IMG/VR virus record: IMGVR_UViG_3300042868_005134
Location: 124,001 to 188,000 of that record
Length of the DNA stretch: 64,000 bases
Strand: one strand, 5' to 3'
The first letter of the stretch is position 1. Every line of letters begins with the position of its first letter. The notes under the pieces are model-generated. The model did no database searches. It was not told the DNA's origin and worked only from the letters and a program-made list of their open reading frames with translations. Below are positions 1-64,000 of the stretch, piece after piece. Made by a program: the position numbers and the translations under genes.

Positions 1-321
1 ATTAATAGGTTGGTATTCTATTTTATTTTGTACAACTTTTTTCCTGTTATACTGATTTAGTGTTTCAGTTTGTATAGTAAACTTAGGAAGATCACATTTC
101 TTTACCAGCATATTGATTTCGTTTCTATGCTGATAGGTAAAGTTTAAACTTTTTAATGCGTTGGTATTGATGTTAAACACCACATGAAATAAAAACTTTT
201 GCTTAGGAGCAAGTCTTAAATCACTGTCTACATGGAGCCGTGAAGCATGTTGAAAATCTCCCACATTTCCGCGGGGATTAGTTGCACCACTTACAAATTG
301 ATTCCAGGCTTTGCTTGTCAT
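1..321 (-). CDS. Tail tube-like / baseplate tail-tube initiator protein (partial, runs off window edge; missing from ORF track)
   Basis: Hand translation from ATG at 321 gives MTSKAWNQFVSGATNPRGNVGDFQHASRLHVDSDLRLAPKQKFLFHVVFNIN...EINMLVKKCDLPKFTIQTETLNQYNRKKVVQNKIEYQPIN, open to position 1. The 'VKxxDLPKFxxxTETxNQYNRK' pattern resembles tube-fold proteins, and it lies directly downstream of the tube gene. Confidence 0.65.
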   Translation of the reverse strand, partial: MTSKAWNQFVSGATNPRGNVGDFQHASRLHVDSDLRLAPKQKFLFHVVFNINTNALKSLNFTYQHRNEINMLVKKCDLPKFTIQTETLNQYNRKKVVQNKIEYQPIN

Positions 322-326
322 GTAAT

Positions 327-333
327 TATTTAT
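327..333 (-). promoter_or_regulatory. T4-type late promoter (ATAAATA)
   Basis: ATAAATA on the minus strand, 5 nt before the ATG at 321. Confidence 0.7.
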
Positions 334-369
334 CGACTACAGAAAACTACGTAGTTAATGAAAAGTCGT

Positions 370-395
370 AAAAAAAGGCTGCTGCCAGCCTTTTT
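370..395 (-). terminator. Rho-independent terminator after tail tube gene
   Basis: GGCTG-GCAG-CAGCC stem-loop (377-390) followed by T7 on the minus strand, just after the stop at 403. Confidence 0.8.
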
Positions 396-402
396 ATTTT
401 GA

Positions 403-1041
403 TTAAGTTCGGCCTGGGCCGGTAATCATTGACGATGCTGCTACACTTCGGCCAAGGCCTGTAGTGATACCAACACCTGCGCCGCCACCTACCTGACTTG
501 CGTTATCATACTTGATGGTCATGGTGATAGTAACTGCTTCGTTAGCACTGTAAGCTAAGTTGTTATAGTTAACGTTTTCTAGATAGCAACCGTATAGTTC
601 CCATGTTTCTAACACTGTCGGAGCATTGTTGCCGTTGCCGCCGTCTAAGATTTCGTATTTGGTTGTAAACTTATAGTCGATACCAGCTGCTGCAGAACTC
701 ATTTCTAAGAAGTCGAATTGTTTCTGTAGTTGCTCGCCTACTAGTTTGCTTACGCTACCGTCTACAGAATCGCGAACGTTTAAAGCCACTGCTGTCCAGC
801 TGTGTCTGCCTGCTAGATAGACTCTGCTGTTGTAAGTAGGGACTTCAATTGCTTCGAATGCCACTGTTGGTCTTGCGATATCGATAACTTGTTTAGTTAG
901 TTCAGTTGCTTGTCCTCCTGTAACGCCAAAACCAATCAAAGTAACTCTAAAGCGATACTTTAACTTTGGCATCAACAAGCCCTGTGAACCAGCTCCACTT
1001 TCTAGTGGAACTGTAAAGTTGTTTAATGATGAAATTGCCAT
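403..1041 (-). CDS. gp19: Tail tube protein (gp19-like)
   Basis: 212 aa with 'PKLKYRFRV', 'VYLAGRHSW', 'ETWELYGC' tube-like motifs; immediately downstream of the sheath gene. Confidence 0.85.
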   Translation of the reverse strand: MAISSLNNFTVPLESGAGSQGLLMPKLKYRFRVTLIGFGVTGGQATELTKQVIDIARPTVAFEAIEVPTYNSRVYLAGRHSWTAVALNVRDSVDGSVSKLVGEQLQKQFDFLEMSSAAAGIDYKFTTKYEILDGGNGNNAPTVLETWELYGCYLENVNYNNLAYSANEAVTITMTIKYDNASQVGGGAGVGITTGLGRSVAASSMITGPGRT

Positions 1042-1069
1042 TTTGTATGTTTCCTTTTATAATTTAGGA

Positions 1070-4000
1070 TTAACCTAACGCAGCGATTTCACCAGTATTC
1101 TTCAAGCGTAGTGGAATAAAGATAAATTCCACAGCCTTGACTGGTTCAATAGCAATGTCTAAGTATAATTCATTTCTATCAATTCTTGCTGGCGTATTGT
1201 TACTTTCGTCGCATACAACAATGTAGTCATACAACGCACGTTGTCCTACAAGTTCTAGCATTAAACTTTCTGCTGCAGATTTGATCTGATCTCTAGTGAT
1301 TTTATCATTAGGTTCAAAGATATATGGTTTAGCCAAAGCACTTAGTTGTCTACGTAAGTAAATTACCAAGCGAGCTACGTTGATACGATCCAATGCACTT
1401 GCTGCCTTGGCGCGGGTCTTTTGTCCGTAGTTAACCAAGCCGGTTCCTGTTAGGAATGTGATTGGATTAATCTTAGCTTCGTACAATGTATCACGTTGTC
1501 CGTTGTTTAGAGCAACACTGTCAAATTCACCTTCGCTAGTAACATAACCAACTGCAGTTGCGTTAGTAATACCACCACGTCGCACACCTGCTGGAGCAAA
1601 CCAAGGATAAGCCACTTGGTCATTCAACGCAATAGTACGTAAAATCATGTGACTTGGAGGAACAACAACATTGTTACCAAAGTTATCGCTTGTGAAGCCC
1701 CATGGATAGAACATACCCATGTATTCGTCGTAGCTGACGCCGCCTAGGTCGTTGTCTTCTAGTGCCAAACGTTGATTTGTACCCCATGCTAGCAAACTGG
1801 TTGCGTCAGGTGTTAAACGAGCCGGAGTATCACCTACCACAAATGCTGTCAAGCCTCTGTCGTAGTTTAATGTGACCAATTCGCCAATTAGTTCTGGATA
1901 ACCAGGGCAAGCTAACAAGTTAAACACACGACTTTCTTCATCGCGAATTTCTTGATTGCTGTTCACTGTTGCTTGAATAGCACGTACAACAACTTTACGC
2001 TGTGCCTTACGGCCAAATGTACCAGATCCGTCGTCTTGATTGCTGCTCACTGTTACCCAACGATGTGGATAGTAAAGAGCCATGCTGGCGTCGTTCATAC
2101 GAACATTATCAGCATCAACATCGATATAATTTTGTCTAAATTCTTTTACGTTAAAACCACTTCTACGTGTGTTCCATAGCAACATACCTTTTGGATATAG
2201 TGCTGGATCTGGAGCATCAAAGTCTAAGAAATCGCTCGATAACAATTCTTCGATAGTTGCTGGTTCGTCACTGGTTGCGCCTGCTGTGTTGTAGCGAGCA
2301 TCAGCAAACAACATACCGTCTTCAGTACTTTGGTCTGACTTGTCTACCAAGAACCACTTTAATAAATCTTTATTAAATCGATACACTGTTCCCCAGTTTT
2401 CAGTATCGCTGCTGTCAACCCATAAGTCGCCAGTCTCTAACGGTGAACCGTCAATCTGTGTTTCTGGCTTGGTAGCACTTACAAGCGGTCCAGTTGGGTC
2501 TGTTAGTGGTAATTCATTTAGGTATCCCACCCAATCGTTTCCGTCGTGAATCATAATATCCACTTCGTCAACAACACTGCTATACCATAATGTACCGTTT
2601 GCTGTTAAACTTGTTGGAGGATTACTGTTGGCAGAATAAGTCAATGGTTCCCATAAGCTGGCAACATGATCATGATCCCCATCAGGATCTAAATATAAAT
2701 TAAGAGTACCATTACCTGTGCTTGGCACATATTCTGCAAATCCAAGTGCTGCCAATGGGCCGTTTGTACCATCTAACAAGTGAATATCACCGCCTTCTTC
2801 GTGAACAATTTGTAATCTATTCTGACTGTCAACACTGGCTTCAATAGGAGAACCTGATGGTAATAGTGTATTAATAGCAGTGGCCACAGTTGCGGCATTA
2901 GCCACAGCAGGTGTTGCGATAGTAAAACTGATAGTAGCATCATTAGTTAGTGCGGCTGATCCTTGTTCTGTGTAAGCAATGTCAAAAGTATAACTTGTGC
3001 TTTCTCCGCTTACAACAAATGTTAAGTCATTAGCTGGAGTGGCGCCGCCAAGGGCAGTACCTAAAATCTTCAGCGTATTACCTGATTGATAGCCTGTGCC
3101 GCCAGTTGTTATTGCAACTGTTGTATTTGTACTAGAGTATGTGGTTAATACACCCGTTTTAGTAACAGTGGCTATTGCGCTTGCGCCTGTGCCTGTAACC
3201 GTGGCAACTGCTACTGCTGTGTATGTAGCGGCAGCGGACACACTAGTTCCAGCAAGGGTAGTTACCGCAGTTAATACTCCAGCATCGCCAGCAAATGTGC
3301 TTGCTGTCACTTTGCTAGATTTAATAGCTGTAGGAGCAGCACTTTTTCTACGATAGATAGCAAAGTCTGCTTGTTGCGGACTTGTTTCAGTGGTGTTATA
3401 TTTTACATACAATTGACCAGCTGCTAAGTTTGCGCCGCCGCCTGATTTATCTAGCTTGTACAAAGCTGTTGTTGGGTCCGAATACAATGGAGCATCAATT
3501 TGTTCAAATAGTTGTGTTGTGCTATTGTAACGTTTTGCTCTCCAACGTGCGCCTAAATTAGGTTCTGTTGTTTTAATCCACACACTTCCTGTAGGAGCAT
3601 TTAAATCTCCAGTCTTCCATTGAGGAACGCTGGTGTGAGGCGCCATTGATAATAACACTGTGTTAGTCCAGCTATCGTCCCATGCTGTTGTCCCAACTTG
3701 TACCCATGTACCACTGCTATTTCTATACCATACAGTCATTGGGTGAATTGTGGTTAAATCTGGTTCTGTAACATCGTCGCCTACTGCTACAACAGCATAA
3801 CTGCCATTCTTGCCAACACTGCTAACAGGGCCGCCTGTTAAAGCATTTACTTTGGTTGGATCTGTAATTACTAAAGGTATTTTGTTAGTGAATGTTTGGC
3901 CGCCTGTTACAGTGGCAGCATCTCCGTTCCACTCAAAGATACCCCAATTGGTGTTGTCAACATCTAACCAATAGGTTCCATTATTAGGTTCTGCTGCAGG

Positions 4001-4375
4001 AGCGCTGGCACTAGCATCTAGCTCGGCTAGATCTAAATCAGCACGTACTACATAAGCACGATTGCTAACACCTAATAGACTATATGCTGCCTGTAAGCCA
4101 TATTCATTCTGCTCTCCAGCATGAATTGGATTGTTGCTCGCATCTGTCTTGAATAACGGATCGCCAAAAGTATCTCCAAGATCTTTTTGACTTGTTAGAA
4201 GGTAAACTTTGCCTGCGTTGGCCTTTAGTGTACCTGGAGCAGTGCCGTCTCCTGCACTGTTACTTTTGTCTTGAGGAGAGGCAACCACAATCATTGGGAC
4301 TGTGCCGGGCTCCGCTGGTGTATAAAATGATTCGTCAATTACTTTGACTTCTACGCCTGGTGAACTTAATGCCAT
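1070..4375 (-). CDS. gp18: Contractile tail sheath protein (gp18-like) with large insertions
   Basis: N-terminus 'SPGVEVKVIDES', C-terminus 'YPWFAPAGVRRG...INPI...GQKT...SALDRINVARL...FEPND...YIVVCDESNNTPARIDRNELYLDIAIEPVKAVEFI'; SD AGGAGA upstream. Confidence 0.95.
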   Translation of the reverse strand: MALSSPGVEVKVIDESFYTPAEPGTVPMIVVASPQDKSNSAGDGTAPGTLKANAGKVYLLTSQKDLGDTFGDPLFKTDASNNPIHAGEQNEYGLQAAYSLLGVSNRAYVVRADLDLAELDASASAPAAEPNNGTYWLDVDNTNWGIFEWNGDAATVTGGQTFTNKIPLVITDPTKVNALTGGPVSSVGKNGSYAVVAVGDDVTEPDLTTIHPMTVWYRNSSGTWVQVGTTAWDDSWTNTVLLSMAPHTSVPQWKTGDLNAPTGSVWIKTTEPNLGARWRAKRYNSTTQLFEQIDAPLYSDPTTALYKLDKSGGGANLAAGQLYVKYNTTETSPQQADFAIYRRKSAAPTAIKSSKVTASTFAGDAGVLTAVTTLAGTSVSAAATYTAVAVATVTGTGASAIATVTKTGVLTTYSSTNTTVAITTGGTGYQSGNTLKILGTALGGATPANDLTFVVSGESTSYTFDIAYTEQGSAALTNDATISFTIATPAVANAATVATAINTLLPSGSPIEASVDSQNRLQIVHEEGGDIHLLDGTNGPLAALGFAEYVPSTGNGTLNLYLDPDGDHDHVASLWEPLTYSANSNPPTSLTANGTLWYSSVVDEVDIMIHDGNDWVGYLNELPLTDPTGPLVSATKPETQIDGSPLETGDLWVDSSDTENWGTVYRFNKDLLKWFLVDKSDQSTEDGMLFADARYNTAGATSDEPATIEELLSSDFLDFDAPDPALYPKGMLLWNTRRSGFNVKEFRQNYIDVDADNVRMNDASMALYYPHRWVTVSSNQDDGSGTFGRKAQRKVVVRAIQATVNSNQEIRDEESRVFNLLACPGYPELIGELVTLNYDRGLTAFVVGDTPARLTPDATSLLAWGTNQRLALEDNDLGGVSYDEYMGMFYPWGFTSDNFGNNVVVPPSHMILRTIALNDQVAYPWFAPAGVRRGGITNATAVGYVTSEGEFDSVALNNGQRDTLYEAKINPITFLTGTGLVNYGQKTRAKAASALDRINVARLVIYLRRQLSALAKPYIFEPNDKITRDQIKSAAESLMLELVGQRALYDYIVVCDESNNTPARIDRNELYLDIAIEPVKAVEFIFIPLRLKNTGEIAALG

Positions 4376-4408
4376 ATCAGCTTCTCCTAAGGGTTCTTGT
4401 TCTAAATG

Positions 4409-4415
4409 TATTTAG
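4409..4415 (-). promoter_or_regulatory. Late promoter (CTAAATA) for sheath-tube operon
   Basis: CTAAATA 33 nt upstream of the sheath ATG, within the near-palindrome CTAAATGTATTTAG (4402-4415). Confidence 0.65.
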
Positions 4416-4472
4416 TGTATTTTGGCAAAATCTTACGCTAATACACCACTGAAAAGGGAAAGAAAAGGTGCG

Positions 4473-4480
4473 TATAAATA
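4473..4480 (+). promoter_or_regulatory. Late promoter (TATAAATA)
   Basis: Exact T4 late consensus 4 nt before the ATG at 4485. Confidence 0.7.
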
Positions 4481-4484
4481 CAAT

Positions 4485-4823
4485 ATGTCAAGACCGTTAT
4501 GTATTTGTGGATATAGACCAGCTGCCGTTAACTATGTTAAGAACGGTCGCACTTACTATCGTAAGAAATGCGAAAGCTGTCTAGCGGGCGGAGTAGGGCA
4601 TGGCATCCCTAAATGGTATTTGGATGGCTACCGAATGAAAAATGTCTGCGATAAGTGTGGCTTTAAAAGCAAACACAGTGAACAGTTTAACGTCTTTCAC
4701 GTGGATGGAAATCTCAATAACAGCAGGCCATTGAATCTAAAAACTGTTTGTGCCAACTGTCAGCGTACTCTAGCCAAAGAAGGCGTTAAATGGTCGCAAG
4801 GTGGGCTTCAACCAGATTTTTAA
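4485..4823 (+). CDS. Zn-finger / HNH-like protein (probably degenerate)
   Basis: Start moved from 4422 to the ATG at 4485 (MSRPLCICG), which follows the late promoter. It has CxC, CxxC and CxxC motifs plus 'FHVDGNLNN...NLKTVCANC', an HNH-like motif. Confidence 0.7.
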   Translation: MSRPLCICGYRPAAVNYVKNGRTYYRKKCESCLAGGVGHGIPKWYLDGYRMKNVCDKCGFKSKHSEQFNVFHVDGNLNNSRPLNLKTVCANCQRTLAKEGVKWSQGGLQPDF

Positions 4824-5433
4824 TTTGAGAGAACAAGTCGTCTATTGTTCCGTTGTTATCGATTTCTAAGTCAATGCCACGGCCAATCCAGGCAGTTTCG
4901 CTAGCGTGGATTCCTAATCGTTCCATTCGCACTTTACTAATAGACCAGCTCATATTACTATGACCTTGGTTAACGTTCCACGCATCTTGATACCATTCAG
5001 GATCACTGCCGCGTACTACACGCACCACTTGTCCGCCTGCGTTCTTGATGGCGGTAATTTCATTAGGGAATCTTACATCGCTGATAACAATGTTATCCTT
5101 AGTTTTACGCATCTTATTTTCCAAGCTGGCAATCCAGATGTCATCGTGAAACCCGTTGCGGCAAACTTCTGTGCCCCATTGTTGTAAGATCCATCTAGGA
5201 GTTAGAGTGGGCTTGTTTAAGCGTTCTGCCCACCAAGGGTCAACTTGTTCGCGCCATTCACGAGCTTCTTTGGTACGACCTTCTAGTAGTGTTCTGTCCC
5301 ATCCGAACACTGCAGCAACAGCATCTTTAAGTGTGTTGGCAAAACTATCTCTTCTAAAACCATGAAAGTTTACCAAATAATCTGCGGCAGTATCTTTGCC
5401 CGAACCAATGAATCCCACGAAGCCTATAATCAT
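4786..5433 (-). CDS. Deoxynucleoside monophosphate kinase (T4 gp1-like)
   Basis: P-loop 'GFIGSGKDT', 'SFANTLKD', 'TPRWILQQWGTEVCR', 'VISDVRFPNE'. Confidence 0.9.
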   Translation of the reverse strand: MIIGFVGFIGSGKDTAADYLVNFHGFRRDSFANTLKDAVAAVFGWDRTLLEGRTKEAREWREQVDPWWAERLNKPTLTPRWILQQWGTEVCRNGFHDDIWIASLENKMRKTKDNIVISDVRFPNEITAIKNAGGQVVRVVRGSDPEWYQDAWNVNQGHSNMSWSISKVRMERLGIHASETAWIGRGIDLEIDNNGTIDDLFSQIKNLVEAHLATI

Positions 5434-5456
5434 ACTATCTCCTGCTGATAGTATAT

Positions 5457-5485
5457 ATATTACAGGATTTTTACAATAAGGTCAA
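5457..5485 (-). promoter_or_regulatory. sigma70-like promoter for dNMP kinase
   Basis: TTGACC(5485-5480)-N17-TAATAT(5462-5457). A second candidate, TTGTAA-N17-TACTAT (5476-5448), overlaps it. SD AGGAG precedes the ATG at 5433. Confidence 0.5.
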
Positions 5486-5495
5486 TAGTGATTGA

Positions 5496-5873
5496 TTAAA
5501 CGCCGTACTTATTTCGTTTAGGTTTAGCAACTGTACTGATTTTGTTAACGCTATCTAATTCTAAACTGCGCATGTCTCCGTGATTTACATCATCGTAATC
5601 TGCGCCCACTGCTTTGGCGGCTTTTTTGAACATTTCGTTTTCAATTTCTGTATATGGGTGTACAGTTTTCCTTTTGCCATGCCAGCTTTTGGCATCAATG
5701 TCGGGTACAGTTTTGCCATCAGTAGCAGCCATGGCTTGGCCTAGTTTAAACGACACATAATCACTATTCATTTTTTCAGCATCGCCGTAAGTGCTTATAC
5801 CACGACTAGATTGACTGTGTCGCTTGGTAATTTTAGCCTGTTTAGCTTCTGAAATAATTTCTGTAACTTTCAT
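5496..5873 (-). CDS. Small hypothetical protein with MKVTEIISE N-terminus (putative internal head protein)
   Basis: The ATG at 5873 overlaps the TGA of the upstream gene (ATGA), so it is preferred over the ORF-track start at 5885. Confidence 0.75.
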   Translation of the reverse strand: MKVTEIISEAKQAKITKRHSQSSRGISTYGDAEKMNSDYVSFKLGQAMAATDGKTVPDIDAKSWHGKRKTVHPYTEIENEMFKKAAKAVGADYDDVNHGDMRSLELDSVNKISTVAKPKRNKYGV

Positions 5874-6163
5874 TCGCAATTCCATTTACGCAAAGCAAGT
5901 GCCTTGCGAGTTGGTTCACCATTGGGCTTTTTCATTGGGCCGTCAACTCCGCCCATTCTAGCACAGAATGATTTACGGCGTTTAGCATCCTTACTGCCTG
6001 CTTTTAATTTACTAGGTTTAGTAGTTACTGCTGTTTGTAATTTGCTACCAGGATTTTCACGACGGTAGCTGGCAACGCCTTTGGCATTTAGGCCACCAGC
6101 TTTACTTTTACCTTCTTTTCTACGCCATGCGGCAGATTCTGAAATAATTTCACTAACTTTCAT
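5870..6163 (-). CDS. Small basic protein with MKVSEIISE N-terminus (putative internal head / DNA-binding protein)
   Basis: 97 aa, K/R-rich. 'AAWRRKEGK..GGLNAKG...RRKSFCARM...ALRKWNC' resembles a small-protein family I recall from T4-like aquatic phages (not searched). Confidence 0.75.
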   Translation of the reverse strand: MKVSEIISESAAWRRKEGKSKAGGLNAKGVASYRRENPGSKLQTAVTTKPSKLKAGSKDAKRRKSFCARMGGVDGPMKKPNGEPTRKALALRKWNCE

Positions 6164-6165
6164 AA

Positions 6166-6930
6166 TTATCCAATCACAAATGTCATGGGCGTACCGCCCG
6201 ATACTAGCGTTTCAAGTTCTTTATCCAGTGCCGTAATTTCTTCTTTGCTGGCTGCTTTAAGGTCACTTCCGTTAAGTTGTGTGCCACCGCTTGGTCCAGC
6301 AATTTGAGCAAACTTGCTACGAGCTTCGCCTAGTATACCTTTACAAACTGCTAGACTATAATCTCTAATCCATTGCTTGGCATAAAGATCATTTATAAGG
6401 TTGTAATCAGGTCTGTAGTTGTGGCAACGAAGCATAAGTGTTTCACCGTCAACAAACGGTCTTTGTAATATTCTTAAGATATGACTTTGCTGAATCCACT
6501 GAAACTCAATATAGCTACCAAACATACGGCCAACCATTTCTTGATACTGCGCAAACATATCATAAGTGGCAATGCCGCCCATCATGGTGCTGTTTAACAA
6601 ATATGTGTTGGTATAAGCAAGGTTAAATGGTTCAAAGTTAGTGCCTGTGCCGCCACCTGTTCTAGATCCTAGCGTTCGTCTAAATACACTTTGTACAGCA
6701 ATGACTTCATCGGGTAATCTGTAATCGTTTCTGTCTTTTTCTAGCTCTAAAAACATATAACTTTCTTCAACGGCATTTGGGCTACGTTGTCTAAAGCGGT
6801 TGATAGTTTTTTCCAGGGCTGTTTCAAAGTGAATAGGGTCTAGTTCGACATCGATCATGCCATCAGCCAGCATAGTGCGGCAGTAATCGTATACTTTTTG
6901 TCTTTCAGCTTGTGGATTTGTTTCTGACAT
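6166..6930 (-). CDS. gp13: Neck protein (gp13-like head-tail adaptor)
   Basis: 'MLADGMIDVELDPIHFETALEKTINRFRQ...EESY', 'WIRDYSLAVCKGILGEARSKF..I.GP.GG.QLNG'; divergent from gp14/gp15-like genes. Confidence 0.8.
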   Translation of the reverse strand: MSETNPQAERQKVYDYCRTMLADGMIDVELDPIHFETALEKTINRFRQRSPNAVEESYMFLELEKDRNDYRLPDEVIAVQSVFRRTLGSRTGGGTGTNFEPFNLAYTNTYLLNSTMMGGIATYDMFAQYQEMVGRMFGSYIEFQWIQQSHILRILQRPFVDGETLMLRCHNYRPDYNLINDLYAKQWIRDYSLAVCKGILGEARSKFAQIAGPSGGTQLNGSDLKAASKEEITALDKELETLVSGGTPMTFVIG

Positions 6931-6943
6931 TTGGTTCTCCCAC

Positions 6944-6963
6944 TATATTTATTAATAAATATA
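6944..6963. promoter_or_regulatory. Perfect 20-bp palindrome holding two back-to-back late promoters
   Basis: TATATTTATTAATAAATATA contains ATAAATA on both strands (6946-6952 minus, 6955-6961 plus) between divergent neck genes. Confidence 0.8.
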
Positions 6964-6968
6964 CTACT

Positions 6969-8354
6969 ATGCCACGTTTATCACTATACCGCCCTGAAAA
7001 GGGCAACGATTATAAATTTATAGATCGTTCTGCCAGCGAGATGTTTCAAGTGGGCGGAACGGACGTATATTTACACAAGTACCTAGGACCTGCAAATCCC
7101 AGCGATGCCAATGCCACCGCTGATCAACCTCAATACGATGCTGTGAAAGAAACAAACATTCAAGATTTGTTATTTCTTGAAAACCGTGACAGAAAATATG
7201 ATCCTAGCATATACAGATTACGCGGCGTATACAATGTTCAAGATTTAGATTTTAATTTAAGTCAGTTTGGATTGTTTTTAGACAACGATACAATTTACAT
7301 GACCATGCACATAAACGATTTTATTCGTTCAGTGGGCAGGAAACCCTTGAGTGGTGATGTTGTTGAATTACCGCATATTAAAGATGAATTTGCGCTCAAC
7401 GACATTGATGTCAGCTTGCCTAGATATTTTGTTATCAGTGATGTGGGCCGTGCCGCAGAGGGATTTAGCCCCACATGGTATCCGCACTTATATAGATTAA
7501 AACTTACAAAAATTGTTGACAGTCAACAATATAAAGAAATATTTGATCAAAAGGTCGTTGACCCTATTACAGGCGAAGAGACAAATACCACACTACGCGA
7601 TATTCTAAGTACACACAATAAAGAATTACAAATAAACGATGCCTTAATTGCTCAAGCAGAATCTGATGCTCCTAAGAGTGGCTACGAAACCCAGCAGTTT
7701 TATACACTAGCAGTCGATGCTTCTGGTAGGGCAGCATTACAAGGTGTGGACGATTCTTCTGCCCCTCCAGATGCGTCAACTATGACCATGGACGCAAGTC
7801 GTGTGGCCAAACGTCCTCAACGTAATGGTTATAGCGGTTACTTGACAGGCGACGGTATTGCGCCTAACGGGGTAGATTTTGGACATGGCATACAATTTCC
7901 AAATGGAGCTTTGGACGGTGACTTCTTTTTACGTACTGATTTCTTGCCTAACAGATTGTATAGATTTGACAGTACACGATGGATTAAATTTGAAGACAAT
8001 GTGAGAACTACACTAAGTAACACTGACACTAGAAATACGCTTAAAGGTACATTTATTAATAATAGTAATAAAACAGGTGTGGATATTGTTGCCAATGATT
8101 TTGTTACGCCCGTTGCTGACACTACAACGTTGTTGACTACAATAACTTATACTGCTGGCATGTATGCCACTGCCAGTATAGGAGATGGCATCTTCCCAAC
8201 AGTGACAGTTACTTCGGGTCTTGCTGGCAAAGCCTTGTTGACATTTAGTGAGACAGCGCCTGCCAATAAACAAATTGCTTGGAAATTGTATAGCAGCGCA
8301 CAAGAACAACGAATAGCAGTTAGTAAAGCGTTGAAACCCAAGGCAGATTTATAA
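6969..8354 (+). CDS. gp14: Neck protein (gp14-like) with C-terminal extension
   Basis: Start moved to the ATG at 6969 (MPRLSLYRPEKGNDY), since the ORF-track start at 6912 overlaps gp13. 'FNLSQFGLFLDND..YMTMHIND...KPLSGDVVELP' and synteny with gp13/gp15 support the call. Confidence 0.7.
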   Translation: MPRLSLYRPEKGNDYKFIDRSASEMFQVGGTDVYLHKYLGPANPSDANATADQPQYDAVKETNIQDLLFLENRDRKYDPSIYRLRGVYNVQDLDFNLSQFGLFLDNDTIYMTMHINDFIRSVGRKPLSGDVVELPHIKDEFALNDIDVSLPRYFVISDVGRAAEGFSPTWYPHLYRLKLTKIVDSQQYKEIFDQKVVDPITGEETNTTLRDILSTHNKELQINDALIAQAESDAPKSGYETQQFYTLAVDASGRAALQGVDDSSAPPDASTMTMDASRVAKRPQRNGYSGYLTGDGIAPNGVDFGHGIQFPNGALDGDFFLRTDFLPNRLYRFDSTRWIKFEDNVRTTLSNTDTRNTLKGTFINNSNKTGVDIVANDFVTPVADTTTLLTTITYTAGMYATASIGDGIFPTVTVTSGLAGKALLTFSETAPANKQIAWKLYSSAQEQRIAVSKALKPKADL

Positions 8355-9955
8355 TGCAATATTTTTATGACGGTCAAGTACGTCGCTACCTATTACAGAT
8401 TATTAGGTTACTAAGCAACTTTGTGGTCAAATACGGTGACGGCAGTCTTGTACGTGTGCCTGTAATGTATGGCGATGCCGATAGACAAGCGGCCAATATT
8501 ATTAAACAAAACAGTGAAAATACCATACTGGCTGCGCCACGTATAGCAGTATATATTACTGAACTAGAATTAGACATGAGCAGAATCAGTGATTCTAGTT
8601 TTATTAGTAAGGTACATGTGCGTGAACGAGCAGTAAATGAACTTACCGGCGAGTATACTTCTAGTCAAGGCAACAACTATACTGTTGAACGACTAATGCC
8701 AACGCCATTCAAACTGACAGTTAAGGCAGACATTTGGTCAAGCAGTAACGATCAAAAGTTACAAATACTTGAACAAATTTTAATGTTGTTTAATCCCAGT
8801 TTAGAAATACAAACCACTGACAACTATGTGGACTGGACCAGTTTAAGTGTGGTAGATTTGACACAAGTGGTTTACAGCGGCAGAAGCATACCAGTGGGCA
8901 CTGCCACTGAAATAGACATAGCAACACTGACTCTTCAGACTCCTATATGGATCAGTCCACCTGCTAAAATTAAACGACTTGGCGTCACTACCAGTGTTAT
9001 CACTAATATTTTAAGCTCATTGAATAATTCCAACGGAGATTACGTGGAAGGATTGGGCAGTGACAATAACATTTCAGGATTGACTAATCCGCCTACAGAT
9101 CCATTGTTTGGTCAAACCACAACCATAGGTAATTTTGACATAGAAGTTGTAAATGGGCAAATTAAACTTATCAGTAACGAAGGAACTTACCTAGCATGGA
9201 GCATGTTGATACAACAACACCCTAATGTTTATCATCCTAGCCTAACAAAAATTTATCTTAGACAGCCCGATGGCAGTTATGTAGTAGGTTACATTGCGAT
9301 TAGTTCCTTAGATGACACCATCATGGTAGTCGACTGGGATTCAGACACCTATCCCGGCAATACATTGATTTCATCAAGTTATAGAACAAGCACTGGTACA
9401 TTTGATGCCATTATAGATCCACAGCAAACAGGCCCTGTAAATCTAGTAGTGGGAACTCGCTACTTAATCCTTGAAAATATCGGCGGCGGCCTTAGAGATA
9501 CTTTTGAAGCTGTTAACAGTGTCAAACGCATCAACACCAACACCTTACACAGAAAAGTCAATGATCATAAGGTATGGGTCAATGGTGTTGAAGTGGGTTC
9601 GGGTAGTGCGAGAATTCCTGACAATATTGATACTGGTAATTACTATATTGTACTAGATGCCATGGCGCCCAGCGGTAGTGAAATTGTCTACGAATTGATC
9701 ATGAATGAAGACGGGCCCGATGCTTGGAAAAACACCGACGGTAGCGACACTGTGGCAGCAGCCAATGACATCATAGAGTGGACTGGCACAGACTGGGTGG
9801 TGGTATTCAGTGCCCAGGAAAACATCAACAATTTGGTTTACTTAACAAACATTTACCCTGGCAAACCTGATGTACAATACAAATGGAATGGTGTTGGCTG
9901 GAGCAAGAGTTTTGAAGGTGTGTATCGCAAAGAGGATTGGCGTCTTGAACTCTAA
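8354..9955 (+). CDS. gp15: Tail terminator / sheath stabiliser (gp15-like) with long C-terminal extension
   Basis: N-terminus 'YFYDGQVRRYL...LSNF......RVPVMYG' matches the gp15 pattern; TAATG overlap with gp14. Confidence 0.85.
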   Translation: MQYFYDGQVRRYLLQIIRLLSNFVVKYGDGSLVRVPVMYGDADRQAANIIKQNSENTILAAPRIAVYITELELDMSRISDSSFISKVHVRERAVNELTGEYTSSQGNNYTVERLMPTPFKLTVKADIWSSSNDQKLQILEQILMLFNPSLEIQTTDNYVDWTSLSVVDLTQVVYSGRSIPVGTATEIDIATLTLQTPIWISPPAKIKRLGVTTSVITNILSSLNNSNGDYVEGLGSDNNISGLTNPPTDPLFGQTTTIGNFDIEVVNGQIKLISNEGTYLAWSMLIQQHPNVYHPSLTKIYLRQPDGSYVVGYIAISSLDDTIMVVDWDSDTYPGNTLISSSYRTSTGTFDAIIDPQQTGPVNLVVGTRYLILENIGGGLRDTFEAVNSVKRINTNTLHRKVNDHKVWVNGVEVGSGSARIPDNIDTGNYYIVLDAMAPSGSEIVYELIMNEDGPDAWKNTDGSDTVAAANDIIEWTGTDWVVVFSAQENINNLVYLTNIYPGKPDVQYKWNGVGWSKSFEGVYRKEDWRLEL

Positions 9956-10385
9956 GGAACGTATTGTATGTAGTGGTGCGCTGTTTTACGCAAAAAACAC
10001 CAAACGATTTTTGCTGTTACAAAAAGCCACTGGCAAACATCAAGGCACATGGAGTCTCGTGGGTGGTACTGCTGAAGATCAAGAAACACCATGGCAAGGA
10101 CTTCAACGTGAAATTACTGAAGAAATAGGTAGCATACCTAGCATACTTAAAACTGTGCCTATTGAAACTTTTGTAAGCAACGACACAGTTTTTAATTTTC
10201 ACACTTATCTATGTGTGATAGGAGATGAATTTGTTCCTGTACTTAGCATGGAACACAGTGGGTGGGCATGGACCACTATTGATCATGCTCCTAGACCGTT
10301 ACATCAAGGATTACGTAACAGTCTTAGTAGTCGTATAGTCCGAACAAAATTACAAACTATATTTGATATCATTGACTTAATTTAA
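9945..10385 (+). CDS. NUDIX hydrolase
   Basis: Exact Nudix box G-x5-E-x7-REITEEIG. The probable start is TTG at 9945, with SD GAGGA at 9932-9936, overlapping the gp15 stop. Confidence 0.9.
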   Translation: MNSKERIVCSGALFYAKNTKRFLLLQKATGKHQGTWSLVGGTAEDQETPWQGLQREITEEIGSIPSILKTVPIETFVSNDTVFNFHTYLCVIGDEFVPVLSMEHSGWAWTTIDHAPRPLHQGLRNSLSSRIVRTKLQTIFDIIDLI

Positions 10386-10402
10386 CTGTCATCGCAAAAT
10401 CA

Positions 10403-11008
10403 TTAAGCATATGTTGCATTTAATGTAAACCATAATGTTGAACTAAGTGCAATATATTCTAATCCTGAACTTGCCGCTAAAGTAACACCAGTATTTGTTC
10501 CAGCATTATTAAGTTGGCCTCCATATGATGGATATACTATTATGTCAACTGCTAGATTATTTCGAACAACAATACGTTCGCCGCCCACGGCTAAAGGTAA
10601 TAGTATTCCAGAGCCGGCGCCGCCTGCAGTGACCAAGTTTATTTGACGTGTTAGTAGTGTAGCGCCGGCTTGTGTTGTTCCAGCTGAAGTTACTGCTACA
10701 TTATTACCAAACGCAACAGATCCTGAGTATTGTGCTAGACGAATCAAACCAGTGTCTAATACTTCAATGCTGGGTATGCCCGACACGTCATTTACACTGA
10801 AAATAGTGCCGCTTAAACTATTGGTAATACTGAATAGTTGGCCCGCACTCCCTTCAAAGCTCAATGTGCCGTTGCTGGTGGCATAGGCTTTTAATGTAAT
10901 ATTTTGAGCTGCCAAGCTGGCGTCGGCGCCGCTGAACACTATCTGTGGATCAGCCGTGGAAGAGCTAATGTTTGGGGTTATTACAATATTTTTATCTGAA
11001 TGTGCCAT
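10403..11008 (-). CDS. Tail fibre-associated structural protein
   Basis: 201 aa; 'LSFEGSAGQLFSITNSLSGTIFSVNDVSGIPSIEV' is a fibre-type module; late promoter upstream. Confidence 0.55.
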   Translation of the reverse strand: MAHSDKNIVITPNISSSTADPQIVFSGADASLAAQNITLKAYATSNGTLSFEGSAGQLFSITNSLSGTIFSVNDVSGIPSIEVLDTGLIRLAQYSGSVAFGNNVAVTSAGTTQAGATLLTRQINLVTAGGAGSGILLPLAVGGERIVVRNNLAVDIIVYPSYGGQLNNAGTNTGVTLAASSGLEYIALSSTLWFTLNATYA

Positions 11009-11023
11009 GTGTTATCTCTCTTG

Positions 11024-11030
11024 TATTTAT
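11024..11030 (-). promoter_or_regulatory. Late promoter (ATAAATA) overlapping upstream stop codon
   Basis: AATAAATA spans the TAA of the 11030-12247 gene. Confidence 0.6.
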
Positions 11031-12247
11031 TAGATTCCGTAACGACTGCGGAGTGCGTTAAAATTCTGCTGTACTTCCGCGGCTGATAATGCTCGGTTGT
11101 ATATTTTTGTTGATCCTATATTTCCAGAAAATGCAAAACTACTCAAATCACTTCTAATTCTACCTTGATCTATACTACTTACTCCAGTTCCACTAACTTG
11201 ATAAGTTCCTGCGATTATAGGAGGAGTTCCTAAGTCAACACCATTTTTATATACTTTCCAGGCAGTACCGGTTGATGCAGAAACAACAATGTTGACCCAA
11301 GTGTTTATGGATAATATATTATTATGTTGTATATAATTCCCTGGAGCTAAAGATATTTCCAAATTGGATGCTGATTTTATAAGCATTTCATATTTTTCAG
11401 TTACATTAGAACCCAATAATGCTGCATATGTTTTTGTACTATTAACATTAAACCATATATCTACACTAATAGAATTTTCGACAATACCACTAGAAGATAT
11501 AGATAGGAAATTATTACTACCATTGAAACTAAACGTACCATTACTAGCATACGTTAAACTATTTGCCGTGATTGTACTATTATTTGTAAGATCAAGTATT
11601 GCTTGTGTATTTGATCTGCTAGTGTCTGTATATGGTGTAGGAAATGTACCAAACTCTACCTGAGCACCACCTACTAGGATAAACCCTGCAAAAGAACCAT
11701 CGGTAATCCCGTAGCGTGCCGGATAGGCAATAATAAAGTTTACGTTTCCTGAAGCTGTTCCTTGTAGTCCCTGACGTTGCCATGAACCTTTTTGCGACAT
11801 ATCATATTCTGTTACATATCCTCCAGATAGTGCAGCAACAGACGCTCCTTCAATTGAAGAAAACATTCCATTAATATTACAATTAACGCTCAAGAAGGTA
11901 TATGCAGACATTGCATAACTTTGACCGGCGGTCATCGGTGCTGTTTTAAGTATATAAGCATAAGAGTTGCCAGACCACGATGCTGATAAGGCTCCAGACG
12001 TATACTTGCGAACTTGTCCTAAGTAAGTGCCTGCTGGTCCAGGTACTCCTGGATCAGTATATGTACTGCTAATTGTCCAACTAATACCATTCCAAAAATG
12101 CAGAGTTTGTGTTGGCCAAGTATAATATCCATCTAACGGGTGTAAATTTGTAGTTGGTGCGCCTCGCCAAGACTTCTGCGTATTGGACATGTCTGTGTAT
12201 AACACTAGACCATTAGTGACTACTGAGGGAGAATGATTAAGACTCAT
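11030..12247 (-). CDS. LamG / concanavalin-A-like domain virion protein with inserted passenger domain
   Basis: N-terminal 'GLVLYTD' and C-terminal 'KIYNRALSAAEVQQNFNA.RSRYG' LamG signature; paralogue of 18284-19510. Confidence 0.8.
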   Translation of the reverse strand: MSLNHSPSVVTNGLVLYTDMSNTQKSWRGAPTTNLHPLDGYYTWPTQTLHFWNGISWTISSTYTDPGVPGPAGTYLGQVRKYTSGALSASWSGNSYAYILKTAPMTAGQSYAMSAYTFLSVNCNINGMFSSIEGASVAALSGGYVTEYDMSQKGSWQRQGLQGTASGNVNFIIAYPARYGITDGSFAGFILVGGAQVEFGTFPTPYTDTSRSNTQAILDLTNNSTITANSLTYASNGTFSFNGSNNFLSISSSGIVENSISVDIWFNVNSTKTYAALLGSNVTEKYEMLIKSASNLEISLAPGNYIQHNNILSINTWVNIVVSASTGTAWKVYKNGVDLGTPPIIAGTYQVSGTGVSSIDQGRIRSDLSSFAFSGNIGSTKIYNRALSAAEVQQNFNALRSRYGI

Positions 12248-12984
12248 AGTCCAAACCTACCACGTATCGCGTTAAAATTTTTTTGAATTTCTTGAGTCGA
12301 TAACTCTCTGTTGTATATTCTAATAACTGATCGTCTTCCATAATGCTTCCACCCATATAGCGCACCAAATTGGATGCCGCCACCGTCATATACTGCTTTG
12401 CCAGCAGTATTAGGAGTTGATCCTACACCTTGATACACTCCGTTGATGTATAATGAAACAGTATTACTCATTCTGTTCCATATCATAGTTCTAAGTTTCC
12501 AGTAGTTAAGGTTGCTATAAGGTGCGTTTAATGATATTGTAGGTTGGTCGCTGTACCCACTTGCTGGATTGTTTGATTGTCCAAATACAAACTGAGTGTT
12601 TCCTACTCCGTGATTCCAGTCAAAACCCACACTGCCTGCGCTGTACGCTTGACCCGATGCCACTGTGCCAGCATCCGCTTCTGGATAGTTTACAGAATAT
12701 GTGTATACTGATTCTTCAATAGTCCATGCACCGTTGGTAGATGTTAATACACTACTTAAACTTGTTGAGTCAGCCACAGACACTATAAAAAAATTACTAA
12801 CGTTGCCACTATTTTGTAAATAGCCTGCGCTGACAAATTCACCACTGCTGATTGTTCCGTGATTGCCGTTTCCACTTATGTCATACCAGGTAGATCCTGT
12901 TCCAGGATAACTCTTAACATTGGCAGCATCGTAGTGAAGAACTAAGCCTGTTAACGTGGTAGAAGTATTATAATTTACGCTCAT
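12244..12984 (-). CDS. LamG / concanavalin-A-like domain protein
   Basis: 'GLVLHYDAANVKSYPGTGSTWYDISGNGNHG' and 'RIYNRELSTQEIQKNFNA'. Confidence 0.8.
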   Translation of the reverse strand: MSVNYNTSTTLTGLVLHYDAANVKSYPGTGSTWYDISGNGNHGTISSGEFVSAGYLQNSGNVSNFFIVSVADSTSLSSVLTSTNGAWTIEESVYTYSVNYPEADAGTVASGQAYSAGSVGFDWNHGVGNTQFVFGQSNNPASGYSDQPTISLNAPYSNLNYWKLRTMIWNRMSNTVSLYINGVYQGVGSTPNTAGKAVYDGGGIQFGALYGWKHYGRRSVIRIYNRELSTQEIQKNFNAIRGRFGL

Positions 12985-12998
12985 AATCTATAGTTTGT

Positions 12999-15900
12999 TT
13001 ACACGTATCCCAGGCCATTCCACGACCTACAGCTTACTCTAACATCTTTGAATATTCCAAATGTAGGATCGGTATTATATAAACTACAATCAACATATAC
13101 AGTATTATTTGTTCCATAGCTAGCCTGGTATAATAATTTAGATCCGTTGTAGTGTCTTATAAATCCATCAGTGTCATATACTATATAGAATTTCTGATTT
13201 TCATCCCATGTTGTGCCATGCGCGATTCCGGCGCCATTATTATATGTGTGGTAGTTATTCATGGTATACGGATAAGCACTATGATCAATAGAACTATAAT
13301 TAGCATCAGCTGTTGGATCTGTATTCCAACCTATCATGGCATATGATGCACCATTGTCGCCACCACCAGCAGCGGCTCGTTTACTAAACTCTATGGTACA
13401 AGGAGCACTGAATGCCTGTGTACTGTACGCTTGGCCGTTCCAACTATTGTTGTCTGCGTTTTTGGTAAAAGTCACAGTGTCGGTGCCATTATTCGACAAG
13501 GACATATTGGCGCTAAATGAATATGTAATAGTTTGATAACCAAGAAAACGTTCTTTAACGGCATTAAAGTTTTGCTGTACTTCTGCTGCTGTCAGTGCTC
13601 GACTATACAGAGAAGTGTGCGCCACTGAGCCGTTTAACCAATAATTATCGTTTAATGTTCCAATAGTGAACGGTAAAGTGGCGGCAACACCGATACCGCC
13701 TGTGTTAGAGTGTACAGCAACTCCGTTCTTATAAATTACACGAGAGCCGTCTGAGTTCAAAACAAGTCCTAAGTTGACCCAAGTATTCACAGTCACTGCA
13801 TTTCCAATATTGCCGCCAGTTGCGGCACCTGCATAATAATAAATTCCTCCACCATTTTCTATTCCAATATATGTATAGGCATTACTCTCTTGAGTACCCA
13901 TTAACTGATAACCGCTTGAGTGTGATAACGAATTAAATTTCACCCAGACAAAGAAACTTCTAGCTCCTGCGTCTACTTTGTGTGTAAATGTAATTTTGTC
14001 ATTGACACCATCAAACACAATACTTTTAATATTTTCAGTTGTATTATTGGCTCCATTGGTCAATATGCCGTGATTGTTATTACCACTTATATCAGTCCAC
14101 TGTGGGCCATCATTAAAATTTGAGTTTGGTGTAAATGTTCCACCACTTAAAAATGTATGTACAGTACTAAGTGTTCTAGTTTCTGTACCAACGGAGTAGG
14201 AAATTGTTGTTACGATGCCACCAGTGGCCCGCTGCACGCCTGGATAACGAACAATAACTACACCACTGCCGCCATCTTTAGCATGTGGTAAAGAATTATT
14301 TCCTGATCCACCACCACCTCCTCCACCAGTATTAGCAACTCCTGCAGTGGTACCATTGGCACTGCCAGTACCGTCAGCACCCCTGCCGCCGCCGCCAAAA
14401 TATCCAGTTGCTGACCCAATACTGTTAGTTACAGTAAAAGGCCCGTTGGTATAGACGCCACCGCCGCCACCACCGGCAAACCAACCTGGTGGAGATCCAC
14501 CTACACTGGCAAATTGTGGATAATATCGTCCGATGCCGCCGTTACTTGCAGTTGACGGACCGCCCCCAGTTGCTGTTCCGCCTGCGCCACCCCCGCCTGA
14601 ACCTTCGTGTGGAGCTGAATGATTGAAATCTTCAGCGATAGTTGGTCCGCCTGGCCCTCTGCTGCCGCCAGGAAAACCGTAGCCAGTGCCGCCACCGCTG
14701 TTTGTTTGTGTGGCTAGGCCGCCGCGAGACGCACCTGGATTTGAAACTCCAAAATAGTAGTCGCCCGCGCCGCCGCCGCTGCCGCCATTTTTATACACGC
14801 TGTCCGTGTAGAAGCTTTCATTGCCACCACCACCGCCTTGTGCTATAATATCGCTGAATGAGCTACTGCCACCTTGAAATCCGTGAGAATTATTTGTCGT
14901 GCCGTAGTTGCCTGTAGTTGACCCACCATAATACCTACCGCCCTGGCCTCCAGCACCCACAGTTACACTTATTCCAACTCCATTCTGAACATATTTATTA
15001 GGATGATATACCAAACCTCCGCCGCCGCCACCACCTGCAGCGCCATGACTACCACCTCCACCTCCACCTCCACCCACTACTAGCACTTCCACACCTGGAT
15101 TATTACCAAATGTAAAATAATCACTAGCAGTAAATGTGTGAATAGTATCATTGCCCGAAGTGGTTATTATTCCACCGGTGGCTTGTGGTGCTCCACGATA
15201 GCGAATAATAACTACGCCCGACCCACCAGCGCCGCCAGACTTTGAAGGGGAATAAGAGCCACCGCCGCCTCCGCCGCCAGTATTAGCAAGCCCTGCTGCG
15301 CCATCAGCACTAAAAAATGCTCCGCCGCCTCCACCCAATCCACCTATACCTTGTCTAGTTGGAGATGATGGAGAGTATGTTCCGCCAGCGCCGCCGCCGC
15401 CATAGTATGTTTGCGTTCCAACTGTGAATGTACCGCTTGTTGTGAACGTATGTACAGTGTCACCGTTAACTGAAGTTATAGTGCCTCCTGTTGCTCTTGC
15501 AACACCAGGATAACGAATAATAACTATACCACTACCGCCTTCACCACCCTTGTTATTACTATTATAATGAGATCCACCACCTCCGCCACCGCCGGTGGAT
15601 GCGCCTGCATTGCCGCCTGGTTGATTTGCGCCAGCAATGCCATCGATTGCTGGATTTATTCCTGTTGTGTCTCCAAAACCGCCGGGCCCTTCATAACTTG
15701 ATCCGCCACCACCGCCACCTGCGCCGCCATGCCCTCCTAAACCTGAACTTGGTGGATGTGTTGCTCCACCACCTCCTCCACCAAAATAAAATGGACTTAT
15801 CTGTGGATATTGACGGCCGTTGCCGCCGGTGGGTCGATTTGGTCCGCTTGCTCCGCGTTGACTGGCACCACCTCCACCTCCTGAATAATGGCTGTTGTCG

Positions 15901-17873
15901 CCGGACGCAGGATTTCCAGAATTTCCTCCAGAAAATCCTTGACCGGGTGTTCCATTGTCGACAATTCGACTACCACCGTGAGTATAACCTGAACATCCAC
16001 CGCCCGAAGCGCCAGTACCACCTATGCCACTGTTTGGAAGATATCCATAATATGAACTAGCGCCAAATCCACCGCCAATGGCAGTTATTCCAAAAATACT
16101 ACTGGTGCCGCCGTTGGTTGCTGAAATTGTAAATTGATGACCTCCTGGTTGTGGGCCTGCGCCGTCAGTTCTATAAGTACCGCCACCTGCTGGTGCGCCA
16201 TATCCGCCTGCGCCCACAGTCACTGTATAAGCAGTTCCGGGAATAACACTGATGCTGGGATTATAGAGCACTCCTCCGCCGCCGCCACCACCACCCATGT
16301 CCATTCCACCACCACCACCGCCTCCAACTACCAATGTGCTCACTGTGGTCAGTGTTCCACTAATACTAGTCGCTAGTCCAATTCCACCATTGCCACCACC
16401 ATCGGTGGCACCTGCCGATCCTGCGCCTCCAGCGCCACCGCCACCACCAGAATGATAGTATCCTGATTCTATTGCGGCTCCACCGGCATATCCTTGTCCA
16501 GGTGTGCCTGGCGCTACAGATTGTCCTTCACCTGTGCCGCCGCCTGATCCACCATTTGTTGGCCGGCCGCTGGTTGCTGTTCCGTCATATGTATTAGTAT
16601 TATTGCCGCCAGCACCTCCGGCGATGGCTGTGATACTAACAATTCCTGATCCTCCAATAGAAGAATTTCCAGCATTACTAGTATTGTCACCGTTTGAAGT
16701 GCGGCCGCTGCCGCCTTGTCCCACAGCTATATAATATGTTCTATCACGAAACATATTGTATGCACTATTATAAACTACGCCACCGCCACCACCACCTCCA
16801 CCCATTTCAAAACCGCCACCTCCACCACCTGCTACTACCAGTGCTTCTACTGTGGTAGGTCCAGATGATTTTATGTTGTTAGCGTCTAGAGACAATACTA
16901 AGTTACTGTTGCTGATAACAGTCCCGTTGGTAACAGTGGCAATTCCTTGACTGGTTAAAAAACGAACAATAACTATGCCGCTGCCGCCTTCGCCGCCTTT
17001 ATTTGTTACGTTGTAATGAGATCCACCACCTCCGCCACCGCCGGTATTTGCGCCAGCATTTCCGCCGGACGTTCCGTTTGCTGCGGGCACCGCAGAATTG
17101 GATCCATTATTGTATCCGGTGCCGCCGAGTCCTGCGATTCCGCTGTATGCAGTGCCGCCGCCGCCGCCGCCAAGTCCACCGTTGCTACCATCACCTAACG
17201 AATAGTTAGAGCCTCCACCACCACCAGCCCAATAATAGCCTGTTCCTAAAATACTGTTATAAACTCCGACACCCCCATTTGCCCTATTTGGCCCGTCGGC
17301 ACCTGCACCACCTGCACCACCGCCACCGCCTGAATAATAACTGCCGCCGCCGCCATTGCCGCCTTTATTTCCTTGACCAGCAGTTCCAGATGGCCCTATA
17401 GTAGTTGCTCCTGCTGTGTATCCTGAATTGCCGCCTCCTGATCCTCCTGCTCCACCTATGCCATAGTTTGGAAGATATCCATAATAGGAACTGCCGCCAT
17501 AGCCACCGCCAATGGCAGTCAATGATCCAAACACCGAATTGCCGCCGTTGGTTGCTGAAATTGTAAATTGATGACCTCCTGGTTGTGGGCCTGCGCCGTC
17601 AGTTCTATAAGTACCGCCACCTGCTGGTGCGCCATATCCGCCTGCGCCCACAGTCGCTACGTAAGTTGTGCCGCTTGTTACGGTAAAACTTGAATTACTA
17701 ATGACTCCGCCACCTCCGCCGCCACCACCCATGTCCATTCCACCACCACCGCCTCCAGCAACCACTAGGACTTCAACAGTTCCACTAAATTGAGGGATAA
17801 ATGTGCCCGATGTTTTAAACACCCAAACAGTGTTGCTGGTTCCAACCCGGTTAGTTCCTGAAAATGAAGCCAT
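12999..17873 (-). CDS. Glycine-rich repeat / LamG fibre or adhesin protein (1624 aa)
   Basis: Four 'V(E/S)xLVVxGGGGGG...GGSG(I/V)V(I/V)(V/I)R' modules plus a split LamG domain ending 'LYSRALTAAEVQQNFNA'. Confidence 0.8.
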   Translation of the reverse strand: MASFSGTNRVGTSNTVWVFKTSGTFIPQFSGTVEVLVVAGGGGGGMDMGGGGGGGGVISNSSFTVTSGTTYVATVGAGGYGAPAGGGTYRTDGAGPQPGGHQFTISATNGGNSVFGSLTAIGGGYGGSSYYGYLPNYGIGGAGGSGGGNSGYTAGATTIGPSGTAGQGNKGGNGGGGSYYSGGGGGAGGAGADGPNRANGGVGVYNSILGTGYYWAGGGGGSNYSLGDGSNGGLGGGGGGTAYSGIAGLGGTGYNNGSNSAVPAANGTSGGNAGANTGGGGGGGSHYNVTNKGGEGGSGIVIVRFLTSQGIATVTNGTVISNSNLVLSLDANNIKSSGPTTVEALVVAGGGGGGFEMGGGGGGGGVVYNSAYNMFRDRTYYIAVGQGGSGRTSNGDNTSNAGNSSIGGSGIVSITAIAGGAGGNNTNTYDGTATSGRPTNGGSGGGTGEGQSVAPGTPGQGYAGGAAIESGYYHSGGGGGAGGAGSAGATDGGGNGGIGLATSISGTLTTVSTLVVGGGGGGGMDMGGGGGGGGVLYNPSISVIPGTAYTVTVGAGGYGAPAGGGTYRTDGAGPQPGGHQFTISATNGGTSSIFGITAIGGGFGASSYYGYLPNSGIGGTGASGGGCSGYTHGGSRIVDNGTPGQGFSGGNSGNPASGDNSHYSGGGGGASQRGASGPNRPTGGNGRQYPQISPFYFGGGGGGATHPPSSGLGGHGGAGGGGGGSSYEGPGGFGDTTGINPAIDGIAGANQPGGNAGASTGGGGGGGSHYNSNNKGGEGGSGIVIIRYPGVARATGGTITSVNGDTVHTFTTSGTFTVGTQTYYGGGGAGGTYSPSSPTRQGIGGLGGGGGAFFSADGAAGLANTGGGGGGGSYSPSKSGGAGGSGVVIIRYRGAPQATGGIITTSGNDTIHTFTASDYFTFGNNPGVEVLVVGGGGGGGGSHGAAGGGGGGGLVYHPNKYVQNGVGISVTVGAGGQGGRYYGGSTTGNYGTTNNSHGFQGGSSSFSDIIAQGGGGGNESFYTDSVYKNGGSGGGAGDYYFGVSNPGASRGGLATQTNSGGGTGYGFPGGSRGPGGPTIAEDFNHSAPHEGSGGGGAGGTATGGGPSTASNGGIGRYYPQFASVGGSPPGWFAGGGGGGVYTNGPFTVTNSIGSATGYFGGGGRGADGTGSANGTTAGVANTGGGGGGGSGNNSLPHAKDGGSGVVIVRYPGVQRATGGIVTTISYSVGTETRTLSTVHTFLSGGTFTPNSNFNDGPQWTDISGNNNHGILTNGANNTTENIKSIVFDGVNDKITFTHKVDAGARSFFVWVKFNSLSHSSGYQLMGTQESNAYTYIGIENGGGIYYYAGAATGGNIGNAVTVNTWVNLGLVLNSDGSRVIYKNGVAVHSNTGGIGVAATLPFTIGTLNDNYWLNGSVAHTSLYSRALTAAEVQQNFNAVKERFLGYQTITYSFSANMSLSNNGTDTVTFTKNADNNSWNGQAYSTQAFSAPCTIEFSKRAAAGGGDNGASYAMIGWNTDPTADANYSSIDHSAYPYTMNNYHTYNNGAGIAHGTTWDENQKFYIVYDTDGFIRHYNGSKLLYQASYGTNNTVYVDCSLYNTDPTFGIFKDVRVSCRSWNGLGYV
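16106..16221. repeat. 116-bp exact direct repeat, copy 2 (copy 1 at 17540-17655)
   Basis: Base-by-base comparison shows identity over 116 bp at an offset of 1434 bp. Confidence 0.9.
17540..17655. repeat. 116-bp exact direct repeat, copy 1
   Basis: Identical to 16106-16221; encodes TVGAGGYGAPAGGGTYRTDGAGPQPGGHQFTISATNGG. Confidence 0.9.
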
Positions 17874-18205
17874 TATGATATGTCCGGTAATACAGAAGGT
17901 ATTTCATTCCAAGATTTTGTTTTTTCATGCCATATGTAATGTTTGTTATCTTGTGGCATATCAACAGGAGCTGTCCAAACTGTGCCAACTAGAGTCCAAC
18001 TATCAAACGGTCTTGGGGCAATAAATGCAGCTAAATCTACATTGTAAGTATATCCAATACCTACATGATGATGGGCCACACCGTTGTTATCCAGAACTTG
18101 TATAAAGTTTACTGGATCGCCTAAGGCTCCCGATTCGATAAATTCTTGTTCAGCAACAATGATATTTACTACTTGATTGTTTTCTATTTTTGCGTAATGT
18201 GCCAT
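17873..18205 (-). CDS. Small Trp-rich protein preceding the glycine-rich fibre (possible fibre assembly factor)
   Basis: The ATG at 18205 (MAHYAKIENNQVVNIIVA) has SD GGAG at 18218-18215; TAATG coupling to the 1624-aa gene. Confidence 0.65.
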   Translation of the reverse strand: MAHYAKIENNQVVNIIVAEQEFIESGALGDPVNFIQVLDNNGVAHHHVGIGYTYNVDLAAFIAPRPFDSWTLVGTVWTAPVDMPQDNKHYIWHEKTKSWNEIPSVLPDIS

Positions 18206-18247
18206 TATTCTATACTCCATTTGTTTAAAGGGCATGTTCTAAACTTA

Positions 18248-18254
18248 TATTTAA
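18248..18254 (-). promoter_or_regulatory. Possible late promoter (TTAAATA)
   Basis: TAAATA core in the 48-bp intergenic gap; AT-rich context lowers confidence. Confidence 0.4.
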
Positions 18255-18283
18255 TCATATAATGATCCTACTATATGCTACAC

Positions 18284-19510
18284 TCATAATCCGTACTTTC
18301 CTTTTACTGCGTTAAAATTCTGTTTGACTTCTGCGGCTGATAATGGACTGTTATATATTTTAACTGAGGGGACCTGTCCAATAAACCAGCGTTCCCCGGA
18401 ATCTTGAAAACCTCTTCCAATATTGACATTATTAAAATTTCCAGGCCAGGTATACGAAGCAGCAGCACTCTGTACAACTGATCCATTGTAAAATGATGTA
18501 AAGGTATTTCCATTTTTTGTTAGGCAGGCACAGTGATATACCGACGAATTTAGTCCAGACGACACAACAGTCCAAAATTCGTAGTTACCTGACAGGTCTC
18601 CAGTAATCCAAACTAAATTTCCTGAACTATTTTGTTCTAATCTAGGTCCGACATTACTGTATGATCCAGGGTATCTAAGCCAATTACAATCTATAGGATT
18701 CCTATAATTAGCTACACTATCAGATTTAAACCATATCTCTACAGTAAAATTTGATATACCTGTAATTGCGTTAACTGAAGCGTAGTTACTACCGTTGAAA
18801 CTAAACGTACTATTACTAGCATAAGTCAAACTCGCGGCTGTAATTGTACTATTATTTGTTAAATCTAATAGGGCTTGCGTGGTAGATCGTGTGTTATTCG
18901 TGTACGGTGAAACAAATGTTGAGTCGTTGCGATCTTCTTTAAATGGTGCAGCCCAATATACGGTAATTGGCACATTGAGAGTAGCGCCTGCTGGATTTAT
19001 TGCCCAATATTTTCCATCGCTGCCGCCGCCTGCACTGTAGAATATAACATGTGCTCTGTACCAACCGTCGCCCATGTCATCGTAGTTTCCTGTACTTTGC
19101 CAGCCGCCGATATTGGAATAGTGTGTGTAAATAGGAGTTGATGAATTTAATCCGGATCTGCCCACAGCTGGTTTAAAAAATATACTATGTCCTGTGTATC
19201 TTGCTGCTGCACCGCCGCCTGCTCCTGTTACAACACCAATACCTGGATTGCCAGCATTGGTCAAATAGCTGACTCCAGTGGCTGTAACAGGAGTGAGTAC
19301 TTGTTTATAAACAGGTTGGCCTCTATACGATTCTGTTGTCACAGTTAAAGATGAAGTTACATCCGATGGTGTATTTAAATAGGTGCCTATGCCTATGCCA
19401 GCAGAAATATTTGTAGTGGGCGCACCTTGGAAAGACTTCTGAGTATTTGACATATCATAGTAAAATACCAATCCATCTGTGACTACTTTAGGTGAATGAA
19501 ATAATGACAT
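18284..19510 (-). CDS. LamG domain virion protein with inserted passenger domain
   Basis: Paralogue of 11030-12247, sharing 'MSL.HSP.VVT.GLV.Y.DMSNTQKS..GAPTTN' and 'RS.TQA.LDLTNNSTITA.SLTYASN.TFSFNGSN'. Confidence 0.8.
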   Translation of the reverse strand: MSLFHSPKVVTDGLVFYYDMSNTQKSFQGAPTTNISAGIGIGTYLNTPSDVTSSLTVTTESYRGQPVYKQVLTPVTATGVSYLTNAGNPGIGVVTGAGGGAAARYTGHSIFFKPAVGRSGLNSSTPIYTHYSNIGGWQSTGNYDDMGDGWYRAHVIFYSAGGGSDGKYWAINPAGATLNVPITVYWAAPFKEDRNDSTFVSPYTNNTRSTTQALLDLTNNSTITAASLTYASNSTFSFNGSNYASVNAITGISNFTVEIWFKSDSVANYRNPIDCNWLRYPGSYSNVGPRLEQNSSGNLVWITGDLSGNYEFWTVVSSGLNSSVYHCACLTKNGNTFTSFYNGSVVQSAAASYTWPGNFNNVNIGRGFQDSGERWFIGQVPSVKIYNSPLSAAEVKQNFNAVKGKYGL

Positions 19511-20214
19511 TATGTTCCGTATCGTTTTCTATGTGATGTTTGGTATTGTTGAATAACTTGTGAAGCTGAGTGTGCGGCGTTGTAAACCTGCATGGCTCCA
19601 AAATCTCCTAGCCAATGTCCCCAGCCCCAAAAAATTCCAATACTGCCCATGTTGCCGCCACCAAGTGAACGAGGCGAAACTACATTCAATACATAATCTT
19701 GTACACCATTTATGTACATGACCATATTGGTACCACTGGTTCTAACAAACGCAAGATGTACCCAGGCGCCTGTATTGGCCGATGCTCCAGTGCTGGTATA
19801 ATAATTCCATTGACTGTCGTACTGAACGTAATATAGTTTTCCGTCATTTAATCCGTAACCTACATTAACAGGGCCGCCGCTCCAGTGTGAAAATAATGCT
19901 CGCTGACCAGTGGCTGTTGTGCGTACAGAAAAATATACAGTGCAGACAGTTGGTAATGTAAAATCGGTGTGAGCAATATAGTCATTCGATCCGTCAAATG
20001 ATAGATATTTGATATTGTTAACATTGTCGAATGTGGGGCCGTTAAGCAGCGTTCCTACCCTAGTACCTTGCAAATCATTTAGTGTGGTTCCTGAGTATGA
20101 CAGTGTTCTGTTGAGATCTACTGCAAAATCTAAATTTGCAGATATGAGACCGGCTCGTGAATTTTCCTTTGACGAATTTATCAAAGAGTCAGCAACTCCG
20201 TAGGTGGTTGACAT
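19510..20214 (-). CDS. LamG domain protein
   Basis: 'SFDGSNDYI', 'WVHLAFVR', 'MQVYNAAHSASQVIQQY'. Confidence 0.75.
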   Translation of the reverse strand: MSTTYGVADSLINSSKENSRAGLISANLDFAVDLNRTLSYSGTTLNDLQGTRVGTLLNGPTFDNVNNIKYLSFDGSNDYIAHTDFTLPTVCTVYFSVRTTATGQRALFSHWSGGPVNVGYGLNDGKLYYVQYDSQWNYYTSTGASANTGAWVHLAFVRTSGTNMVMYINGVQDYVLNVVSPRSLGGGNMGSIGIFWGWGHWLGDFGAMQVYNAAHSASQVIQQYQTSHRKRYGT

Positions 20215-23200
20215 TACTCAATCTCCACCACAAGTTTTTCAACGTCGACTCGCTCCCCATATACTGTGTAGAAACAATCAATCTTAGATGGAAACAACCC
20301 ACTATTTTCAACATGAACAACATTGTCTTTAATACATAGAACATACAAATTTTGATGTTTACCAATTGGTGTTAAGTTTACTGTGATGGAGTCAGGATCT
20401 ACAAGTTTGGTCCAGTATTCTGGAAGTTCAATCGTATTACCTTTTAATCTACCTCTTACATAAACACCGTTTTCAGGTCCTTCTAAACTACCATATCGTA
20501 ATTTCATTCCAGCTCTAGTTGGGTGATCAATTACAAAAGATTTAGTAGTTGCTGCGAATGAACCAACGACTTGAAGTGTGTACACTGGAGCACTAGTACC
20601 GACACCAACATTGCCGCCATCTCTGTTCAATAATAAACTTGCTGGAGATGAATTGCTATCATTGTTATATGCTCCGATAACACTACCATTGGTTGTGCTT
20701 CCACCTATCCTTAGTTGCTTTCCGCCACTAGTTCCAAACTGACAATGCCATACGTCCGCAGCAGTATTGACGCTAAGTTTATATCCTGGACTTGATGTGC
20801 CTACTCCAAAATATCCACTAGTATTAAATACGCCTACTTGTAAAGCATTAACCATGAATGATAATGGATAACTATTATATGTTCCAACGAATCCACCAGG
20901 TGTTACGCCACTAACAGCTTGCCATGCATCATGAGCATACATACCCATACTAACAGTGCCGGTCTTTACATGTATTCTAGCATTGCCGCTGCCGTGAACA
21001 TTCAATTGTCTGTCCCACCCATTGTAATTAGTAGGCGATTCACCAATAGATAATCCACCAAAGGTTTCGCCGATCATGTAACTATTGTGATAAGCAGTAA
21101 ATGTCCCGGCACTATTAACCTCAAAGCGAACTGTGTTGTTTGTTGCAAATTGTAATGCTCTGGCCGAATCTGTTCCCAAAACAGTTGCGTAGTTATAAGA
21201 TCCTGAAAATGTTGAGGCAACTGAACCTTGATTACCAAATATGGTGTTTCCAGCAGTGTTTTTTATAACAAACAAAGCGGCGTTTGCACCTGTTGTTGAC
21301 TCCATTCTCGTTAACACCGAGGCATTTTGAATGTCTAACGAATATCCATTAGCAACTGTGGTGGTGCCAATGCCAACTCCGCCAGTTGAGGTCGAAGTAC
21401 CAACTAGCACCATGGTAGGAACATCGCCCACATAACTTGCGCCCACTGTATAAAAATGCAACTCTCCCCTATTCCAATTAGGGTCGGTGCCGCTAGCGCC
21501 ACCGATGCCCGTCTTTTTGCCCATAATGGCAGCATACATCGAGTTGTAACTACCGGAGTTAGAAAGAGCTGAGAATGTTATTGCTGGAGAATAAGAATTA
21601 GTTGTATTATTTTCATTATGAAGTGTAAGACCAATACTTTGGCCTCTAGTAGTTCCAGAGCTGCTTCTTGTGATGGCTATAACTGCATCTTTACCATCCG
21701 CAGCCCAATTAGTGCCATTAGATGTTAATAGTCGATTATTTCTTGAAGTATAGTGAGTTGAATCTGAATCCACGTTAGTAAAACTAAAAAACTCATCGTT
21801 GGGCGCAAGGAATCTGCCTCCGCCATTGAAGCTTGACATTGTAGTTGTAGTTGAGCCTCGGCCAGTTACTGTGGCCAGAGTATCGGCTTCAGCAGTTAGT
21901 GGAGTAATGTTTCCTTCATGCCACACTCTATGAGCAACTGCGCCCATGCTCCAACCACCAACTTTTAAGTCAGTACCATCTAATCCTAGTTTTATAGCAT
22001 ATGATCCAGGTCTATGGAAAGTCATGTAAGCAGGGTTAGTACTGCCAGTTCCATATATTTCCAATCCTGGAGTACCTTGAGAACCATCAGCAAATGTTCC
22101 AGAACTGCCCCTTGTAATAAACCCGCGGTTTGTCACGGTGGCCAGTGTATCGGCTTCTGCTGTAAGATACGTGCTAGTGTCTGCACTAAGTACGCCGCCA
22201 ACGCCAAGTTTAACGAATCCAGATGTTCCAAGGTCTGGAAGTTTGACAGAGCCGTTTGCTGTTAGACCACCTGAGAAAGTTGATAGAGTACTGGTAGTGG
22301 CGCCTCGGCTAGTAACAGTTGACAGTGTATCAGCTTCAGCAAATGATGTTAAAATAGTAGCACCGTTAATAGTAGCACTTGAAGCACTGGTAAGTTCAGG
22401 TACGCTATCTGGAGTAAAGGCAGCAATATTGGTGCCAGCGCCAGGGCTGCTAATGATAAACATTGTGTCCATTGGCGGTGGATTTGTCCCTGTTTGATTC
22501 CAATTGGTTGTTAGCCGAACATCGCACTGTGCGTAAGCGGTAGTTTCGACGTAGATGGGTATCCATCGTTGATCACCTGTGCCTGTCACTGATGCGCCCA
22601 CAGTTACTCTAAAATTGTTTGGGCCAATGCCTATATATTCAACTAGTCTAAGTGTTGATGTTGGACCGCTGCCATAAGATACAGTGTATTTTTTCTTAAG
22701 ACCAGAACCGTAATATTTTTCCAACAATTCAATTTCAATAACACCAATGCTATTCCAGTCGTTGAAATCCACAGCAACTCTTGCTATTTCAAATTGTTTT
22801 GCCTGGTTACCGCTTTGTGGTATTGCCCAATAAAACGTTTTAACTGCCGACACAGGACCTTGATATGCTGTAGAATCGTATCCATCTAACAGTTCAGAGT
22901 CTGCAGCTTTTGCAGTTTTACCTAGATATCTTAAATCTAGATCTACAGATGCTAACCCAGTTACGTGTCCATAAGTATCAAGTGTTACATCTTGAATTAC
23001 TGTTCCGTTAGAATTATCAACACTTGCTTGACTGCTAGTATCGGCATGATTAACTGTGACCGCACCTGTGGCACCAGATATCGTGATTGCATTACCTGCA
23101 ACTAAACTAGTAACACCTGTATTGGTAATTACCGGAGTTGATCCTTCACCTGTGGCTGTTCCCACGGTAATGCCAGTGCCTGCTGTCATTGAAGCAACAT

Positions 23201-25598
23201 AGTTACCTGTAGTGTCTGTTCCCAATGCCACGCTGTCGGCAGCAATTGTTGTGGCAAAGCTAGCGGTGCCGCTGGCTAAGTCTGTTAGCGTGGCAGTACC
23301 AGTTCCTGTAACGTCACCTGTTAATGTAATAGTGACAACTGGGTCGGGCTTGTTTGTTATATTAGTCCAATCGTTATAGTAACTACCGTTTTGTCCATCT
23401 AATAAATCTGCGTTTAAGTTAGTGACTACTGTTGTGCTGGTTACTGTCAACGGTGCTGTGCCTACAGCCACTGTTGAAATTAATTCTGTTCCTGATAATT
23501 TTGTGTTAGCAGAAAATGCGTTAGTAGTTTTAACCCATGTAAATGTTTTATCAGTATCACCTTTAAGTGTGATTCCGCCACCGTCTGCAGTAAAATCAGT
23601 TGCTGCTCCAACTGTAAATGTCACATTGCCTGCGACTGAGTGATTAATGCTAGCTGTAAATTGAGTTAAACTGTTAACAGTTAAGATTAATGCGGCTGCG
23701 CCGAAAGCTCCGGGTCCTGTATTAACAGTCAATGACATTCCAGGAATCAAACTTTTAGTATCGCCTGTTGTTAAATTTACAATAGCAGTTACCAATGTTA
23801 GTGTGGCCTGTAACCCTGATTTGGCAACAATACTACCTAATTCTATATTTTTATCATCAACAGATACTATGGTAGAATTAACAGTAGTGGTTGTTCCATT
23901 AACTATCAAGTCTCCAGATACAGTCATTGTCCCAACTATATCAATTGCTCCGCTTGGCCTAATATAAAATCTATCAGCCATAGTGTTAGAGGTTGCTCCG
24001 CTGGTTCCAACCTGAGCAGTTCTAAATACAATATCTCCGCTGCCGCCCGTGCCAGTGCCATTACCTGCTTCAATTATTGTATTAACGCCTACTTGATTCG
24101 TACCTACAGAGATTCCAGAGCGGAAAGTTGCTATTCCTCCTAGGCCTAAAGTTGAGGCATCGCCCGCGCCTATTGTCGCGGCTCCGCCATTTCCACTGGT
24201 TGCACCACCAGGGCCCGCTTTTAATGTTAAACTAGTACCATTACTAGTCACTCCAGTCGCACCAGGAAGGATGGTTAAATTACTGCTTGTTTGTGTTGTG
24301 ATTGTGGTTGATGTTGAACCTGCACCTACTGTCAGTGTATTATTATTAACCGACATTGCTTGGGCAGCAGTGCCGCCAGCTGTCATCGTTTTAAATACTA
24401 GATTGAATGCTTCGGCGCCAGCAGTTACGTTGGTCGATACTGATTCAATGTAAGAACCGGCAATACCTGTACCAGCAGCGTTTTCTGTAATGAACTGTAC
24501 ACCAGTGCCAATACCTGCAGCGGCAGTGCCTGTGGTTGTATGACTAAATTTAATTGGATAAGTGGTATTGTTAGCAACAGCATCATCTAGCGTAAATGTA
24601 TAAGTGTTTGGAACGTACGAAGTATTAGCATTATAAGTGACTGTGTCGCCACTTGCATTGCCAAGTGTTGTATTGCCATCGACTAATAAATTACCTCTTA
24701 CAGTGGTATTCAAAGTGGTGGCACCCATGCTGATTGCGGCAGCTTGACCAAAGTTAATTGCAGTAATGTTAGCGTTGAATAAACTTGCTGTACCTGTATT
24801 GCTACTTGCAATACTTGGATTGGTGCCGTTCATATTGAATGTGTGGGCGTTGGTTCCTGTAATCGTTTGATTGCCAATGGTCAATGTGCCAGTGGCAGCG
24901 CCTATATCAATAGTTGTGGCTGCACCAAATGCGTTAACTGTTGTACTTGTTGTATTCCACAAGGTAACAGTTGCTTGTGTTCCTACTACAGTTGGATTAC
25001 TTAGTGTAATAGTTCCGCTAGTTGTACCTACCGAAATAGTAGTCGCTGCGCCAAATAAATTACCAGTTGTTGACACTGTATTGAATACGTTGGCTGTTGT
25101 AACACCTGTATTAGTTCTAATAGTGGCAGTACCAGTTGTGGCATCTCCACGAACTTCAAGTATGCTGTTACCAGTTGTAGTGCCAATGTTTAATACAGCG
25201 GCCGTGCCACCGATATTGAATGTACCGGCGCCAGCACCGGTACCAATATTCATTGTACCAGTAGTCAAACTAGTAAACGCATTTATAATACCAGTTGTTA
25301 CGTCTGTTGATAAATTGATTGTACCTGCTGCTGTGCCAGACACTTTCAATATATTGCCAGTAATTGCTCCGCCTAACGTAGTTGTTGTTAATGCTGCAGC
25401 ACTAGTGCCTAAATTAATTGTTGTGCCGCCTGCTTGAAAATCAGTACCTACGTACAGTTTCTTAGCAATTGCGCTGCCGCCAGCAGTATTTAAAGAAGCA
25501 TTTGTATCAGATGAGCTTGATGCATCTGTCGTGCTTTGTATTGTAGTCTTTTCTGTGACAGTCAGGCCGTTCTTAACGACGAAGTCTATTGTTGCCAT
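20214..25598 (-). CDS. Long tail fibre protein (1794 aa) with conserved C-terminal chaperone-like domain
   Basis: T/G/A-rich repeats, 'NADLLDG', 'VGVGTSSP' repeats and C-terminal 'KSFVIDHP....LRYGSLEGPENGVYVRG...LPEYW..LVD..SITVNLTPIG'. Confidence 0.8.
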   Translation of the reverse strand: MATIDFVVKNGLTVTEKTTIQSTTDASSSSDTNASLNTAGGSAIAKKLYVGTDFQAGGTTINLGTSAAALTTTTLGGAITGNILKVSGTAAGTINLSTDVTTGIINAFTSLTTGTMNIGTGAGAGTFNIGGTAAVLNIGTTTGNSILEVRGDATTGTATIRTNTGVTTANVFNTVSTTGNLFGAATTISVGTTSGTITLSNPTVVGTQATVTLWNTTSTTVNAFGAATTIDIGAATGTLTIGNQTITGTNAHTFNMNGTNPSIASSNTGTASLFNANITAINFGQAAAISMGATTLNTTVRGNLLVDGNTTLGNASGDTVTYNANTSYVPNTYTFTLDDAVANNTTYPIKFSHTTTGTAAAGIGTGVQFITENAAGTGIAGSYIESVSTNVTAGAEAFNLVFKTMTAGGTAAQAMSVNNNTLTVGAGSTSTTITTQTSSNLTILPGATGVTSNGTSLTLKAGPGGATSGNGGAATIGAGDASTLGLGGIATFRSGISVGTNQVGVNTIIEAGNGTGTGGSGDIVFRTAQVGTSGATSNTMADRFYIRPSGAIDIVGTMTVSGDLIVNGTTTTVNSTIVSVDDKNIELGSIVAKSGLQATLTLVTAIVNLTTGDTKSLIPGMSLTVNTGPGAFGAAALILTVNSLTQFTASINHSVAGNVTFTVGAATDFTADGGGITLKGDTDKTFTWVKTTNAFSANTKLSGTELISTVAVGTAPLTVTSTTVVTNLNADLLDGQNGSYYNDWTNITNKPDPVVTITLTGDVTGTGTATLTDLASGTASFATTIAADSVALGTDTTGNYVASMTAGTGITVGTATGEGSTPVITNTGVTSLVAGNAITISGATGAVTVNHADTSSQASVDNSNGTVIQDVTLDTYGHVTGLASVDLDLRYLGKTAKAADSELLDGYDSTAYQGPVSAVKTFYWAIPQSGNQAKQFEIARVAVDFNDWNSIGVIEIELLEKYYGSGLKKKYTVSYGSGPTSTLRLVEYIGIGPNNFRVTVGASVTGTGDQRWIPIYVETTAYAQCDVRLTTNWNQTGTNPPPMDTMFIISSPGAGTNIAAFTPDSVPELTSASSATINGATILTSFAEADTLSTVTSRGATTSTLSTFSGGLTANGSVKLPDLGTSGFVKLGVGGVLSADTSTYLTAEADTLATVTNRGFITRGSSGTFADGSQGTPGLEIYGTGSTNPAYMTFHRPGSYAIKLGLDGTDLKVGGWSMGAVAHRVWHEGNITPLTAEADTLATVTGRGSTTTTMSSFNGGGRFLAPNDEFFSFTNVDSDSTHYTSRNNRLLTSNGTNWAADGKDAVIAITRSSSGTTRGQSIGLTLHNENNTTNSYSPAITFSALSNSGSYNSMYAAIMGKKTGIGGASGTDPNWNRGELHFYTVGASYVGDVPTMVLVGTSTSTGGVGIGTTTVANGYSLDIQNASVLTRMESTTGANAALFVIKNTAGNTIFGNQGSVASTFSGSYNYATVLGTDSARALQFATNNTVRFEVNSAGTFTAYHNSYMIGETFGGLSIGESPTNYNGWDRQLNVHGSGNARIHVKTGTVSMGMYAHDAWQAVSGVTPGGFVGTYNSYPLSFMVNALQVGVFNTSGYFGVGTSSPGYKLSVNTAADVWHCQFGTSGGKQLRIGGSTTNGSVIGAYNNDSNSSPASLLLNRDGGNVGVGTSAPVYTLQVVGSFAATTKSFVIDHPTRAGMKLRYGSLEGPENGVYVRGRLKGNTIELPEYWTKLVDPDSITVNLTPIGKHQNLYVLCIKDNVVHVENSGLFPSKIDCFYTVYGERVDVEKLVVEIE

Positions 25599-25625
25599 TT
25601 GGTTTCACTCTCCACCAGTATGTTG

Positions 25626-25632
25626 TATTTAT
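25626..25632 (-). promoter_or_regulatory. Late promoter (ATAAATA) overlapping upstream stop codon
   Basis: AATAAATA spans the TAA at 25634-25632; SD GGAGAG lies downstream. Confidence 0.6.
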
Positions 25633-28600
25633 TAGATAGTGTTTAACGTTCTCACTACCCTCACTTTGATTGTATTACCTGCTGTCGATTGGGCAGAAAG
25701 TTCTAAATTAGCACCGTTCACAGCGGCTGTAAACACTACTAAACTATTGCCAGTTTTAACTACACCGTAGTCTGTCATTTGTGCTGTTGTGCCGTTATGA
25801 ATTGTTAAAATTTCACTAACTTGATAGTTGCCACTGTCAGTACCTGCTGTACAAGTTACTTGTAAAATGTACTTGGCACTGCGGTATGTAGCTATTGGAA
25901 ATGTACTTACTACTGTAGGAGCGCTAGCGACAATGCTAGCTGTTTCGCTTGAACTTTCGTATGCTTGACCGTTTAATGATAGTGTTCCTATAGCAAGTGT
26001 ACTTGTTGTGCTACCAATATTAATTGTGCCGGTAGTTACACCGGTATAGATATTGACTGTGCCAGTAGTCACATCACTGGTCAAGTTAACTGTGCCTGCT
26101 GTAGTGCTTTTAATTTTAACAATATTACCAGTTACAGCACCGCCAAATGTTAGTGTACTTGCTCCACCCGTAGCATTTGTAGCAATATTGATGGCTGTGG
26201 CACTAGATGATGAGTTGGCTAGTGCCAGTGTGGTTGCCGAGCCAGCAAAGTTAACTGTGCCAACAATCTGATTAAACACATTAGCAGTGGACATTGAAGT
26301 TTCTAAATCTAATTGATTCGAAACCCCCGACTGGTCAATACGCATACGCTCAGTCATCACTTGTTGCTCGTCTCCCGAACTTCCCTGTGACGGTGTCTTA
26401 AACTTTATTGAGCCGCCCGCCATACTGTTGCCAGTGTTGGCGCCACTTTGAATAATAATGTTGGCGCCGGCTATGTTTGTACCTACTGCGTTTTCGCCTT
26501 TTAACGTTGAAGTTACTGGTGCAACACTGGCTTCGCTTGAGCCTAGCGTTATGTTTCTATTTCTCAAAACAATAGTACTTTCTCTTACTATTGTACCAAC
26601 ACGAGCCAAGTTAGATTGTGTAGTAGCTGTAGTAATTTTAAAACTAAATGTAGTACTTGTTGCGCTGGCCGACGTTACAGGCCATGTGCCGTTGATGTTA
26701 GTATCGCCTGAACTAGCGACAGTAACTTGATCTCCTGTTCTAATACCTAAACTTGTGTTAGTGTCAGTGAACGCTATTGGGGTTGTTACTGTGATAATTC
26801 CTGTTACTGCTGAACTCAAGTACACACGGGCAGCGTCAACACCTGATACTGTTGTACCTGCTGGAATAAATGCGTTACCTTGTACAAGCATACCTGTTCG
26901 TACACCCGCAGCAATTGGACTAGATCCAAACATTAAGAATGTGTCTGCATTAGTTGATGCTGTGCCTAAACTCATGCCAGTTGCGCCAATGAACACACTG
27001 CCTGTTCCTGCTGTTGACACCACAGTAGCACCAGTATTTGCGTAGGTAAATGTAGTCAAACTGGTTACTGTAACAACGGCGTTAACAGTATTAAATCCAG
27101 CGTCACCGCAAACAATAGTCACTGTATCAGTTGAGATTAATCCGTGATTGGTAGTTGTGGCAATTGTTGCCACGTTTGAGCCGTTTCGTGCTACTGTGCT
27201 GATAACACCTGTTAGTCCAACGTTGGCTGTTACAGTTACTATAGCACTGCCGCCGGTTGTGTAACTCTTAACATTGGTTGTAAATGCTTCACTGGCTGTA
27301 TTTGATCCAATAACTACACTGCTTGCAGCACTGCCAATAGATACTGCTTTGGTGTTGGCGTCAAATACAAATGCTTGTGCTGTACTACTGGTTGTAATTG
27401 CAGCACCTGTAGCATCATATGATTTAGCAATTGTTAAACCTGGACTCCACTGTGGCGCGGTGCCACTACTAGTCATTACGGTATTAGCAACACCAATATT
27501 TAATTTGTTTAGTGTAGCAGATGCACTAGCATATAGTGTATCACCTTGTGTATACGTTACTAAACCAGTTCCTCCCACGCTAACTGGTTGAGTTGTGTGA
27601 TTGGCAGAATCTAGTACGTAAGCTAAATTTTTAGTTTGTAATGTTCCAGCATCAATAACATTGTCTTTTATCAACACTTGACCTTCACCTAAACTAGATC
27701 CAAGTCCTACACTAAATTGTACAGTGTTAAAACTAGCTACGCCTGGGCTTGTATAGTTGCCCACAGCACCAGTACTGTTTACTTTAGTAACATCAAATGT
27801 TAGTGCGCCGTAGTACGGGCTTGATCCGCTGCCTGTTAATGTTAAAGCACTGCTAGCTGCAAGAGCTGCACTTTGTACCACAGTTGACCAAATACTATCA
27901 CCTCGCAAAAACGTACTGCTACTAGCTGAACCAGTGGCTAATCGTGATGTTGCAATAATACCAGATACAATATTACTAGCATCAATTGTGGTAGCAACTA
28001 AACTATTCCAGTTGCCCCGTGTTTGACTACTTGTATTCACTACTCCAGTAATTTTAATGCTATTCTTAATAAATGTTATAGTTCCTGAACCTGTAGCAGT
28101 TAAATCAACAGCACCGATAGTTACACCAGCAGTACTATCTAACGCATCGCTTCGCAATTCATGAATACTAAAACTATTTGTAGTTATGCTGCCAACAAAG
28201 AAGTGCCTTCCTGAAGTAATTTGTACACTACTCTGCTCTGGTAAACTTGATCCTATTATCTGAAAAGCGTCGCCTGTAGTAAATCCATGAGCAGGTACAG
28301 TAATAGTATTGTTAACAATATCTACCGTCTTACGTGTAAATGTATGGCCGGTGCCTGTACTAGAACTTAGTACTTGAATTGTTCCCAATGAATAGTTATT
28401 ATACAATTCAATTGTGCTTGTGGTAATAACTTTAGCATAATAAACGTTACCAGATATTAGGCCACCTACTGCTGGGTCTGTACCGGGACTGTATATTACA
28501 GGGTCGCCGTTAGTGAATCCGTGGAGTGCCAGTGTGGTAATTCTATTTAATACAGTGTCAACGCCGCCGCCACTGCCTGTTGAAGCAGCATTGAATGTTG

Positions 28601-31600
28601 CCGTTACGGTTGTAGTGGCAGTGACAGTTAGTTGTGTTGCGGCATTATCTTCAACAAAGTCAGGCGCACCGTTAGTAGCAACAAAGGTCTCGCCGCCAAA
28701 TAAGTTTGTATAAATGCGTTTTTCAATAGCATTAACTAATATTTGAAAGCCTGATCCAGTGCCGTTACCAAATCCGCCTGCTACCGATACAGCAGATAGA
28801 GCATTACCTACAGCATAATTTGCTCCGCCAAATACAATGTCAACACCTGTTACTGCTCCAGCGGCCACTGTGATGTCTGCCAGGGCGCCAACACCAGTGC
28901 CTGAAACGTTGGTTAATGGAACACTGTAATATACTCCGTTGGTATATAATGTTCCGCCTGTTAGACCTGACAAATTGTTAACACTGGTAATTATGCCAGC
29001 ACGTAGTTCAATAAATTCCGCCTGTGCTTGATTATCAGCTGCAGTTAATACTGTACGTATTGAGCCTGTTTCTACAGCGGGAGTAAAGAATTTTAAAGTA
29101 GCTGTAGTTGTACTTGCCACTGTACTAGTTGCTGGAAACGTAACTGTAAAAGTTCGTGGGTTAACTCCCATATTGACTACAGTAATCTTTGAACCTAATG
29201 GTATAGTTCCAGCTGTATCAAATACAAAGTCGCCTACCGTGATGGTTCCGGTTAAGCTGGCTGATGCCACACTACCAGTCATTGTTAATGCACTAGATGC
29301 GCCTGCTAGTGTGGCTGTTGCTGTGGTGCTAGCACTAGTTGAGCTGTCGGCAGCAGTATTTGTGTAATAAAATTCAGTAGTACTTGTTACGGTAATAGTC
29401 GCAGTTGCTGAAAAACTTGAAGTTGTTGCACTAATTTTAACTTCATTGTTTGTTATAAAATTATGAACTAGTGCGCTTGTGATGTAAGCATTGTTGTTAT
29501 ATCTAAATGCCGCACTGATAGTTCCATTAGTAAATATTGGACTTGCTGTATTTTCAGTGATTAAATATTGTCCAGTTGTTGAAATACGTAGAAAATAGTT
29601 ATTAGTTGATGAAGCAGCGGCTGTTACCGCACTTGGATTTACTGCTGTGTTAGTAGTACTAGGAGTTCTATCAGTGCCTATAATCAATGTATTGGCCGAA
29701 GCGGTAAATGGTGTGTTGAAGTTTGCTCCAACGCTGCCCACAATAATTGCACTGGCAGCAGTGTAGTCTGCTTTGGTAATACCACTAGCACCACCGTAAT
29801 AAATTGTACCTTGTACTGTGGCAGTGCCAGGATTAATATTTGTGAATACTGTGAATGTACCTGCGGCTGCTCTATTAATTTTCCAAACACCGTTATAGGC
29901 AGCAGGAGTAACACCTTCAATTAACACATAAGTATTTGCTGTCAATGTGACAGCTCCGCTGTGTGTCACAGTAAATGTGTTGATGCCCGATGTAATTGCA
30001 GTGGTGGCTGTATTAGCTGTAGTTTGTATAACAACAGATCCAATAGGAGCTGTAACAACTCCGCCTGTCAATGTTAATTCTTGTTGATAGAAATTTTCTG
30101 TAGCAATGTCACCTGATAATATGTCGCTTGCTGGAATGTTGTCAACTTGTATCAAACGGCTGTCGATACCATTTGAACTCCAACTGGTAAAACTACGGCT
30201 AGTTGGAATCAAATCGCTATTAATTTGTCCGTTACTGTTTAGTTGTACCAGCGAACCTGGGATTGCGTTAGTGCTTACGCTCTTATCTAATACATTACCC
30301 AAGTGAGTTTGAAAATATGTATAGGTTGCTAGTTGTGTACTGAGCCTAGAGTGTTTTGGTCCACCAGGTTCATCATTGCCAAGCTCAGGATCAACACTAA
30401 TACTTTCAACAGTTACGCCGCCAACTCCGAGACGCAACACATCTAGTGTGTCAACTGTGATTTTGTTTGTGAATGTTACGTTACCAGTTCTGTTAAAGGC
30501 TGTAATAAAAGTGCCAACTTTAAAGTCGCCTAGTTCGTTAGTACCCGATGTATAAACTCGACCAGCAGCTTCACTTACCTGTTCGTATGCTGATACAGTT
30601 TTACCACCGTTTTGCGGTAACGCATTGTAATCTGTGCCGCTGCCTGCATATTCCCAAGTATGGCTTGAGCTGTTGGTAATACTGGGTCTATGGAACCAAA
30701 TTTCTTTACCCGGTAATGTTACAACATTGGTATATGATCCGCCAATTAGTGAAGGGGCAATTTCAAAATCAGCACCGTATAAATCTGTTCTAGCAGTTGC
30801 TGTACTCACGGTGTAGGTTACACTTACACCTGCAACTTGTGTAATTGAGCTTGCTGCTGTAAACACATTACGAGTTTCAGTAAGTCCAATAGTTACTTTA
30901 TTAATGTTTAACGTTAATGTTCGTGTTCCGCTGACATAACTGTAGACGTAGCCTTTGCTGGGGAATCCGCCAGTAGTACCTTCAACTAAGTCTCCTATAA
31001 CAAACGTGTAGCCGCTTGGGCTTCCTGCTGCTAGAACAAGGGTTTGAAATGTATTATGTGTGTCTGTAACAGCATTAACAAACATATCATAATCTTGTCT
31101 AATAAAATTTTGTGTGCCAACACCCGCAAAGGTAATGTCGACTAATTTTGTTAAACTATTATCGTAGTATAATTGAAACGTGTCATTTGTTAATTTCTTA
31201 ACATAAAAAATGTCGCCGTCAAATATATTTCCCAATTGTGTAGTGCCGTTAGACTCATAAGATATCTGATCTTGATTTAATAAACCGTGAGCTACTATGG
31301 TAAATGTATCAGTGCCTATATCGATAGCTGTGGCAGAATTAAAACTAACACTTAGATAATTTCCCAATGCTGTTTTATAACTATTTGTCAAGTTGGCATT
31401 TGTTGTTGGATCATAAATTTGAATAACAAACTCTTCAACAGGACCATTAATGCGAGTCCAACCGAACGCTGTAATTGTTTGTATACTACCGGTTGTTCCC
31501 GTAGTGCCAATGTATCCTTTGTCAAAGGCAAAAGCGTTAGGACTAAATCCGCTGGCACGTAAAGCATATAATCCAAAGTTAGTAGCTGAGTTGGTAATAG

Positions 31601-32810
31601 AACAGTAGCCGCCAGACTGCGTGTACGTTCCGTTCAACATGAAAATCTGGAAACATGATACTAATTGTACATAAGCATCGTTAATAACTCGCCAGCCGGT
31701 GCCTCCAAAGCTCAACATGGTAAAGGCGTTGGCCACCATAGATTTACCTTGTTCAGGTGCTGCTCCGCTTATTGGATTTTCTGATTCAATCTGATTAGTT
31801 GGTGTGTTGGGTGTAACCACTAAACTACCGTCAACTAGTACACCACTGGCTCCTAAAAATGATAATAGTGTACAGTTTTGAATATATGGTGACTGACTAA
31901 TTATAGGTTTAGTGCTTGGTAGGTAAGTGTAACCTACTCGACTGGTTGTAGTATCCAGTGGATTATCAAATGACACAGCATACGCAAATGAGTAGGCAGG
32001 AATACCAGAGCTTAATCCATCTTTAAAAGTTACTTCACCAAAATAGCAACCGTTGCGCACACGTAACAAATCTCTGTTAGCATTCAACGGACGAATGCTA
32101 ACTGAACGTAAGCTATCGCCTTTAACTGTTACGTTGTCTGGAACAATAATAGGATTATTTTCAACATAGTCGCCTGCTGATACTATAACGTTAATTCTAA
32201 CACCATTAACAGCACTGCCTGATGTATAAACTAAGCCCGATGCTATTTGTAATCCTCGTTTAATTGTCAATACAGGTGCGCTTATACCGTCATTGAGGTC
32301 ATTACCTTTAGTGGCACTAACGTAAACTCGGTTACTGCCGAATGTATCTGAATCTATCCAGCCTAGTTGTCCACTGCCATCTGTCTTTAATATTTGATTT
32401 AGTAGTCCTGTAGCAGTTGGCAATGTAAGAGTGTAAGACGATGCTAAATTATCTGCGGCCTTTATACCTGTGTAGTTTACACCGTTGACCGTTAATTCTT
32501 TTAATTGTAATGTACTAGCATTGTCAAGACTAGTATTTTGTGTTAAACTAATCTGAGTACTAGTTGCTGTAAGTACTGTTGTGCCATCAGCTACGGCTGT
32601 AACAGTACCGTCAGTGCCTGTATCACTTACTGTTACGTTTGTATTTTTTTTGTATATGCTTGCTGTAACGTCGACCACTGTGCCGGCGTCATTCTTCATA
32701 TAAATCTTAGCGTCTGCTGTGTTTAGACCTAATTCGCCTGCTGATAAATCACCCGCTAAAGGTACTTTGTCAGCCACGCTGCTGCGTTTGTGTATAATCT
32801 TTGTTGCCAT
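25632..32810 (-). CDS. Very large fibre / tail structural protein (2392 aa) with beta-helix-like domain
   Basis: N-terminal 'KRSSVADKVP...L.AGELGLNTAD.KIY' fibre-attachment motif; 'YVSATKGND.NDG...GDY.ENNPI.VP..V.V.GDSLRSVSIRP' (pectin-lyase-like); several 'HG(F/L)xxGD' repeats. Confidence 0.75.
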   Translation of the reverse strand: MATKIIHKRSSVADKVPLAGDLSAGELGLNTADAKIYMKNDAGTVVDVTASIYKKNTNVTVSDTGTDGTVTAVADGTTVLTATSTQISLTQNTSLDNASTLQLKELTVNGVNYTGIKAADNLASSYTLTLPTATGLLNQILKTDGSGQLGWIDSDTFGSNRVYVSATKGNDLNDGISAPVLTIKRGLQIASGLVYTSGSAVNGVRINVIVSAGDYVENNPIIVPDNVTVKGDSLRSVSIRPLNANRDLLRVRNGCYFGEVTFKDGLSSGIPAYSFAYAVSFDNPLDTTTSRVGYTYLPSTKPIISQSPYIQNCTLLSFLGASGVLVDGSLVVTPNTPTNQIESENPISGAAPEQGKSMVANAFTMLSFGGTGWRVINDAYVQLVSCFQIFMLNGTYTQSGGYCSITNSATNFGLYALRASGFSPNAFAFDKGYIGTTGTTGSIQTITAFGWTRINGPVEEFVIQIYDPTTNANLTNSYKTALGNYLSVSFNSATAIDIGTDTFTIVAHGLLNQDQISYESNGTTQLGNIFDGDIFYVKKLTNDTFQLYYDNSLTKLVDITFAGVGTQNFIRQDYDMFVNAVTDTHNTFQTLVLAAGSPSGYTFVIGDLVEGTTGGFPSKGYVYSYVSGTRTLTLNINKVTIGLTETRNVFTAASSITQVAGVSVTYTVSTATARTDLYGADFEIAPSLIGGSYTNVVTLPGKEIWFHRPSITNSSSHTWEYAGSGTDYNALPQNGGKTVSAYEQVSEAAGRVYTSGTNELGDFKVGTFITAFNRTGNVTFTNKITVDTLDVLRLGVGGVTVESISVDPELGNDEPGGPKHSRLSTQLATYTYFQTHLGNVLDKSVSTNAIPGSLVQLNSNGQINSDLIPTSRSFTSWSSNGIDSRLIQVDNIPASDILSGDIATENFYQQELTLTGGVVTAPIGSVVIQTTANTATTAITSGINTFTVTHSGAVTLTANTYVLIEGVTPAAYNGVWKINRAAAGTFTVFTNINPGTATVQGTIYYGGASGITKADYTAASAIIVGSVGANFNTPFTASANTLIIGTDRTPSTTNTAVNPSAVTAAASSTNNYFLRISTTGQYLITENTASPIFTNGTISAAFRYNNNAYITSALVHNFITNNEVKISATTSSFSATATITVTSTTEFYYTNTAADSSTSASTTATATLAGASSALTMTGSVASASLTGTITVGDFVFDTAGTIPLGSKITVVNMGVNPRTFTVTFPATSTVASTTTATLKFFTPAVETGSIRTVLTAADNQAQAEFIELRAGIITSVNNLSGLTGGTLYTNGVYYSVPLTNVSGTGVGALADITVAAGAVTGVDIVFGGANYAVGNALSAVSVAGGFGNGTGSGFQILVNAIEKRIYTNLFGGETFVATNGAPDFVEDNAATQLTVTATTTVTATFNAASTGSGGGVDTVLNRITTLALHGFTNGDPVIYSPGTDPAVGGLISGNVYYAKVITTSTIELYNNYSLGTIQVLSSSTGTGHTFTRKTVDIVNNTITVPAHGFTTGDAFQIIGSSLPEQSSVQITSGRHFFVGSITTNSFSIHELRSDALDSTAGVTIGAVDLTATGSGTITFIKNSIKITGVVNTSSQTRGNWNSLVATTIDASNIVSGIIATSRLATGSASSSTFLRGDSIWSTVVQSAALAASSALTLTGSGSSPYYGALTFDVTKVNSTGAVGNYTSPGVASFNTVQFSVGLGSSLGEGQVLIKDNVIDAGTLQTKNLAYVLDSANHTTQPVSVGGTGLVTYTQGDTLYASASATLNKLNIGVANTVMTSSGTAPQWSPGLTIAKSYDATGAAITTSSTAQAFVFDANTKAVSIGSAASSVVIGSNTASEAFTTNVKSYTTGGSAIVTVTANVGLTGVISTVARNGSNVATIATTTNHGLISTDTVTIVCGDAGFNTVNAVVTVTSLTTFTYANTGATVVSTAGTGSVFIGATGMSLGTASTNADTFLMFGSSPIAAGVRTGMLVQGNAFIPAGTTVSGVDAARVYLSSAVTGIITVTTPIAFTDTNTSLGIRTGDQVTVASSGDTNINGTWPVTSASATSTTFSFKITTATTQSNLARVGTIVRESTIVLRNRNITLGSSEASVAPVTSTLKGENAVGTNIAGANIIIQSGANTGNSMAGGSIKFKTPSQGSSGDEQQVMTERMRIDQSGVSNQLDLETSMSTANVFNQIVGTVNFAGSATTLALANSSSSATAINIATNATGGASTLTFGGAVTGNIVKIKSTTAGTVNLTSDVTTGTVNIYTGVTTGTINIGSTTSTLAIGTLSLNGQAYESSSETASIVASAPTVVSTFPIATYRSAKYILQVTCTAGTDSGNYQVSEILTIHNGTTAQMTDYGVVKTGNSLVVFTAAVNGANLELSAQSTAGNTIKVRVVRTLNTI

Positions 32811-32831
32811 TCTGCTATTCCTAAAAAGGTT

Positions 32832-32883
32832 GGGTCAGGTCTTTCGACGCCCTGCGGGTCAGGTCTAGTTTCCTAGACGCCCT
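32832..32883 (-). ncRNA. Tandem structured RNA motif in the intergenic leader of the 2392-aa gene (candidate cis-regulatory element)
   Basis: Two units of AGGG-C-GUC(UAG)-GAAA-(CUA)GAC-CUGA-CCC at 32883-32856 and 32853-32832. Confidence 0.55.
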
Positions 32884-35800
32884 TTAATAACTACCACCAT
32901 CTATCGTATCTGTCCATACTGGAACGTTACTCACGTCCGTTGTTAAAATTCCATAACTTGTTGTCGCGTTACTTCCTGGAACACTTGCGGCTGTTACTGC
33001 TAGTCCGCTAGCATTCTGTCCGTAAATTACACCGTTGGTTGTAAAACTACTTTGTCCTGTTCCACCATACTGTACTGCTAAATCAGTTGTTAATGTTAGT
33101 ACACCAATATTTACCGTGCTGGTTGCACTGCCTAGATTGATTGTGCTTGCGCCAGCGCCTGCTACGTTTAATGTACCAGTAGTAATGTTATTGAATAAGT
33201 TAACTGATCCAGTTGTAACATCGCTGTTCAATGTAACAGCGCCTGCTGCTGTTCCGGCAATCTTTAAACTGTTACCAGTAAATGCTCCGCCAACTACTGC
33301 ACCAGTAGTAGCTGTAGTACTGTTACCTAAATTAATAGTACCGCTATTAGCAATATTAACTGTGCCAGTTACACTTTGCCAAGCATTAACTGTGCCGCTG
33401 GTAACATCGGTTGTTAAATTAATTGTACCTGCTGCAGTCGAACCAATTTTAAATATGTTACCAGTAATAGCTGGACCAATTGTTATTGTACTCAATGCCG
33501 CTGCACTTGTTCCAATATTAACCGTTGTCGACACACCGAATAGATTGCCTGTTAAAATATTTGTGTTGAAAACACTAGCTGTGCCAGTATTTGAACTTAC
33601 AATACTTGGATTGGTGCCGTTCATATTAAATGTTGCGGCATTAGTACCTGTAATCGTTTGATTGCCAATGGTCAATGTGCCAGTAGCAGCGCCCATGGCA
33701 ATAGTTGTGGCTGCGCCAGCAAAATTAACAGTAGTGGCAGTACTATTTAAAATATTAAATGTAGTGGCAGATGTGGTTAGGTCGCCACCGTCAATGTTGG
33801 CGTCACCGTCTACATCAAGATTGCTAATTACAGTTAAGTTATCTCCAACTGTCAAATTCTTAGCAATGCCAACACCGCCTGTAAATTGTGCTGAACCCGA
33901 AGCCGCTGTACCTAATGTGTTGTCGGTTGTGTTCTTAACTAATAGTTTTGGTGTTGCTTCAATTGTAACACTTTCGCTTGTATTAGTTGTTACAGCCGTG
34001 ATATATGTTTGTGTGTTTTCTTTAATTTGAAAAGCAACGGCTGTATTGTCTGGAACGTCCACTGTTGTACTGCCACTAATAGTGTGTGTATCAGCTGTCC
34101 TATCGTCACCTAATGTTGTATTTCCTGCAACGTTTAAGTTTTGTCCAACAAACAAACTTTTAGCAATACCCACGCCACCTGCAAAAGTTGTGCTAGCAAC
34201 ACTAATACTAGACGAGTCTACAGTATTTAAGAATTCATATTTAGGTATAGTTCCAAACGTTATTAATTCTATACTATTACTAGTATTAATCTTAATATAA
34301 TTATTGGTATTTTCTTTTATAGTGAAGATATCAGCAACATTATCTTTTAAATCTACAGTTAATTTGCCATTGATAGTGTTTACACTATCAGTATTAAGCC
34401 CTAATCTAGAATTGATATCAACTTCAAAATTATTGAGAACAGATGTTGTACCAGTATTAGATCCAAATTTGATTATTGTTGCTGCACCGAATGCGTTAAT
34501 AGTAGTGGCCGATGTATTAGCAAGATTAAATGTTGCTGAACTTACCGTTAGGTCGCCGCCATCGATGTTGATATCCCCGTCCACATCAAGGTTGTGATTG
34601 ATGTTAGTAGTTCCGGTTGACGACCCAATTTCAATAACGGTTGCCGAGCTAGCAAAATTAACAGTTGTAACGGTATCATTTATCAAATTAAAAGTAGTTT
34701 GATTAGTGGTTAAATCTCCTCCTTTAATTTGTAAATCACCATCTAATACTACGTTATCATTTTTAATTGTTACTGTGCCAGCGGCGCCTGCTGCTCCAAT
34801 AGCTATGGTAGTTGCTGCACCGAATGTGTTAACAGTTGTAACGGTATCATTTATCAAATTAAAAGTAGTTTGATTAGTGGTTAAATCTCCTCCTTTAACT
34901 TGTAAATCACCGTCTAATACTACATTATCATTTTTGATTGTTATTGTGCCACTGGCACCGGCCGCTCCAATAGCTATGGTAGTTGCTGCACCAAATAGAT
35001 TGCCTGTTAAAATATTTGTGTTGAAAACACTAGCTGTGCCAGTTGAACTAGTAACAATACTTGGACTTACTCCGTTCATGTTGAATGAAGTAGCGTTGGT
35101 CCCTGTAATGGTTGTATTGCCAATGGTCAATGTGCCAGTAGCAGCACCTATACCGATAGTTGTGGCCGCACCGGCAAAATTAACAGTAGTGGCGGTACTA
35201 TTTAAAATATTAAATGTAGTAGCAGTCGTGGTTAGGTCGCCGCCGTTTACTTCGACGTCTAATGAAAATGTTACTGGTCCTACAATAGTTTGAGCAGCAC
35301 TCTGTACTTTGTTTAGATAATTGTTTTGAACATAGACCGCAACAGCATGTTGAGTTGGCGCTGTGTTGACATCTTGTAAACCGTTACTGGCCAATAAACT
35401 TGTATTATCACTAACTTCTCTAAGTTGTACACCAACTGGAATACCATTACGTTTAAATGGACCAATTGCTGCCAATCCTTGTAGGTTAATGTTTTCTGCA
35501 TCAATTGTTACTTCACCAGTGATAGCGTTAACACTGAAGAATTCACCAATGCGATAATTTCCAATTTGGTCGCTGGTTACAGTAAAACATTTTCCGTTGT
35601 TGATTTCAATACGTTCGTTCGATGGAACAGGTTCACCGCCAAAGAACGGTAACGCATTATAAGTAACGCCAGCGCCTACGTATTCCATAGCTGTACTAGC
35701 TGTGGACACAGTGGATACGTTATGGAATCTTACATCCGTCAAGGCCAGCGCATTCTGAATAGGAGGAAACATAGTTACTTCCACTGAGCCGCCGTATGCA

Positions 35801-38292
35801 TCATTTAAAAAGTCAATAACACTTTCTTGAATAGTTGAAATTGTCGGGAATACAGTATTTGAAATACCGTACATTGTAGCATCACCGTAGCTGTAATTAG
35901 GCAATACTATAAGTTCGGGAACATAGCCAGTTCCATGATCTACAACATTTATAATATATTCTAGTAAATCTTCAGCTGTACTTGCTGGTCCATTAGGGTC
36001 TACGGGAGATCCTACAGATCCAAAACTTTGTGGCGTAGTGTTTCCTACACTAGGAGTTACAGTTTGATTTTTGACAATCCTACCAATTATAGTCTGCCAG
36101 TACTCGTATGCTGCCTGCGTTTCTTCAATTTGACCGGCAATGACGCTACCTTCAGCATAAGCCAGTGCAGCATTTCTAGTTTGTCCATTGCCTTCATAGG
36201 TTAAATCATATGCTATAGCGTCAATAATATATTCTATATCCCGTTTACAAGTGGCAACATCATAGGTGAATACTGGAAAATTAACGGTAATCCATGCTTC
36301 AATTTCATCTTTAATAAAGTTTTTGTTAGCTACTAATAGTGTAGCAGCTTCAGTAAATCCTGGCAATCGTGTGGCAGTAAATGGAATATTGATACTAGGT
36401 GCTGCCGAAGCACCAAGATTAATAATGTTAACAATGGTGTTGAACAAACTAGTAACTCTCGACGTTGCAGTTGCGTTGGCAACCACGCTGGCATTTGCTA
36501 GTACATCTGTTTTTGCTTGTTGTATACCAGCAATAGTTTGTGCTTTTTGTAAGCTAGTTACTTTGCTAGAATAGCTTCTTAAATATGATAGGCCTGCGTA
36601 AACACTTTGATGATTACTGTTAAAAACCATATCGCCTAATACTGCGCTGATGATATAACCCACGTCACGTCGACATTTTTGTTCGTCGTATCTAAAAGTA
36701 AATGTAGGAGAACCAGTTGCTGAAATATAATAAGCTGTAGGATCGTTTCCTAAAAACATTATGCTACCAATTTGAGGTTTATTAGAAATTTCATAAACAT
36801 CGATGGTTAAATTTTTAGCTAGATTTATAATAGCACCAGCTGTCACCGTGGGTGATCCGCCGCCACTAAATGATATGGTTGGCTGAAAGTCATAACCCGA
36901 GCCAGCATTATCTACTTGTATCGAAACTACTTTTTGTAAAATTGGATCAATAACTGCTGTGGCTGTGGCTGTAATGCCGCCTGGTGTTGTTGGTGACTGT
37001 ATAGTAACGCTAGGTGCCACAGTATAGCCAGCGCCTTCTTCGCTTATGGTGATAGAACCAACTGTTGAGTAATAATCGCTGTTTAATACTCCGGTAGCAT
37101 ACGGAGTAGGATAATAACCGTCAGCTACGAATGCTTTCTCTCCAAAGTCGCACACGCTGTTTGAAATACTTAGATAACCGCCTTTTGTGGTATAAAATGC
37201 TTTACTACAAAATACCGCAAAACAACTAACTAACTGCATGTAACCAAAATTAGTGATATGGAATCCTATGCCGCCTTGACTAACTTGGGTAAACGCATCG
37301 CCTACCATAGATTTGATTGGACTTTGACTATTATATTTGTCGCCGTCAATCAGCATACCACCACCACCGCCCTCAACATTAATACCATAGCTGTTTACTT
37401 GTGTTGGATCAATTTCGTTATCCAACAATGGTCGAGGGCCAGTAACCATAGTTCCGTTTGTGTCAGGTTGTTCTGTTTGGAATGGTAGCCATTCAACGCC
37501 ATTACGCATCCAGGGACCATTGATGTTACTACAGTTTTGTACATACGGGCTAGTGTCGACTATAGCATCGCTGTCTATGGCAAATGCATACGCAGGGGCC
37601 TGAAGACCTTTAATTACAAGTTGTGCTACGTAGTCAGCACTGTTGAGATGAAATAAATCAAAACCTTTTTTAACCGTGCCTGTGGCAGACGCACTGGCAA
37701 TATTTGTTCCAAAATCTCTGTACCTAAAAGTTGTTAAAGTTGGTGTGTCTATAACATTTGCTGCGGTATCATCGATACTGGGGAAAGTCGCACAGTCAAC
37801 TCTAACTCTATCTGCCGAAGTTAATCCGTGATTGGTCAGTGTAGTGACTGTGACATACCCGTCTGTTCTATCAACATTAGTAATTGTATAAGTTATTGGG
37901 CCGTTAAGTGGTCTAATAATTGTTGTGCGTAGTGTGTCGCCTACAATAGAAACTTTAGGAGGTACACGTATAGGATTGTCTTCTTCATATTCGCCGCTGC
38001 GTACATAGATAGTTGTACCTTGTTGTGCCACGGCACATGCGGCCTTCAGTGTTCGTTTAGCTTGATTAGGGCCTTCACCTAGGCCGTCGTTGGCGTCGTT
38101 ACCATCTAGGGTAACATACATCACATTTGAGACTGTGGGTCCTGGAATACCAAATCCTGCTCCAAAAACAAGATTACCGTTGATCAATACGTCACTGGTA
38201 GGATTAAACTCTATATTACCATCAGCTTTTTGAAGAATGGTATCGTCTAAAAAACTTTGGGGATTTACATTATGTCTGCGTAAATATTTCAT
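32884..38292 (-). CDS. Large fibre / tail structural protein (1802 aa) with beta-helix-like domain and 57-aa repeats
   Basis: Shares 'YV..DGND.NDG...SGEY.E.NPI.VP..VSIVGD.LR' and 'SPY.QNC' with the 2392-aa protein; 'DGDLQVKGGDLTT' repeats; ends 'IDGGSY'. Confidence 0.75.
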   Translation of the reverse strand: MKYLRRHNVNPQSFLDDTILQKADGNIEFNPTSDVLINGNLVFGAGFGIPGPTVSNVMYVTLDGNDANDGLGEGPNQAKRTLKAACAVAQQGTTIYVRSGEYEEDNPIRVPPKVSIVGDTLRTTIIRPLNGPITYTITNVDRTDGYVTVTTLTNHGLTSADRVRVDCATFPSIDDTAANVIDTPTLTTFRYRDFGTNIASASATGTVKKGFDLFHLNSADYVAQLVIKGLQAPAYAFAIDSDAIVDTSPYVQNCSNINGPWMRNGVEWLPFQTEQPDTNGTMVTGPRPLLDNEIDPTQVNSYGINVEGGGGGMLIDGDKYNSQSPIKSMVGDAFTQVSQGGIGFHITNFGYMQLVSCFAVFCSKAFYTTKGGYLSISNSVCDFGEKAFVADGYYPTPYATGVLNSDYYSTVGSITISEEGAGYTVAPSVTIQSPTTPGGITATATAVIDPILQKVVSIQVDNAGSGYDFQPTISFSGGGSPTVTAGAIINLAKNLTIDVYEISNKPQIGSIMFLGNDPTAYYISATGSPTFTFRYDEQKCRRDVGYIISAVLGDMVFNSNHQSVYAGLSYLRSYSSKVTSLQKAQTIAGIQQAKTDVLANASVVANATATSRVTSLFNTIVNIINLGASAAPSINIPFTATRLPGFTEAATLLVANKNFIKDEIEAWITVNFPVFTYDVATCKRDIEYIIDAIAYDLTYEGNGQTRNAALAYAEGSVIAGQIEETQAAYEYWQTIIGRIVKNQTVTPSVGNTTPQSFGSVGSPVDPNGPASTAEDLLEYIINVVDHGTGYVPELIVLPNYSYGDATMYGISNTVFPTISTIQESVIDFLNDAYGGSVEVTMFPPIQNALALTDVRFHNVSTVSTASTAMEYVGAGVTYNALPFFGGEPVPSNERIEINNGKCFTVTSDQIGNYRIGEFFSVNAITGEVTIDAENINLQGLAAIGPFKRNGIPVGVQLREVSDNTSLLASNGLQDVNTAPTQHAVAVYVQNNYLNKVQSAAQTIVGPVTFSLDVEVNGGDLTTTATTFNILNSTATTVNFAGAATTIGIGAATGTLTIGNTTITGTNATSFNMNGVSPSIVTSSTGTASVFNTNILTGNLFGAATTIAIGAAGASGTITIKNDNVVLDGDLQVKGGDLTTNQTTFNLINDTVTTVNTFGAATTIAIGAAGAAGTVTIKNDNVVLDGDLQIKGGDLTTNQTTFNLINDTVTTVNFASSATVIEIGSSTGTTNINHNLDVDGDINIDGGDLTVSSATFNLANTSATTINAFGAATIIKFGSNTGTTSVLNNFEVDINSRLGLNTDSVNTINGKLTVDLKDNVADIFTIKENTNNYIKINTSNSIELITFGTIPKYEFLNTVDSSSISVASTTFAGGVGIAKSLFVGQNLNVAGNTTLGDDRTADTHTISGSTTVDVPDNTAVAFQIKENTQTYITAVTTNTSESVTIEATPKLLVKNTTDNTLGTAASGSAQFTGGVGIAKNLTVGDNLTVISNLDVDGDANIDGGDLTTSATTFNILNSTATTVNFAGAATTIAMGAATGTLTIGNQTITGTNAATFNMNGTNPSIVSSNTGTASVFNTNILTGNLFGVSTTVNIGTSAAALSTITIGPAITGNIFKIGSTAAGTINLTTDVTSGTVNAWQSVTGTVNIANSGTINLGNSTTATTGAVVGGAFTGNSLKIAGTAAGAVTLNSDVTTGSVNLFNNITTGTLNVAGAGASTINLGSATSTVNIGVLTLTTDLAVQYGGTGQSSFTTNGVIYGQNASGLAVTAASVPGSNATTSYGILTTDVSNVPVWTDTIDGGSY
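34658..34898. repeat. 171-bp period tandem repeat with 70-bp identical core
   Basis: 34658-34727 is identical to 34829-34898; additionally 33539-33588 is identical to 34994-35043. Confidence 0.85.
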
Positions 38293-38294
38293 AA

Positions 38295-38606
38295 TTAGAT
38301 AACCACATAACTTGCTGTTACACTGACCATGTTAAGAGTTGTTGTTAGAGCATAAATTCTATCACCTGGGCTTAACACCAATCGTTCAGTACTGAAAATA
38401 AATGTATCACTTGGATCAACTGGAGCTTGGTCTACAATTTTATTTGTGTTTGTTGGGGTTCCACCACTGGCTACTACATGCACATCAATATTTTCTATTG
38501 AGGTGTTTAAATTACAAAACATTATTACAGTTATTGCCGAATCTGTAGTAAGATTAGGTGTAATAGCTATTGCTGAAGTTCCGAGTAGTGTGCTTAAAAT
38601 TGCCAT
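38295..38606 (-). CDS. Small virion structural protein (beta-sandwich-like)
   Basis: 103 aa within the structural operon; 'IMFCN', 'ERLVLSPGDRI'. Confidence 0.6.
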   Translation of the reverse strand: MAILSTLLGTSAIAITPNLTTDSAITVIMFCNLNTSIENIDVHVVASGGTPTNTNKIVDQAPVDPSDTFIFSTERLVLSPGDRIYALTTTLNMVSVTASYVVI

Positions 38607-38615
38607 TTCGTATCC

Positions 38616-39869
38616 TTAAAGTATTAACGAGTACAGAAATGCTTTAGTTTTACTGATTAATTCATCGCCGGTTCCTAAAGTATTTACAAAATATAATCCT
38701 GTGCCGCCAGTGCCTACCACATCACGAGAATACAATTTTACGTATCCTAATGGAGTAGACGGTGTAGAAAGTAAAGACCTATTGGCAATGTTTAACACTC
38801 CGCCTCTTGGATCAGCACCGTCTCCTAATAACACATTTTCTGTCGATATATTAAAAATATTATTATTTTGAATTCTGATATTGTTTACTGTTAGTCCGCT
38901 TGAATTAATTACCGCTCGCTCAGTCCCATCAACTTCAAAAGTTATTTCACTAACTCCGCTAGTGTCGAAATCGTAGGCTTGTACTTTGGTATCGTTTTCT
39001 AAAATTCTGTTAATCGTTGCTAAAGAAGCAACATTGGCAGCATAATCTGCCACTGCTTTCATGTTTGGAATATTGTCGTCGTCGAGTATGGCATCCGGTC
39101 TTACCGTTCCAGTTGCCACAGTTGTGGGTAAATTGATACCAGTGTTGGCATAAGTGAAGCTTGAACCTACCGCAGAAATAATTGTGATAAAAGAACCGTT
39201 AAATGTTGCATTGGTGCCACAAGTGACAAATACTCGTTGCCCTGCCGTAAATGCTGGACTAGGCGCACTAGTTAACGTAACTGTTGCTACGTTGGTTGTT
39301 CGTGACACACTGGCAATATTATAACTAGTAACTAAGGCTGTGTAATCAAGAATCTGATTCTCGTAGCTACTTGTTCCTGATACAGTTATAACACCGTTAC
39401 CTTGAGTAATCAACGCAAGGTCACCGCCTAGAGTATTAACAGTGTTTGTAACAATGGCTCTTAGATTTTCGTTAGCATCTTTAAAAATAAAACTACCGTG
39501 AAAATTATTATCTGGTTCGCCAATCAATACGCCTGTCGGATCATAACTGTCTACGCTTTCATCCCAAATGGCAAACGCATTTGGTCTAATTCCTCTATCA
39601 ATTTCTATACCAGCTCGAGTACCTGCTGTTGCCACACCTGGATTTAGTTCTCCTTGGTTTACAACAATTACTGGATCGACAACAGTTAAAGTCTCCGAAG
39701 ACACAGTTGTGGTATTACCCATGACCAATAGGTCACCTGTAATAGTAACCTTGCCCTGGAATCCAGTTATTCCGTTAGGGTTTGTATCTAGATAGATATA
39801 CCCTTCACTGGATTCGGATCCTACAACTATCTTGTAGTCACCGTCTTGGACTCTAACTATTTTTGACAT
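38616..39869 (-). CDS. Virion structural / fibre-related protein
   Basis: 417 aa. 'GDLLVMGNTTTVSSETLTVVDPVIVVN...AGIEIDRG' resembles the 1794-aa fibre segment 'GDLIVNGTTTTVNSTIVSVDDKNIEL'. Confidence 0.6.
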   Translation of the reverse strand: MSKIVRVQDGDYKIVVGSESSEGYIYLDTNPNGITGFQGKVTITGDLLVMGNTTTVSSETLTVVDPVIVVNQGELNPGVATAGTRAGIEIDRGIRPNAFAIWDESVDSYDPTGVLIGEPDNNFHGSFIFKDANENLRAIVTNTVNTLGGDLALITQGNGVITVSGTSSYENQILDYTALVTSYNIASVSRTTNVATVTLTSAPSPAFTAGQRVFVTCGTNATFNGSFITIISAVGSSFTYANTGINLPTTVATGTVRPDAILDDDNIPNMKAVADYAANVASLATINRILENDTKVQAYDFDTSGVSEITFEVDGTERAVINSSGLTVNNIRIQNNNIFNISTENVLLGDGADPRGGVLNIANRSLLSTPSTPLGYVKLYSRDVVGTGGTGLYFVNTLGTGDELISKTKAFLYSLIL

Positions 39870-39891
39870 TATCTATTTTTCCAATATACTA

Positions 39892-40584
39892 TTAAGCGTT
39901 AGGAATCTTAGCCACTGTGGCAGTAGCAGAACCTAATGTCCAAGCATGTGAAGTATTGTTAGCATACACTGTGCCAGTGCCTTGAGTCAGTCTGGCTCTG
40001 TGTGATGTCAGTTTGGTCACAAAATATGTGCCTGCTGCTGCATCTGTGGCCTGTATATCCATTTCACCTGCGGCTGATGCGGCTGATGCTTTTAATTTAC
40101 AAATCATAGTGCCGTCTGCTGTTCTAACTTTGTAGCGTGTGCCGGATACTTGTTTGATGATGTCTCCAACTTTGCGACTGCCGCCTGTGACAAAAGCAAA
40201 CACTGTGATGGCATTTTCTTGATTGGTTGCTGTACTTACTGCACCTGTGTCCACTTGAAACACGGCTGTGAGAGTGGTTGTGCCAATTGTACCTGTGCCT
40301 GCTGTTACTGTAGGAACTGATGTGTAACCCGAACCTGCTTCCACTATTGTGATGCTGACAATAGCACCTGCAGTGGCTACCACTGTGCCGGTAGCTTGAA
40401 CGCCGCCTGGTAGTTGTGGTTGCGTGAATGTAACTGCGCCGCCAGTGGTATAACCTGTAGAGTTGTTGACACCACCCACAGTAACACTGCCTACTCGACT
40501 GCCACCGATGCCATCATCAGTGGTTACGCTTGCGGAACCGATGTTTCGGTTACCAAAGAATTTTTTATGTAAAGGACGTCCCAT
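39892..40584 (-). CDS. Structural protein downstream of major capsid gene (possible head decoration / fibre)
   Basis: 230 aa, T/G/A-rich, with its own late promoter and SD AAGGAG. Confidence 0.55.
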   Translation of the reverse strand: MGRPLHKKFFGNRNIGSASVTTDDGIGGSRVGSVTVGGVNNSTGYTTGGAVTFTQPQLPGGVQATGTVVATAGAIVSITIVEAGSGYTSVPTVTAGTGTIGTTTLTAVFQVDTGAVSTATNQENAITVFAFVTGGSRKVGDIIKQVSGTRYKVRTADGTMICKLKASAASAAGEMDIQATDAAAGTYFVTKLTSHRARLTQGTGTVYANNTSHAWTLGSATATVAKIPNA

Positions 40585-40673
40585 TTTATTTTCTCCTTAA
40601 GAAATAACAGCGTTCTAGGCTGTACGCGGTTGGATTTCCGCATAAAACTCACACTATGTGAATCATTACTATG

Positions 40674-40680
40674 TATTTAG
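40674..40680 (-). promoter_or_regulatory. Late promoter (CTAAATA)
   Basis: Located just after the capsid-gene terminator, 89 nt before the ATG at 40584. Confidence 0.65.
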
Positions 40681-40687
40681 CAGATAT

Positions 40688-40708
40688 AAAAAAAGGCTCC
40701 GAAGAGCC
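40688..40708 (-). terminator. Rho-independent terminator after major capsid gene
   Basis: GGCTC-TTCG-GAGCC followed by T7 on the minus strand (cUUCGg tetraloop). Confidence 0.9.
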
Positions 40709-40739
40709 TTTTGAATCATACCACCTTGCGGTGTATTGA

Positions 40740-41924
40740 TTAACTGAACTTGACAGCGGCAGCAGTGATAGCAACCTTGCCTAAGTAGTCAGCAGCGTTA
40801 CCAAGAGATGACGCTGTGTTTGTTAACTCAACATAACCATAACGTGTCATGAATGAAACGACTGGTTCGAATGTTGATGGATCTAATACAACACCACTGC
40901 TCATCAACGGAACATATGGGCAATAAAATGCTGCCGCATCTGCTTCGCTAGAACCTTTGTAGCCGATTAGAACGTTGTCAAATCCGCCGCTTTCTAAAGC
41001 GTATGTGTTAACATAAATCTTCATAGCGTTGTTCAATGTACCAACAAACTTGGTGTTTGTAGGTGCTTCGAATGTGCCTTCTGTAGTACGAGCAAACGCA
41101 CTAGTTGTAGCACTTTGAAGAATTGTCAATGCCATTGGACTGATAACAGCCCAGTTACCTGCGCCACGACGTGTACGTTGAGCAATCAAGTTAGCAACAC
41201 GGTTGATTTGAACTGCCAATGCGGCATGTTCGTCACCAACGAATGTAGCAACACCAGATACTGAGCTCTGATCGTATGTCTGTGTAGCTGCACCAGCTAA
41301 AGTGCTTAAAGAAGCAAGAACTTCTTGGTCGATTTCAGCTGTGATCTCTTGAGCAAGAGCAGCCATGATTTCTGCTTCGATGTCAATACCTTGTTGGGCT
41401 TGTGCATCTTGAGCAGCTTCAAATGTCCAGCGAGCTGATAGCTTACGTGTCTTAGCTTCAACTGTTTGTTTCAAGATTTGAATGCTCATTCTGTTACCAG
41501 CAGCACCTTCTAAGTTGGCTGTAGTAGCTGCCTTAGGAGTTCCTGAAACTTGGTTACCAGAATAAGATTCAGCAATCTTGAATGGGCTGAATGCTTCTTC
41601 ACCAGCAACAACTCCAGCACCTGTAGATGAATCGCTATAGCGAACACGTAAAGTGTGGATTTGTCCAACTGGACCGGTCATTGGCTGAACGCCAACCAAC
41701 TCGTTAGCAATAACGGTTGGCATAACACGACGGATCACTGGAAGGATCACGCGGTTAAGTGTAGCAACGTTACCTGCTGAAGTTGCGCCTGCTGACGCAC
41801 TTTCTGCTAGATACTTGCGAGTGTTTTCTAATGTTACAGCCATCGATGTTTTACGATTGCCTTGTAGGCCTTCTAATAGGGCTTCCTTGGTTTCGTTCCA
41901 ACGGCTTGATAGTAGTTCTGACAT
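40740..41924 (-). CDS. gp23: Major capsid protein (gp23-like)
   Basis: 'VRRVMPTVIANELVGVQPMTGPVGQIHTLR', 'TVEAKTRKL.ARWTFEAAQD', 'EITAEIDQE', 'FYCPYVPL', 'FMTRYG'. Confidence 0.95.
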   Translation of the reverse strand: MSELLSSRWNETKEALLEGLQGNRKTSMAVTLENTRKYLAESASAGATSAGNVATLNRVILPVIRRVMPTVIANELVGVQPMTGPVGQIHTLRVRYSDSSTGAGVVAGEEAFSPFKIAESYSGNQVSGTPKAATTANLEGAAGNRMSIQILKQTVEAKTRKLSARWTFEAAQDAQAQQGIDIEAEIMAALAQEITAEIDQEVLASLSTLAGAATQTYDQSSVSGVATFVGDEHAALAVQINRVANLIAQRTRRGAGNWAVISPMALTILQSATTSAFARTTEGTFEAPTNTKFVGTLNNAMKIYVNTYALESGGFDNVLIGYKGSSEADAAAFYCPYVPLMSSGVVLDPSTFEPVVSFMTRYGYVELTNTASSLGNAADYLGKVAITAAAVKFS

Positions 41925-41935
41925 TTATTGTCTCC

Positions 41936-43030
41936 TTAAATTTTTAATCCAGCGAGTCGACGAATATCAACAATATTGTTGTCATTCTCGCTGCTACTTG
42001 CGCTGTTAGGAATTTTATTTCCTGTTACTTCCTTTGCCTCTACTAGTGCCTTACGTTTTTGTGGAGCTTCTCCAGCGATTACAGCCGGAAGGTACTTGTC
42101 AAAACTATTTTGTAATTTTGATGTCTGTACACTTTCAAGAAGCTCTGTCATAATAGCTTTTTGTCCGTTGGACAAAGGTGCTACTAATTCCGTCATAACT
42201 TCTTGACGTTCTTTGCTCTCCACTAGAGCCTTAATTTTGTGTTCTTTGCTTTCTGCGAGTTGTCTAGCTTGTGCTGCATCATTTTTAGCTGTTGCAACTT
42301 CCAACTCTTTTTGGTTTATAACCTTGAGCAATTTTGCTGTTTCAGATTTCTCTGAAAGGTAGCTTGTTTGATATTCATTACTAAATGCTTCAAACAATTT
42401 GCGACCGAAGTCGTTTCTACGTGCTGTTTCAATATCTTCTTTTAGTTGACCAATCTCTTGGGTAAGAGTTTTTTCAACTGCAGATTCTACCAAACTAGCT
42501 GCACGCTTAACAAATTGTTCTTTGACCTTAGTGAATGCCTCTCGGCCGTCACGGATCAATCGCACTTTTGTTTCTGCAAGATCTTGTTTGTCTGTATGGA
42601 ATTCTGCGATTTCCTGTGCTAGAGCTTCTACAACGAACTGTTCAAGTTTAATAAACTTGTCAGCCATTTGTTTTTGATCTTCATGTAAATCTTTAACTTC
42701 CGTAGCTAGCTGACGCACAACAAATTCTTTAATTTTTTCTGCGTCTTTCTTGGCTTTCACCACTACTTTTGCTTTTGCTTCGGCTAATTGATTACGATCT
42801 TCAACAAATTGAGCGATTTCTTCGCGTAGTTGGTCACCCAACATGCGATCAACAGCTTCTACCATGACAGACTTGTCATGCTCGTAGCGTTGTGCGAATT
42901 CTTCTCTTAGTTGTTGAGTAACTTGTGTACGATTTTCGTTGATACGAGAATCCCAAGCTTTCTCAATTTCTGCTCTTACATCTTCAGAAACCACATTGTT
43001 TTCGAATAGACTTTTTAGTGCTTCCAACAT
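41936..43030 (-). CDS. gp22: Prohead scaffold / core protein (gp22-like)
   Basis: 364 aa, E/K-rich coiled coil, located between protease and capsid genes. Confidence 0.8.
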   Translation of the reverse strand: MLEALKSLFENNVVSEDVRAEIEKAWDSRINENRTQVTQQLREEFAQRYEHDKSVMVEAVDRMLGDQLREEIAQFVEDRNQLAEAKAKVVVKAKKDAEKIKEFVVRQLATEVKDLHEDQKQMADKFIKLEQFVVEALAQEIAEFHTDKQDLAETKVRLIRDGREAFTKVKEQFVKRAASLVESAVEKTLTQEIGQLKEDIETARRNDFGRKLFEAFSNEYQTSYLSEKSETAKLLKVINQKELEVATAKNDAAQARQLAESKEHKIKALVESKERQEVMTELVAPLSNGQKAIMTELLESVQTSKLQNSFDKYLPAVIAGEAPQKRKALVEAKEVTGNKIPNSASSSENDNNIVDIRRLAGLKI

Positions 43031-43043
43031 GTGTTTCTCCTCT

Positions 43044-43670
43044 TTATTGGAGTCCGCTTATTAATCTTAATAAGCTCTCTTTGAGATATTTCTGCGCCTT
43101 AGGGTCGCCCTGCACTTCCTTCGCTATACGAAGGCTACTATAACCTCCCTTATTATTCATAAGGTGTTCATAGATTGGTGTTGGGTACGCTCCCGGAGCA
43201 CTTGGTTGAGCTACCACATCTACTGTGATAATCTCAAAATCTGACACTTCACCGGATCCGTCTTCTTTGACGTTACCGGATCCGCGACTGCTTACTCCTA
43301 ACTTAACTCCGCTTTCCAACATAGTTTTCACTAAGTTGCCCATTGGAGTCGGTAGGATTTTTAATTTTCCATAACCGTTTGGGCCATCCATCCACATATT
43401 TGTAATCATGTGGCTCACACGGTCAAGGTTAATTTTTAGGTCATCTGGATGATCCACTTCGCCGAGTACTGAGTATCCACCTTCAAGTTGATCGTTCAGG
43501 GTCTTGACAGCCCTGTCGATTTCATTAACAGGATAAACACGCTGATTTTGATTCCTAACGCCGCCTTGGATACAAATACCTTTCATATAAAGGTTCTTGC
43601 CTCCTTCGCCGTCGGATTCAACGACCATTTTTGCTTGGTCGAAACTCAGGTTTTCACGAAGATAATTCAT
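43044..43670 (-). CDS. gp21: Prohead protease (gp21-like)
   Basis: 'NQNQRVYP', 'LGEVDHP', 'INLDRVSH', 'GKLKILPTPMG', 'LGVSSRGSG', 'FEIITVDVVAQPSAPGAY'. Confidence 0.95.
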   Translation of the reverse strand: MNYLRENLSFDQAKMVVESDGEGGKNLYMKGICIQGGVRNQNQRVYPVNEIDRAVKTLNDQLEGGYSVLGEVDHPDDLKINLDRVSHMITNMWMDGPNGYGKLKILPTPMGNLVKTMLESGVKLGVSSRGSGNVKEDGSGEVSDFEIITVDVVAQPSAPGAYPTPIYEHLMNNKGGYSSLRIAKEVQGDPKAQKYLKESLLRLISGLQ

Positions 43671-43680
43671 CTACTTAACC

Positions 43681-44577
43681 TTATTTGGCTCTGGTTTTGA
43701 CGCCGTTGATTGGAGAGCCTGCGCCCTTGTCACCGTTGTCGCCGTTGCCTTTCTTTTCAGCGCCGTGGCCTGAACCGTTCTTTTTATAGAACTGTTTAGC
43801 ATTAGTGCCGCCTGGTACATTTACATTACCAAAGTTTTCTTCTTTAGTGTTTGGCTTTAGTAAACCGCTTTGTACGCCTTTGCCGCCTTCAGTACCGCCT
43901 TTTGTCATATTAGCAGTTGTACCGCCCATATCGTTCTTACCTGCTACGATTGACTTGTTGTTAACACCGTCATCACCGTGCTTTGGGTTTGCTACTTTTT
44001 CGATGTACTCGCGCATGAAGTTGTCGCCTATGCTGAAGCTATCTTTAACTTCTTCTTCGTCGCCCATGTCGCCCATGTCATCGCCGCCCATGTCGCCCAT
44101 GTCATCGCCGCCCATGTCGCCCATGTCATCGCCTTCACCGCCCATCATCTTTTCGAATTCCATTTTTAGGTCATCTAAAGCATCTTCTAGGTCAACTACA
44201 CGATCTTCAATGTCGCCATCGCCGCCCATGTCATCGCCTTCTTCGTCATCACCTGCTTCGATGTCGCCCATGAAGTCATCAGTAGCATCGCCACCAATTT
44301 CGTCACCGTTCATTTCATCGTCGCCCATGTCGTCAGCTTCAAAGCCGAAACCCTCTTCAACATCATCTTCGTCTGCACGATTTTCGTCTGTACGATCTTC
44401 GTCGTCTTCGTCGTCTTTACCTTCTTCAACATCTTCTTCGAAGTCTTCAGAAAGAATTTCTTCGTAGATTTGTCTAGATTTTTCAACTACCAGTTGATGG
44501 AAAAGCTCTTTGGCTTTGTCTTGTTCTTCAGAAATTAGATACTCGAGCATCTGCTCGAACTTTGATCGATCAGTCAT
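43681..44577 (-). CDS. Highly acidic prohead core protein
   Basis: 298 aa D/E-rich protein between portal and protease, where T4 has gp67/gp68. Confidence 0.65.
   Translation of the reverse strand: MTDRSKFEQMLEYLISEEQDKAKELFHQLVVEKSRQIYEEILSEDFEEDVEEGKDDEDDEDRTDENRADEDDVEEGFGFEADDMGDDEMNGDEIGGDATDDFMGDIEAGDDEEGDDMGGDGDIEDRVVDLEDALDDLKMEFEKMMGGEGDDMGDMGGDDMGDMGGDDMGDMGDEEEVKDSFSIGDNFMREYIEKVANPKHGDDGVNNKSIVAGKNDMGGTTANMTKGGTEGGKGVQSGLLKPNTKEENFGNVNVPGGTNAKQFYKKNGSGHGAEKKGNGDNGDKGAGSPINGVKTRAK
44062..44133. repeat. Perfect 3 x 24-bp tandem repeat (encodes GDDMGDMG x3)
   Basis: Unit GCCCATGTCGCCCATGTCATCGCC at 44062, 44086 and 44110. Confidence 0.9.
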
Positions 44578-44614
44578 GTTTGTCTCCTATGTGTTTATTG
44601 CAAGGCTGTCGATA

Positions 44615-44621
44615 TATTTAC
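44615..44621 (-). promoter_or_regulatory. Late promoter (GTAAATA)
   Basis: 37 nt upstream of the ATG at 44577; SD AGGAGA follows. Confidence 0.6.
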
Positions 44622-44670
44622 ATATAACTGTAAAATATACGCTTAAATGGTAAGTTTTCGGGGATTTTTG

Positions 44671-44910
44671 TTAAGCAACAGGCTGTGCTGGTGCTTTATA
44701 CATCTGTTCAACAAATTCTAGTTCTTTTTCTTGTTCTAAAATATGCTGTTCACTGGCTTTACGCAGTTCGTTTATCTGCTTTAAAGTCAATCTAGTTTTA
44801 CGTGTGTCACCTTTTCGCACAGAGGTGTCGTCACGGCCAGCATCATAACGACTGTCAGATGTCACGGCCCTAATATCTTTATCAACGTAAAACAATTCTC
44901 GTAGTATCAT
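44671..44910 (-). CDS. Small prohead core-associated protein
   Basis: 79 aa directly after the portal gene, with its own late promoter. Confidence 0.65.
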   Translation of the reverse strand: MILRELFYVDKDIRAVTSDSRYDAGRDDTSVRKGDTRKTRLTLKQINELRKASEQHILEQEKELEFVEQMYKAPAQPVA

Positions 44911-44916
44911 ATACGT

Positions 44917-44923
44917 TATTTAT
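44917..44923 (-). promoter_or_regulatory. Late promoter (ATAAATA) overlapping portal stop codon
   Basis: 6 nt before the ATG at 44910; no SD. Confidence 0.65.
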
Positions 44924-46650
44924 GCTGCCGGTGCTGTAGGAACCGGCCCAGGTGCTGCTGGTGCTGTTCCCGGTGGTGCGCCAGGCATTTCCATTCCTGG
45001 TGGCGCTTCGGTGTCGGCGGCAGCGCCAGCATCAGATTCTATACCTGCTTGACTAACTCCAACGCCGCGTAATTCTCCACTACTGTCAGTGGGTGTTGGC
45101 TTGCCTTTGCCGTTTTCTTCAGCCCACAAGCGTTCGTTTTCTGCAACTTCTTCTTCGCTTAGTCCTAGATAACGTTTCAAAGCAAAACGTTTTGAGATAT
45201 AAGTCTGTTGACTAATAGTACCGTATGTGTTGATACGCTGATTATCTAACTCTGCTTGACGATAAGTGGCAAAGTTTTGCGGCGGTTGGAACTTTAATTC
45301 AAACAGAGCACTGTCAATATTGATGCCTCTTTCATACAAATACAGTTTAAATTCTTGATCAAATACATCTTGCATCAAGCTCTGTAGTCGCATACAGTAG
45401 TTGTTAAATCGCAATTCTTGAATATATGCTGTGCCAACTCTTCCGTCGTTATACTGTGATTGGCTGTCTTCTGCACCAGTTGGCAGATAGCTACTTGGGA
45501 TTCTTAAACCGCGAAATAATTTGTTTGTAAAGTATCTTAAGTCGTCAATTTCACCTAGGTTTGTACCGCCTGGCAGTGTTTCAACTTTACTTCCGCGACC
45601 TTCTGCTGTGGTTGGAAAGAAGTAATCTTCGTTAATGCTTAATGGATTGTAAGCACTATCGATAACGTTGGTACCACCGCCAGTTGCGCTGGGGATACGT
45701 CTTTGATGAATTTCATTTTTAACACGTTCCACAAAGCCCATGGCCAAGTGGCTGGGCATGTTACCCACATCAATGTAAAAAATACGTCTTTCAGGAGCAC
45801 GTTGTATGCGATAGATTAAAATAGCATCTTCTAGTAATTCTTTTTGTTTGAATACTTTAAAAACATTTTCTAATAAACTGTTTCCAAACGGAAAGTTATT
45901 GTCTAGACCTTCGCTTAAACTTAAATGTATCACATGCTTGGCATCTACTGCTAGTTCGTTTTGTTGTGTATCAAAGCGTGTGCCCACAGTGCCACCTTGC
46001 GGATATGAACCAGTCATGCCTCTTGCGGGGCCGCTGCCGTTGGGCCCAGCGTAATTAGTTCCGCGATTGTTGGTGTTAAGATTGTTGGGCTGAATAGTGG
46101 TTGTGACCAAGTCCATAAAATTAGGATTTAAATCACGAATAATGTATTGTTCAGGTTCTTTGCCTTCACTTTCGTTCACAATAATTTTAACTATTTTACT
46201 AGAATCTATGTAAACCCATTTTTTATTTTCAGGATCTCTTACAAAGAATGCATCGCCGTATTTGAATACGTTGCGTACAATTCTAAAAATTCTAGTTTCG
46301 AACTTTTGTAATTTTGTCCATTGCTGTAGATATTCTCTCAAGATGGCAATTTCACTATTAGTAGCTTTGCTCTTGAAAAATAAATGGAATGGTGTTTGAT
46401 TTTCTCTATTCTTTTGACTACAAAATTCAGCAATGATGTCCAAGGCCGCATTGACTTCACTGTCCATGTCCATGGTATCATATTGCAAATAGCGTTCAAT
46501 ACGATTAGGGGCGCCGGAATAAACATCCGGTAAAAAGCTAGAATAGTTTTTTCTAGCTGGGCCTACACCGTTGCCGCTATTAGTTAACGGACTGCTGTTT
46601 GAGCCCGATGATCTTACATTAACAGGGGTGAAATATTTTTTCCAGCTCAT
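44920..46650 (-). CDS. gp20: Portal protein (gp20-like)
   Basis: 'YDTMDMDSEVNAALDII', 'LEDAILIYRIQRAPERRIFYIDVGNMP', 'EDYFFP..AEGRGSKVETLPGG.NLGEIDD..YF..KL...L.IP.S'. Confidence 0.95.
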   Translation of the reverse strand: MSWKKYFTPVNVRSSGSNSSPLTNSGNGVGPARKNYSSFLPDVYSGAPNRIERYLQYDTMDMDSEVNAALDIIAEFCSQKNRENQTPFHLFFKSKATNSEIAILREYLQQWTKLQKFETRIFRIVRNVFKYGDAFFVRDPENKKWVYIDSSKIVKIIVNESEGKEPEQYIIRDLNPNFMDLVTTTIQPNNLNTNNRGTNYAGPNGSGPARGMTGSYPQGGTVGTRFDTQQNELAVDAKHVIHLSLSEGLDNNFPFGNSLLENVFKVFKQKELLEDAILIYRIQRAPERRIFYIDVGNMPSHLAMGFVERVKNEIHQRRIPSATGGGTNVIDSAYNPLSINEDYFFPTTAEGRGSKVETLPGGTNLGEIDDLRYFTNKLFRGLRIPSSYLPTGAEDSQSQYNDGRVGTAYIQELRFNNYCMRLQSLMQDVFDQEFKLYLYERGINIDSALFELKFQPPQNFATYRQAELDNQRINTYGTISQQTYISKRFALKRYLGLSEEEVAENERLWAEENGKGKPTPTDSSGELRGVGVSQAGIESDAGAAADTEAPPGMEMPGAPPGTAPAAPGPVPTAPAA

Positions 46651-46652
46651 AA

Positions 46653-49502
46653 TTAACTATACATGTTCTTTGGATTTTTCTCGAGCGCCGTGATTTGTTT
46701 TCTTCCCAAATCATCGCTCTGTGAAAGTAGCTTGTTCATAGTTATATTTAACATATCTAAACCCTTTACTACGTCTTCTAGAGCAGCGGTCTTGCCGCCT
46801 CGCTGTGCTGGTTTATCGTCAGCTTGAGATTTGGCAGCTGGTGCCTTGGCAGCTTGTTCTTTCGCGTCTGCTTGGGCTTTGGCTTCTTCTGCAGGTTTAT
46901 TTACTGCAGCAGGCACACTGGCAGCATTGGCTTTCATTTGGGCTCCAAAGCCGGGCAAATTAATGGCATTCAAATCTATAGCAGGAGTGGCTGCTATGGG
47001 TGCTGAGTACTTGCCGGCACCCATAGAGGCTTCTGGTTCTTCTGCGCCAATAGCAGCCATGTTTAATAATGAAGTATCTTTTTGATACTTTTCTCTAGCT
47101 GCTTTTTCTGCTTCGGCACCTTGTTCGATACCAATTAATTTTAACGCTTCTTCTTTTTCTATTTCAGATAATCTGGCTTCTTGTCCTTGTAAAGTTACTG
47201 CTAGTTGTTCTGTAACAAGTTTTTTAGTCTCTTCAACTGATTCTTGTTTTTTACTGGTTTCCCATGTGATACCGTCAGCAATTTTCTTTTGTAGCTCTTC
47301 CTGTTTTTTTGAAAATTCTTCTTTTATCTTTATTGCTTCGTCGTCTGCCTTCATAACAGCTTGGACTTTGGAAAATTTTCTATCTTCAACAGCCATTCCT
47401 TCAATCAGAATGTTTTTTCTTGCGGCCATGTCTTCATTAAACTTTGATTTTAATTCTGACATTTCTTTTTCAGCACTCTTACTGTCATCACTTTGAACAC
47501 GTTTAGTAGTTGACTCGCCGCCAGTCATGGAACTGATTGATGTGCTAATAGTCTTAGACATTTCTGTCATATTGATATTAGGTTCTGTCTTAGCAGGCAT
47601 ACTGATAGCTTTGGCAATGCCAGCCATATCAACGGCAGGTGCTTTGGCTGGCATACTAATAGCTTTGGATATACTGCTCAAGTCAAATCCGTCCATGCCA
47701 CCTGTAGGATTTCCCCTTGGCGGAGCCATACCTTTCATTGATTCGTATGCTGCTTTAAATTTGTCTTCTTTAGTGTCCAAGTCTGGAGGAGGAAGTTTTC
47801 CAAGTATATTCTTAACACCACTCATGCCAGCAGCAGCAATAGTGTCCTTCATCTGTCCTTGGTTTAATACAAACTCAGGACCTTCTTCTGCTAAAGTTGA
47901 CAGTGTTGGTTGGCTAACATATCCGCCATCTGCATGTCGTGTTAAACCTGTAACCTTACCAGTAATATTTAGAGTGTCGGCTCCAATGTTTGATAAATTA
48001 CTCAGAGCTTTTGTAATTTCACCAACTACACCGCCACTTTCGTTTTCTTTTCTTGCTTCTGCTTCGTATTTGCCTTCGCCTGGCTTGGGCACAAACGGTT
48101 GTGGGTTTTGACCTTTCCTGGCGGCATCTTCCATATTGACTGCGGCATTCTTACCCGGACCTGCTAGATTGTTAGCAGTTTGTTCTCCAATTTCACCTAT
48201 ACGACGGGCGCCACCGGCAATGCTTTCGCCGGTCGCTTTATTCTTAACTTCCGATGCGGCAGCAACACCTGCTCCAAGATTTTGTCCAGCTATTTGTGTT
48301 GCTATAACTCCTTGAGTTGCTCCGCTAACACGTTCTCCGCCAGGTTTTAATCGACCTTCTTGACTTGCTATAATATCAGTTCTAATTTTGCTAAGGGCAG
48401 TAGCATAATCAGTTTGACTTTTTAATAAGTTTGTATTTCCTTTTACTACACTCATTACACTATCGTGTAATGCCATGTTGTCTTCTGTACTCTTCTTTAA
48501 AATTGTACCTACGCTGCCTGCAGCATCTCCCATGGCGGCCATTCGTAAAAGTGTTGGATCTCTTTGATTACGAGCGTTGGCTGCTTCTGCTTCCTTGTTG
48601 GCTGCTTCTGCTGCAACAATGTTACCTTTGGCCAAGTGGCCCATTTGCTCGCCAGTTTTCTGTGCGGCCTCGCCTAGTAATGCGTATTGAGTGGCAGCTT
48701 CTTCGCTAGTAACTGTTCCAGTGGCAAACATTTCTTTTGCCATTTGTCCCATACCGCGAGCTTCTGCTTGAGCAAATTGTTTTTGGAATCCTTCTCTTGC
48801 TGCCGCTTCTGCGGCGGCACCTTGTTCAATTCCAATTAATCTTAACTTTGCTTCAATTTGTCCGTCGGTGCTGCGTTTCTTAGCAGCTTCCATTTGTTCT
48901 TCTTTACTTTTGCCTGTGAGTTTGGCAATGGCATCCATCTCTTTAGCTAATGAAGCTGCAGCTTCTCTTGATTTTACACCTGCGGCACCTTCAATACCCA
49001 TAGTGTAACGTTGTGTACTGGCTTGTAACGCAAGAACTTCGTTAAGTTCTTTAGCATTGTATCCCATCTGCTGTAGTTCGTCGCCAGCGTTACTATCAAA
49101 GAAACTCTTGCTTAATTTGCCAAATGCTTCAGCACCGCGAGTGACACTGCCACCAAGGCCGGCCATTTGTTTTCCGTTATTAGCAATAACGTTAGCGAAA
49201 TCATTTAGGCTCAATCTACTGCCAGCGGCAGCAACATTCATGCCAATTAGGTCATTGCTAAAATTAGCGCCATGTTTGCTAAGTCCTTGGAACGTATCAG
49301 CACTTGACTTAGCAGCATGTAGGAAAGACTCTGCGCCATCTTTCAAGCCTTCTTTAACTTTACTTGTGTCAAACCCTTGATTGCCACCACCGCTTGGTGG
49401 CGCACCTCCGCCACCTACAGTTACAGGGCCGCGGCCACTAGATTTCAAAGCGTTTTCAAACGCTTGTTGCATCATTAACTGATCATTTCTATCTAAAGCC
49501 AT
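46653..49502 (-). CDS. Tape measure-like protein
   Basis: 949 aa, A/E/K-rich helical sequence with the 'ADGGYV..PT...LAEEGPEFVL' motif typical of tape measure proteins; adjacent to the gp26-like chaperone. Confidence 0.7.
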   Translation of the reverse strand: MALDRNDQLMMQQAFENALKSSGRGPVTVGGGGAPPSGGGNQGFDTSKVKEGLKDGAESFLHAAKSSADTFQGLSKHGANFSNDLIGMNVAAAGSRLSLNDFANVIANNGKQMAGLGGSVTRGAEAFGKLSKSFFDSNAGDELQQMGYNAKELNEVLALQASTQRYTMGIEGAAGVKSREAAASLAKEMDAIAKLTGKSKEEQMEAAKKRSTDGQIEAKLRLIGIEQGAAAEAAAREGFQKQFAQAEARGMGQMAKEMFATGTVTSEEAATQYALLGEAAQKTGEQMGHLAKGNIVAAEAANKEAEAANARNQRDPTLLRMAAMGDAAGSVGTILKKSTEDNMALHDSVMSVVKGNTNLLKSQTDYATALSKIRTDIIASQEGRLKPGGERVSGATQGVIATQIAGQNLGAGVAAASEVKNKATGESIAGGARRIGEIGEQTANNLAGPGKNAAVNMEDAARKGQNPQPFVPKPGEGKYEAEARKENESGGVVGEITKALSNLSNIGADTLNITGKVTGLTRHADGGYVSQPTLSTLAEEGPEFVLNQGQMKDTIAAAGMSGVKNILGKLPPPDLDTKEDKFKAAYESMKGMAPPRGNPTGGMDGFDLSSISKAISMPAKAPAVDMAGIAKAISMPAKTEPNINMTEMSKTISTSISSMTGGESTTKRVQSDDSKSAEKEMSELKSKFNEDMAARKNILIEGMAVEDRKFSKVQAVMKADDEAIKIKEEFSKKQEELQKKIADGITWETSKKQESVEETKKLVTEQLAVTLQGQEARLSEIEKEEALKLIGIEQGAEAEKAAREKYQKDTSLLNMAAIGAEEPEASMGAGKYSAPIAATPAIDLNAINLPGFGAQMKANAASVPAAVNKPAEEAKAQADAKEQAAKAPAAKSQADDKPAQRGGKTAALEDVVKGLDMLNITMNKLLSQSDDLGRKQITALEKNPKNMYS

Positions 49503-49528
49503 ATTAAAATTTCCAAAAAACTACGCAC

Positions 49529-49553
49529 ATAAATAATCGTATAATATATTTAT
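49529..49553. promoter_or_regulatory. Overlapping divergent late promoters (plus 49529-49535, minus 49553-49547)
   Basis: ATAAATA on each strand in the 66-bp gap between the tape measure and gp26-like genes. Confidence 0.65.
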
Positions 49554-49568
49554 CGGGATAAAAAAGCT

Positions 49569-50384
49569 ATGAATCCATTACAAAAATACTTTAGACAACC
49601 CAAGTTGTTTATCAGTTTGCCCAGCAAAGGGCTGTACTACGAGGAAGGTACTCTACAAGGAGATGTTAGTAAAGTGCCAATTTTTGCCATGACTGGCATG
49701 GATGAACTCATAATGAAAACACCTGACAGCTTGTTTAACGGTGAAGCCACAGTAAAATTAATAGAAAGTTGTTGTCCATATATTACAGACGCACATAAAG
49801 TGCCCAGTATTGATCTAGATGTATTATTAGTTTCCATTAGAATGGCAACATACGGTAAAGAAATGAGTATTGGACATACCTGTACTAACTGTGGTACTGA
49901 AAACGACTTTGCCATTGATTTAACTAGTGTCATGGATCACTATGCTGATAAGAATTTTGACAATAGACTAGTAGTTGACGAAGAAATTACCATTAACTTT
50001 AAGCCGTTAAGCTACGAAGAAATGACAATAGTAAACTTGGAAAATTTTAAATTACAAAAAATGCTTGGTCAGATTGCTGATATAGATATCGACCGTAGGC
50101 AACAAGTCATGGATGATATCTATGCTAAACTAGCTGAAATACAAGTACATGTATTTTTAACTGCCATTGAGTCAGTTCAAATTCCCAATGTATTAGTAAC
50201 TGAGAAAGATCATATTCGAGAGTGGTTGTCTAACACTAACCGAGAACATTATACTCTTATCAAGAGTAAACTTGAAAAGAATAAAGAACTTTGGGAGATG
50301 CCAAAACAAAAAGTCATTTGCGGCAATTGTGGCACTGAAAACGCTATTGAAGTTGTAATGGACCAATCAAGTTTTTTCGTATAA
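49569..50384 (+). CDS. Baseplate hub assembly / tail assembly chaperone (gp26-like)
   Basis: 'MNPLQKYFRQPK.FI.LPS.G.YY', 'AMTGMDE...KTPD.L.NGEA', two CxxC motifs, ends 'SSFFV*'. Confidence 0.8.
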   Translation: MNPLQKYFRQPKLFISLPSKGLYYEEGTLQGDVSKVPIFAMTGMDELIMKTPDSLFNGEATVKLIESCCPYITDAHKVPSIDLDVLLVSIRMATYGKEMSIGHTCTNCGTENDFAIDLTSVMDHYADKNFDNRLVVDEEITINFKPLSYEEMTIVNLENFKLQKMLGQIADIDIDRRQQVMDDIYAKLAEIQVHVFLTAIESVQIPNVLVTEKDHIREWLSNTNREHYTLIKSKLEKNKELWEMPKQKVICGNCGTENAIEVVMDQSSFFV

Positions 50385-50611
50385 AACTGTTACCCTTGTC
50401 TAGATCTGACATCGAAGAGTTGGTTAACAGTTTAGAATTAGATACAAAACAAATAAAAGATGAAATCTTTCGCATAAGTTGGTACATGCGAGGCGGAGTA
50501 AGCAGTCAGGATCTAATGCACGTTTACGGCTACGAGGATAGGCAGATCATGAATGAGATTATAAAAGAAAATATTGAAATTACCAAAAATAGCCGTATGG
50601 CTATTATTTAA
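50372..50611 (+). CDS. Downstream ORF lacking a canonical start; predicted -1 frameshift extension of the gp26-like protein
   Basis: The -1 frame is open from 50351 to the stop at 50611, with no ATG or SD near its start; slippery heptamer T TTT TTC at 50372-50378. Confidence 0.65.
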   Translation, partial: FFRIKLLPLSRSDIEELVNSLELDTKQIKDEIFRISWYMRGGVSSQDLMHVYGYEDRQIMNEIIKENIEITKNSRMAII

Positions 50612-51926
50612 TTTCGTCGTAACCATAGACGCCGTATTTTTTCTTAGGGTCGTCCTGTATTTTTAAAGTAGGATCAGGAATGCCGGCAACACCAACCCTA
50701 GCTTTTATGTCATTAAGTTTGTCGTTGCCTACTAGACGATATCCATTTTCATCACTAATTTGTTGATTATTAATGTAAAGTTTCTTGCCAACCCATTGAA
50801 TATTCATACCATTTGTAGCTTGTCTTGCGCCATCGGCAGCATCACCAGTTGGTGGTTTTACTGCGGTCTTACCAGGTAGTGGACCATCTAGTAGTCCAGC
50901 TTCCTGTAATCCTTTTTCTAGTAAATCAATAGCGGCTGCTGTCAATGCCCCTGTTGGTTCAGTAATTGCTCTTACCAAAGAACTATTTAAAAATTCTTTA
51001 CCAGCACTGGTACGCATGAATATCAAGAAAGCTGGGGCCGCAGGCCCCATTTCAATTAATTTAGAAATACCTTTTGCCACGTTAGTAGGCAAGCTAACAA
51101 ACATACCTAAATATTTTGTTGTTGTAATGCTGGCGCCGCCCAGTGTAGCTGCACCTGTGGCAATACCTTTAAACATGCCTGACATTGCGCCAAAGAATTT
51201 GCTGGCCACTCCAGTATTTAAGGCAACACCAATGGCCAATTCTCCTAACAGTTTCTTTCTTAACTGTTGATACTTGTTATAGGCTTCTTGCTCTGACATT
51301 TTTCCAAAAGGAGAATCTTTGCCAGCTTTATAATCTTGGTAGTCTTCCTCTAACACGGACAAATCCACGTAGTATTCTCTTACAAATTCTAAACCCACAA
51401 CAGTTTTTATCACAGTCATGGCTACATCGGGTATAAATCCCATCCTTGCCTGGGCTGCTGCCTTCATGGAAGCATTGGCACCACGCATTTTTAAGTAGGC
51501 TTTAATTTTTTCAAACCCTACTTTACTGTCAGGGTCAAATTTTCTCAAGTTTATTTTTTCTGTTTTAGCTACTGTTTTTTCTAATTGGGCAAGACGCTCA
51601 GTAACTTTCTTTTTTAACCACTTGCCGCCTTTACTTTGCCATGACTTAGGAATAAGTTTAAGTATTCCTGCTTTACCCAGCTTGGCAAAGCCAGGTGTAA
51701 ACAATAGTACAGCATCTATGAATAGATCATTCCATTCGTCGTCAGTAATTGATTCAGGATCTTGGTTGTATTTGCCAATGAATTTGTATATTTCGTAGGC
51801 ACTCCAAGCACTCATGCCTACAGAGATTGCGGTAATTATTGTACCTATTCCAATACCTGCTATTACAAGAGGTACGGCTTCATTCAATGATTCAGTTCTT
51901 TCAGAGACTATTTGATGGACTTTCAT
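50604..51926 (-). CDS. Hypothetical protein with MKVHQIVSE...LNE leader and hydrophobic segments (putative internal head / ejection protein)
   Basis: 440 aa; late promoter 6 nt upstream; TM-like stretch AVPLVIAGIGIGTIITAISVGMSAW. Confidence 0.6.
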   Translation of the reverse strand: MKVHQIVSERTESLNEAVPLVIAGIGIGTIITAISVGMSAWSAYEIYKFIGKYNQDPESITDDEWNDLFIDAVLLFTPGFAKLGKAGILKLIPKSWQSKGGKWLKKKVTERLAQLEKTVAKTEKINLRKFDPDSKVGFEKIKAYLKMRGANASMKAAAQARMGFIPDVAMTVIKTVVGLEFVREYYVDLSVLEEDYQDYKAGKDSPFGKMSEQEAYNKYQQLRKKLLGELAIGVALNTGVASKFFGAMSGMFKGIATGAATLGGASITTTKYLGMFVSLPTNVAKGISKLIEMGPAAPAFLIFMRTSAGKEFLNSSLVRAITEPTGALTAAAIDLLEKGLQEAGLLDGPLPGKTAVKPPTGDAADGARQATNGMNIQWVGKKLYINNQQISDENGYRLVGNDKLNDIKARVGVAGIPDPTLKIQDDPKKKYGVYGYDEIK

Positions 51927-51932
51927 AATATA

Positions 51933-51939
51933 TATTTAT
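51933..51939 (-). promoter_or_regulatory. Late promoter (ATAAATA)
   Basis: 6 nt before the ATG at 51926; no SD. Confidence 0.7.
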
Positions 51940-52020
51940 TTAAAGTTGAACTACGTTCAACTGTTCTTCGCTCACGCTCGAACTATTTTCTTTATTATTA
52001 ATGCGAAGCATTTAAGTATT

Positions 52021-52373
52021 ATCTAGATTGTTCAGTCACACTTTGCCCTTGCGGGCAAAGAAAATTGAACATTATCTGAGTTGCACAATCCACTTAGCGT
52101 TACAGCAGTTACAGAGGCGGTCATCCGGTACCTCGAGCTGTGTCTTTATTATGACGGCGGTCCACTAACATACGCTAACATGCTAGCAAACGTGGGTATT
52201 TCTCCCTCTTTTTGCCTTTGAAATCCTTGAAACAATCAAACCGCGGCAGCTTTGCGATCCTGGTCCTGTAAAGGATACTGATTGAGTGCTCTTAACGGCA
52301 AGAGTCTACGGATCCCTGCGACACTGGGTCCAGGTTTCTTCTGTTCGCCACCCGAGATTAGCCGGTGGAAGCC
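52021..52373 (-). ncRNA. Large structured non-coding RNA candidate (family unassigned)
   Basis: ORF-free region, visibly more GC-rich than other intergenic gaps, with about 10 identifiable helices, G-U pairs on the minus strand, a GCAA tetraloop and long-range pairings. May extend to about 51945. Confidence 0.7.
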
Positions 52374-52811
52374 TTAACCGTTTAGTTGTTTGCCTTTGAT
52401 GTGTGAGCCGTGTACACGAACAGCGATTTGTCCGTTGTAGTAGTCATCTGATTCTAATACCCGCCTGGAGAATTGTTCTCTTGCCTCGATATAACTACAT
52501 TCAGCCTTTGATGTGCAGTAATAAATTATTTCTCTATGGAAATTTTCTCTGCCTTGTTGTTCTACGTCTTTGTTTAGTTGGTCGTTTGAGCCATAGTATT
52601 CACGCCAGTCAGAATCAATTTTGGATTTAATCCGCTTTTTCTTCTTGGTGCCGTTCTTGAGTTTTACTGTTTTATAAGTTGTTTTAGAAAATTTTGATAA
52701 TTTCTTGCCTATATATTTTCGACCAGTGATGTTATTAGTGATACAATAGACAAATCCAATACATACTTCAGGTAAGGTTTCGACTATTGTGTTTTGATAA
52801 TACCATGACAT
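52374..52811 (-). CDS. Stand-alone GIY-YIG endonuclease
   Basis: 'GFVYCITNNITGRKYIGKK', 'WREYYGS', 'FHREII', 'SYIEAREQF', 'YYNG'; ATG at 52811; single catalytic domain with no obvious C-terminal DNA-binding repeats. Confidence 0.85.
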   Translation of the reverse strand: MSWYYQNTIVETLPEVCIGFVYCITNNITGRKYIGKKLSKFSKTTYKTVKLKNGTKKKKRIKSKIDSDWREYYGSNDQLNKDVEQQGRENFHREIIYYCTSKAECSYIEAREQFSRRVLESDDYYNGQIAVRVHGSHIKGKQLNG

Positions 52812-52818
52812 CAACTAG

Positions 52819-53061
52819 TTAGTTCTTATTGGCCTCTTGATCTTTTAAAAGTGATTCTTTGTACTTGGGACTTTTAACTTTTGGTTTAGTTGCCCTAATT
52901 GCCTGTATTTCTTCGCGCCTAGTGATTGTTAAGTCTCTTATTTCAGCCAAGAGCCGTCGTAGCTCGATACCAGCCACATGAGTTTGTCTAGCTTGCCATC
53001 TCTGGTGTAGCTTGTAGTACTCATGTACTTTTCTCATTAGACTGGTATGTGCGTCTTCCAT
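52819..53061 (-). CDS. Small helical hypothetical protein
   Basis: ATG at 53061 overlaps the TGA of gp46 (TGATG). Confidence 0.65.
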   Translation of the reverse strand: MEDAHTSLMRKVHEYYKLHQRWQARQTHVAGIELRRLLAEIRDLTITRREEIQAIRATKPKVKSPKYKESLLKDQEANKN

Positions 53062-54842
53062 CAATTTTCAATTTCTAAGTCATTAGCATAGCTAGTGAAT
53101 CCATTTTCTTTAATCACTTTGAGTACATTGTTCACTCGTCCGATTAATTCGTCCTTGTGACTGATCAAATAAATGTTTTTCTTACGTTCCCTAGCCATCT
53201 TCTTTAAGACACTTAAGGCATTTTCTACGCCTGCGGCATCTAGTCCGTTGTCAATAAGTTCATCAATGAATAACAAGTTGATACTTTGATACAAACTTTC
53301 CCACACATCTCTAAAACTCCAGCTTAATCCTAAAATTAACCTATTGCGTTCTCCACGTGACAAATTGTCAAAGTCTAGATCCTGCCCAAGTTGTGTAATT
53401 TCCACAGTTAAATCATTTTGAAATACCACTGTGTGGGGTAATCCCATTTTATCCAAATAGTAGGTAAGCCTATTATTAAGGTAGGCAAGATTTTGATCTA
53501 TGATCTTTTTACGGATAAAACTATCTTTGCTGGTCAGCAACTTGAGCAAAAACTCTTGATGGCCCTTAAGTACATTGAGATTGTTTATGCTATCCCATGT
53601 GATTTCTTGAAGCGCAGTATTACGCAAATCATCTATTTGTTCTTGATAAGGATCTGTTTCTTGCTGTCTAGCACCCAACGCAGTTTCTAAACTGGTTAAA
53701 TTGTTTTGATGTTTAAGAGCTTCTTCTAGTGTATCGTAATAAGTTGTTGGCCTACCGTTGATATCGCCGATACCTTCAAGCTCAGTCACAATAATAGCAT
53801 AGCTATCACTGAGGCTTTGAAGATATGTGTAAGCATCTGCTAGATTCTTTTCAGCAAGCACGGACATTTCTTCATGCTTGTGGGTGTGTAGCTCTTGCTC
53901 ACAAGCTGGACAAGTGTTATTTTTTAGTTGCTCTATTTCTTTTGTGTATTTGGTTACACTTTTATCAGCTTGAATTAACGCAGTTTCAATTGTGGCCTTT
54001 TCTTTGTTAAGGCTTTTTATTTTAGCTGCTTGCTCATTGTATGTTTTTAACTTAGCGTGAGCTGTGAGTTCTCGTTCGATGTCTACTGCTTGTAGTTCTT
54101 CTATGGACTTGGTAATTCTATCGCAATCTGTTCGTTGCTGAGCATACCAAGCACTCAGTCTTGTCTCCAAACCAGTAATACTCAATTGAATTTTTTCATT
54201 AGACTTCTTTACAGCTTCGATATCTGCGTTCTCTTGATAAATTTGATCTTTAGTTACTCTCACTTGCTCTTTAAGAGCCTCTGCCTTTTCACTTAGTAAG
54301 GTAATGCCTAACAGTTGTTCAATGATAGCACGTTGTTCGTTGGCTTTCATGCTTAAGAACGGTTCGGTATAGGTATTCAAAGCCAAGATATGCTTAAACA
54401 TATCGTGACTCATACCCATTAAGTCATCAAGGTCCTTTTGCGTTTCCCGCATGTCACCTTGACTGTCATCAGCAGAGTCAACAGAGTGTTCTTGATCGTT
54501 CACATAGAACTTCATGATAGCAGGTTTGCGACCCCGTTCAATCTTGTACTTGTTACCGTCTTTTTCAAAACTCAGTGTAACCAACATGTTTTTGCCATTG
54601 ATCTTGTTGATCAAGTTATCTTTCTTGATATTGGTCAATGCTGTGCCGTATAACGCATAGGTTAAGGCATTGATAATGGTAGTCTTACCGGTACCGTTAC
54701 GGCTTCCACTGTCATCTCCACCTTGATCTAGGTTTTCACCTAGTACAAGGGTAAGTTGTTCTTTACAGAAGTCTACCGCTTGGGTTTGATTACCCACACT
54801 CATGAAATTTTTAACAGTTAGTTCTTTAATTTTAATTGTCAT
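53061..54842 (-). CDS. gp46: Recombination endonuclease ATPase subunit (gp46 / Rad50-SbcC-like)
   Basis: Walker A GTGKTT, coiled coil with CPAC hook, signature LSRGE, Walker B LLFIDE, H-loop ISHK. Confidence 0.95.
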   Translation of the reverse strand: MTIKIKELTVKNFMSVGNQTQAVDFCKEQLTLVLGENLDQGGDDSGSRNGTGKTTIINALTYALYGTALTNIKKDNLINKINGKNMLVTLSFEKDGNKYKIERGRKPAIMKFYVNDQEHSVDSADDSQGDMRETQKDLDDLMGMSHDMFKHILALNTYTEPFLSMKANEQRAIIEQLLGITLLSEKAEALKEQVRVTKDQIYQENADIEAVKKSNEKIQLSITGLETRLSAWYAQQRTDCDRITKSIEELQAVDIERELTAHAKLKTYNEQAAKIKSLNKEKATIETALIQADKSVTKYTKEIEQLKNNTCPACEQELHTHKHEEMSVLAEKNLADAYTYLQSLSDSYAIIVTELEGIGDINGRPTTYYDTLEEALKHQNNLTSLETALGARQQETDPYQEQIDDLRNTALQEITWDSINNLNVLKGHQEFLLKLLTSKDSFIRKKIIDQNLAYLNNRLTYYLDKMGLPHTVVFQNDLTVEITQLGQDLDFDNLSRGERNRLILGLSWSFRDVWESLYQSINLLFIDELIDNGLDAAGVENALSVLKKMARERKKNIYLISHKDELIGRVNNVLKVIKENGFTSYANDLEIEN

Positions 54843-55852
54843 AGGCTATTATAGATACTCAATAATACTTTACTATCGAAAGTGTCACTTTCGATATTGA
54901 CCAACTGATTGCTCACAATTTGATCCACACTTTCAAATGCTTGTATATTGATATCAGTATTGATTTCAACTTCTTTCTTTTCAGATATCAGTGTTAGTTC
55001 TCTAATATCATAATCACTAATAAATTTTTCCTTGATAAAGCTAGCTTCTTCGTAGCTGATGTCAATGTCGAGACTTACTCGCAGATGCATCTTGCTGGTA
55101 ATCAGCGTATCTGCTTCGTCAATCAACTGACTTAATTTAATAGTTCTAAATTTAGGACACTCTGTCCAGTTAATATACTGGGGCACACCATCCCACTCTA
55201 AAATCATCATGCCGCGTTCGTCGTCCCACGTATCAGCATAGTTGTGCGGAAACGCATTACCAATGTAATGCATATTTTGACGTTGTTGTCGTTTATGAAA
55301 GTGTCCGCTAAACCCAAGTTCGTAGTTTTTAAAACTATCCAACTGAATTTCACCATGATCCGGCATCTGAACCATGGCATTCATGAAGAAACTGGGCAAT
55401 TCAAAGTGACCAAAGATATATTTGCCACCTTTCTTGCCTATGGTTTTCCATTCGTCTCCGACAAGCCACGGACATAAGGTGACGTCGCCAATAGTAGTAG
55501 GTTCGTGTACCACAGTAATTCCAGGAATATACTTTCCGAATTCGACGCTGTGAATATCCCGCTTGTCTTTGTAATAAAGATCATGATTACCAGGAAAGAA
55601 ATAAAACTTATCAAAAGCCTGTCCCAGTTTCTCAAGGGCTCTAAGGCTGTAGTCCATAGTTGTAATATTAAGACTATTGCGGTTGTGATGCCAATCGCCC
55701 ATAAAAATACCTGTATCACATCCGTTCTCCTTGGCCTTTGCAATATACCAATCAACAAAATCTTCACAGTCTTGATTGTGTGTTTGACTGTTTGATTTTA
55801 ATCCAAAATGTATGTCTGTAAAGCAAGCAACTTTTTTAAATAAATTACTCAC
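54839..55852 (-). CDS. gp47: Recombination endonuclease nuclease subunit (gp47 / Mre11-SbcD-like)
   Basis: Metallophosphoesterase motifs DIHFG, GDWHHNR, GNHD, GHFE, SGHFH; probable GTG start at 55852 (ORF track gives 55861). Confidence 0.95.
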   Translation of the reverse strand: MSNLFKKVACFTDIHFGLKSNSQTHNQDCEDFVDWYIAKAKENGCDTGIFMGDWHHNRNSLNITTMDYSLRALEKLGQAFDKFYFFPGNHDLYYKDKRDIHSVEFGKYIPGITVVHEPTTIGDVTLCPWLVGDEWKTIGKKGGKYIFGHFELPSFFMNAMVQMPDHGEIQLDSFKNYELGFSGHFHKRQQRQNMHYIGNAFPHNYADTWDDERGMMILEWDGVPQYINWTECPKFRTIKLSQLIDEADTLITSKMHLRVSLDIDISYEEASFIKEKFISDYDIRELTLISEKKEVEINTDINIQAFESVDQIVSNQLVNIESDTFDSKVLLSIYNSL

Positions 55853-56669
55853 CTGATTCACCTTCGAAACGTTTTATAGCATTTGCATGTTCACCAGCGC
55901 CAGTTCTGCTGTAGCTAGGATTCATGCCATTCATCTCCAATAGGTCGTCACGAATATTTTGATTACGTTTTTCTAAATTAATAATGCGAACAAAACTGTT
56001 AGTCACCGCTGCCGTAAAGTAGGCAAATGGGTTATCACTTTTGCTTTCATCAAATTGTAAACCAATTTGTGTTAGTTGTAAAATAGCCTGTCCTTTCATT
56101 TCGTCGTTGTAAGTATAACCTCGTACATTGCCTCTTGTGGCATATCGTTCACATAATTTAATGTACATACGGGCAAGTGTATTTGTAATCTGCCCGTGAT
56201 CTTTGTTAAATTTACCAGTTTCTAAATCACCCTTCCAGTGACTTTTTCCAACACATACTAAAATATCTTTATCGTCGAACTTCCAGTGTTGAAATGGAGG
56301 AAAATTAACTTTATCTCTATGATCCGCTATGGTCTTTGGATTTTTTTTACGGGTACCGTTTAACGGAATGTGCTCAAACGACATAATTCTAAACACAATG
56401 TCTGTTTTAGCAATCTTTTTATAGTCCACTTCGCAGTCTGCTTGTTTGACTTTTTCCCCGGCAGCTTTACGTCGAGCATACGCCTCTTGACTCATTCGTT
56501 TGGCCTGTGCCCGTTTAGCTTCAGCAACAGTTCGAATGTTAATTTTATCAACAGTGGGCAATATCAAATCATAACGATGATATTCTGGTTGGGTAAATGA
56601 GCAGAATGTATTTTTGCTTTTGTGTATTTCTTCTAATAAATCTTTGTTGTTTAAGTAATTAACTTTCAT
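55845..56669 (-). CDS. gp55: Late-transcription sigma factor (gp55-like) with large insertion
   Basis: 'YLNNKDLL', 'N.RGYTYNDEM', 'FD..KSDNPFAYFT....NSF.R....EK'; directly upstream of gp47/gp46. Confidence 0.85.
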   Translation of the reverse strand: MKVNYLNNKDLLEEIHKSKNTFCSFTQPEYHRYDLILPTVDKINIRTVAEAKRAQAKRMSQEAYARRKAAGEKVKQADCEVDYKKIAKTDIVFRIMSFEHIPLNGTRKKNPKTIADHRDKVNFPPFQHWKFDDKDILVCVGKSHWKGDLETGKFNKDHGQITNTLARMYIKLCERYATRGNVRGYTYNDEMKGQAILQLTQIGLQFDESKSDNPFAYFTAAVTNSFVRIINLEKRNQNIRDDLLEMNGMNPSYSRTGAGEHANAIKRFEGESGE

Positions 56670-56691
56670 GCGAGTCCTAGGTTCTAGTACT

Positions 56692-56720
56692 ATTATAAAC
56701 TACCCAGATTATTTTGTCAA
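56692..56720 (-). promoter_or_regulatory. Perfect consensus sigma70 promoter for the gp55-47-46 operon
   Basis: TTGACA(56720-56715)-N17-TATAAT(56697-56692). Confidence 0.9.
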
Positions 56721-56727
56721 CTAAATA
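56721..56727 (+). promoter_or_regulatory. Late promoter (CTAAATA) for baseplate operon
   Basis: Abuts the -35 box of the divergent sigma70 promoter; SD AGGAG and ATG at 56748 follow. Confidence 0.65.
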
Positions 56728-56747
56728 GAAGACAAAAGGAGAAATCA

Positions 56748-57755
56748 ATGGCAGATTTTGGATCAATATTGAATACAGCAGCCAGTACTGTTGGCGGCGC
56801 ATTGTCGACTGCAGGTAGATTAGCCGGTGCGCTTAATAATTTATCTAACCCAGCTGCCTTGATCTCGTCATTACGGAGCATCAACCTACCGAAAGGTGGC
56901 GAATCAGGATCATCCAGCGCAGCCGGTGTTTCGTTTGGCGGAGCCGATGCCAGCAGCGATTGGCGTGTACGTTTGGCAATTCCGCCTGCATTTTCCAGTA
57001 GTCCAATGTTAAGCCCGTTAGTACAAGCAGGTGGACTAGTTTTTCCTTATACGCCCAGCATTGCCATTTCAAGTACTGCCAGTTACGGCGAAGAAAATTT
57101 TACGCATAGCAATTACGGATTTGTCTATTATCAAAACAGTAGAGCAAACACAATTTCAATAAATGGTGCGTTCAACGTTGAAGATGGAGAGCAGGCAATG
57201 TATTGGCTTGCCGCTGTACACTGTCTAAGAAGTGCCACAAAGATGTTTACCGGCGAAGGTGACCTTCAAGGCAATCCTCCTCCTATTTTTAAATTAAACG
57301 GCTACGGTGATTATGTTTTTAAAAACATTCCGGTAGTGATTGAAAGTTTTTCTATCAATTTGCCTGCTGACACAAACTATATTAATACAAGTACAGCATT
57401 CGCAGGTAGTGAGGTAACTGGCGGCCTCGGTGGCGCACTTAGTTCTGTAGCTGGCATAGCAGGCGTATCAGCTGGTCTAGCAGGACTAGCAGGCGCTTTG
57501 GGAGCAAATAAAATAGCCAATGCTCTAGGAACAATTGGTGCAATAGGTGGAGCCGTAGCAGGCGTTGGCAAATTAATTTCAGGTGTAACTGCTCTTGCAG
57601 GTGGTGGCAGTTTTGCCACATCTGGTAACAGTTGGGTGCCAGTCAAAAGTGAATTACAAATAACAGTGCGTCCTATCTATAGTAGAGAAGCTGTTCGTAG
57701 ATTTAGTTTACAGAAATTTGTTAAAGGTGATTATGTTAACGGAGGTTATGTATAA
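56748..57755 (+). CDS. Baseplate / tail-tube initiator-like protein
   Basis: 'DWRVRL', 'GLVFPYTPSI', 'THSNY.F..YQNS', 'GNPPPIFKLNGYGDYVFKNIPVVI'; first gene of the baseplate operon. Confidence 0.65.
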   Translation: MADFGSILNTAASTVGGALSTAGRLAGALNNLSNPAALISSLRSINLPKGGESGSSSAAGVSFGGADASSDWRVRLAIPPAFSSSPMLSPLVQAGGLVFPYTPSIAISSTASYGEENFTHSNYGFVYYQNSRANTISINGAFNVEDGEQAMYWLAAVHCLRSATKMFTGEGDLQGNPPPIFKLNGYGDYVFKNIPVVIESFSINLPADTNYINTSTAFAGSEVTGGLGGALSSVAGIAGVSAGLAGLAGALGANKIANALGTIGAIGGAVAGVGKLISGVTALAGGGSFATSGNSWVPVKSELQITVRPIYSREAVRRFSLQKFVKGDYVNGGYV

Positions 57756-58057
57756 TGGCCGCTACTTACACAAGTTCGAGTCCTTGGTTTAATACTTCGG
57801 TGATTCAAAATTATCTTGGAATCTTGTCTATTAGACCAGTTAGCTCGGAGCCAGATGATTTTCTTTATACTATCGAACCTCAGTATTCTCACAGGCCTGA
57901 TCTATTGGCCTATGACCTATATGGCACATCTAAACTGTGGTGGGTATTCATACAACGTAATCTTGACGTACTTCAAGATCCAATATATGATTTTATTCCA
58001 GGAGTAGAAATCTATATTCCTAAACGCTCAGGACTTTCGAAAGTGTTAGGAGTCTAA
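57755..58057 (+). CDS. gp53: Baseplate wedge protein (gp53-like, LysM-like)
   Basis: 'RPDLLAYDLYGTSKLWWVF..RN...L.DPIYDF.PG..I.IP'. Confidence 0.8.
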   Translation: MAATYTSSSPWFNTSVIQNYLGILSIRPVSSEPDDFLYTIEPQYSHRPDLLAYDLYGTSKLWWVFIQRNLDVLQDPIYDFIPGVEIYIPKRSGLSKVLGV

Positions 58058-58058
58058 T

Positions 58059-60515
58059 ATGCCATCTTTTGATCTTGCCAGTGCTGCCACCACTGCTTCT
58101 AACACAGTTAATAAAGTTTTATCGGATACAGGTGTTGCTAAAGGTCTTTCAGCTGCCAGTAATAGTATCACCAGTGCTGCAAATGCTATTAAATCAGGAT
58201 TAAGCGTCAACATAAGTAACATCACTTCTAGTTTGCCAGGGGTTGCCGAATTAGAAAACGCCATACAACAAGCTAAAAGTAACATAAACAAGTTAGGTAA
58301 TCTTACTGAAAACGCTACCAAGGCCCAGACGCAAGTGGCGTTAGAAGCTAAACCGCCGTTTCCTAACATACTTCATCAATATGCCAGTTACAATTATATT
58401 TTCACATTAAGTGTATTAGATGATGCCAGTTTAAATTTTCCAAATGAGACTTATCGTAAAGGTCTATTAGGCCCAATAATTTTAAAAAGCGGCAACGGCA
58501 ACCCTTCAGACAGGGTACCTACCGCAAACAAAACAAAATCAAACCCTGACGGCAGTTTTGATTTTTATATTGAAGATGTACAGATCAATAGTTCCGTAGG
58601 TTTTGATCAAAGTACTGGTAATACCAATGCCACGGGCCTTAAATTTAAATTGATCGAACCTTACAGTATGGGAATGTTTTTTCAAACATTACAAGTTGCT
58701 GCAAAAAATGTGGGTCATGTGAATTATTTGGAAATGCCCCTGTTACTAAGTATGGAATTCAAAGGACATATTGATGCCGATTTACAAAACGTACAAATAG
58801 ATAAAACAACAAAATATTTTCCTATTAAACTTTATAAATTTTCCATGAGAGCCACAGGCAAAGGTGCCGAGTATGACATTTCTGCATACCCAGTTAACGA
58901 AAAAGCCTATAGTAAAGTATATTCTGAATTAAAAACAGATGTGTCGATAACAGGAAAAAATGTGGGAGAAATGTTACAAACTGGAGAGAAAAGTTTACAA
59001 GCAGTTTTGAATACACGTTTAAATGAAGCAGTCAAACGTAAAGATGTTGTTGTGGCTGATCAAATATTAATTAGTTTTCCTAAAGATTTAAAAACAGGTG
59101 ATGCTAATCCTCCCAGTAATGATTCTACTTCTAGTGCTGGTGCAACCATAAACCCTAATAGTTCATCTGGTGGGGACATGAACTTGTTTAAAAAACTAGG
59201 AGTCACCACCAGCAGCATTAACAAAACACAAGTACAAGATGAATCTGAAATGAATGATGTTGGTAAAAGTACAATGGGATTCAACTTGTATAATAAAGGT
59301 GCTACTCCGTTTGCTAAAGATAATCTTGCCTACGATGAAAAATCTGGAACTTACAAGCGTGGCGCTATTTCTATCAATCCTGAATCTAGTGAATTTAAAT
59401 TTACCCAAGGCAGCGATGTTGTTAACGCTATCAATCAAGTGATCTTGATGAGCGAATACGGAAGAACCGCTCTAAGTCAAATAACTCCTGAAGGTACAGT
59501 ACAGTGGTGGAGAGTTGAAACACACTTGTACTATATTCCTTCAGATGAAAATATTAAAAAAACAGGGGTTAAGCCTAAATTAATTGTTTATAGAATTGTT
59601 CCTTACGATGCTTCTGCCAGCGCATTTTTACCTCCGAACACTCCAAACCCTGGAACAGAAAAAGCCAAAGAACAAGTTATTAAAGAATACAATTATATCT
59701 ATACAGGCAAAAATTTAGATGTAATGGATTTTGATATAGAATTTAATGCCAGCTTTTTTACACAGATGAGCGCCGACGCCGGCAAGAATAGCGGAGATAA
59801 AGAGCAAAAAGCAAATGCTGGCTCTGGAGTAGAAGGCGATCCAGATAATAAAACACCAGACGGTGAAAAACCTAAAGAAGGACAAATTCCCACTACTGTA
59901 TTAAAAGACGGAATTATGACCATGACTGGCGGCAAAGGAGGTGGCGGCCTTGACGATAATGCCAGTATTGCCGCTAGACAATTCCACGACAGCATTACTA
60001 GCAATACTAGCATGATCAATTTGAATTTAACAATTCTAGGAGATCCTTATTTCCTAGGAGACAGTGGTATGGGCAACTATAGCGCAGTGGCTACAGATAA
60101 TAAATTTATCAATGCTGACGGAGCAATGAATTATCAAAGCGGCAGAGTATTAATTACTGTTAATTTTAGAACTCCAATTGATATTAACCTAGAAGATGGT
60201 GTGTATGATTTTAGTACAACCGCTGGAGTTCCACAGTTTAGTGGACTTTATCTTGTCACGCTTGTTACGTCTAATTTTAGGAGAGGTAAATTTACACAAA
60301 CTTTAAAATTAAGTAGATTACCAGGTCAAGAAGTTAAGAGCACTAAGCCTCCACAGACAGCTTCAGCGCCTACAGAAAATGAATATGCTGCAGAAGACGA
60401 TGAAGCTACTCAGGCAAGAATAACAGAGTGGGCTGCAGAAGGACCACAAACAGCTCCACTGACAGATGATCAAATATCAGCTAACAACGCAGCCCTAGGC
60501 GATTTCGCAGGATAA
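58059..60515 (+). CDS. Baseplate hub protein (gp27 / gpD-like)
   Basis: 818 aa between gp53-like and gp5-like genes; ends with 'LTILGDPYFL...V.V.FRTP.D...FSGLY.V..V.S.F..GKFTQ.L...R'. Confidence 0.65.
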   Translation: MPSFDLASAATTASNTVNKVLSDTGVAKGLSAASNSITSAANAIKSGLSVNISNITSSLPGVAELENAIQQAKSNINKLGNLTENATKAQTQVALEAKPPFPNILHQYASYNYIFTLSVLDDASLNFPNETYRKGLLGPIILKSGNGNPSDRVPTANKTKSNPDGSFDFYIEDVQINSSVGFDQSTGNTNATGLKFKLIEPYSMGMFFQTLQVAAKNVGHVNYLEMPLLLSMEFKGHIDADLQNVQIDKTTKYFPIKLYKFSMRATGKGAEYDISAYPVNEKAYSKVYSELKTDVSITGKNVGEMLQTGEKSLQAVLNTRLNEAVKRKDVVVADQILISFPKDLKTGDANPPSNDSTSSAGATINPNSSSGGDMNLFKKLGVTTSSINKTQVQDESEMNDVGKSTMGFNLYNKGATPFAKDNLAYDEKSGTYKRGAISINPESSEFKFTQGSDVVNAINQVILMSEYGRTALSQITPEGTVQWWRVETHLYYIPSDENIKKTGVKPKLIVYRIVPYDASASAFLPPNTPNPGTEKAKEQVIKEYNYIYTGKNLDVMDFDIEFNASFFTQMSADAGKNSGDKEQKANAGSGVEGDPDNKTPDGEKPKEGQIPTTVLKDGIMTMTGGKGGGGLDDNASIAARQFHDSITSNTSMINLNLTILGDPYFLGDSGMGNYSAVATDNKFINADGAMNYQSGRVLITVNFRTPIDINLEDGVYDFSTTAGVPQFSGLYLVTLVTSNFRRGKFTQTLKLSRLPGQEVKSTKPPQTASAPTENEYAAEDDEATQARITEWAAEGPQTAPLTDDQISANNAALGDFAG

Positions 60516-60518
60516 CAA

Positions 60519-62087
60519 ATGGCAGAAGATACACGACAACCCACAGGCAGTGCTGAACAAAAGCCGGGCCCATTCTTAGCAAAAGTTATCAGTCACTTGG
60601 ATCCTACCTACATGGGTACGCTACAGGTACAGCTATTAAGAGAAGTAGGTAATGACGAAGCTAAAGAAGGCCAGCTACACCAAGTAAAATATCTAACACC
60701 GTTTGGCGGACAAACTAATGTAGAGTTTATCACGGAAGAAGATGACTATAATGCCACGCAAAAAAGTTACGGCATGTGGTTCATTCCTCCTGATGTTGGT
60801 ACTATTGTCATGGTTATCTTTATTGATGGTGATCCACGTAAAGGTTATTGGATAGGATGTGTACCTGATGAAAATATGAATTTTCAAGTTCCTGGACATG
60901 CTGCCACAAAATATAATATAGACGGTACATATGAACGTGTGCCCGTTGCTGAATATAATAAAAAAGCAAGAGAAGCAGCCACAGATCCTACTAAAATTCT
61001 TAAACCTGCCAGCCCACTGCAGGATATCTTAGACGAACAAGGCCTGATAGAAGACGATATTAGGGGTATCACAACCAGCAGTGCCAGGAGAGAGATACCC
61101 AGTATGGTATTTGGCATCAGCACTCCTGGCCCAATTGATAAACGAAGCGGCGCTCCTAAAGGCAAGTTTGGTAAAGACGAGCACAAGATTGCCGCCGGAT
61201 TTATCAGCAGACTGGGCGGCAGCAGTGTGGTTATGGATGATGGAGATGATAAATTCCTTCGTCGTACTACTGCTAGTGACGGTCCTCCTGACTATGCCGC
61301 CGTTGAACAAGACGAAGATGATGGGCTTCCAGAAATTCCACACAATGAATTAATACGATTTAGAACTAGAACTGGCCATCAAATTTTGATGCACAACAGC
61401 GAAGACTTAATTTACATAGGTAACGCCCGCGGCACAACCTGGATAGAAATGTCTAGCGATGGTAAAATTGATATTTTTGCCGAAGACAGTATAAGCATAC
61501 GTACTAAACAAGATTTTAATTTTTACGCTGATAGAGATTTTAACATAGAAGTTGGTAGAAATTTTAATTTAAAAGTAGGCGCCCGCCATCAAACAGAAAT
61601 TGGCACAGACAAAATTCTAATTGTTGATTCTAACAATTTTATACAAGTTGGCGGCACACACGATGAAACCGTTGCGGATCAAACCAATATCACAGTTGGT
61701 GGCGGATTTGACCTTAACACCAGCGGCGCAAACAAATTAACATCTGGCGGAAATATGGAAATTGCCGCTGCCAACACTACAATTTCCGGTGGCAATATTA
61801 ATCTAAACGGCCCAGCTGCAGCTAGTGCAGTCGCTGCTACAGCCCCTGAACCATTGACTACTTTTGCTAATCCAGACGAAACTGAAAGTACAACAGACAG
61901 TATTATGTTACGTATTCCAAGCCACGAACCTTGGCCACATCACGAAAATTTAGATCCTGCTAGTTTTAAACCTGACTTGACTGATAGGGAAGCAGGCAGT
62001 GATATTCCTGTACCGGAGTATTGGAAAAAATATTCTACAATAACCGACACATTCTCCAAGGAAATGCCACCCGAGAACGAGGAGTAA
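60519..62087 (+). CDS. gp5: Baseplate central spike protein (gp5-like OB-fold plus beta-helix; no lysozyme domain seen)
   Basis: 'SYGMWFIPPDVG..V.V.F..G....GYWIGC', 'RTRTGHQILMHNSEDLIYIGNARGT.WIEM..DGKIDI', 'P.HEPWP.HEN'. Confidence 0.8.
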   Translation: MAEDTRQPTGSAEQKPGPFLAKVISHLDPTYMGTLQVQLLREVGNDEAKEGQLHQVKYLTPFGGQTNVEFITEEDDYNATQKSYGMWFIPPDVGTIVMVIFIDGDPRKGYWIGCVPDENMNFQVPGHAATKYNIDGTYERVPVAEYNKKAREAATDPTKILKPASPLQDILDEQGLIEDDIRGITTSSARREIPSMVFGISTPGPIDKRSGAPKGKFGKDEHKIAAGFISRLGGSSVVMDDGDDKFLRRTTASDGPPDYAAVEQDEDDGLPEIPHNELIRFRTRTGHQILMHNSEDLIYIGNARGTTWIEMSSDGKIDIFAEDSISIRTKQDFNFYADRDFNIEVGRNFNLKVGARHQTEIGTDKILIVDSNNFIQVGGTHDETVADQTNITVGGGFDLNTSGANKLTSGGNMEIAAANTTISGGNINLNGPAAASAVAATAPEPLTTFANPDETESTTDSIMLRIPSHEPWPHHENLDPASFKPDLTDREAGSDIPVPEYWKKYSTITDTFSKEMPPENEE

Positions 62088-62090
62088 ATA
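62084..62090 (+). promoter_or_regulatory. Late promoter (GTAAATA) overlapping gp5 stop codon
   Basis: 5 nt before the ATG at 62096. Confidence 0.6.
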
Positions 62091-62095
62091 CTACT

Positions 62096-62539
62096 ATGAC
62101 AGCCAATCAGAAATTATTTAACAAGGTAGTACTAAAAGGCCCTGCCGGCAGAGCAACTGTGCCTGGATCTAAAACCTACAAAGGTTTTAGCAGTGTCAGC
62201 GGCGACAGCAAGAGCTATAGCCTGTATGATCTAGCCTTAATTAAACAAGATATTATCAATCACTTTCATATTCGTCAAGGCGAACGGTTAGAAAATCCTA
62301 CGTTCGGCACTATCATATGGGATGTATTATTTGAACCGTTGACGGAAGATCTAAAACAACTTATTGTAAAAAACGTTGAACAGATTATCAATTACGATCC
62401 TCGGGTCAATGCCAACAATGTAATTGTTACAACCTACGAAAGCGGCCTACAAATAGAATGTACGCTGACTTATCTTCCTTATAACATACAAGAATCTCTC
62501 CAATTTAAATTTGACCAAGCAAATGGTCTAATCGGCTAA
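62096..62539 (+). CDS. gp25: Baseplate wedge / sheath initiator (gp25-like)
   Basis: Start moved to the ATG at 62096 (MTANQKL); 'LIKQDIINHF.IRQGER...P.FGT.IWD.LFEP', 'I.YDPRV'. Confidence 0.9.
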   Translation: MTANQKLFNKVVLKGPAGRATVPGSKTYKGFSSVSGDSKSYSLYDLALIKQDIINHFHIRQGERLENPTFGTIIWDVLFEPLTEDLKQLIVKNVEQIINYDPRVNANNVIVTTYESGLQIECTLTYLPYNIQESLQFKFDQANGLIG

Positions 62540-62563
62540 TTAAAATAGCATATAATAAAACCG

Positions 62564-62570
62564 ATAAATA
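62564..62570 (+). promoter_or_regulatory. Late promoter (ATAAATA)
   Basis: 20 nt before the ATG at 62591. Confidence 0.6.
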
Positions 62571-62590
62571 TCTGTATATGGGAAGCAGAT

Positions 62591-64000
62591 ATGTCAGCAA
62601 CAGATAGACAAAATAGATTACTAGTAGCAGAAGACTGGAAACGTATATACCAGAGCTTCCGTAATGCCGATTTCCAAAGCTACGACTTTGAAAATCTACG
62701 CCGCGTGATGATTAGTTATATCCGCGAGAATTATCCAGAAGATTTCAACGACTATATTGAATCAAGCGAATACCTTGCCCTAATCGACATGATTGCGTTC
62801 TTGGGCCAAAGCATAGCTTTCCGTGTTGATTTAAATGCCCGTGAAAACTTCCTAGAGCTAGCAGAACGACGCGAAAGTGTGTTGCGTCTAGCACGTTTAT
62901 TAAGTTATAAAACAAAACGTAATATTGCTGCATCGGGCTTGTTGAAATTTAATACTGTAAGTACTACTCAGTCAGTGTATGACAGCAACGGCAGAAATCT
63001 AGCCAATCAGGTTGTTGCGTGGAATGATCCAGCTAACACCAATTGGTACGACCAGTTTATTAAAGTTATCAATGCGGCCTTGCCGGCAACTAGACAGTAT
63101 GGAAATCCAGACGCAAAACAAGAAATTTATGGTATTCCCACTGAACAATATAGATTTCAAACAGTGAGCACTTCTATACCGGTATACTCTTTTAACAAAC
63201 CAGTAGATGGCCGCAGTATGAATTTTGAAATTGTAAGTACAACGTTTGCTGGTAAAACTGAAATATATGAAGAACCTCCTAGCATAGGAAACAGTTTGTC
63301 ATTCTTGTACAGAGACAGCGGCCGCGGCAACGGCAGTAGCAATACAGGATTCTTTTTAAGATTTACTCAAGGTACATTGAATCAAGGCAGCTTTACACTG
63401 AGCCAGCCAGCCACAGACGAATCAGTTGACCTAGACGCAGTTAACATTAACAACAGTGATGTGTGGTTATATAGACTAGATAACAACGGAACGGAAAGTG
63501 AGTATTGGGCACAAGTCCCTAGTTTCGAAGGCAATAATGTTATCTATAATAGTCTTAACAAAAGCATCCGAAACATATATGGTGTAGTAACTAGAGCCAG
63601 TGACAGAGTTAGTTTAGTGTTCAGTGACGGTGTGTTTGGTAATTTACCACAAGGCACATTTAGAACATACTACAGAACCAGCAACGGACTAAACTATACT
63701 GTTAATCCTAAAGATATTAAGAATGTTAGCATAGATATTCCTTATATTAGTCAAGTTGGCCAAGTTGAAACATTGAGTGTGACATTAAGTTTACAATCAA
63801 GCGTGTCTAATAGTGGCCCAACCGAAACTAACGACAGTATTAAGACTAATGCTCCTGCCACGTACTATACACAAAATAGAATGATTACAGGAGAAGATTA
63901 CAATATTAGTCCTCTAAGTGTTAATCAGCAAGTTGTAAAAGTAAAAGCAGTTAACCGCAGTTCAAGCGGTATCAGTCGATATTTTGACCTAGTAGACCCA
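62591..64000 (+). CDS. gp6: Baseplate wedge protein (gp6-like), partial; missing from ORF track because it runs off the window
   Basis: Hand translation gives MSATDRQNRLLVAEDWKRIYQSFRNADFQSYDFENLRRVMISYIRENYPEDFNDYIESSEYLALIDMIAFLGQS.AFRVDLNARENFLELAERRESVLRLA..LSY, and near the end QNRMITGEDY, both gp6 hallmarks. Confidence 0.9.
   Translation, partial: MSATDRQNRLLVAEDWKRIYQSFRNADFQSYDFENLRRVMISYIRENYPEDFNDYIESSEYLALIDMIAFLGQSIAFRVDLNARENFLELAERRESVLRLARLLSYKTKRNIAASGLLKFNTVSTTQSVYDSNGRNLANQVVAWNDPANTNWYDQFIKVINAALPATRQYGNPDAKQEIYGIPTEQYRFQTVSTSIPVYSFNKPVDGRSMNFEIVSTTFAGKTEIYEEPPSIGNSLSFLYRDSGRGNGSSNTGFFLRFTQGTLNQGSFTLSQPATDESVDLDAVNINNSDVWLYRLDNNGTESEYWAQVPSFEGNNVIYNSLNKSIRNIYGVVTRASDRVSLVFSDGVFGNLPQGTFRTYYRTSNGLNYTVNPKDIKNVSIDIPYISQVGQVETLSVTLSLQSSVSNSGPTETNDSIKTNAPATYYTQNRMITGEDYNISPLSVNQQVVKVKAVNRSSSGISRYFDLVDP

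What the first reader, a model, noticed from the sequence alone, without database searches (positions are those of the whole stretch)
50361..50611. Predicted programmed -1 frameshift in a T4-type gp26-like gene: a lambda G/GT-style chaperone pair
Seen: the gene ends ...TCA AGT TTT TTC GTA TAA, so T TTT TTC (50372-50378) is an in-frame X XXY YYZ heptamer one codon before the stop codon. Slipping -1 reads TTT TTT CGT ATA AAA CTG TTA CCC TTG TCT..., continuing straight into the 71-aa ORF for a 347-aa fusion. That ORF has no ATG or SD at its start, and its frame opens only 21 nt before the heptamer. The locus adjoins the tape measure gene. Known: a -1 frameshift producing G and GT chaperones next to the tape measure gene is widespread in long-tailed phages (lambda, Mu, P2). 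I do not recall it being established for T4-type gp26/gp51 genes. Inference: this links T4-like hub chaperones to the G/GT system.
Basis: partly seen in the sequence, partly recalled or inferred. Interest (0 to 1): 0.75.

Follow-up and report, generated by a model that had tools for sequence, protein, structure and literature searches.

The report
Frameshifted tail chaperone gene, T4 family
A lake-water jumbo phage almost certainly makes a short and a long version of its T4 gp26/gp51-type tail/hub assembly chaperone from one gene by a programmed -1 ribosomal slip. The signal is strictly conserved in hundreds of related phages but was not annotated in any record I inspected.

Summary
The PF12322 gene at 49569-50384 carries an in-frame T_TTT_TTC at 50372-50378, one codon before its stop. 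The -1 frame then runs to 50611, giving products of 271 aa and 347 aa.

Evidence that this is functional recoding:
- All 66 jumbo-phage relatives first examined, 10 further cultured jumbo phages, 80 cyanophage loci, and phages phi-ST2, pf16 and S-SM1 have the same in-frame T_TTT_TTY and a conserved 58-84 aa -1 ORF.
- That ORF has no conserved start codon or Shine-Dalgarno site.
- The RNA just downstream is unusually structured.
- About 20 related proteins of 319-351 aa encode the same two parts in one frame, joined exactly at the slip site. Two of their phages were examined, and both also carry a separate short copy.
- T4 does the same with two genes: gp26 is the short form and gp51 the long form, and gp51's C-terminal tail matches the extension.
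- The window's phage has only one PF12322 gene.

The chaperone reading is therefore supported. However, a 2022 paper I could not read (Vladimirov, Gautam and Davidson) already identified the T4-like tail assembly chaperone genes and their two-gene solution. I rate this as a new, widespread and unannotated member of a known kind.

The parts
49569..50384 (+). Zero-frame gene for the short form (271 aa) of a T4 gp26/gp51-family (PF12322) hub/tail assembly chaperone. It is the only PF12322 gene in this 383-kb phage genome.
   Evidence: PF12322 at 68.6 bits against a cut-off of 24.5. phrog_150 'baseplate hub', E 3e-23. Single copy in the genome. AF2 model pLDDT 91.6.
50372..50378 (+). Slippery heptamer T_TTT_TTC in X_XXY_YYZ register. 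It encodes the conserved Phe-Phe, and both tRNA-Phe can re-pair in the -1 frame.
   Evidence: Sequence read directly. Conserved in every relative examined. Codon choice is NNT-TTT-TTC in 112 of 114 unique genes, although TTC is only about 25% of Phe codons elsewhere in those genes.
50382..50384 (+). Zero-frame stop codon TAA, 3 nt after the heptamer. It terminates the short form.
   Evidence: In relatives the zero-frame stop lies 3-33 nt after the heptamer.
50378..50611 (+). The -1 frame coding extension: 77 codons, RIKLLPLS...ISWYMRGGV...EDR...AII, then stop TAA at 50609-50611. It forms the C-terminal domain of the 347-aa long form.
   Evidence: Gap-free protein conservation starting at the slip site. 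411 database matches, about 20 of them C-terminal parts of 319-351 aa single-frame proteins. Helical in the AF2 model of a natural fusion. Linked to the T4 gp51 tail through cyanophage and Gram-positive phage profiles.
50384..50433 (+). Predicted RNA hairpin starting 5 nt after the heptamer. The 9-bp outer stem pairs 50384-50392 with 50425-50433. It is a candidate frameshift stimulator.
   Evidence: MFE -14.6 kcal/mol, but z is only -1.2 for this sequence alone. Across relatives the 65 nt after the heptamer are more structured than control windows in the same genes (mean z -1.9 and -2.2 against about 0, p about 1e-12). Stems are lineage-specific with modest covariation.
46653..49502 (-). Divergently transcribed 949-aa neighbour, the probable tape measure protein and presumed client of the chaperone.
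   Evidence: Language-model features resemble tape measure clusters (a lead only). The ORF in the same position in RaK2 is annotated as TMP-like virion protein. The portal / large ORF / PF12322 order is conserved. There is no Pfam or PHROG hit, and BLASTP against the RaK2 ORF gives only E 0.01.
49528..49554 (.). Intergenic region with two divergent near-consensus T4-late-promoter-like motifs: CATAAATA on + at 49528-49535, and GATAAATA on - at 49547-49554.
   Evidence: Read by eye and not tested further. The assignment rests on established knowledge of the T4 late promoter TATAAATA.

Best explanation
The gene at 49569-50384 encodes the tail/hub assembly chaperone of a T4-related jumbo phage. 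It belongs to the family that contains both T4 gp26 and T4 gp51. Most ribosomes terminate at TAA 50382 and release a 271-aa short form. A minority slip back one base on U_UUU_UUC (50372-50378), probably while paused by a hairpin that starts 5 nt downstream. They then read CGU AUA AAA ... to 50611 and make a 347-aa long form with an extra helical domain of 77 residues. By analogy with lambda G/GT and with T4 gp26/gp51, both forms would act together and transiently on the tape measure protein (probably the divergent 949-aa neighbour) and the central hub or tube during tail initiation. In that scheme the rare long form carries the extra binding domain.

Shown here: the recoding architecture, its conservation, the coding nature of the -1 ORF from the slip site onwards, and the existence of colinear long forms plus separate short forms in lineages without the shift.

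Inferred: the ribosomal (rather than transcriptional) nature of the shift, its efficiency, the stimulator, and the chaperone mechanism and its clients.
For: - Family: PF12322 and phrog_150.
- Slip-site conservation: all 66 first loci (33-100% aa identity, including Atu_ph07 and GAP32) have in-frame T_TTT_TTC 3-12 nt before the stop, followed by a -1 ORF of 72-81 aa counted from the slip site. So do 10 of 10 further cultured jumbo phages of different genera (T_TTT_TTY), 80 of 80 cyanophage loci, and S-SM1, KVP40-like phi-ST2 and pf16.
- Nucleotide-level selection: NNT-TTT-TTC in 112 of 114 unique genes, against 25% TTC elsewhere.
- The -1 peptide aligns without gaps from the slip site (FFR.KLL...).
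- No conserved start or SD. The first ATG is at codon 38 in the window and in 29 of 53 relatives.
- Downstream RNA is structured relative to in-gene controls, and several relatives have strong hairpins 5-10 nt after the heptamer.
- Natural fusions: about 20 representatives of 319-351 aa carry the extension in frame at their C-terminus, with junctions such as ..SELFRNKIL... In the two whose contigs I examined, a short PF12322 gene lies directly upstream, in the same portal / large-ORF synteny.
- T4 gp26 and gp51 both match PF12322 over its full length. The cyanophage extension profile matches the last ~47 aa of every gp51 tested (E 2e-8 to 7e-4; hhalign 96.7%).
- The window's genome has only one PF12322 gene.
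- In Gram-positive myoviruses the family occupies the slot between tube and tape measure genes.
Against: - No direct evidence of the long product exists for this phage. The only RNA-library contig across the site shows merely that it has no indel.
- The window's own hairpin is not significant on its own (z -1.2), and there is no single conserved helix.
- The direct profile match between the jumbo-type and cyanophage/gp51-type extensions is weak (E 0.008). That link is transitive, through Gram-positive phage sequences (89% and 92% probability).
- The gene is not between tube and tape measure genes here. The tube gene lies 49 kb away.
- The tape measure assignment of the neighbour is soft.
- The homologue in phage CBB is annotated as a structural protein, which a pure chaperone would not be.
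- The complex prediction of extension with tail tube gave no answer.
Confidence: 0.85

Rival explanations
1. The long form is made by transcriptional slippage. RNA polymerase adds one extra U in the U6 run, giving an mRNA in which the two ORFs are in frame. The protein would be identical to the ribosomal-frameshift product.
For: The site is a homopolymeric T run. Two relatives have longer runs: XacN1 has T7 and RsoM2USA has T9-10. The products cannot be told apart at protein level.
Against: The run is exactly T6 followed by C in 112 of 114 unique genes, which is shorter than the runs of about 8-9 that established knowledge associates with efficient bacterial RNA polymerase slippage. The run always sits in X_XXY_YYZ register. 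Structured RNA follows at the spacing typical of ribosomal stimulators. The one RNA-library contig across the site has no indel, but contigs drop rare variants.
Confidence: 0.08
2. The 71-aa ORF is an independent small gene, as annotated in most GenBank records (for example cyanophage 'gp51, baseplate hub assembly catalyst'). It would be translated by its own initiation or by termination-reinitiation, and the TTTTTTC is conserved only because it encodes the Phe-Phe motif.
For: Phe-Phe is conserved at protein level even in T4 gp26, which ends KEFFELL and has no extension. In 29 of 46 cyanophage sequences an ATG lies 5 codons after the slip site. Gene callers and annotators list the ORF separately.
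Against: No start codon position or SD is conserved. 35 of 53 jumbo and 40 of 46 cyanophage sequences have no SD-preceded start anywhere in the ORF. The residues encoded before any possible start, and before the zero-frame stop (R.KLL), are conserved and align with the in-frame junction of natural fusions and of gp51. T4, HSE3 and GXN1 encode the same FF as TTC TTT, so the amino acids do not require TTT TTC. The third base of the preceding codon is T in 114 of 114 genes.
Confidence: 0.04
3. The arrangement is a decaying or pseudogenised fusion. A one-base indel in a formerly continuous long gene would have produced it, only the short form would be functional, and no recoding would occur.
For: Continuous long genes exist in relatives. 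T runs are hot spots for indels and for assembly errors.
Against: The same frame relationship and intact -1 ORF occur in well over 150 independent sequences spanning 13-100% extension identity, under obvious purifying selection. The window sequence is reproduced in 14 independent lake metagenome assemblies. Genomes with the split arrangement have no second PF12322 gene that could supply the other form.
Confidence: 0.02

Closest known systems
Lambda G/GT and the conserved -1 frameshift of tail assembly chaperone genes in long-tailed phages (Xu, Hendrix and Duda 2004; cited in PMC9024508)
   Same: Two overlapping ORFs. A slippery heptamer lies near the end of the first ORF. The short and long products share their N-terminus. 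The gene is associated with the tape measure gene, and in Gram-positive relatives it sits exactly between the tube and tape measure genes.
   Different: The protein family and fold are different: a Zn-ribbon-containing PF12322 domain of about 270 aa with no solved structural relative. Lambda G is about 130 aa by my knowledge. The heptamer is U_UUU_UUC, whereas lambda uses G_GGA_AAG (my knowledge). In this phage the gene is divergent from the tape measure gene and far from the tube gene.
T4 gp26 and gp51 (hub assembly chaperones; identified as the T4-like tail assembly chaperones with a non-frameshift, two-gene solution by Vladimirov, Gautam and Davidson, Virology 2022, known to me only through its title and the paraphrase in PMC10885494)
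   Same: Same Pfam family. gp26 corresponds to the short form and ends at the same FF motif. gp51 corresponds to the long form, and its C-terminal ~47 aa are homologous to the frameshift extension.
   Different: T4 uses two separate, divergently transcribed genes and has no slippery heptamer (TTC TTT). The window's phage has one gene plus recoding.
Cyanophage and KVP40-like 'gp26' plus small 'gp51' ORF pairs (T4-like core gene clusters 11 and 12 in RefSeq S-SM1)
   Same: Identical architecture: T_TTT_TTC 3 nt before the stop, followed by a 58-66 aa -1 ORF.
   Different: The extension is shorter and lacks the ISWYMRGG segment. In the records I inspected these are annotated as two independent genes.
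E. coli dnaX tau/gamma -1 frameshift (my knowledge)
   Same: A homopolymer-type X_XXY_YYZ site with a downstream hairpin. In cyanophages there may also be an upstream SD-like GAGGG about 10 nt before the site (seen in the tails).
   Different: In dnaX the shift produces the shorter product. Here it produces the longer one.

Membership tests
PF12322 (T4_baseplate; T4 gp26/gp51 family) | Profile HMM match above Pfam's gathering score | tested here: met
   68.6 bits against a cut-off of 24.5, residues 51-270 on profile positions 37-218 of 219. T4 gp26 and gp51 both match the full profile.
PF12322 (T4_baseplate; T4 gp26/gp51 family) | Shared fold with other viral members | tested here: met
   The AF2 model of the natural long-form relative P0040 matches BFVD 'baseplate hub (assembly) protein' models: E down to 3e-17, and TM-score (by target) 0.79-0.80 for the two best hits. 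The window's own model (pLDDT 91.6) has the same order of secondary-structure elements but was not itself searched in BFVD.
PF12322 (T4_baseplate; T4 gp26/gp51 family) | Two CxxC pairs (putative zinc ribbon) | tested here: met
   CTNC and CGNC are present in the window protein (alignment A3). The four Cys are invariant in the natural fusions. They are lost in some sublineages (L058-L064 and the short paralogues).
Frameshift-expressed tail assembly chaperone pair (G/GT type) | Conserved slippery sequence near the end of ORF1, with ORF2 in the -1 frame and lacking its own start | tested here: met
Frameshift-expressed tail assembly chaperone pair (G/GT type) | Location between the tail tube and tape measure genes | tested here: inconclusive
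   In the window the gene abuts the probable tape measure gene but is divergent from it, and the tube gene is at 403-1041. The canonical order sheath-tube-PF12322-small ORF-TMP is met in SP-15, BRock and HSE3.
Frameshift-expressed tail assembly chaperone pair (G/GT type) | Both short and long forms are required. The long form equals the short form plus an extra domain. | tested here: met
   Met indirectly. Lineages without the shift keep one short and one long paralogue: T4, and the two tandem-gene contigs examined from a second jumbo clade.
Frameshift-expressed tail assembly chaperone pair (G/GT type) | Long form made at a low, fixed ratio; proteins absent from the mature virion; binding to tape measure and tube proteins | not testable with these tools
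   The complex prediction of extension with tube protein returned 'no answer'. The CBB homologue is annotated 'structural protein'.
Lambda gpG / HK97 gp10-type tail assembly chaperone fold | Structural similarity to solved tail assembly chaperones | tested here: not met
   No PDB match with Foldseek (best E 0.07, TM 0.12). VIA wide search found only a generic helical hairpin with Z up to 8.1. A missing match does not prove a different fold.
T4-type two-gene chaperone arrangement (separate gp26 and gp51 genes) | Two PF12322 genes in the genome, one short and one long | tested here: not met
   There is only one PF12322 locus in the complete 383-kb genome.

The most novel reading that the evidence does not exclude
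The PF12322 chaperone family is the universal tail assembly chaperone of T4-related and many other contractile-tail phages, and its need for a short and a long form has been met in at least three interchangeable ways. The first is -1 frameshifting on U_UUU_UUY, which is probably the ancestral and by far the commonest state (jumbo, cyanophage, KVP40-like, rhizobiophage and pf16 lineages). The second is gene duplication into short and long genes, which arose independently in Tevenvirinae (gp26/gp51) and in a second jumbo clade. The third is a so far undescribed +1 (or -2) recoding event in Gram-positive myoviruses, where the homologous extension lies in the +1 frame with no X_XXY_YYZ site. The 'gp51' core gene of cyanophages would then not be a gene but the 3' half of a recoded one.
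Probability: 0.4. Interest if true: 0.7.

Novelty: new member of a known kind. Interest (0 to 1): 0.55.

Why it matters
- It supplies the piece missing between two known facts: that long-tailed phages make their tail chaperones by a conserved -1 frameshift, and that T4 seemed to be an exception with two genes (gp26 and gp51).
- Most relatives of T4 outside the Tevenvirinae appear to use the classical frameshift in the same protein family. The T4 state therefore looks derived.
- In practice, the small ORF after the gp26-like gene in hundreds of deposited genomes is probably mis-annotated as an independent gene. The extension matched 581 phage records, and the gp26-like gene has homologues in 95 jumbo-phage records. 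The affected genomes include model cyanophages, KVP40-like vibriophages, RaK2, 121Q and PA5oct.
- The mis-annotation affects core-genome counts, the databases used for proteomics searches, and training sets for frameshift predictors.
- It also provides a clean natural experiment on why two chaperone forms are needed.

Tried and rejected
- hhalign of the jumbo extension profile against whole T4 gp51, and against its tail alone, was not significant. Homology had to be established through the cyanophage profile.
- RNAalifold found no consensus structure across 29 aligned relatives. Two hand-specified helices gave only modest covariation.
- Foldseek against PDB, VIA wide search and AFDB Swiss-Prot gave no meaningful relatives. 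AFDB holds no viral proteins, so the last search was uninformative.
- The complex prediction of extension with tail tube protein gave no answer and is not used as evidence.
- BLASTP of the 949-aa neighbour against the RaK2 TMP-like ORF was marginal (E 0.01).
- Laying metatranscriptome contigs showed presence without indels but cannot quantify slippage.
- Ten literature searches found no description of this frameshift. The key 2022 paper surfaced only as a citation and could not be read.
- I rejected pseudogene or assembly error as an explanation, because the sequence is conserved and is reproduced in 14 assemblies.
- I rejected independent initiation of the small ORF.

Full report
**1. The observation**

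The window holds an ORF at 49569-50384 (+, 271 aa). It ends ...TCA AGT TTT TTC GTA TAA. T_TTT_TTC at 50372-50378 is therefore an in-frame X_XXY_YYZ heptamer one codon before the stop.

The -1 frame opens 21 nt upstream of the heptamer and runs to TAA at 50609-50611. A ribosome that decodes Phe269 and Phe270 and then slips back one base would read CGT ATA AAA CTG... This adds 77 residues, for 347 aa in total, with junction ...SSFF|RIKLL.

The heptamer alone is not unusual in this AT-rich sequence: 19 copies against 17.9 expected.

**2. What the gene is**

- The 271-aa protein matches Pfam PF12322 'T4_baseplate' (68.6 bits, cut-off 24.5) and phrog_150 'baseplate hub'.
- The window comes from a complete 383,411-bp virus record that recurs in lake-water metagenomes.
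- On the minus strand upstream lie a T4-type portal gene (44920-46650) and a 949-aa ORF (46653-49502) with no family hit.
- That 949-aa ORF resembles tape measure proteins by language-model features. It also occupies the position of the TMP-like virion protein of RaK2. Direct similarity to the RaK2 protein is marginal, so I treat the tape measure assignment as probable only.
- The tail tube (403-1041) and sheath (1070-4375) genes lie 45-49 kb away in the window.
- The closest cultured relatives are jumbo myoviruses: GAP32, CBB, RaK2, 121Q, PA5oct, XacN1, Atu_ph07 and others.

**3. Conservation of the recoding signal**

| Set examined | Result |
|---|---|
| 64 IMG/VR loci (33-100% identity) plus Atu_ph07 and GAP32 | Every one has in-frame T_TTT_TTC 3-12 nt before the zero-frame stop, and a 72-81 aa -1 ORF |
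| 10 further cultured jumbo phages from different genera | All the same, with T_TTT_TTC or T_TTT_TTT |
| 80 cyanophage loci | All the same |
| RefSeq cyanophage S-SM1, KVP40-like vibriophage phi-ST2 (Straboviridae), Pseudomonas phage pf16 | All the same |

The cyanophage-type extension occurs in 581 phage records.

Codon choice across 114 unique genes:
- The codon triplet is NNT-TTT-TTC in 112. The remaining two have TTT-TTT.
- TTC is only about 25% of Phe codons elsewhere in these genes.
- The third base of the preceding codon is T in all 114, where 28-79% would be expected.
- T4 gp26, which has no extension, encodes the same Phe-Phe as TTC TTT.

None of the roughly 20 GenBank or RefSeq records I inspected marks a joined CDS. 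The second ORF is either annotated separately or not annotated at all.

**4. The -1 ORF is coding from the slip site on**

- Twenty-nine diverse extensions align essentially without gaps, starting at FFR.[KR]L[LI].
- No start codon position is conserved. In the window and in 29 of 53 relatives the first ATG is at codon 38, inside the conserved WYMRGG motif.
- 35 of 53 jumbo sequences and 40 of 46 cyanophage sequences have no SD-preceded start at all.

**5. Natural fusions and two-gene lineages**

An exhaustive profile search with the extension found 411 proteins. About 20 of the best 150 are 319-351 aa long and carry the extension (profile positions 2-79) at their C-terminus.
- Their sequences are PF12322 domains that run straight into the extension.
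- The junctions, such as ..LDHSELFRNKIL.. and ..LDWSSSFRNKIL.., align with the window's ..MDQSSFF|RIKLL...

I examined the contigs of two of these proteins, P0025 and P0040.
- On both, a second, short PF12322 gene (287-294 aa, ending ..SNFMS* or ..TSFFND*) lies immediately upstream.
- On the P0025 contigs the surrounding order is the same portal / 829-aa ORF arrangement.

T4 shows the same logic.
- gp26 (208 aa) and gp51 (249 aa) both match the whole PF12322 profile and each other.
- The last ~47 residues of every gp51 tested match the cyanophage extension profile from its second position. E values are 2e-8 to 7e-4 in a 1309-ORF database, and hhalign gives 96.7%.
- The jumbo-type extension links to these through the Gram-positive phage extensions (hhalign 89% and 92%). 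The direct link is weak.

The window's genome has only one PF12322 gene. One gene with recoding here thus corresponds to two genes elsewhere. This is the strongest argument that both products are made and needed.

**6. Stimulatory RNA**

- In the window a hairpin (50384-50433, -14.6 kcal/mol) starts 5 nt after the heptamer, but it is not significant on its own (z -1.2).
- Many relatives have strong hairpins at 5-10 nt spacing: L032, L055, L058, L061, Atu_ph07 and a cyanophage, with z from -2.5 to -3.8.
- The 65 nt after the heptamer are markedly more structured than control windows of the same genes. Mean z is -1.9 and -2.2 against -0.06 and -0.19, with Mann-Whitney p about 1e-12. The sequences are related to one another, so this p-value is optimistic.
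- There is no single conserved helix. Two registers show modest covariation.

I regard a lineage-specific downstream stimulator as likely but unproven.

**7. Structure**

- The AF2 model of the short form is confident (pLDDT 91.6). It has no relative among solved structures, so it cannot be filed with lambda-type chaperones by fold.
- The model of a natural long form (pLDDT 89.5) shows the extension as four helices.
- That model matches many viral 'baseplate hub (assembly)' proteins in BFVD.
- A complex prediction of the extension with the tail tube protein gave no answer.

**8. Function**

- Leiman et al. 2010 list gp26 and gp51 as hub assembly chaperones, and describe gp51 as required for assembly but absent from the particle (PMC3004832).
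- In Bacillus phages SP-15 and HSE3 and Streptomyces phage BRock the PF12322 gene and a small downstream ORF lie between the tail tube and tape measure genes. This is the canonical tail assembly chaperone slot.
- PRFect (PMC10885494) cites Vladimirov, Gautam and Davidson 2022. It says that some T4-like phages carry one short and one long chaperone gene instead of frameshifting.

The chaperone identity of the family and the two-gene solution are therefore already published. I could not read that paper, and my ten searches found no description of the -1 frameshift itself.

**9. Rivals**

- Transcriptional slippage would give the same protein. It is disfavoured by the short T6 run, the strict register and the downstream structure, but it is not excluded. 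The one RNA-library contig across the site has no indel, which says little.
- Independent initiation of the small ORF, and pseudogenisation, are both contradicted by sections 3-5.

**10. Verdict**

This is a real, strongly conserved programmed -1 recoding site in the single gp26/gp51-family chaperone gene of a jumbo phage. It is a new member of a known kind that appears widely unannotated, and it is informative about how the T4 arrangement arose.

Noticed in passing
L081:2366-3305, L083:2474-3401, L084:2480-3494, L082:2132-3215, L165-L170: In Gram-positive myoviruses (SP-15, HSE3, GXN1, BRock and IMG/VR relatives) the PF12322 gene sits between the tail tube and tape measure genes and ends ..PEFFRPKFR* or similar. 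The homologous extension ORF lies in the +1 frame, is open 26-122 nt before the stop, and has no X_XXY_YYZ heptamer. This suggests a +1 or -2 recoding event, or reinitiation, that I did not resolve.
   Followed up: partly
L270:1019-1201 (S-SM1 'gp51'), L080:3076-3249, L271:1813-1980; 581 phage records: The small ORF annotated as 'gp51 / baseplate hub assembly catalyst' (T4-like core gene cluster 12) in cyanophages and KVP40-like phages appears to be the -1 extension of gp26 rather than a separate gene. In 17 of 46 cyanophage sequences there is no ATG until codon 21.
   Followed up: partly
L188:1680-1704: In one two-gene lineage the short paralogue still ends ..ACA TCT TTT TTC AAT GAC TAA, keeping a T_TTT_TTC relic. 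The long paralogue starts at an ATG overlapping that stop, in the -1 frame. This may be a snapshot of the transition between frameshift and duplication.
   Followed up: no
contig of GCA_015689235.1 listed (no DNA held): The T4-type portal gene next to the tandem PF12322 genes carries an intein (Portal_T4 / Intein_splicing / Portal_T4, 1015 aa).
   Followed up: no
window 50604-51926 (-): A 440-aa ORF converges on the extension ORF and overlaps its last 8 nt. It has no Pfam or PHROG match.
   Followed up: no
window 49528-49554: Two divergent near-consensus T4-late-promoter-like motifs, CATAAATA (+) and GATAAATA (-), lie in the 66-nt gap between the probable tape measure gene and the chaperone gene. 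I read them by eye.
   Followed up: no
L085-L164, 10-14 nt upstream of the heptamer: Many cyanophage genes have GAGGG or GAAGG (encoding Glu-Gly) about 9-10 nt before T_TTT_TTC (tails listed). This is reminiscent of the upstream SD-like stimulator of dnaX. The window has only TGGA at that position.
   Followed up: no
L077:1492-2349 (CBB_250): The homologue in phage CBB is annotated 'structural protein'. If that annotation rests on virion proteomics, it would mean the chaperone or its long form stays in the particle.
   Followed up: no
window 53061-55861 (-), 4786-5433 (-): Other T4-type genes in the window: a gp46/SbcC-like nuclease subunit, an adjacent 340-aa ORF in the gp47 position, and a dNMP kinase.
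   Followed up: no

What the first reader, a model, noticed from the sequence alone, without database searches (positions are those of the whole stretch)
52021..52373. Large, ornate non-coding RNA candidate (~350-430 nt) in a structural-gene-dense region
Seen: the only long ORF-free gap in the window, packed with minus-strand helices. These are CCACC/GGUGG (52368-52348); GGACCC/GGG(A)UCC (52331-52310); long-range CUCUUGCC (52304-52297) with GGC-AAA-AAGAG (52216-52206); CAAUCA/UGAUUG (52284-52279 with 52238-52233) enclosing UCCU-UUAC-AGGA and GAUCGC/GCGGUU; GGG-AGAAAUA-CCC; a 32-nt hairpin (52191-52160) with at least four G-U pairs, fixing the strand; GUC/GAC; ACAGC/GCUGU enclosing GAGG/CCUC and CGG-AUGA-CCG; and AGAU+UGUUCA/UGAACA+AUCU enclosing CUUUGCCC-GCAA-GGGCAAAG. 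GACCGCC occurs twice. I could not match it to tRNA, tmRNA, RNase P, group I/II intron or small-ribozyme cores. Inference: a functional multi-domain RNA, either new or a member of the large phage-associated classes (GOLLD/ROOL-type), which I cannot distinguish by eye.
Basis: partly seen in the sequence, partly recalled or inferred. Interest (0 to 1): 0.85.

Follow-up and report, generated by a model that had tools for sequence, protein, structure and literature searches.

The report
Large phage RNA, Polynucleobacter-1 family
The gap holds a real, roughly 440-base, pseudoknot-rich non-coding RNA of a T4-like freshwater phage; its first third is the already catalogued but functionally unexplained "Polynucleobacter-1" RNA, and the rest is a conserved core that the catalogue lacks.

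Summary
Window 52382..51944 (minus strand) is the longest ORF-free stretch and encodes a conserved, structured RNA. It is not a new class. Rfam RF01718 (Polynucleobacter-1 RNA) matches 52373..52230 at 80.7 bits against a gathering score of 37. The 2010 discovery alignment already carried a "tail" with one pseudoknot, reaching about 52094.

What I add:
- The RNA runs about 439 nt, through a covariation-supported 3' domain that is in neither Rfam nor the 2010 structure.
- There are two further pseudoknots. One uses the last sense codons of the upstream GIY-YIG gene.
- The RNA sits at one syntenic place (gp47-gp46-GIY-YIG-RNA-baseplate hub) in well over 100 T4-like phage contigs.
- The middle and 3' part is the conserved core. 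The Rfam 5' module is replaced by unrelated sequence in sister clades.
- Two non-complementary 7-mers, 53 nt apart, are identical to each other in every RNA although 11 or more variants exist.

Function is unknown. My best guess is a trans-acting folded RNA made as the 3' end of an early or middle operon, with the twin 7-mers as recognition sites. I class it as a new member of a known kind, of moderate interest.

The parts
51944..52382 (-). Full extent of the conserved structured RNA, about 439 nt, from the 5' strand of pseudoknot PK0 to the end of hairpin P16
   Evidence: Conservation profile of 89 non-redundant homologues. Boundaries are set by the covarying PK0 and P16.
52230..52373 (-). 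5' domain, the Rfam RF01718 Polynucleobacter-1 match. Helices: P1 52368-64/52352-48, P2 52333-28/52322-16, P3 52304-01/52292-89, P4 52284-79/52238-33, P5 52275-73/52266-64, P6 52259-54/52244-39.
   Evidence: cmscan 80.7 bits against gathering 37, E 1.6e-15, model positions 1-141 of 141. P1, P3 and P4 covary.
52378..52382 (-). PK0 5' strand (AACGG), the last sense codons of the GIY-YIG ORF. It pairs with the P3 loop CCGUU at 52298-52294.
   Evidence: Many independent compensatory variants: AUCGG/CCGAU, GCGG/CCGC, UCAG/CUGA, GCCAA/UUGGC, CUGCCA/UGGCAG, UCACCAA/UUGGUGA. The pair is among the top covariation pairs. It is not in Rfam or the 2010 structure.
52094..52229 (-). Middle domain. Elements: conserved GGCAAAAAGAG; P7 52206-04/52196-94; P8 52191-79/52172-60; PK1 (P8 loop 52178-73 with 52099-94); PK2 (52154-51 with 52124-21); P9 52141-37/52106-02; P10 52134-31/52117-14; invariant GGUACCGG..ACCGCC.
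   Evidence: the count of structure pairs on A1: 92.4% of cells paired against 77.3% in shuffles (0 of 500 reach it), slid controls 32-50%, 29 of 38 pairs changed on both sides. PK1 is 94% paired and PK2 97.9%. P7, P8, P9, P10 and PK1 are in the 2010 'tail'; PK2 is not.
52071..52081 (-). Motif copy 1, ACUC + 7-mer AGAUAAU
   Evidence: The 7-mer is identical to that of copy 2 in 88 of 88 alignment-anchored RNAs and 113 of 117 regex-anchored RNAs, across 11 variants.
52035..52060 (-). P14 hairpin CUUUGCCC-GCAA-GGGCAAAG (52060-53/52048-41), followed by the near-invariant GUGUGAC (52041-35)
   Evidence: 87.6% paired, 6 of 8 pairs changed on both sides. z-score -4.17. Conservation.
52018..52028 (-). 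Motif copy 2, AUCU + 7-mer AGAUAAU. AUCUAGAU is also a palindrome.
52000..52012 (-). Small hairpin AAUGC-UUC-GCAUU, which has UUCG-type loops in relatives
   Evidence: Inner pairs are 98.9% paired with changes on both sides; the outer pairs align poorly. z-score -3.7.
51963..51983 (-). P15: GUUC-GA-GC-[GUGA]-GC-GA-A-GAAC, a stem with a tandem G-A internal loop and a GNRA loop
   Evidence: Inner G-C pairs are 100% paired with compensatory GC-to-AU changes. The outer stem covaries by eye (GCUUC/GAAGC, GUUGUU/AACAAC, AUCACU/AGUGAU), but the alignment register is noisy at 62.5%.
51944..51962 (-). P16 terminal hairpin AGUUGAAC-GUA-GUUCAACU
   Evidence: 96.8% paired, 8 of 8 pairs changed on both sides. 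z-score -4.29. No U-run follows, and no terminator is predicted on this strand.
52374..52811 (-). Upstream gene: a 145-aa protein that is a single GIY-YIG domain (PF19835 SegE_GIY-YIG). The RNA starts inside its last codons.
   Evidence: Pfam E 3.3e-32. phrog_447. AF2 model pLDDT 96. It is the upstream neighbour of the RNA in nearly all loci.
51933..51940 (-). AATAAATA, a 7-of-8 match to the T4 late-promoter consensus TATAAATA (consensus from my own knowledge), just after the RNA and before the next ORF
   Evidence: Sequence. Many related loci have TATAAATA at the same place. Promoter function is inferred, not tested.

Best explanation
SHOWN:
- Window 52382..51944 (minus strand) encodes a roughly 440-nt structured RNA of the Polynucleobacter-1 family (RF01718).
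- It has about 15 helices and three pseudoknots.
- It lies on the same strand as, and directly behind, the gp47-gp46-orf81-GIY-YIG gene string of a T4-like freshwater phage.
- The next transcription unit starts just after it, with a late-promoter-like motif or, in many relatives, a convergent baseplate-hub gene.

INFERRED:
- It is transcribed as the 3' end of that early or middle operon, since there is no room for a promoter of its own. It then persists as a compactly folded RNA.
- It acts in trans rather than on its own mRNA. It is kept when the upstream gene is displaced or replaced and when the downstream gene changes. Its unpaired nucleotides are the most conserved ones. Its 5' module can be swapped while the core stays.
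- The two exposed, always-identical 7-mers (after ACUC and after AUCU) are most simply read as two equivalent recognition sites for one partner. That partner would be a dimeric or twice-bound protein, or a nucleic acid with a matching sequence.
- The pseudoknotted body acts as a scaffold. The nearest working analogy is to other large ornate phage-borne RNAs whose chemistry is also unknown.
For: - Family membership.
- Whole-gap conservation of 70-90% in diverged contigs.
- Covariation of the middle domain and two pseudoknots.
- Covariation of the 3' domain.
- PK0.
- Fixed synteny in over 100 contigs, with poorly conserved flanking small ORFs.
- The RNA is kept when a 257-300 aa ORF sits between it and the GIY-YIG gene, and when a PDDEXK nuclease gene replaces GIY-YIG in L163.
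- The core is kept with different 5' modules.
- The Polynucleobacter-chromosome subfamily has no ORF stop annotated just upstream.
- Identity-coupled 7-mers.
- No cis partner that covaries with the 7-mers.
Against: - There are no expression data of any kind. The transcript ends are inferred.
- The near-universal GIY-YIG neighbour and the overlap of PK0 with its last codons would also fit a cis role on that mRNA.
- No partner for the 7-mers was found in the 64-kb window.
- Identity of the two 7-mers is counted over related sequences. It reflects at least about 10 concerted switches, not 113 independent ones.
- Part of the 3' domain (P12 against the long-range helix) is structurally unresolved.
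Confidence: 0.4

Rival explanations
1. It is a cis-acting 3'-UTR element of the GIY-YIG (operon) mRNA. The folded RNA blocks 3'-to-5' decay, or insulates the end of the operon where convergent or late transcription begins. Because PK0 contains the last sense codons, it may also couple folding to translation of the nuclease gene: a terminating ribosome must melt PK0.
For: - The RNA abuts the GIY-YIG stop codon in most loci.
- The PK0 5' strand is the last 1-2 codons.
- The RNA sits at the end of a transcription unit, often facing a convergent gene.
- The 2010 authors also noted the fixed upstream gene family.
Against: - About 440 nt with three pseudoknots and invariant loops is far more than a decay block needs.
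- The RNA persists when another ORF intervenes, when GIY-YIG is replaced by a PDDEXK gene, and without an adjacent ORF stop in the Polynucleobacter subfamily.
- PF19835 genes in Melnitz, C48C1, BUCT-ZZ01 and a Variovorax phage lack the RNA.
- No intrinsic-terminator signature was found.
Confidence: 0.25
2. It is a large ribozyme. The size, the pseudoknots and the many invariant unpaired nucleotides serve a catalytic core, for example self-processing that releases the RNA from the mRNA.
For: Invariant junction blocks are present: GGUACCGG..ACCGCC, ACCGCCG, GGGCAAAGUGUGAC and GAGC-GNRA-GCGAA with tandem G-A. The pseudoknotted architecture is shown.
Against: There is no similarity to any ribozyme family in Rfam, even at E <= 10. 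No candidate cleavage site or conserved processing junction was identified. The conserved features fit a protein-binding scaffold equally well.
Confidence: 0.12
3. It is the RNA partner of the adjacent nuclease. The 145-aa catalytic-domain-only GIY-YIG protein has no separate DNA-binding domain but does have a long Lys-rich beta-hairpin. On this view it uses the RNA as a scaffold or specificity module, with the 7-mers acting as short guides.
For: - The RNA overlaps the 3' end of the nuclease ORF.
- The protein is a bare GIY-YIG domain with a basic hairpin insertion.
- In L163 another nuclease fold (PDDEXK) occupies the same place upstream of the RNA.
- The lineage-variable but internally identical 7-mers look like specificity elements.
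Against: - The same protein family is widespread without the RNA.
- In several loci an unrelated ORF separates the gene and the RNA.
- A 7-nt guide is too short for genome targeting.
- No complementary target is enriched in the window.
- No RNA-guided GIY-YIG enzyme is known (my own knowledge).
Confidence: 0.07
4. It is not an RNA feature. The conservation reflects a DNA-level element such as an origin, protein-binding repeats or a recombination site, or it is chance.
For: The two direct 11-nt repeats could be DNA sites for a protein. The whole-region folding energy is unremarkable.
Against: Compensatory base-pair changes are abundant, including G-U pairs that work on one strand only, in about 14 helices and three pseudoknots. 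Shuffled and slid controls are far lower. There is also a strong covariance-model match.
Confidence: 0.02

Closest known systems
Polynucleobacter-1 RNA motif (Rfam RF01718; Weinberg et al. 2010, Genome Biol 11:R31, PMC2864571)
   Same: - The full 141-position model matches at 80.7 bits.
- The helices P1-P6 are the same.
- The unpublished-in-Rfam 'tail' is the same: P7, P8, the three-way region and the loop pseudoknot of the authors' ACTUAL_MOTIF.
- The position downstream of the same gene family is the same.
- The freshwater origin is the same.
   Different: - The RNA here is followed through about 150 further nucleotides (52093-51944) that covary but are not in the published structure.
- Two more pseudoknots (PK0, PK2) are added.
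- It lies in an identifiable T4-like phage genome. The authors found none in sequenced purified phages, and none of 50,697 phage records matches by blastn even now.
- The upstream family is identified as PF19835 GIY-YIG.
GOLLD, ROOL and OLE: large ornate bacterial and phage RNAs (Weinberg 2010, 2017; cryo-EM in PMC12286853)
   Same: It works like them only in a loose sense. It is several hundred nucleotides long, rich in pseudoknots and conserved loops, phage-borne (as GOLLD and ROOL are), and of unknown biochemical function. It has loop-loop pairings and palindromes (GGUACC, AUCURGAU) of the kind that could also act between molecules.
   Different: There is no sequence or structure match. It is smaller. 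It is not next to tRNA genes. Oligomerisation is untested.
HEARO / IscB and TnpB omega-RNAs (nuclease-associated RNAs)
   Same: A structured RNA is tied to a small nuclease gene, and as with TnpB it overlaps the 3' end of the nuclease ORF.
   Different: - There is no Rfam match.
- The nuclease is GIY-YIG, not RuvC/HNH.
- There is no transposon end.
- There is no terminal variable guide of 16-20 nt.
- The association is not obligatory in either direction.

Membership tests
Polynucleobacter-1 RNA (RF01718) | Covariance-model score at or above the curated gathering score over the whole model | tested here: met
   80.7 bits against 37, E 1.6e-15, model positions 1-141 of 141, not truncated
Polynucleobacter-1 RNA (RF01718) | Helices of the consensus kept through compensatory changes | tested here: met
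   P1 shows AU/GC/CG/UA types. P3 shows UA:47, GC:14, AU:11, CG:9. P4 and P6 are among the top covariation pairs.
Polynucleobacter-1 RNA (RF01718) | The optional 3' 'tail' of the discovery alignment: two hairpins, a three-way region, and a pseudoknot between the hairpin loop and a downstream strand | tested here: met
   The SS_cons and SS_cons_1 of the authors' Stockholm file correspond to P7, P8, P9-P11 and PK1. These are 87-100% paired with changes on both sides.
Polynucleobacter-1 RNA (RF01718) | Location downstream of a GOS11034 / PSSM2_218-like gene | tested here: inconclusive
   The upstream gene is PF19835, with hundreds of cyanophage homologues. I did not test whether PF19835 is the same family as GOS11034 or PSSM2_218.
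GOLLD / ROOL / HEARO / OLE | Match to the family covariance model | tested here: not met
   No match at gathering score in the window, and none at E <= 10 in 51500-53200
Group I / group II introns, RNase P, tmRNA, tRNA, known small ribozymes | Match to the family model. For an intron, also a host gene split by it. | tested here: not met
   No Rfam match and no ARAGORN hit. gp46 upstream is full length against its profile, and the GIY-YIG ORF ends in a stop codon.
Intrinsic (Rho-independent) terminator | G+C-rich hairpin followed by a run of U | tested here: not met
   No minus-strand terminator-like site in 51500-53300. P16 is A+U-rich and is followed by UUUAAAU.
GIY-YIG nuclease superfamily (the upstream protein) | Profile match and the catalytic motif residues (GIY, YIG, Arg, Glu, Asn) | tested here: met
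   PF19835 E 3.3e-32. Invariant or near-invariant in 57 diverse relatives: Y22, Y33, G35, R93, E109, N126. However, no solved-structure neighbour was found by profile or Foldseek.

The most novel reading that the evidence does not exclude
The RNA is a specificity-carrying scaffold. Its two always-identical, lineage-variable 7-mers base-pair with, or are read together with, a matching sequence in a trans partner. That partner could be a phage or host nucleic acid, or a nuclease-RNA complex with the neighbouring GIY-YIG or PDDEXK enzyme. This would make it a new kind of phage RNA-directed recognition device. The Rfam 'Polynucleobacter-1' motif would then be only one of several interchangeable 5' accessory modules on a previously undescribed conserved core.
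Probability: 0.12. Interest if true: 0.85.

Novelty: new member of a known kind. Interest (0 to 1): 0.5.

Why it matters
Polynucleobacter-1 has stayed an orphan motif since 2010. It is known from 16 sequences and is stored in Rfam as a 141-nt fragment typed "sRNA".

This analysis changes that picture in four ways:
- The natural molecule is about 440 nt with three pseudoknots.
- It belongs to abundant T4-like freshwater phages, at a fixed genomic address.
- Its most conserved part is outside the Rfam model.
- It carries an unusual twin-7-mer signature.

These points turn a catalogue entry into a tractable target for structure work such as cryo-EM and SHAPE, and for partner hunting. They also suggest that the Rfam model should be rebuilt around the core.

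The work does not reveal a new class or a function, so the finding is useful rather than surprising.

Tried and rejected
- **Genome-collection scan.** I used the invariant block GGTACCGGNNNACCGCC. It returned only chance hits in G+C-rich bacteria, and model R1 found 0 matches in them. That scan was wasted, so the Polynucleobacter chromosome copy could not be fetched.
- **RNAalifold on the raw MAFFT alignment of the 3' domain**. It found only 4 pairs because indels misalign the stems. I replaced it with a covariance model and re-alignment.
Neither was decisive.
- **Search for a cis sequence complementary to the 7-mers**. It found only an invariant U-rich strand (52236-52230) that pairs promiscuously and does not covary.
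- **Search of the 64-kb window for the 7-mer or its complement**. Counts were as expected by chance.
- **blastn of the locus against 50,697 phage records**. No match.
- **Rfam scan of the nearest cultured relatives** (Melnitz, C48C1, Variovorax phage, BUCT-ZZ01), and R1 on the same loci. No RNA was found.
- **Group I intron with the GIY-YIG ORF in a loop.** Rejected: the flanking genes are complete and there is no intron-model match.
- **Hammerhead-like reading of P15** (GA-stem-GAA). Rejected: the flanking strands pair with each other.
- **C/D-box, boxB and anticodon-loop readings of the 7-mer.** None fits all variants.
- **The codon-plus-stop pattern in most 7-mers** (NNN-UAA or NNN-UGA). 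No ORF runs into them, and the variants CGA, UCA and GAA break the pattern.
- **PDB sequence and fold searches for the GIY-YIG protein**. No neighbour was found.

Full report
**What is there.** Window 51927-52373 is the longest stretch without an ORF. The next candidate gap, 44578-44919, contains a 79-aa ORF. It lies on the minus strand. Upstream is a 145-aa gene whose stop codon TAA is at 52376-52374. Downstream is a 440-aa ORF starting at 51926.

The neighbourhood is that of a T4-like phage:
- late sigma factor gp55 (55845-56669);
- gp47/SbcD (54839-55861);
- gp46/SbcC (53061-54842);
- an 81-aa ORF;
- the 145-aa protein, a single GIY-YIG domain of Pfam family PF19835 (E 3.3e-32);
- the gap;
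- a 440-aa protein with no family match;
- a baseplate hub gene on the other strand (49569-50384);
- portal gp20 (44920-46650).

There are no tRNA genes in the window.

**Identity.** Rfam cmscan gives a full-length match of RF01718, Polynucleobacter-1 RNA, at 52373..52230 (minus strand). The score is 80.7 bits against a gathering score of 37, with E 1.6e-15. A permissive scan of 51500-53200 shows nothing else better than E = 4, so there is no GOLLD, ROOL, HEARO, intron, RNase P or ribozyme model match.

The motif comes from Weinberg et al. 2010 (PMC2864571). Their supplement makes four statements:
- The motif occurs in environmental sequences and one Polynucleobacter genome.
- It mostly lies downstream of genes of family GOS11034, with possible homology to cyanophage locus PSSM2_218.
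- The 3' half "is not always detected".
- It was not found in any sequenced purified phage.

Their Stockholm file shows that the real motif (ACTUAL_MOTIF) is about twice as long as the search motif that became the Rfam seed. It includes a "tail" with two hairpins, a three-way region and a 7-bp pseudoknot. In window coordinates the published structure therefore reaches from 52373 to about 52094.

**How far the RNA really extends.** I collected 80 loci from IMG/VR by the GIY-YIG protein and about 120 by a DNA pattern from the Rfam consensus. blastn and a MAFFT alignment of 89 non-redundant sequences show 70-90% nucleotide identity across the whole gap, from just inside the ORF to about 51945. 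Invariant blocks alternate with variable stretches. The neighbouring small ORFs are much less conserved: orf81 at 34-65% amino-acid identity, and p440 at 25-39% or absent.

**Structure, tested by covariation.**

*Middle domain (52235-52085, alignment A1).* A structure with P7, P8, P9, P10, P11 and two pseudoknots has 92.4% of cells paired, against 77.3% in shuffles (0 of 500 reach the observed value) and 32-50% when the partners are slid. 29 of 38 pairs change on both sides.
- PK1 joins the P8 loop UUAGCG (52178-73) to CGCUAA (52099-94). This is the published pseudoknot.
- PK2 joins UCAU (52154-51) to AUGA (52124-21). It is new, 97.9% paired, with UA/CG, GC/AU and UA/AU/GC exchanges.
- P11 (CGG/CCG) does not covary.

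*3' domain.* I built covariance model R1 from 52100-51933 with only the confident hairpins and re-aligned 72 hits. 85.7% of cells are paired against 69.1% in shuffles (0 of 500), slid controls give 35-49%, and 25 of 27 pairs change on both sides.
- P16 is 96.8% paired, with all 8 pairs covarying.
- P14 is 87.6% paired.
- The inner pairs of P15 are 100% paired.

This alignment is fitted to the model, which favours the structure. P16 and inner P15 are nonetheless already clear on the raw MAFFT alignment, at 86% and 98%.

*5' end.* AACGG (52382-78), the last sense codons of the GIY-YIG ORF, pairs with the P3 loop CCGUU (52298-94). The pairing is kept through many different sequences: AUCGG/CCGAU, GCGG/CCGC, UCAG/CUGA, GCCAA/UUGGC, CUGCCA/UGGCAG and UCACCAA/UUGGUGA. 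The RNA therefore starts inside the ORF.

**Which reader helices fail.**
- GGACCC/GGG(A)UCC is replaced by the Rfam pairing CUGGAC/GUC-CAG.
- The long-range CUCUUGCC:GGC-AAA-AAGAG has no compensatory change and is unpaired in most sequences at three positions. The local CUCU/AGAG hairpin covaries instead.
- GUC/GAC competes with the supported PK2.
- The helix around P14 (AGAU+UGUUCA/UGAACA+AUCU) against a local hairpin (P12) remains open.

The whole region is not unusually stable (z = -0.86), although individual hairpins are. G-U pairs are frequent, for example 71 of 74 sequences at one P8 pair. This fixes the strand.

**Distribution and context.** R1 finds the 3' domain in 71 of the 80 protein-selected loci. 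Eight of the nine misses are contigs that end within about 300 nt of the gene; the ninth, L070, has about 680 nt downstream and stays unexplained. It also finds the domain in 56 of the pattern-selected loci. It finds nothing in 732 kb of unrelated bacterial DNA and nothing in the closest cultured relatives of the protein: Methylophilales phage Melnitz (47% identity), phage C48C1, a Variovorax phage and Synechococcus phage BUCT-ZZ01. In three of those records the PF19835 gene follows the ribonucleotide reductase genes instead. No phage record in a 50,697-record collection matches the locus by blastn.

Synteny is constant: gp47-gp46-(variable)-GIY-YIG-RNA-(variable)-hub. The link to the GIY-YIG gene is not absolute:
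- In seven loci an unknown 257-300 aa ORF separates them.
- In L163 a PDDEXK_15 nuclease gene (E 1.1e-27) stands in place of GIY-YIG.
- In the Polynucleobacter-chromosome subfamily no ORF stop is annotated just upstream.

**A modular family.** In a sister clade (L028, L030, L036, L041-43, L053, L055, L068, L073, L082, L084) R1 scores 45-89 bits. RF01718 is not found there, even at E <= 0.1. The alignment shows the same core..CCGUUGA..GGGGUACCGGUCAACCGCCUCC.., the two motif copies, a P14-like hairpin, P15 and P16. It sits behind a completely different 5' part of about 330 nt.

A third form, L325, has the same GIY-YIG-RNA-hub-portal order and yet another 5' part. The conserved heart of the family is therefore the part that Rfam lacks, and the Rfam motif is an exchangeable 5' module. 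These variants are in related loci, not in the window.

**The twin 7-mers (unexplained).** Copy 1 is ACUC-AGAUAAU (52081-52071). Copy 2 is AUCU-AGAUAAU (52028-52018). They are not complementary. Four position pairs at a constant offset of 53 rank among the strongest covariation signals, with 0-24% Watson-Crick pairs.

Anchored on the alignment, the two 7-mers are identical in 88 of 88 RNAs. Anchored by pattern over all loci, they are identical in 113 of 117 distinct cores, and the four exceptions are anchor errors. Eleven variants occur:
- AGAUAAU, GGAUAAU, GGAUGAA, GGAUGAU, GCAUAAU, AGAUGAG;
- AGAUGAU, AGAUGAA, AGACGAA, AGAUCAA, AGCGAAA.

ACAUGAA is seen by eye in L037. The Polynucleobacter subfamily has AGCGAAA twice.

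These counts are over related sequences. The safe statement is that at least about ten switches happened in both copies and no intermediate is seen. I found no covarying complement inside the RNA and no excess of the motif or its complement in the window. Two equivalent sites read by one partner is the simplest reading, but it is an inference.

**The upstream protein.** It keeps the GIY-YIG signature residues (Y22, Y33, G35, R93, E109, N126) across 57 diverse relatives. 2,085 representative clusters match at E <= 0.001. It folds confidently (pLDDT 96), with a long Lys-rich beta-hairpin inserted after the YIG strand. It has no solved-structure neighbour by profile or Foldseek. It is single-copy and syntenic, so it does not behave like a mobile homing endonuclease here. 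The resemblance of its size and its nrd-adjacent position in other phages to T4 endonuclease II (denA) rests on my own memory and was not tested.

**How it most likely works.**

*Shown:* a conserved, pseudoknotted RNA of about 440 nt at the 3' end of the gp47-gp46-GIY-YIG gene string. It begins within the last codons of the ORF. It ends at a covarying hairpin that is not a canonical terminator. A T4-late-promoter-like AATAAATA follows it; many relatives have TATAAATA there.

*Inferred:* it is co-transcribed with that operon and persists as a folded RNA that acts in trans, with the body as scaffold and the twin 7-mers as recognition sites. I put about 0.4 on this.

*Rivals:*
- a cis 3'-UTR stabiliser or insulator coupled to translation termination through PK0 (0.25);
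- a ribozyme (0.12);
- an RNA partner of the neighbouring nuclease (0.07);
- a DNA-level or chance feature (0.02), which the covariation excludes.

**Verdict.** The feature is real and the strand is right. The interpretation as a new or GOLLD/ROOL-type RNA is wrong. It is a full-length member of the known orphan family Polynucleobacter-1. This analysis extends that family by a 3' domain, two pseudoknots, a phage address, modular 5' ends and the twin-7-mer signature. Function remains unknown.

Noticed in passing
window 40582-40663 (-): A second Rfam match: freshwater-2 RNA (RF02980, cis-regulatory type), 74.3 bits against gathering 49.9. It ends in AAGGAGAAAAUAAAAUG, the ribosome-binding site and start codon of the 230-aa ORF 39892-40584.
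   Followed up: no
L028, L030, L036, L041-L043, L053, L055, L068, L073, L082, L084 (about 260-540 nt after the GIY-YIG stop): In a sister phage clade the same RNA core is preceded by a different, internally conserved 5' region of about 330 nt with obvious hairpins. It has no Rfam match even at E <= 0.1. This is an undescribed module.
   Followed up: partly
L325:1699-2150 (+): A third architecture of the RNA, with twin 7-mer AGCGAAA, behind a 139-aa PF19835 gene and before hub and portal genes. There is no RF01718 match.
   Followed up: partly
L163:1666-2184 (-): A PDDEXK_15 (PF24608) endonuclease gene occupies the place of the GIY-YIG gene directly upstream of the RNA. This is a non-homologous nuclease swap.
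   Followed up: partly
L090:10375-11148, L094:6141-6959, L119:10623-11402, L130:5687-6487(-), L039:2438-3232, L021:3372-4274, L111:1960-2733: An ORF of 257-300 aa with no Pfam family is inserted between the GIY-YIG gene and the RNA in several loci. Larger ORFs (277-356 aa) sit there in L033, L038, L079 and L062.
   Followed up: partly
protein P0093 (191 aa), homologue of window 52374-52811: In one metagenomic variant the stop codon is lost and the called protein runs on into the RNA (…KGKQLNGQSSHRLISCAEQKK…). This is an annotation read-through of non-coding sequence.
   Followed up: no
window 51933-51940 (-), and the same place in many related loci: AATAAATA here, and TATAAATA in relatives, lies right after hairpin P16. 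This resembles the T4 late promoter. The next ATG lies only about 6 nt further and has no Shine-Dalgarno sequence.
   Followed up: no
window 50604-51926 (-): A 440-aa ORF with an N-terminal hydrophobic segment has no Pfam or PHROG match. It is poorly conserved or absent at this position in related contigs (25-39% identity).
   Followed up: partly
window 52374-52811 (-): The GIY-YIG protein models at pLDDT 96, but Foldseek finds no PDB neighbour (best E 0.42, TM below 0.2). The long Lys-rich beta-hairpin insertion may mask the small core fold.
   Followed up: partly
L001 (Melnitz), L002 (C48C1), L004 (BUCT-ZZ01): In these cultured phages the PF19835 homologue lies just downstream of the ribonucleotide reductase genes and is annotated 'NAD synthetase' or hypothetical. 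No RNA follows it.
   Followed up: partly
window 12999-17873, 20214-25598, 25632-32810, 32884-38292 (-): Four very large ORFs (1624, 1794, 2392 and 1802 aa) lie in a row in the structural region. Related contigs reach 260-350 kb, which suggests a jumbo T4-like phage.
   Followed up: no
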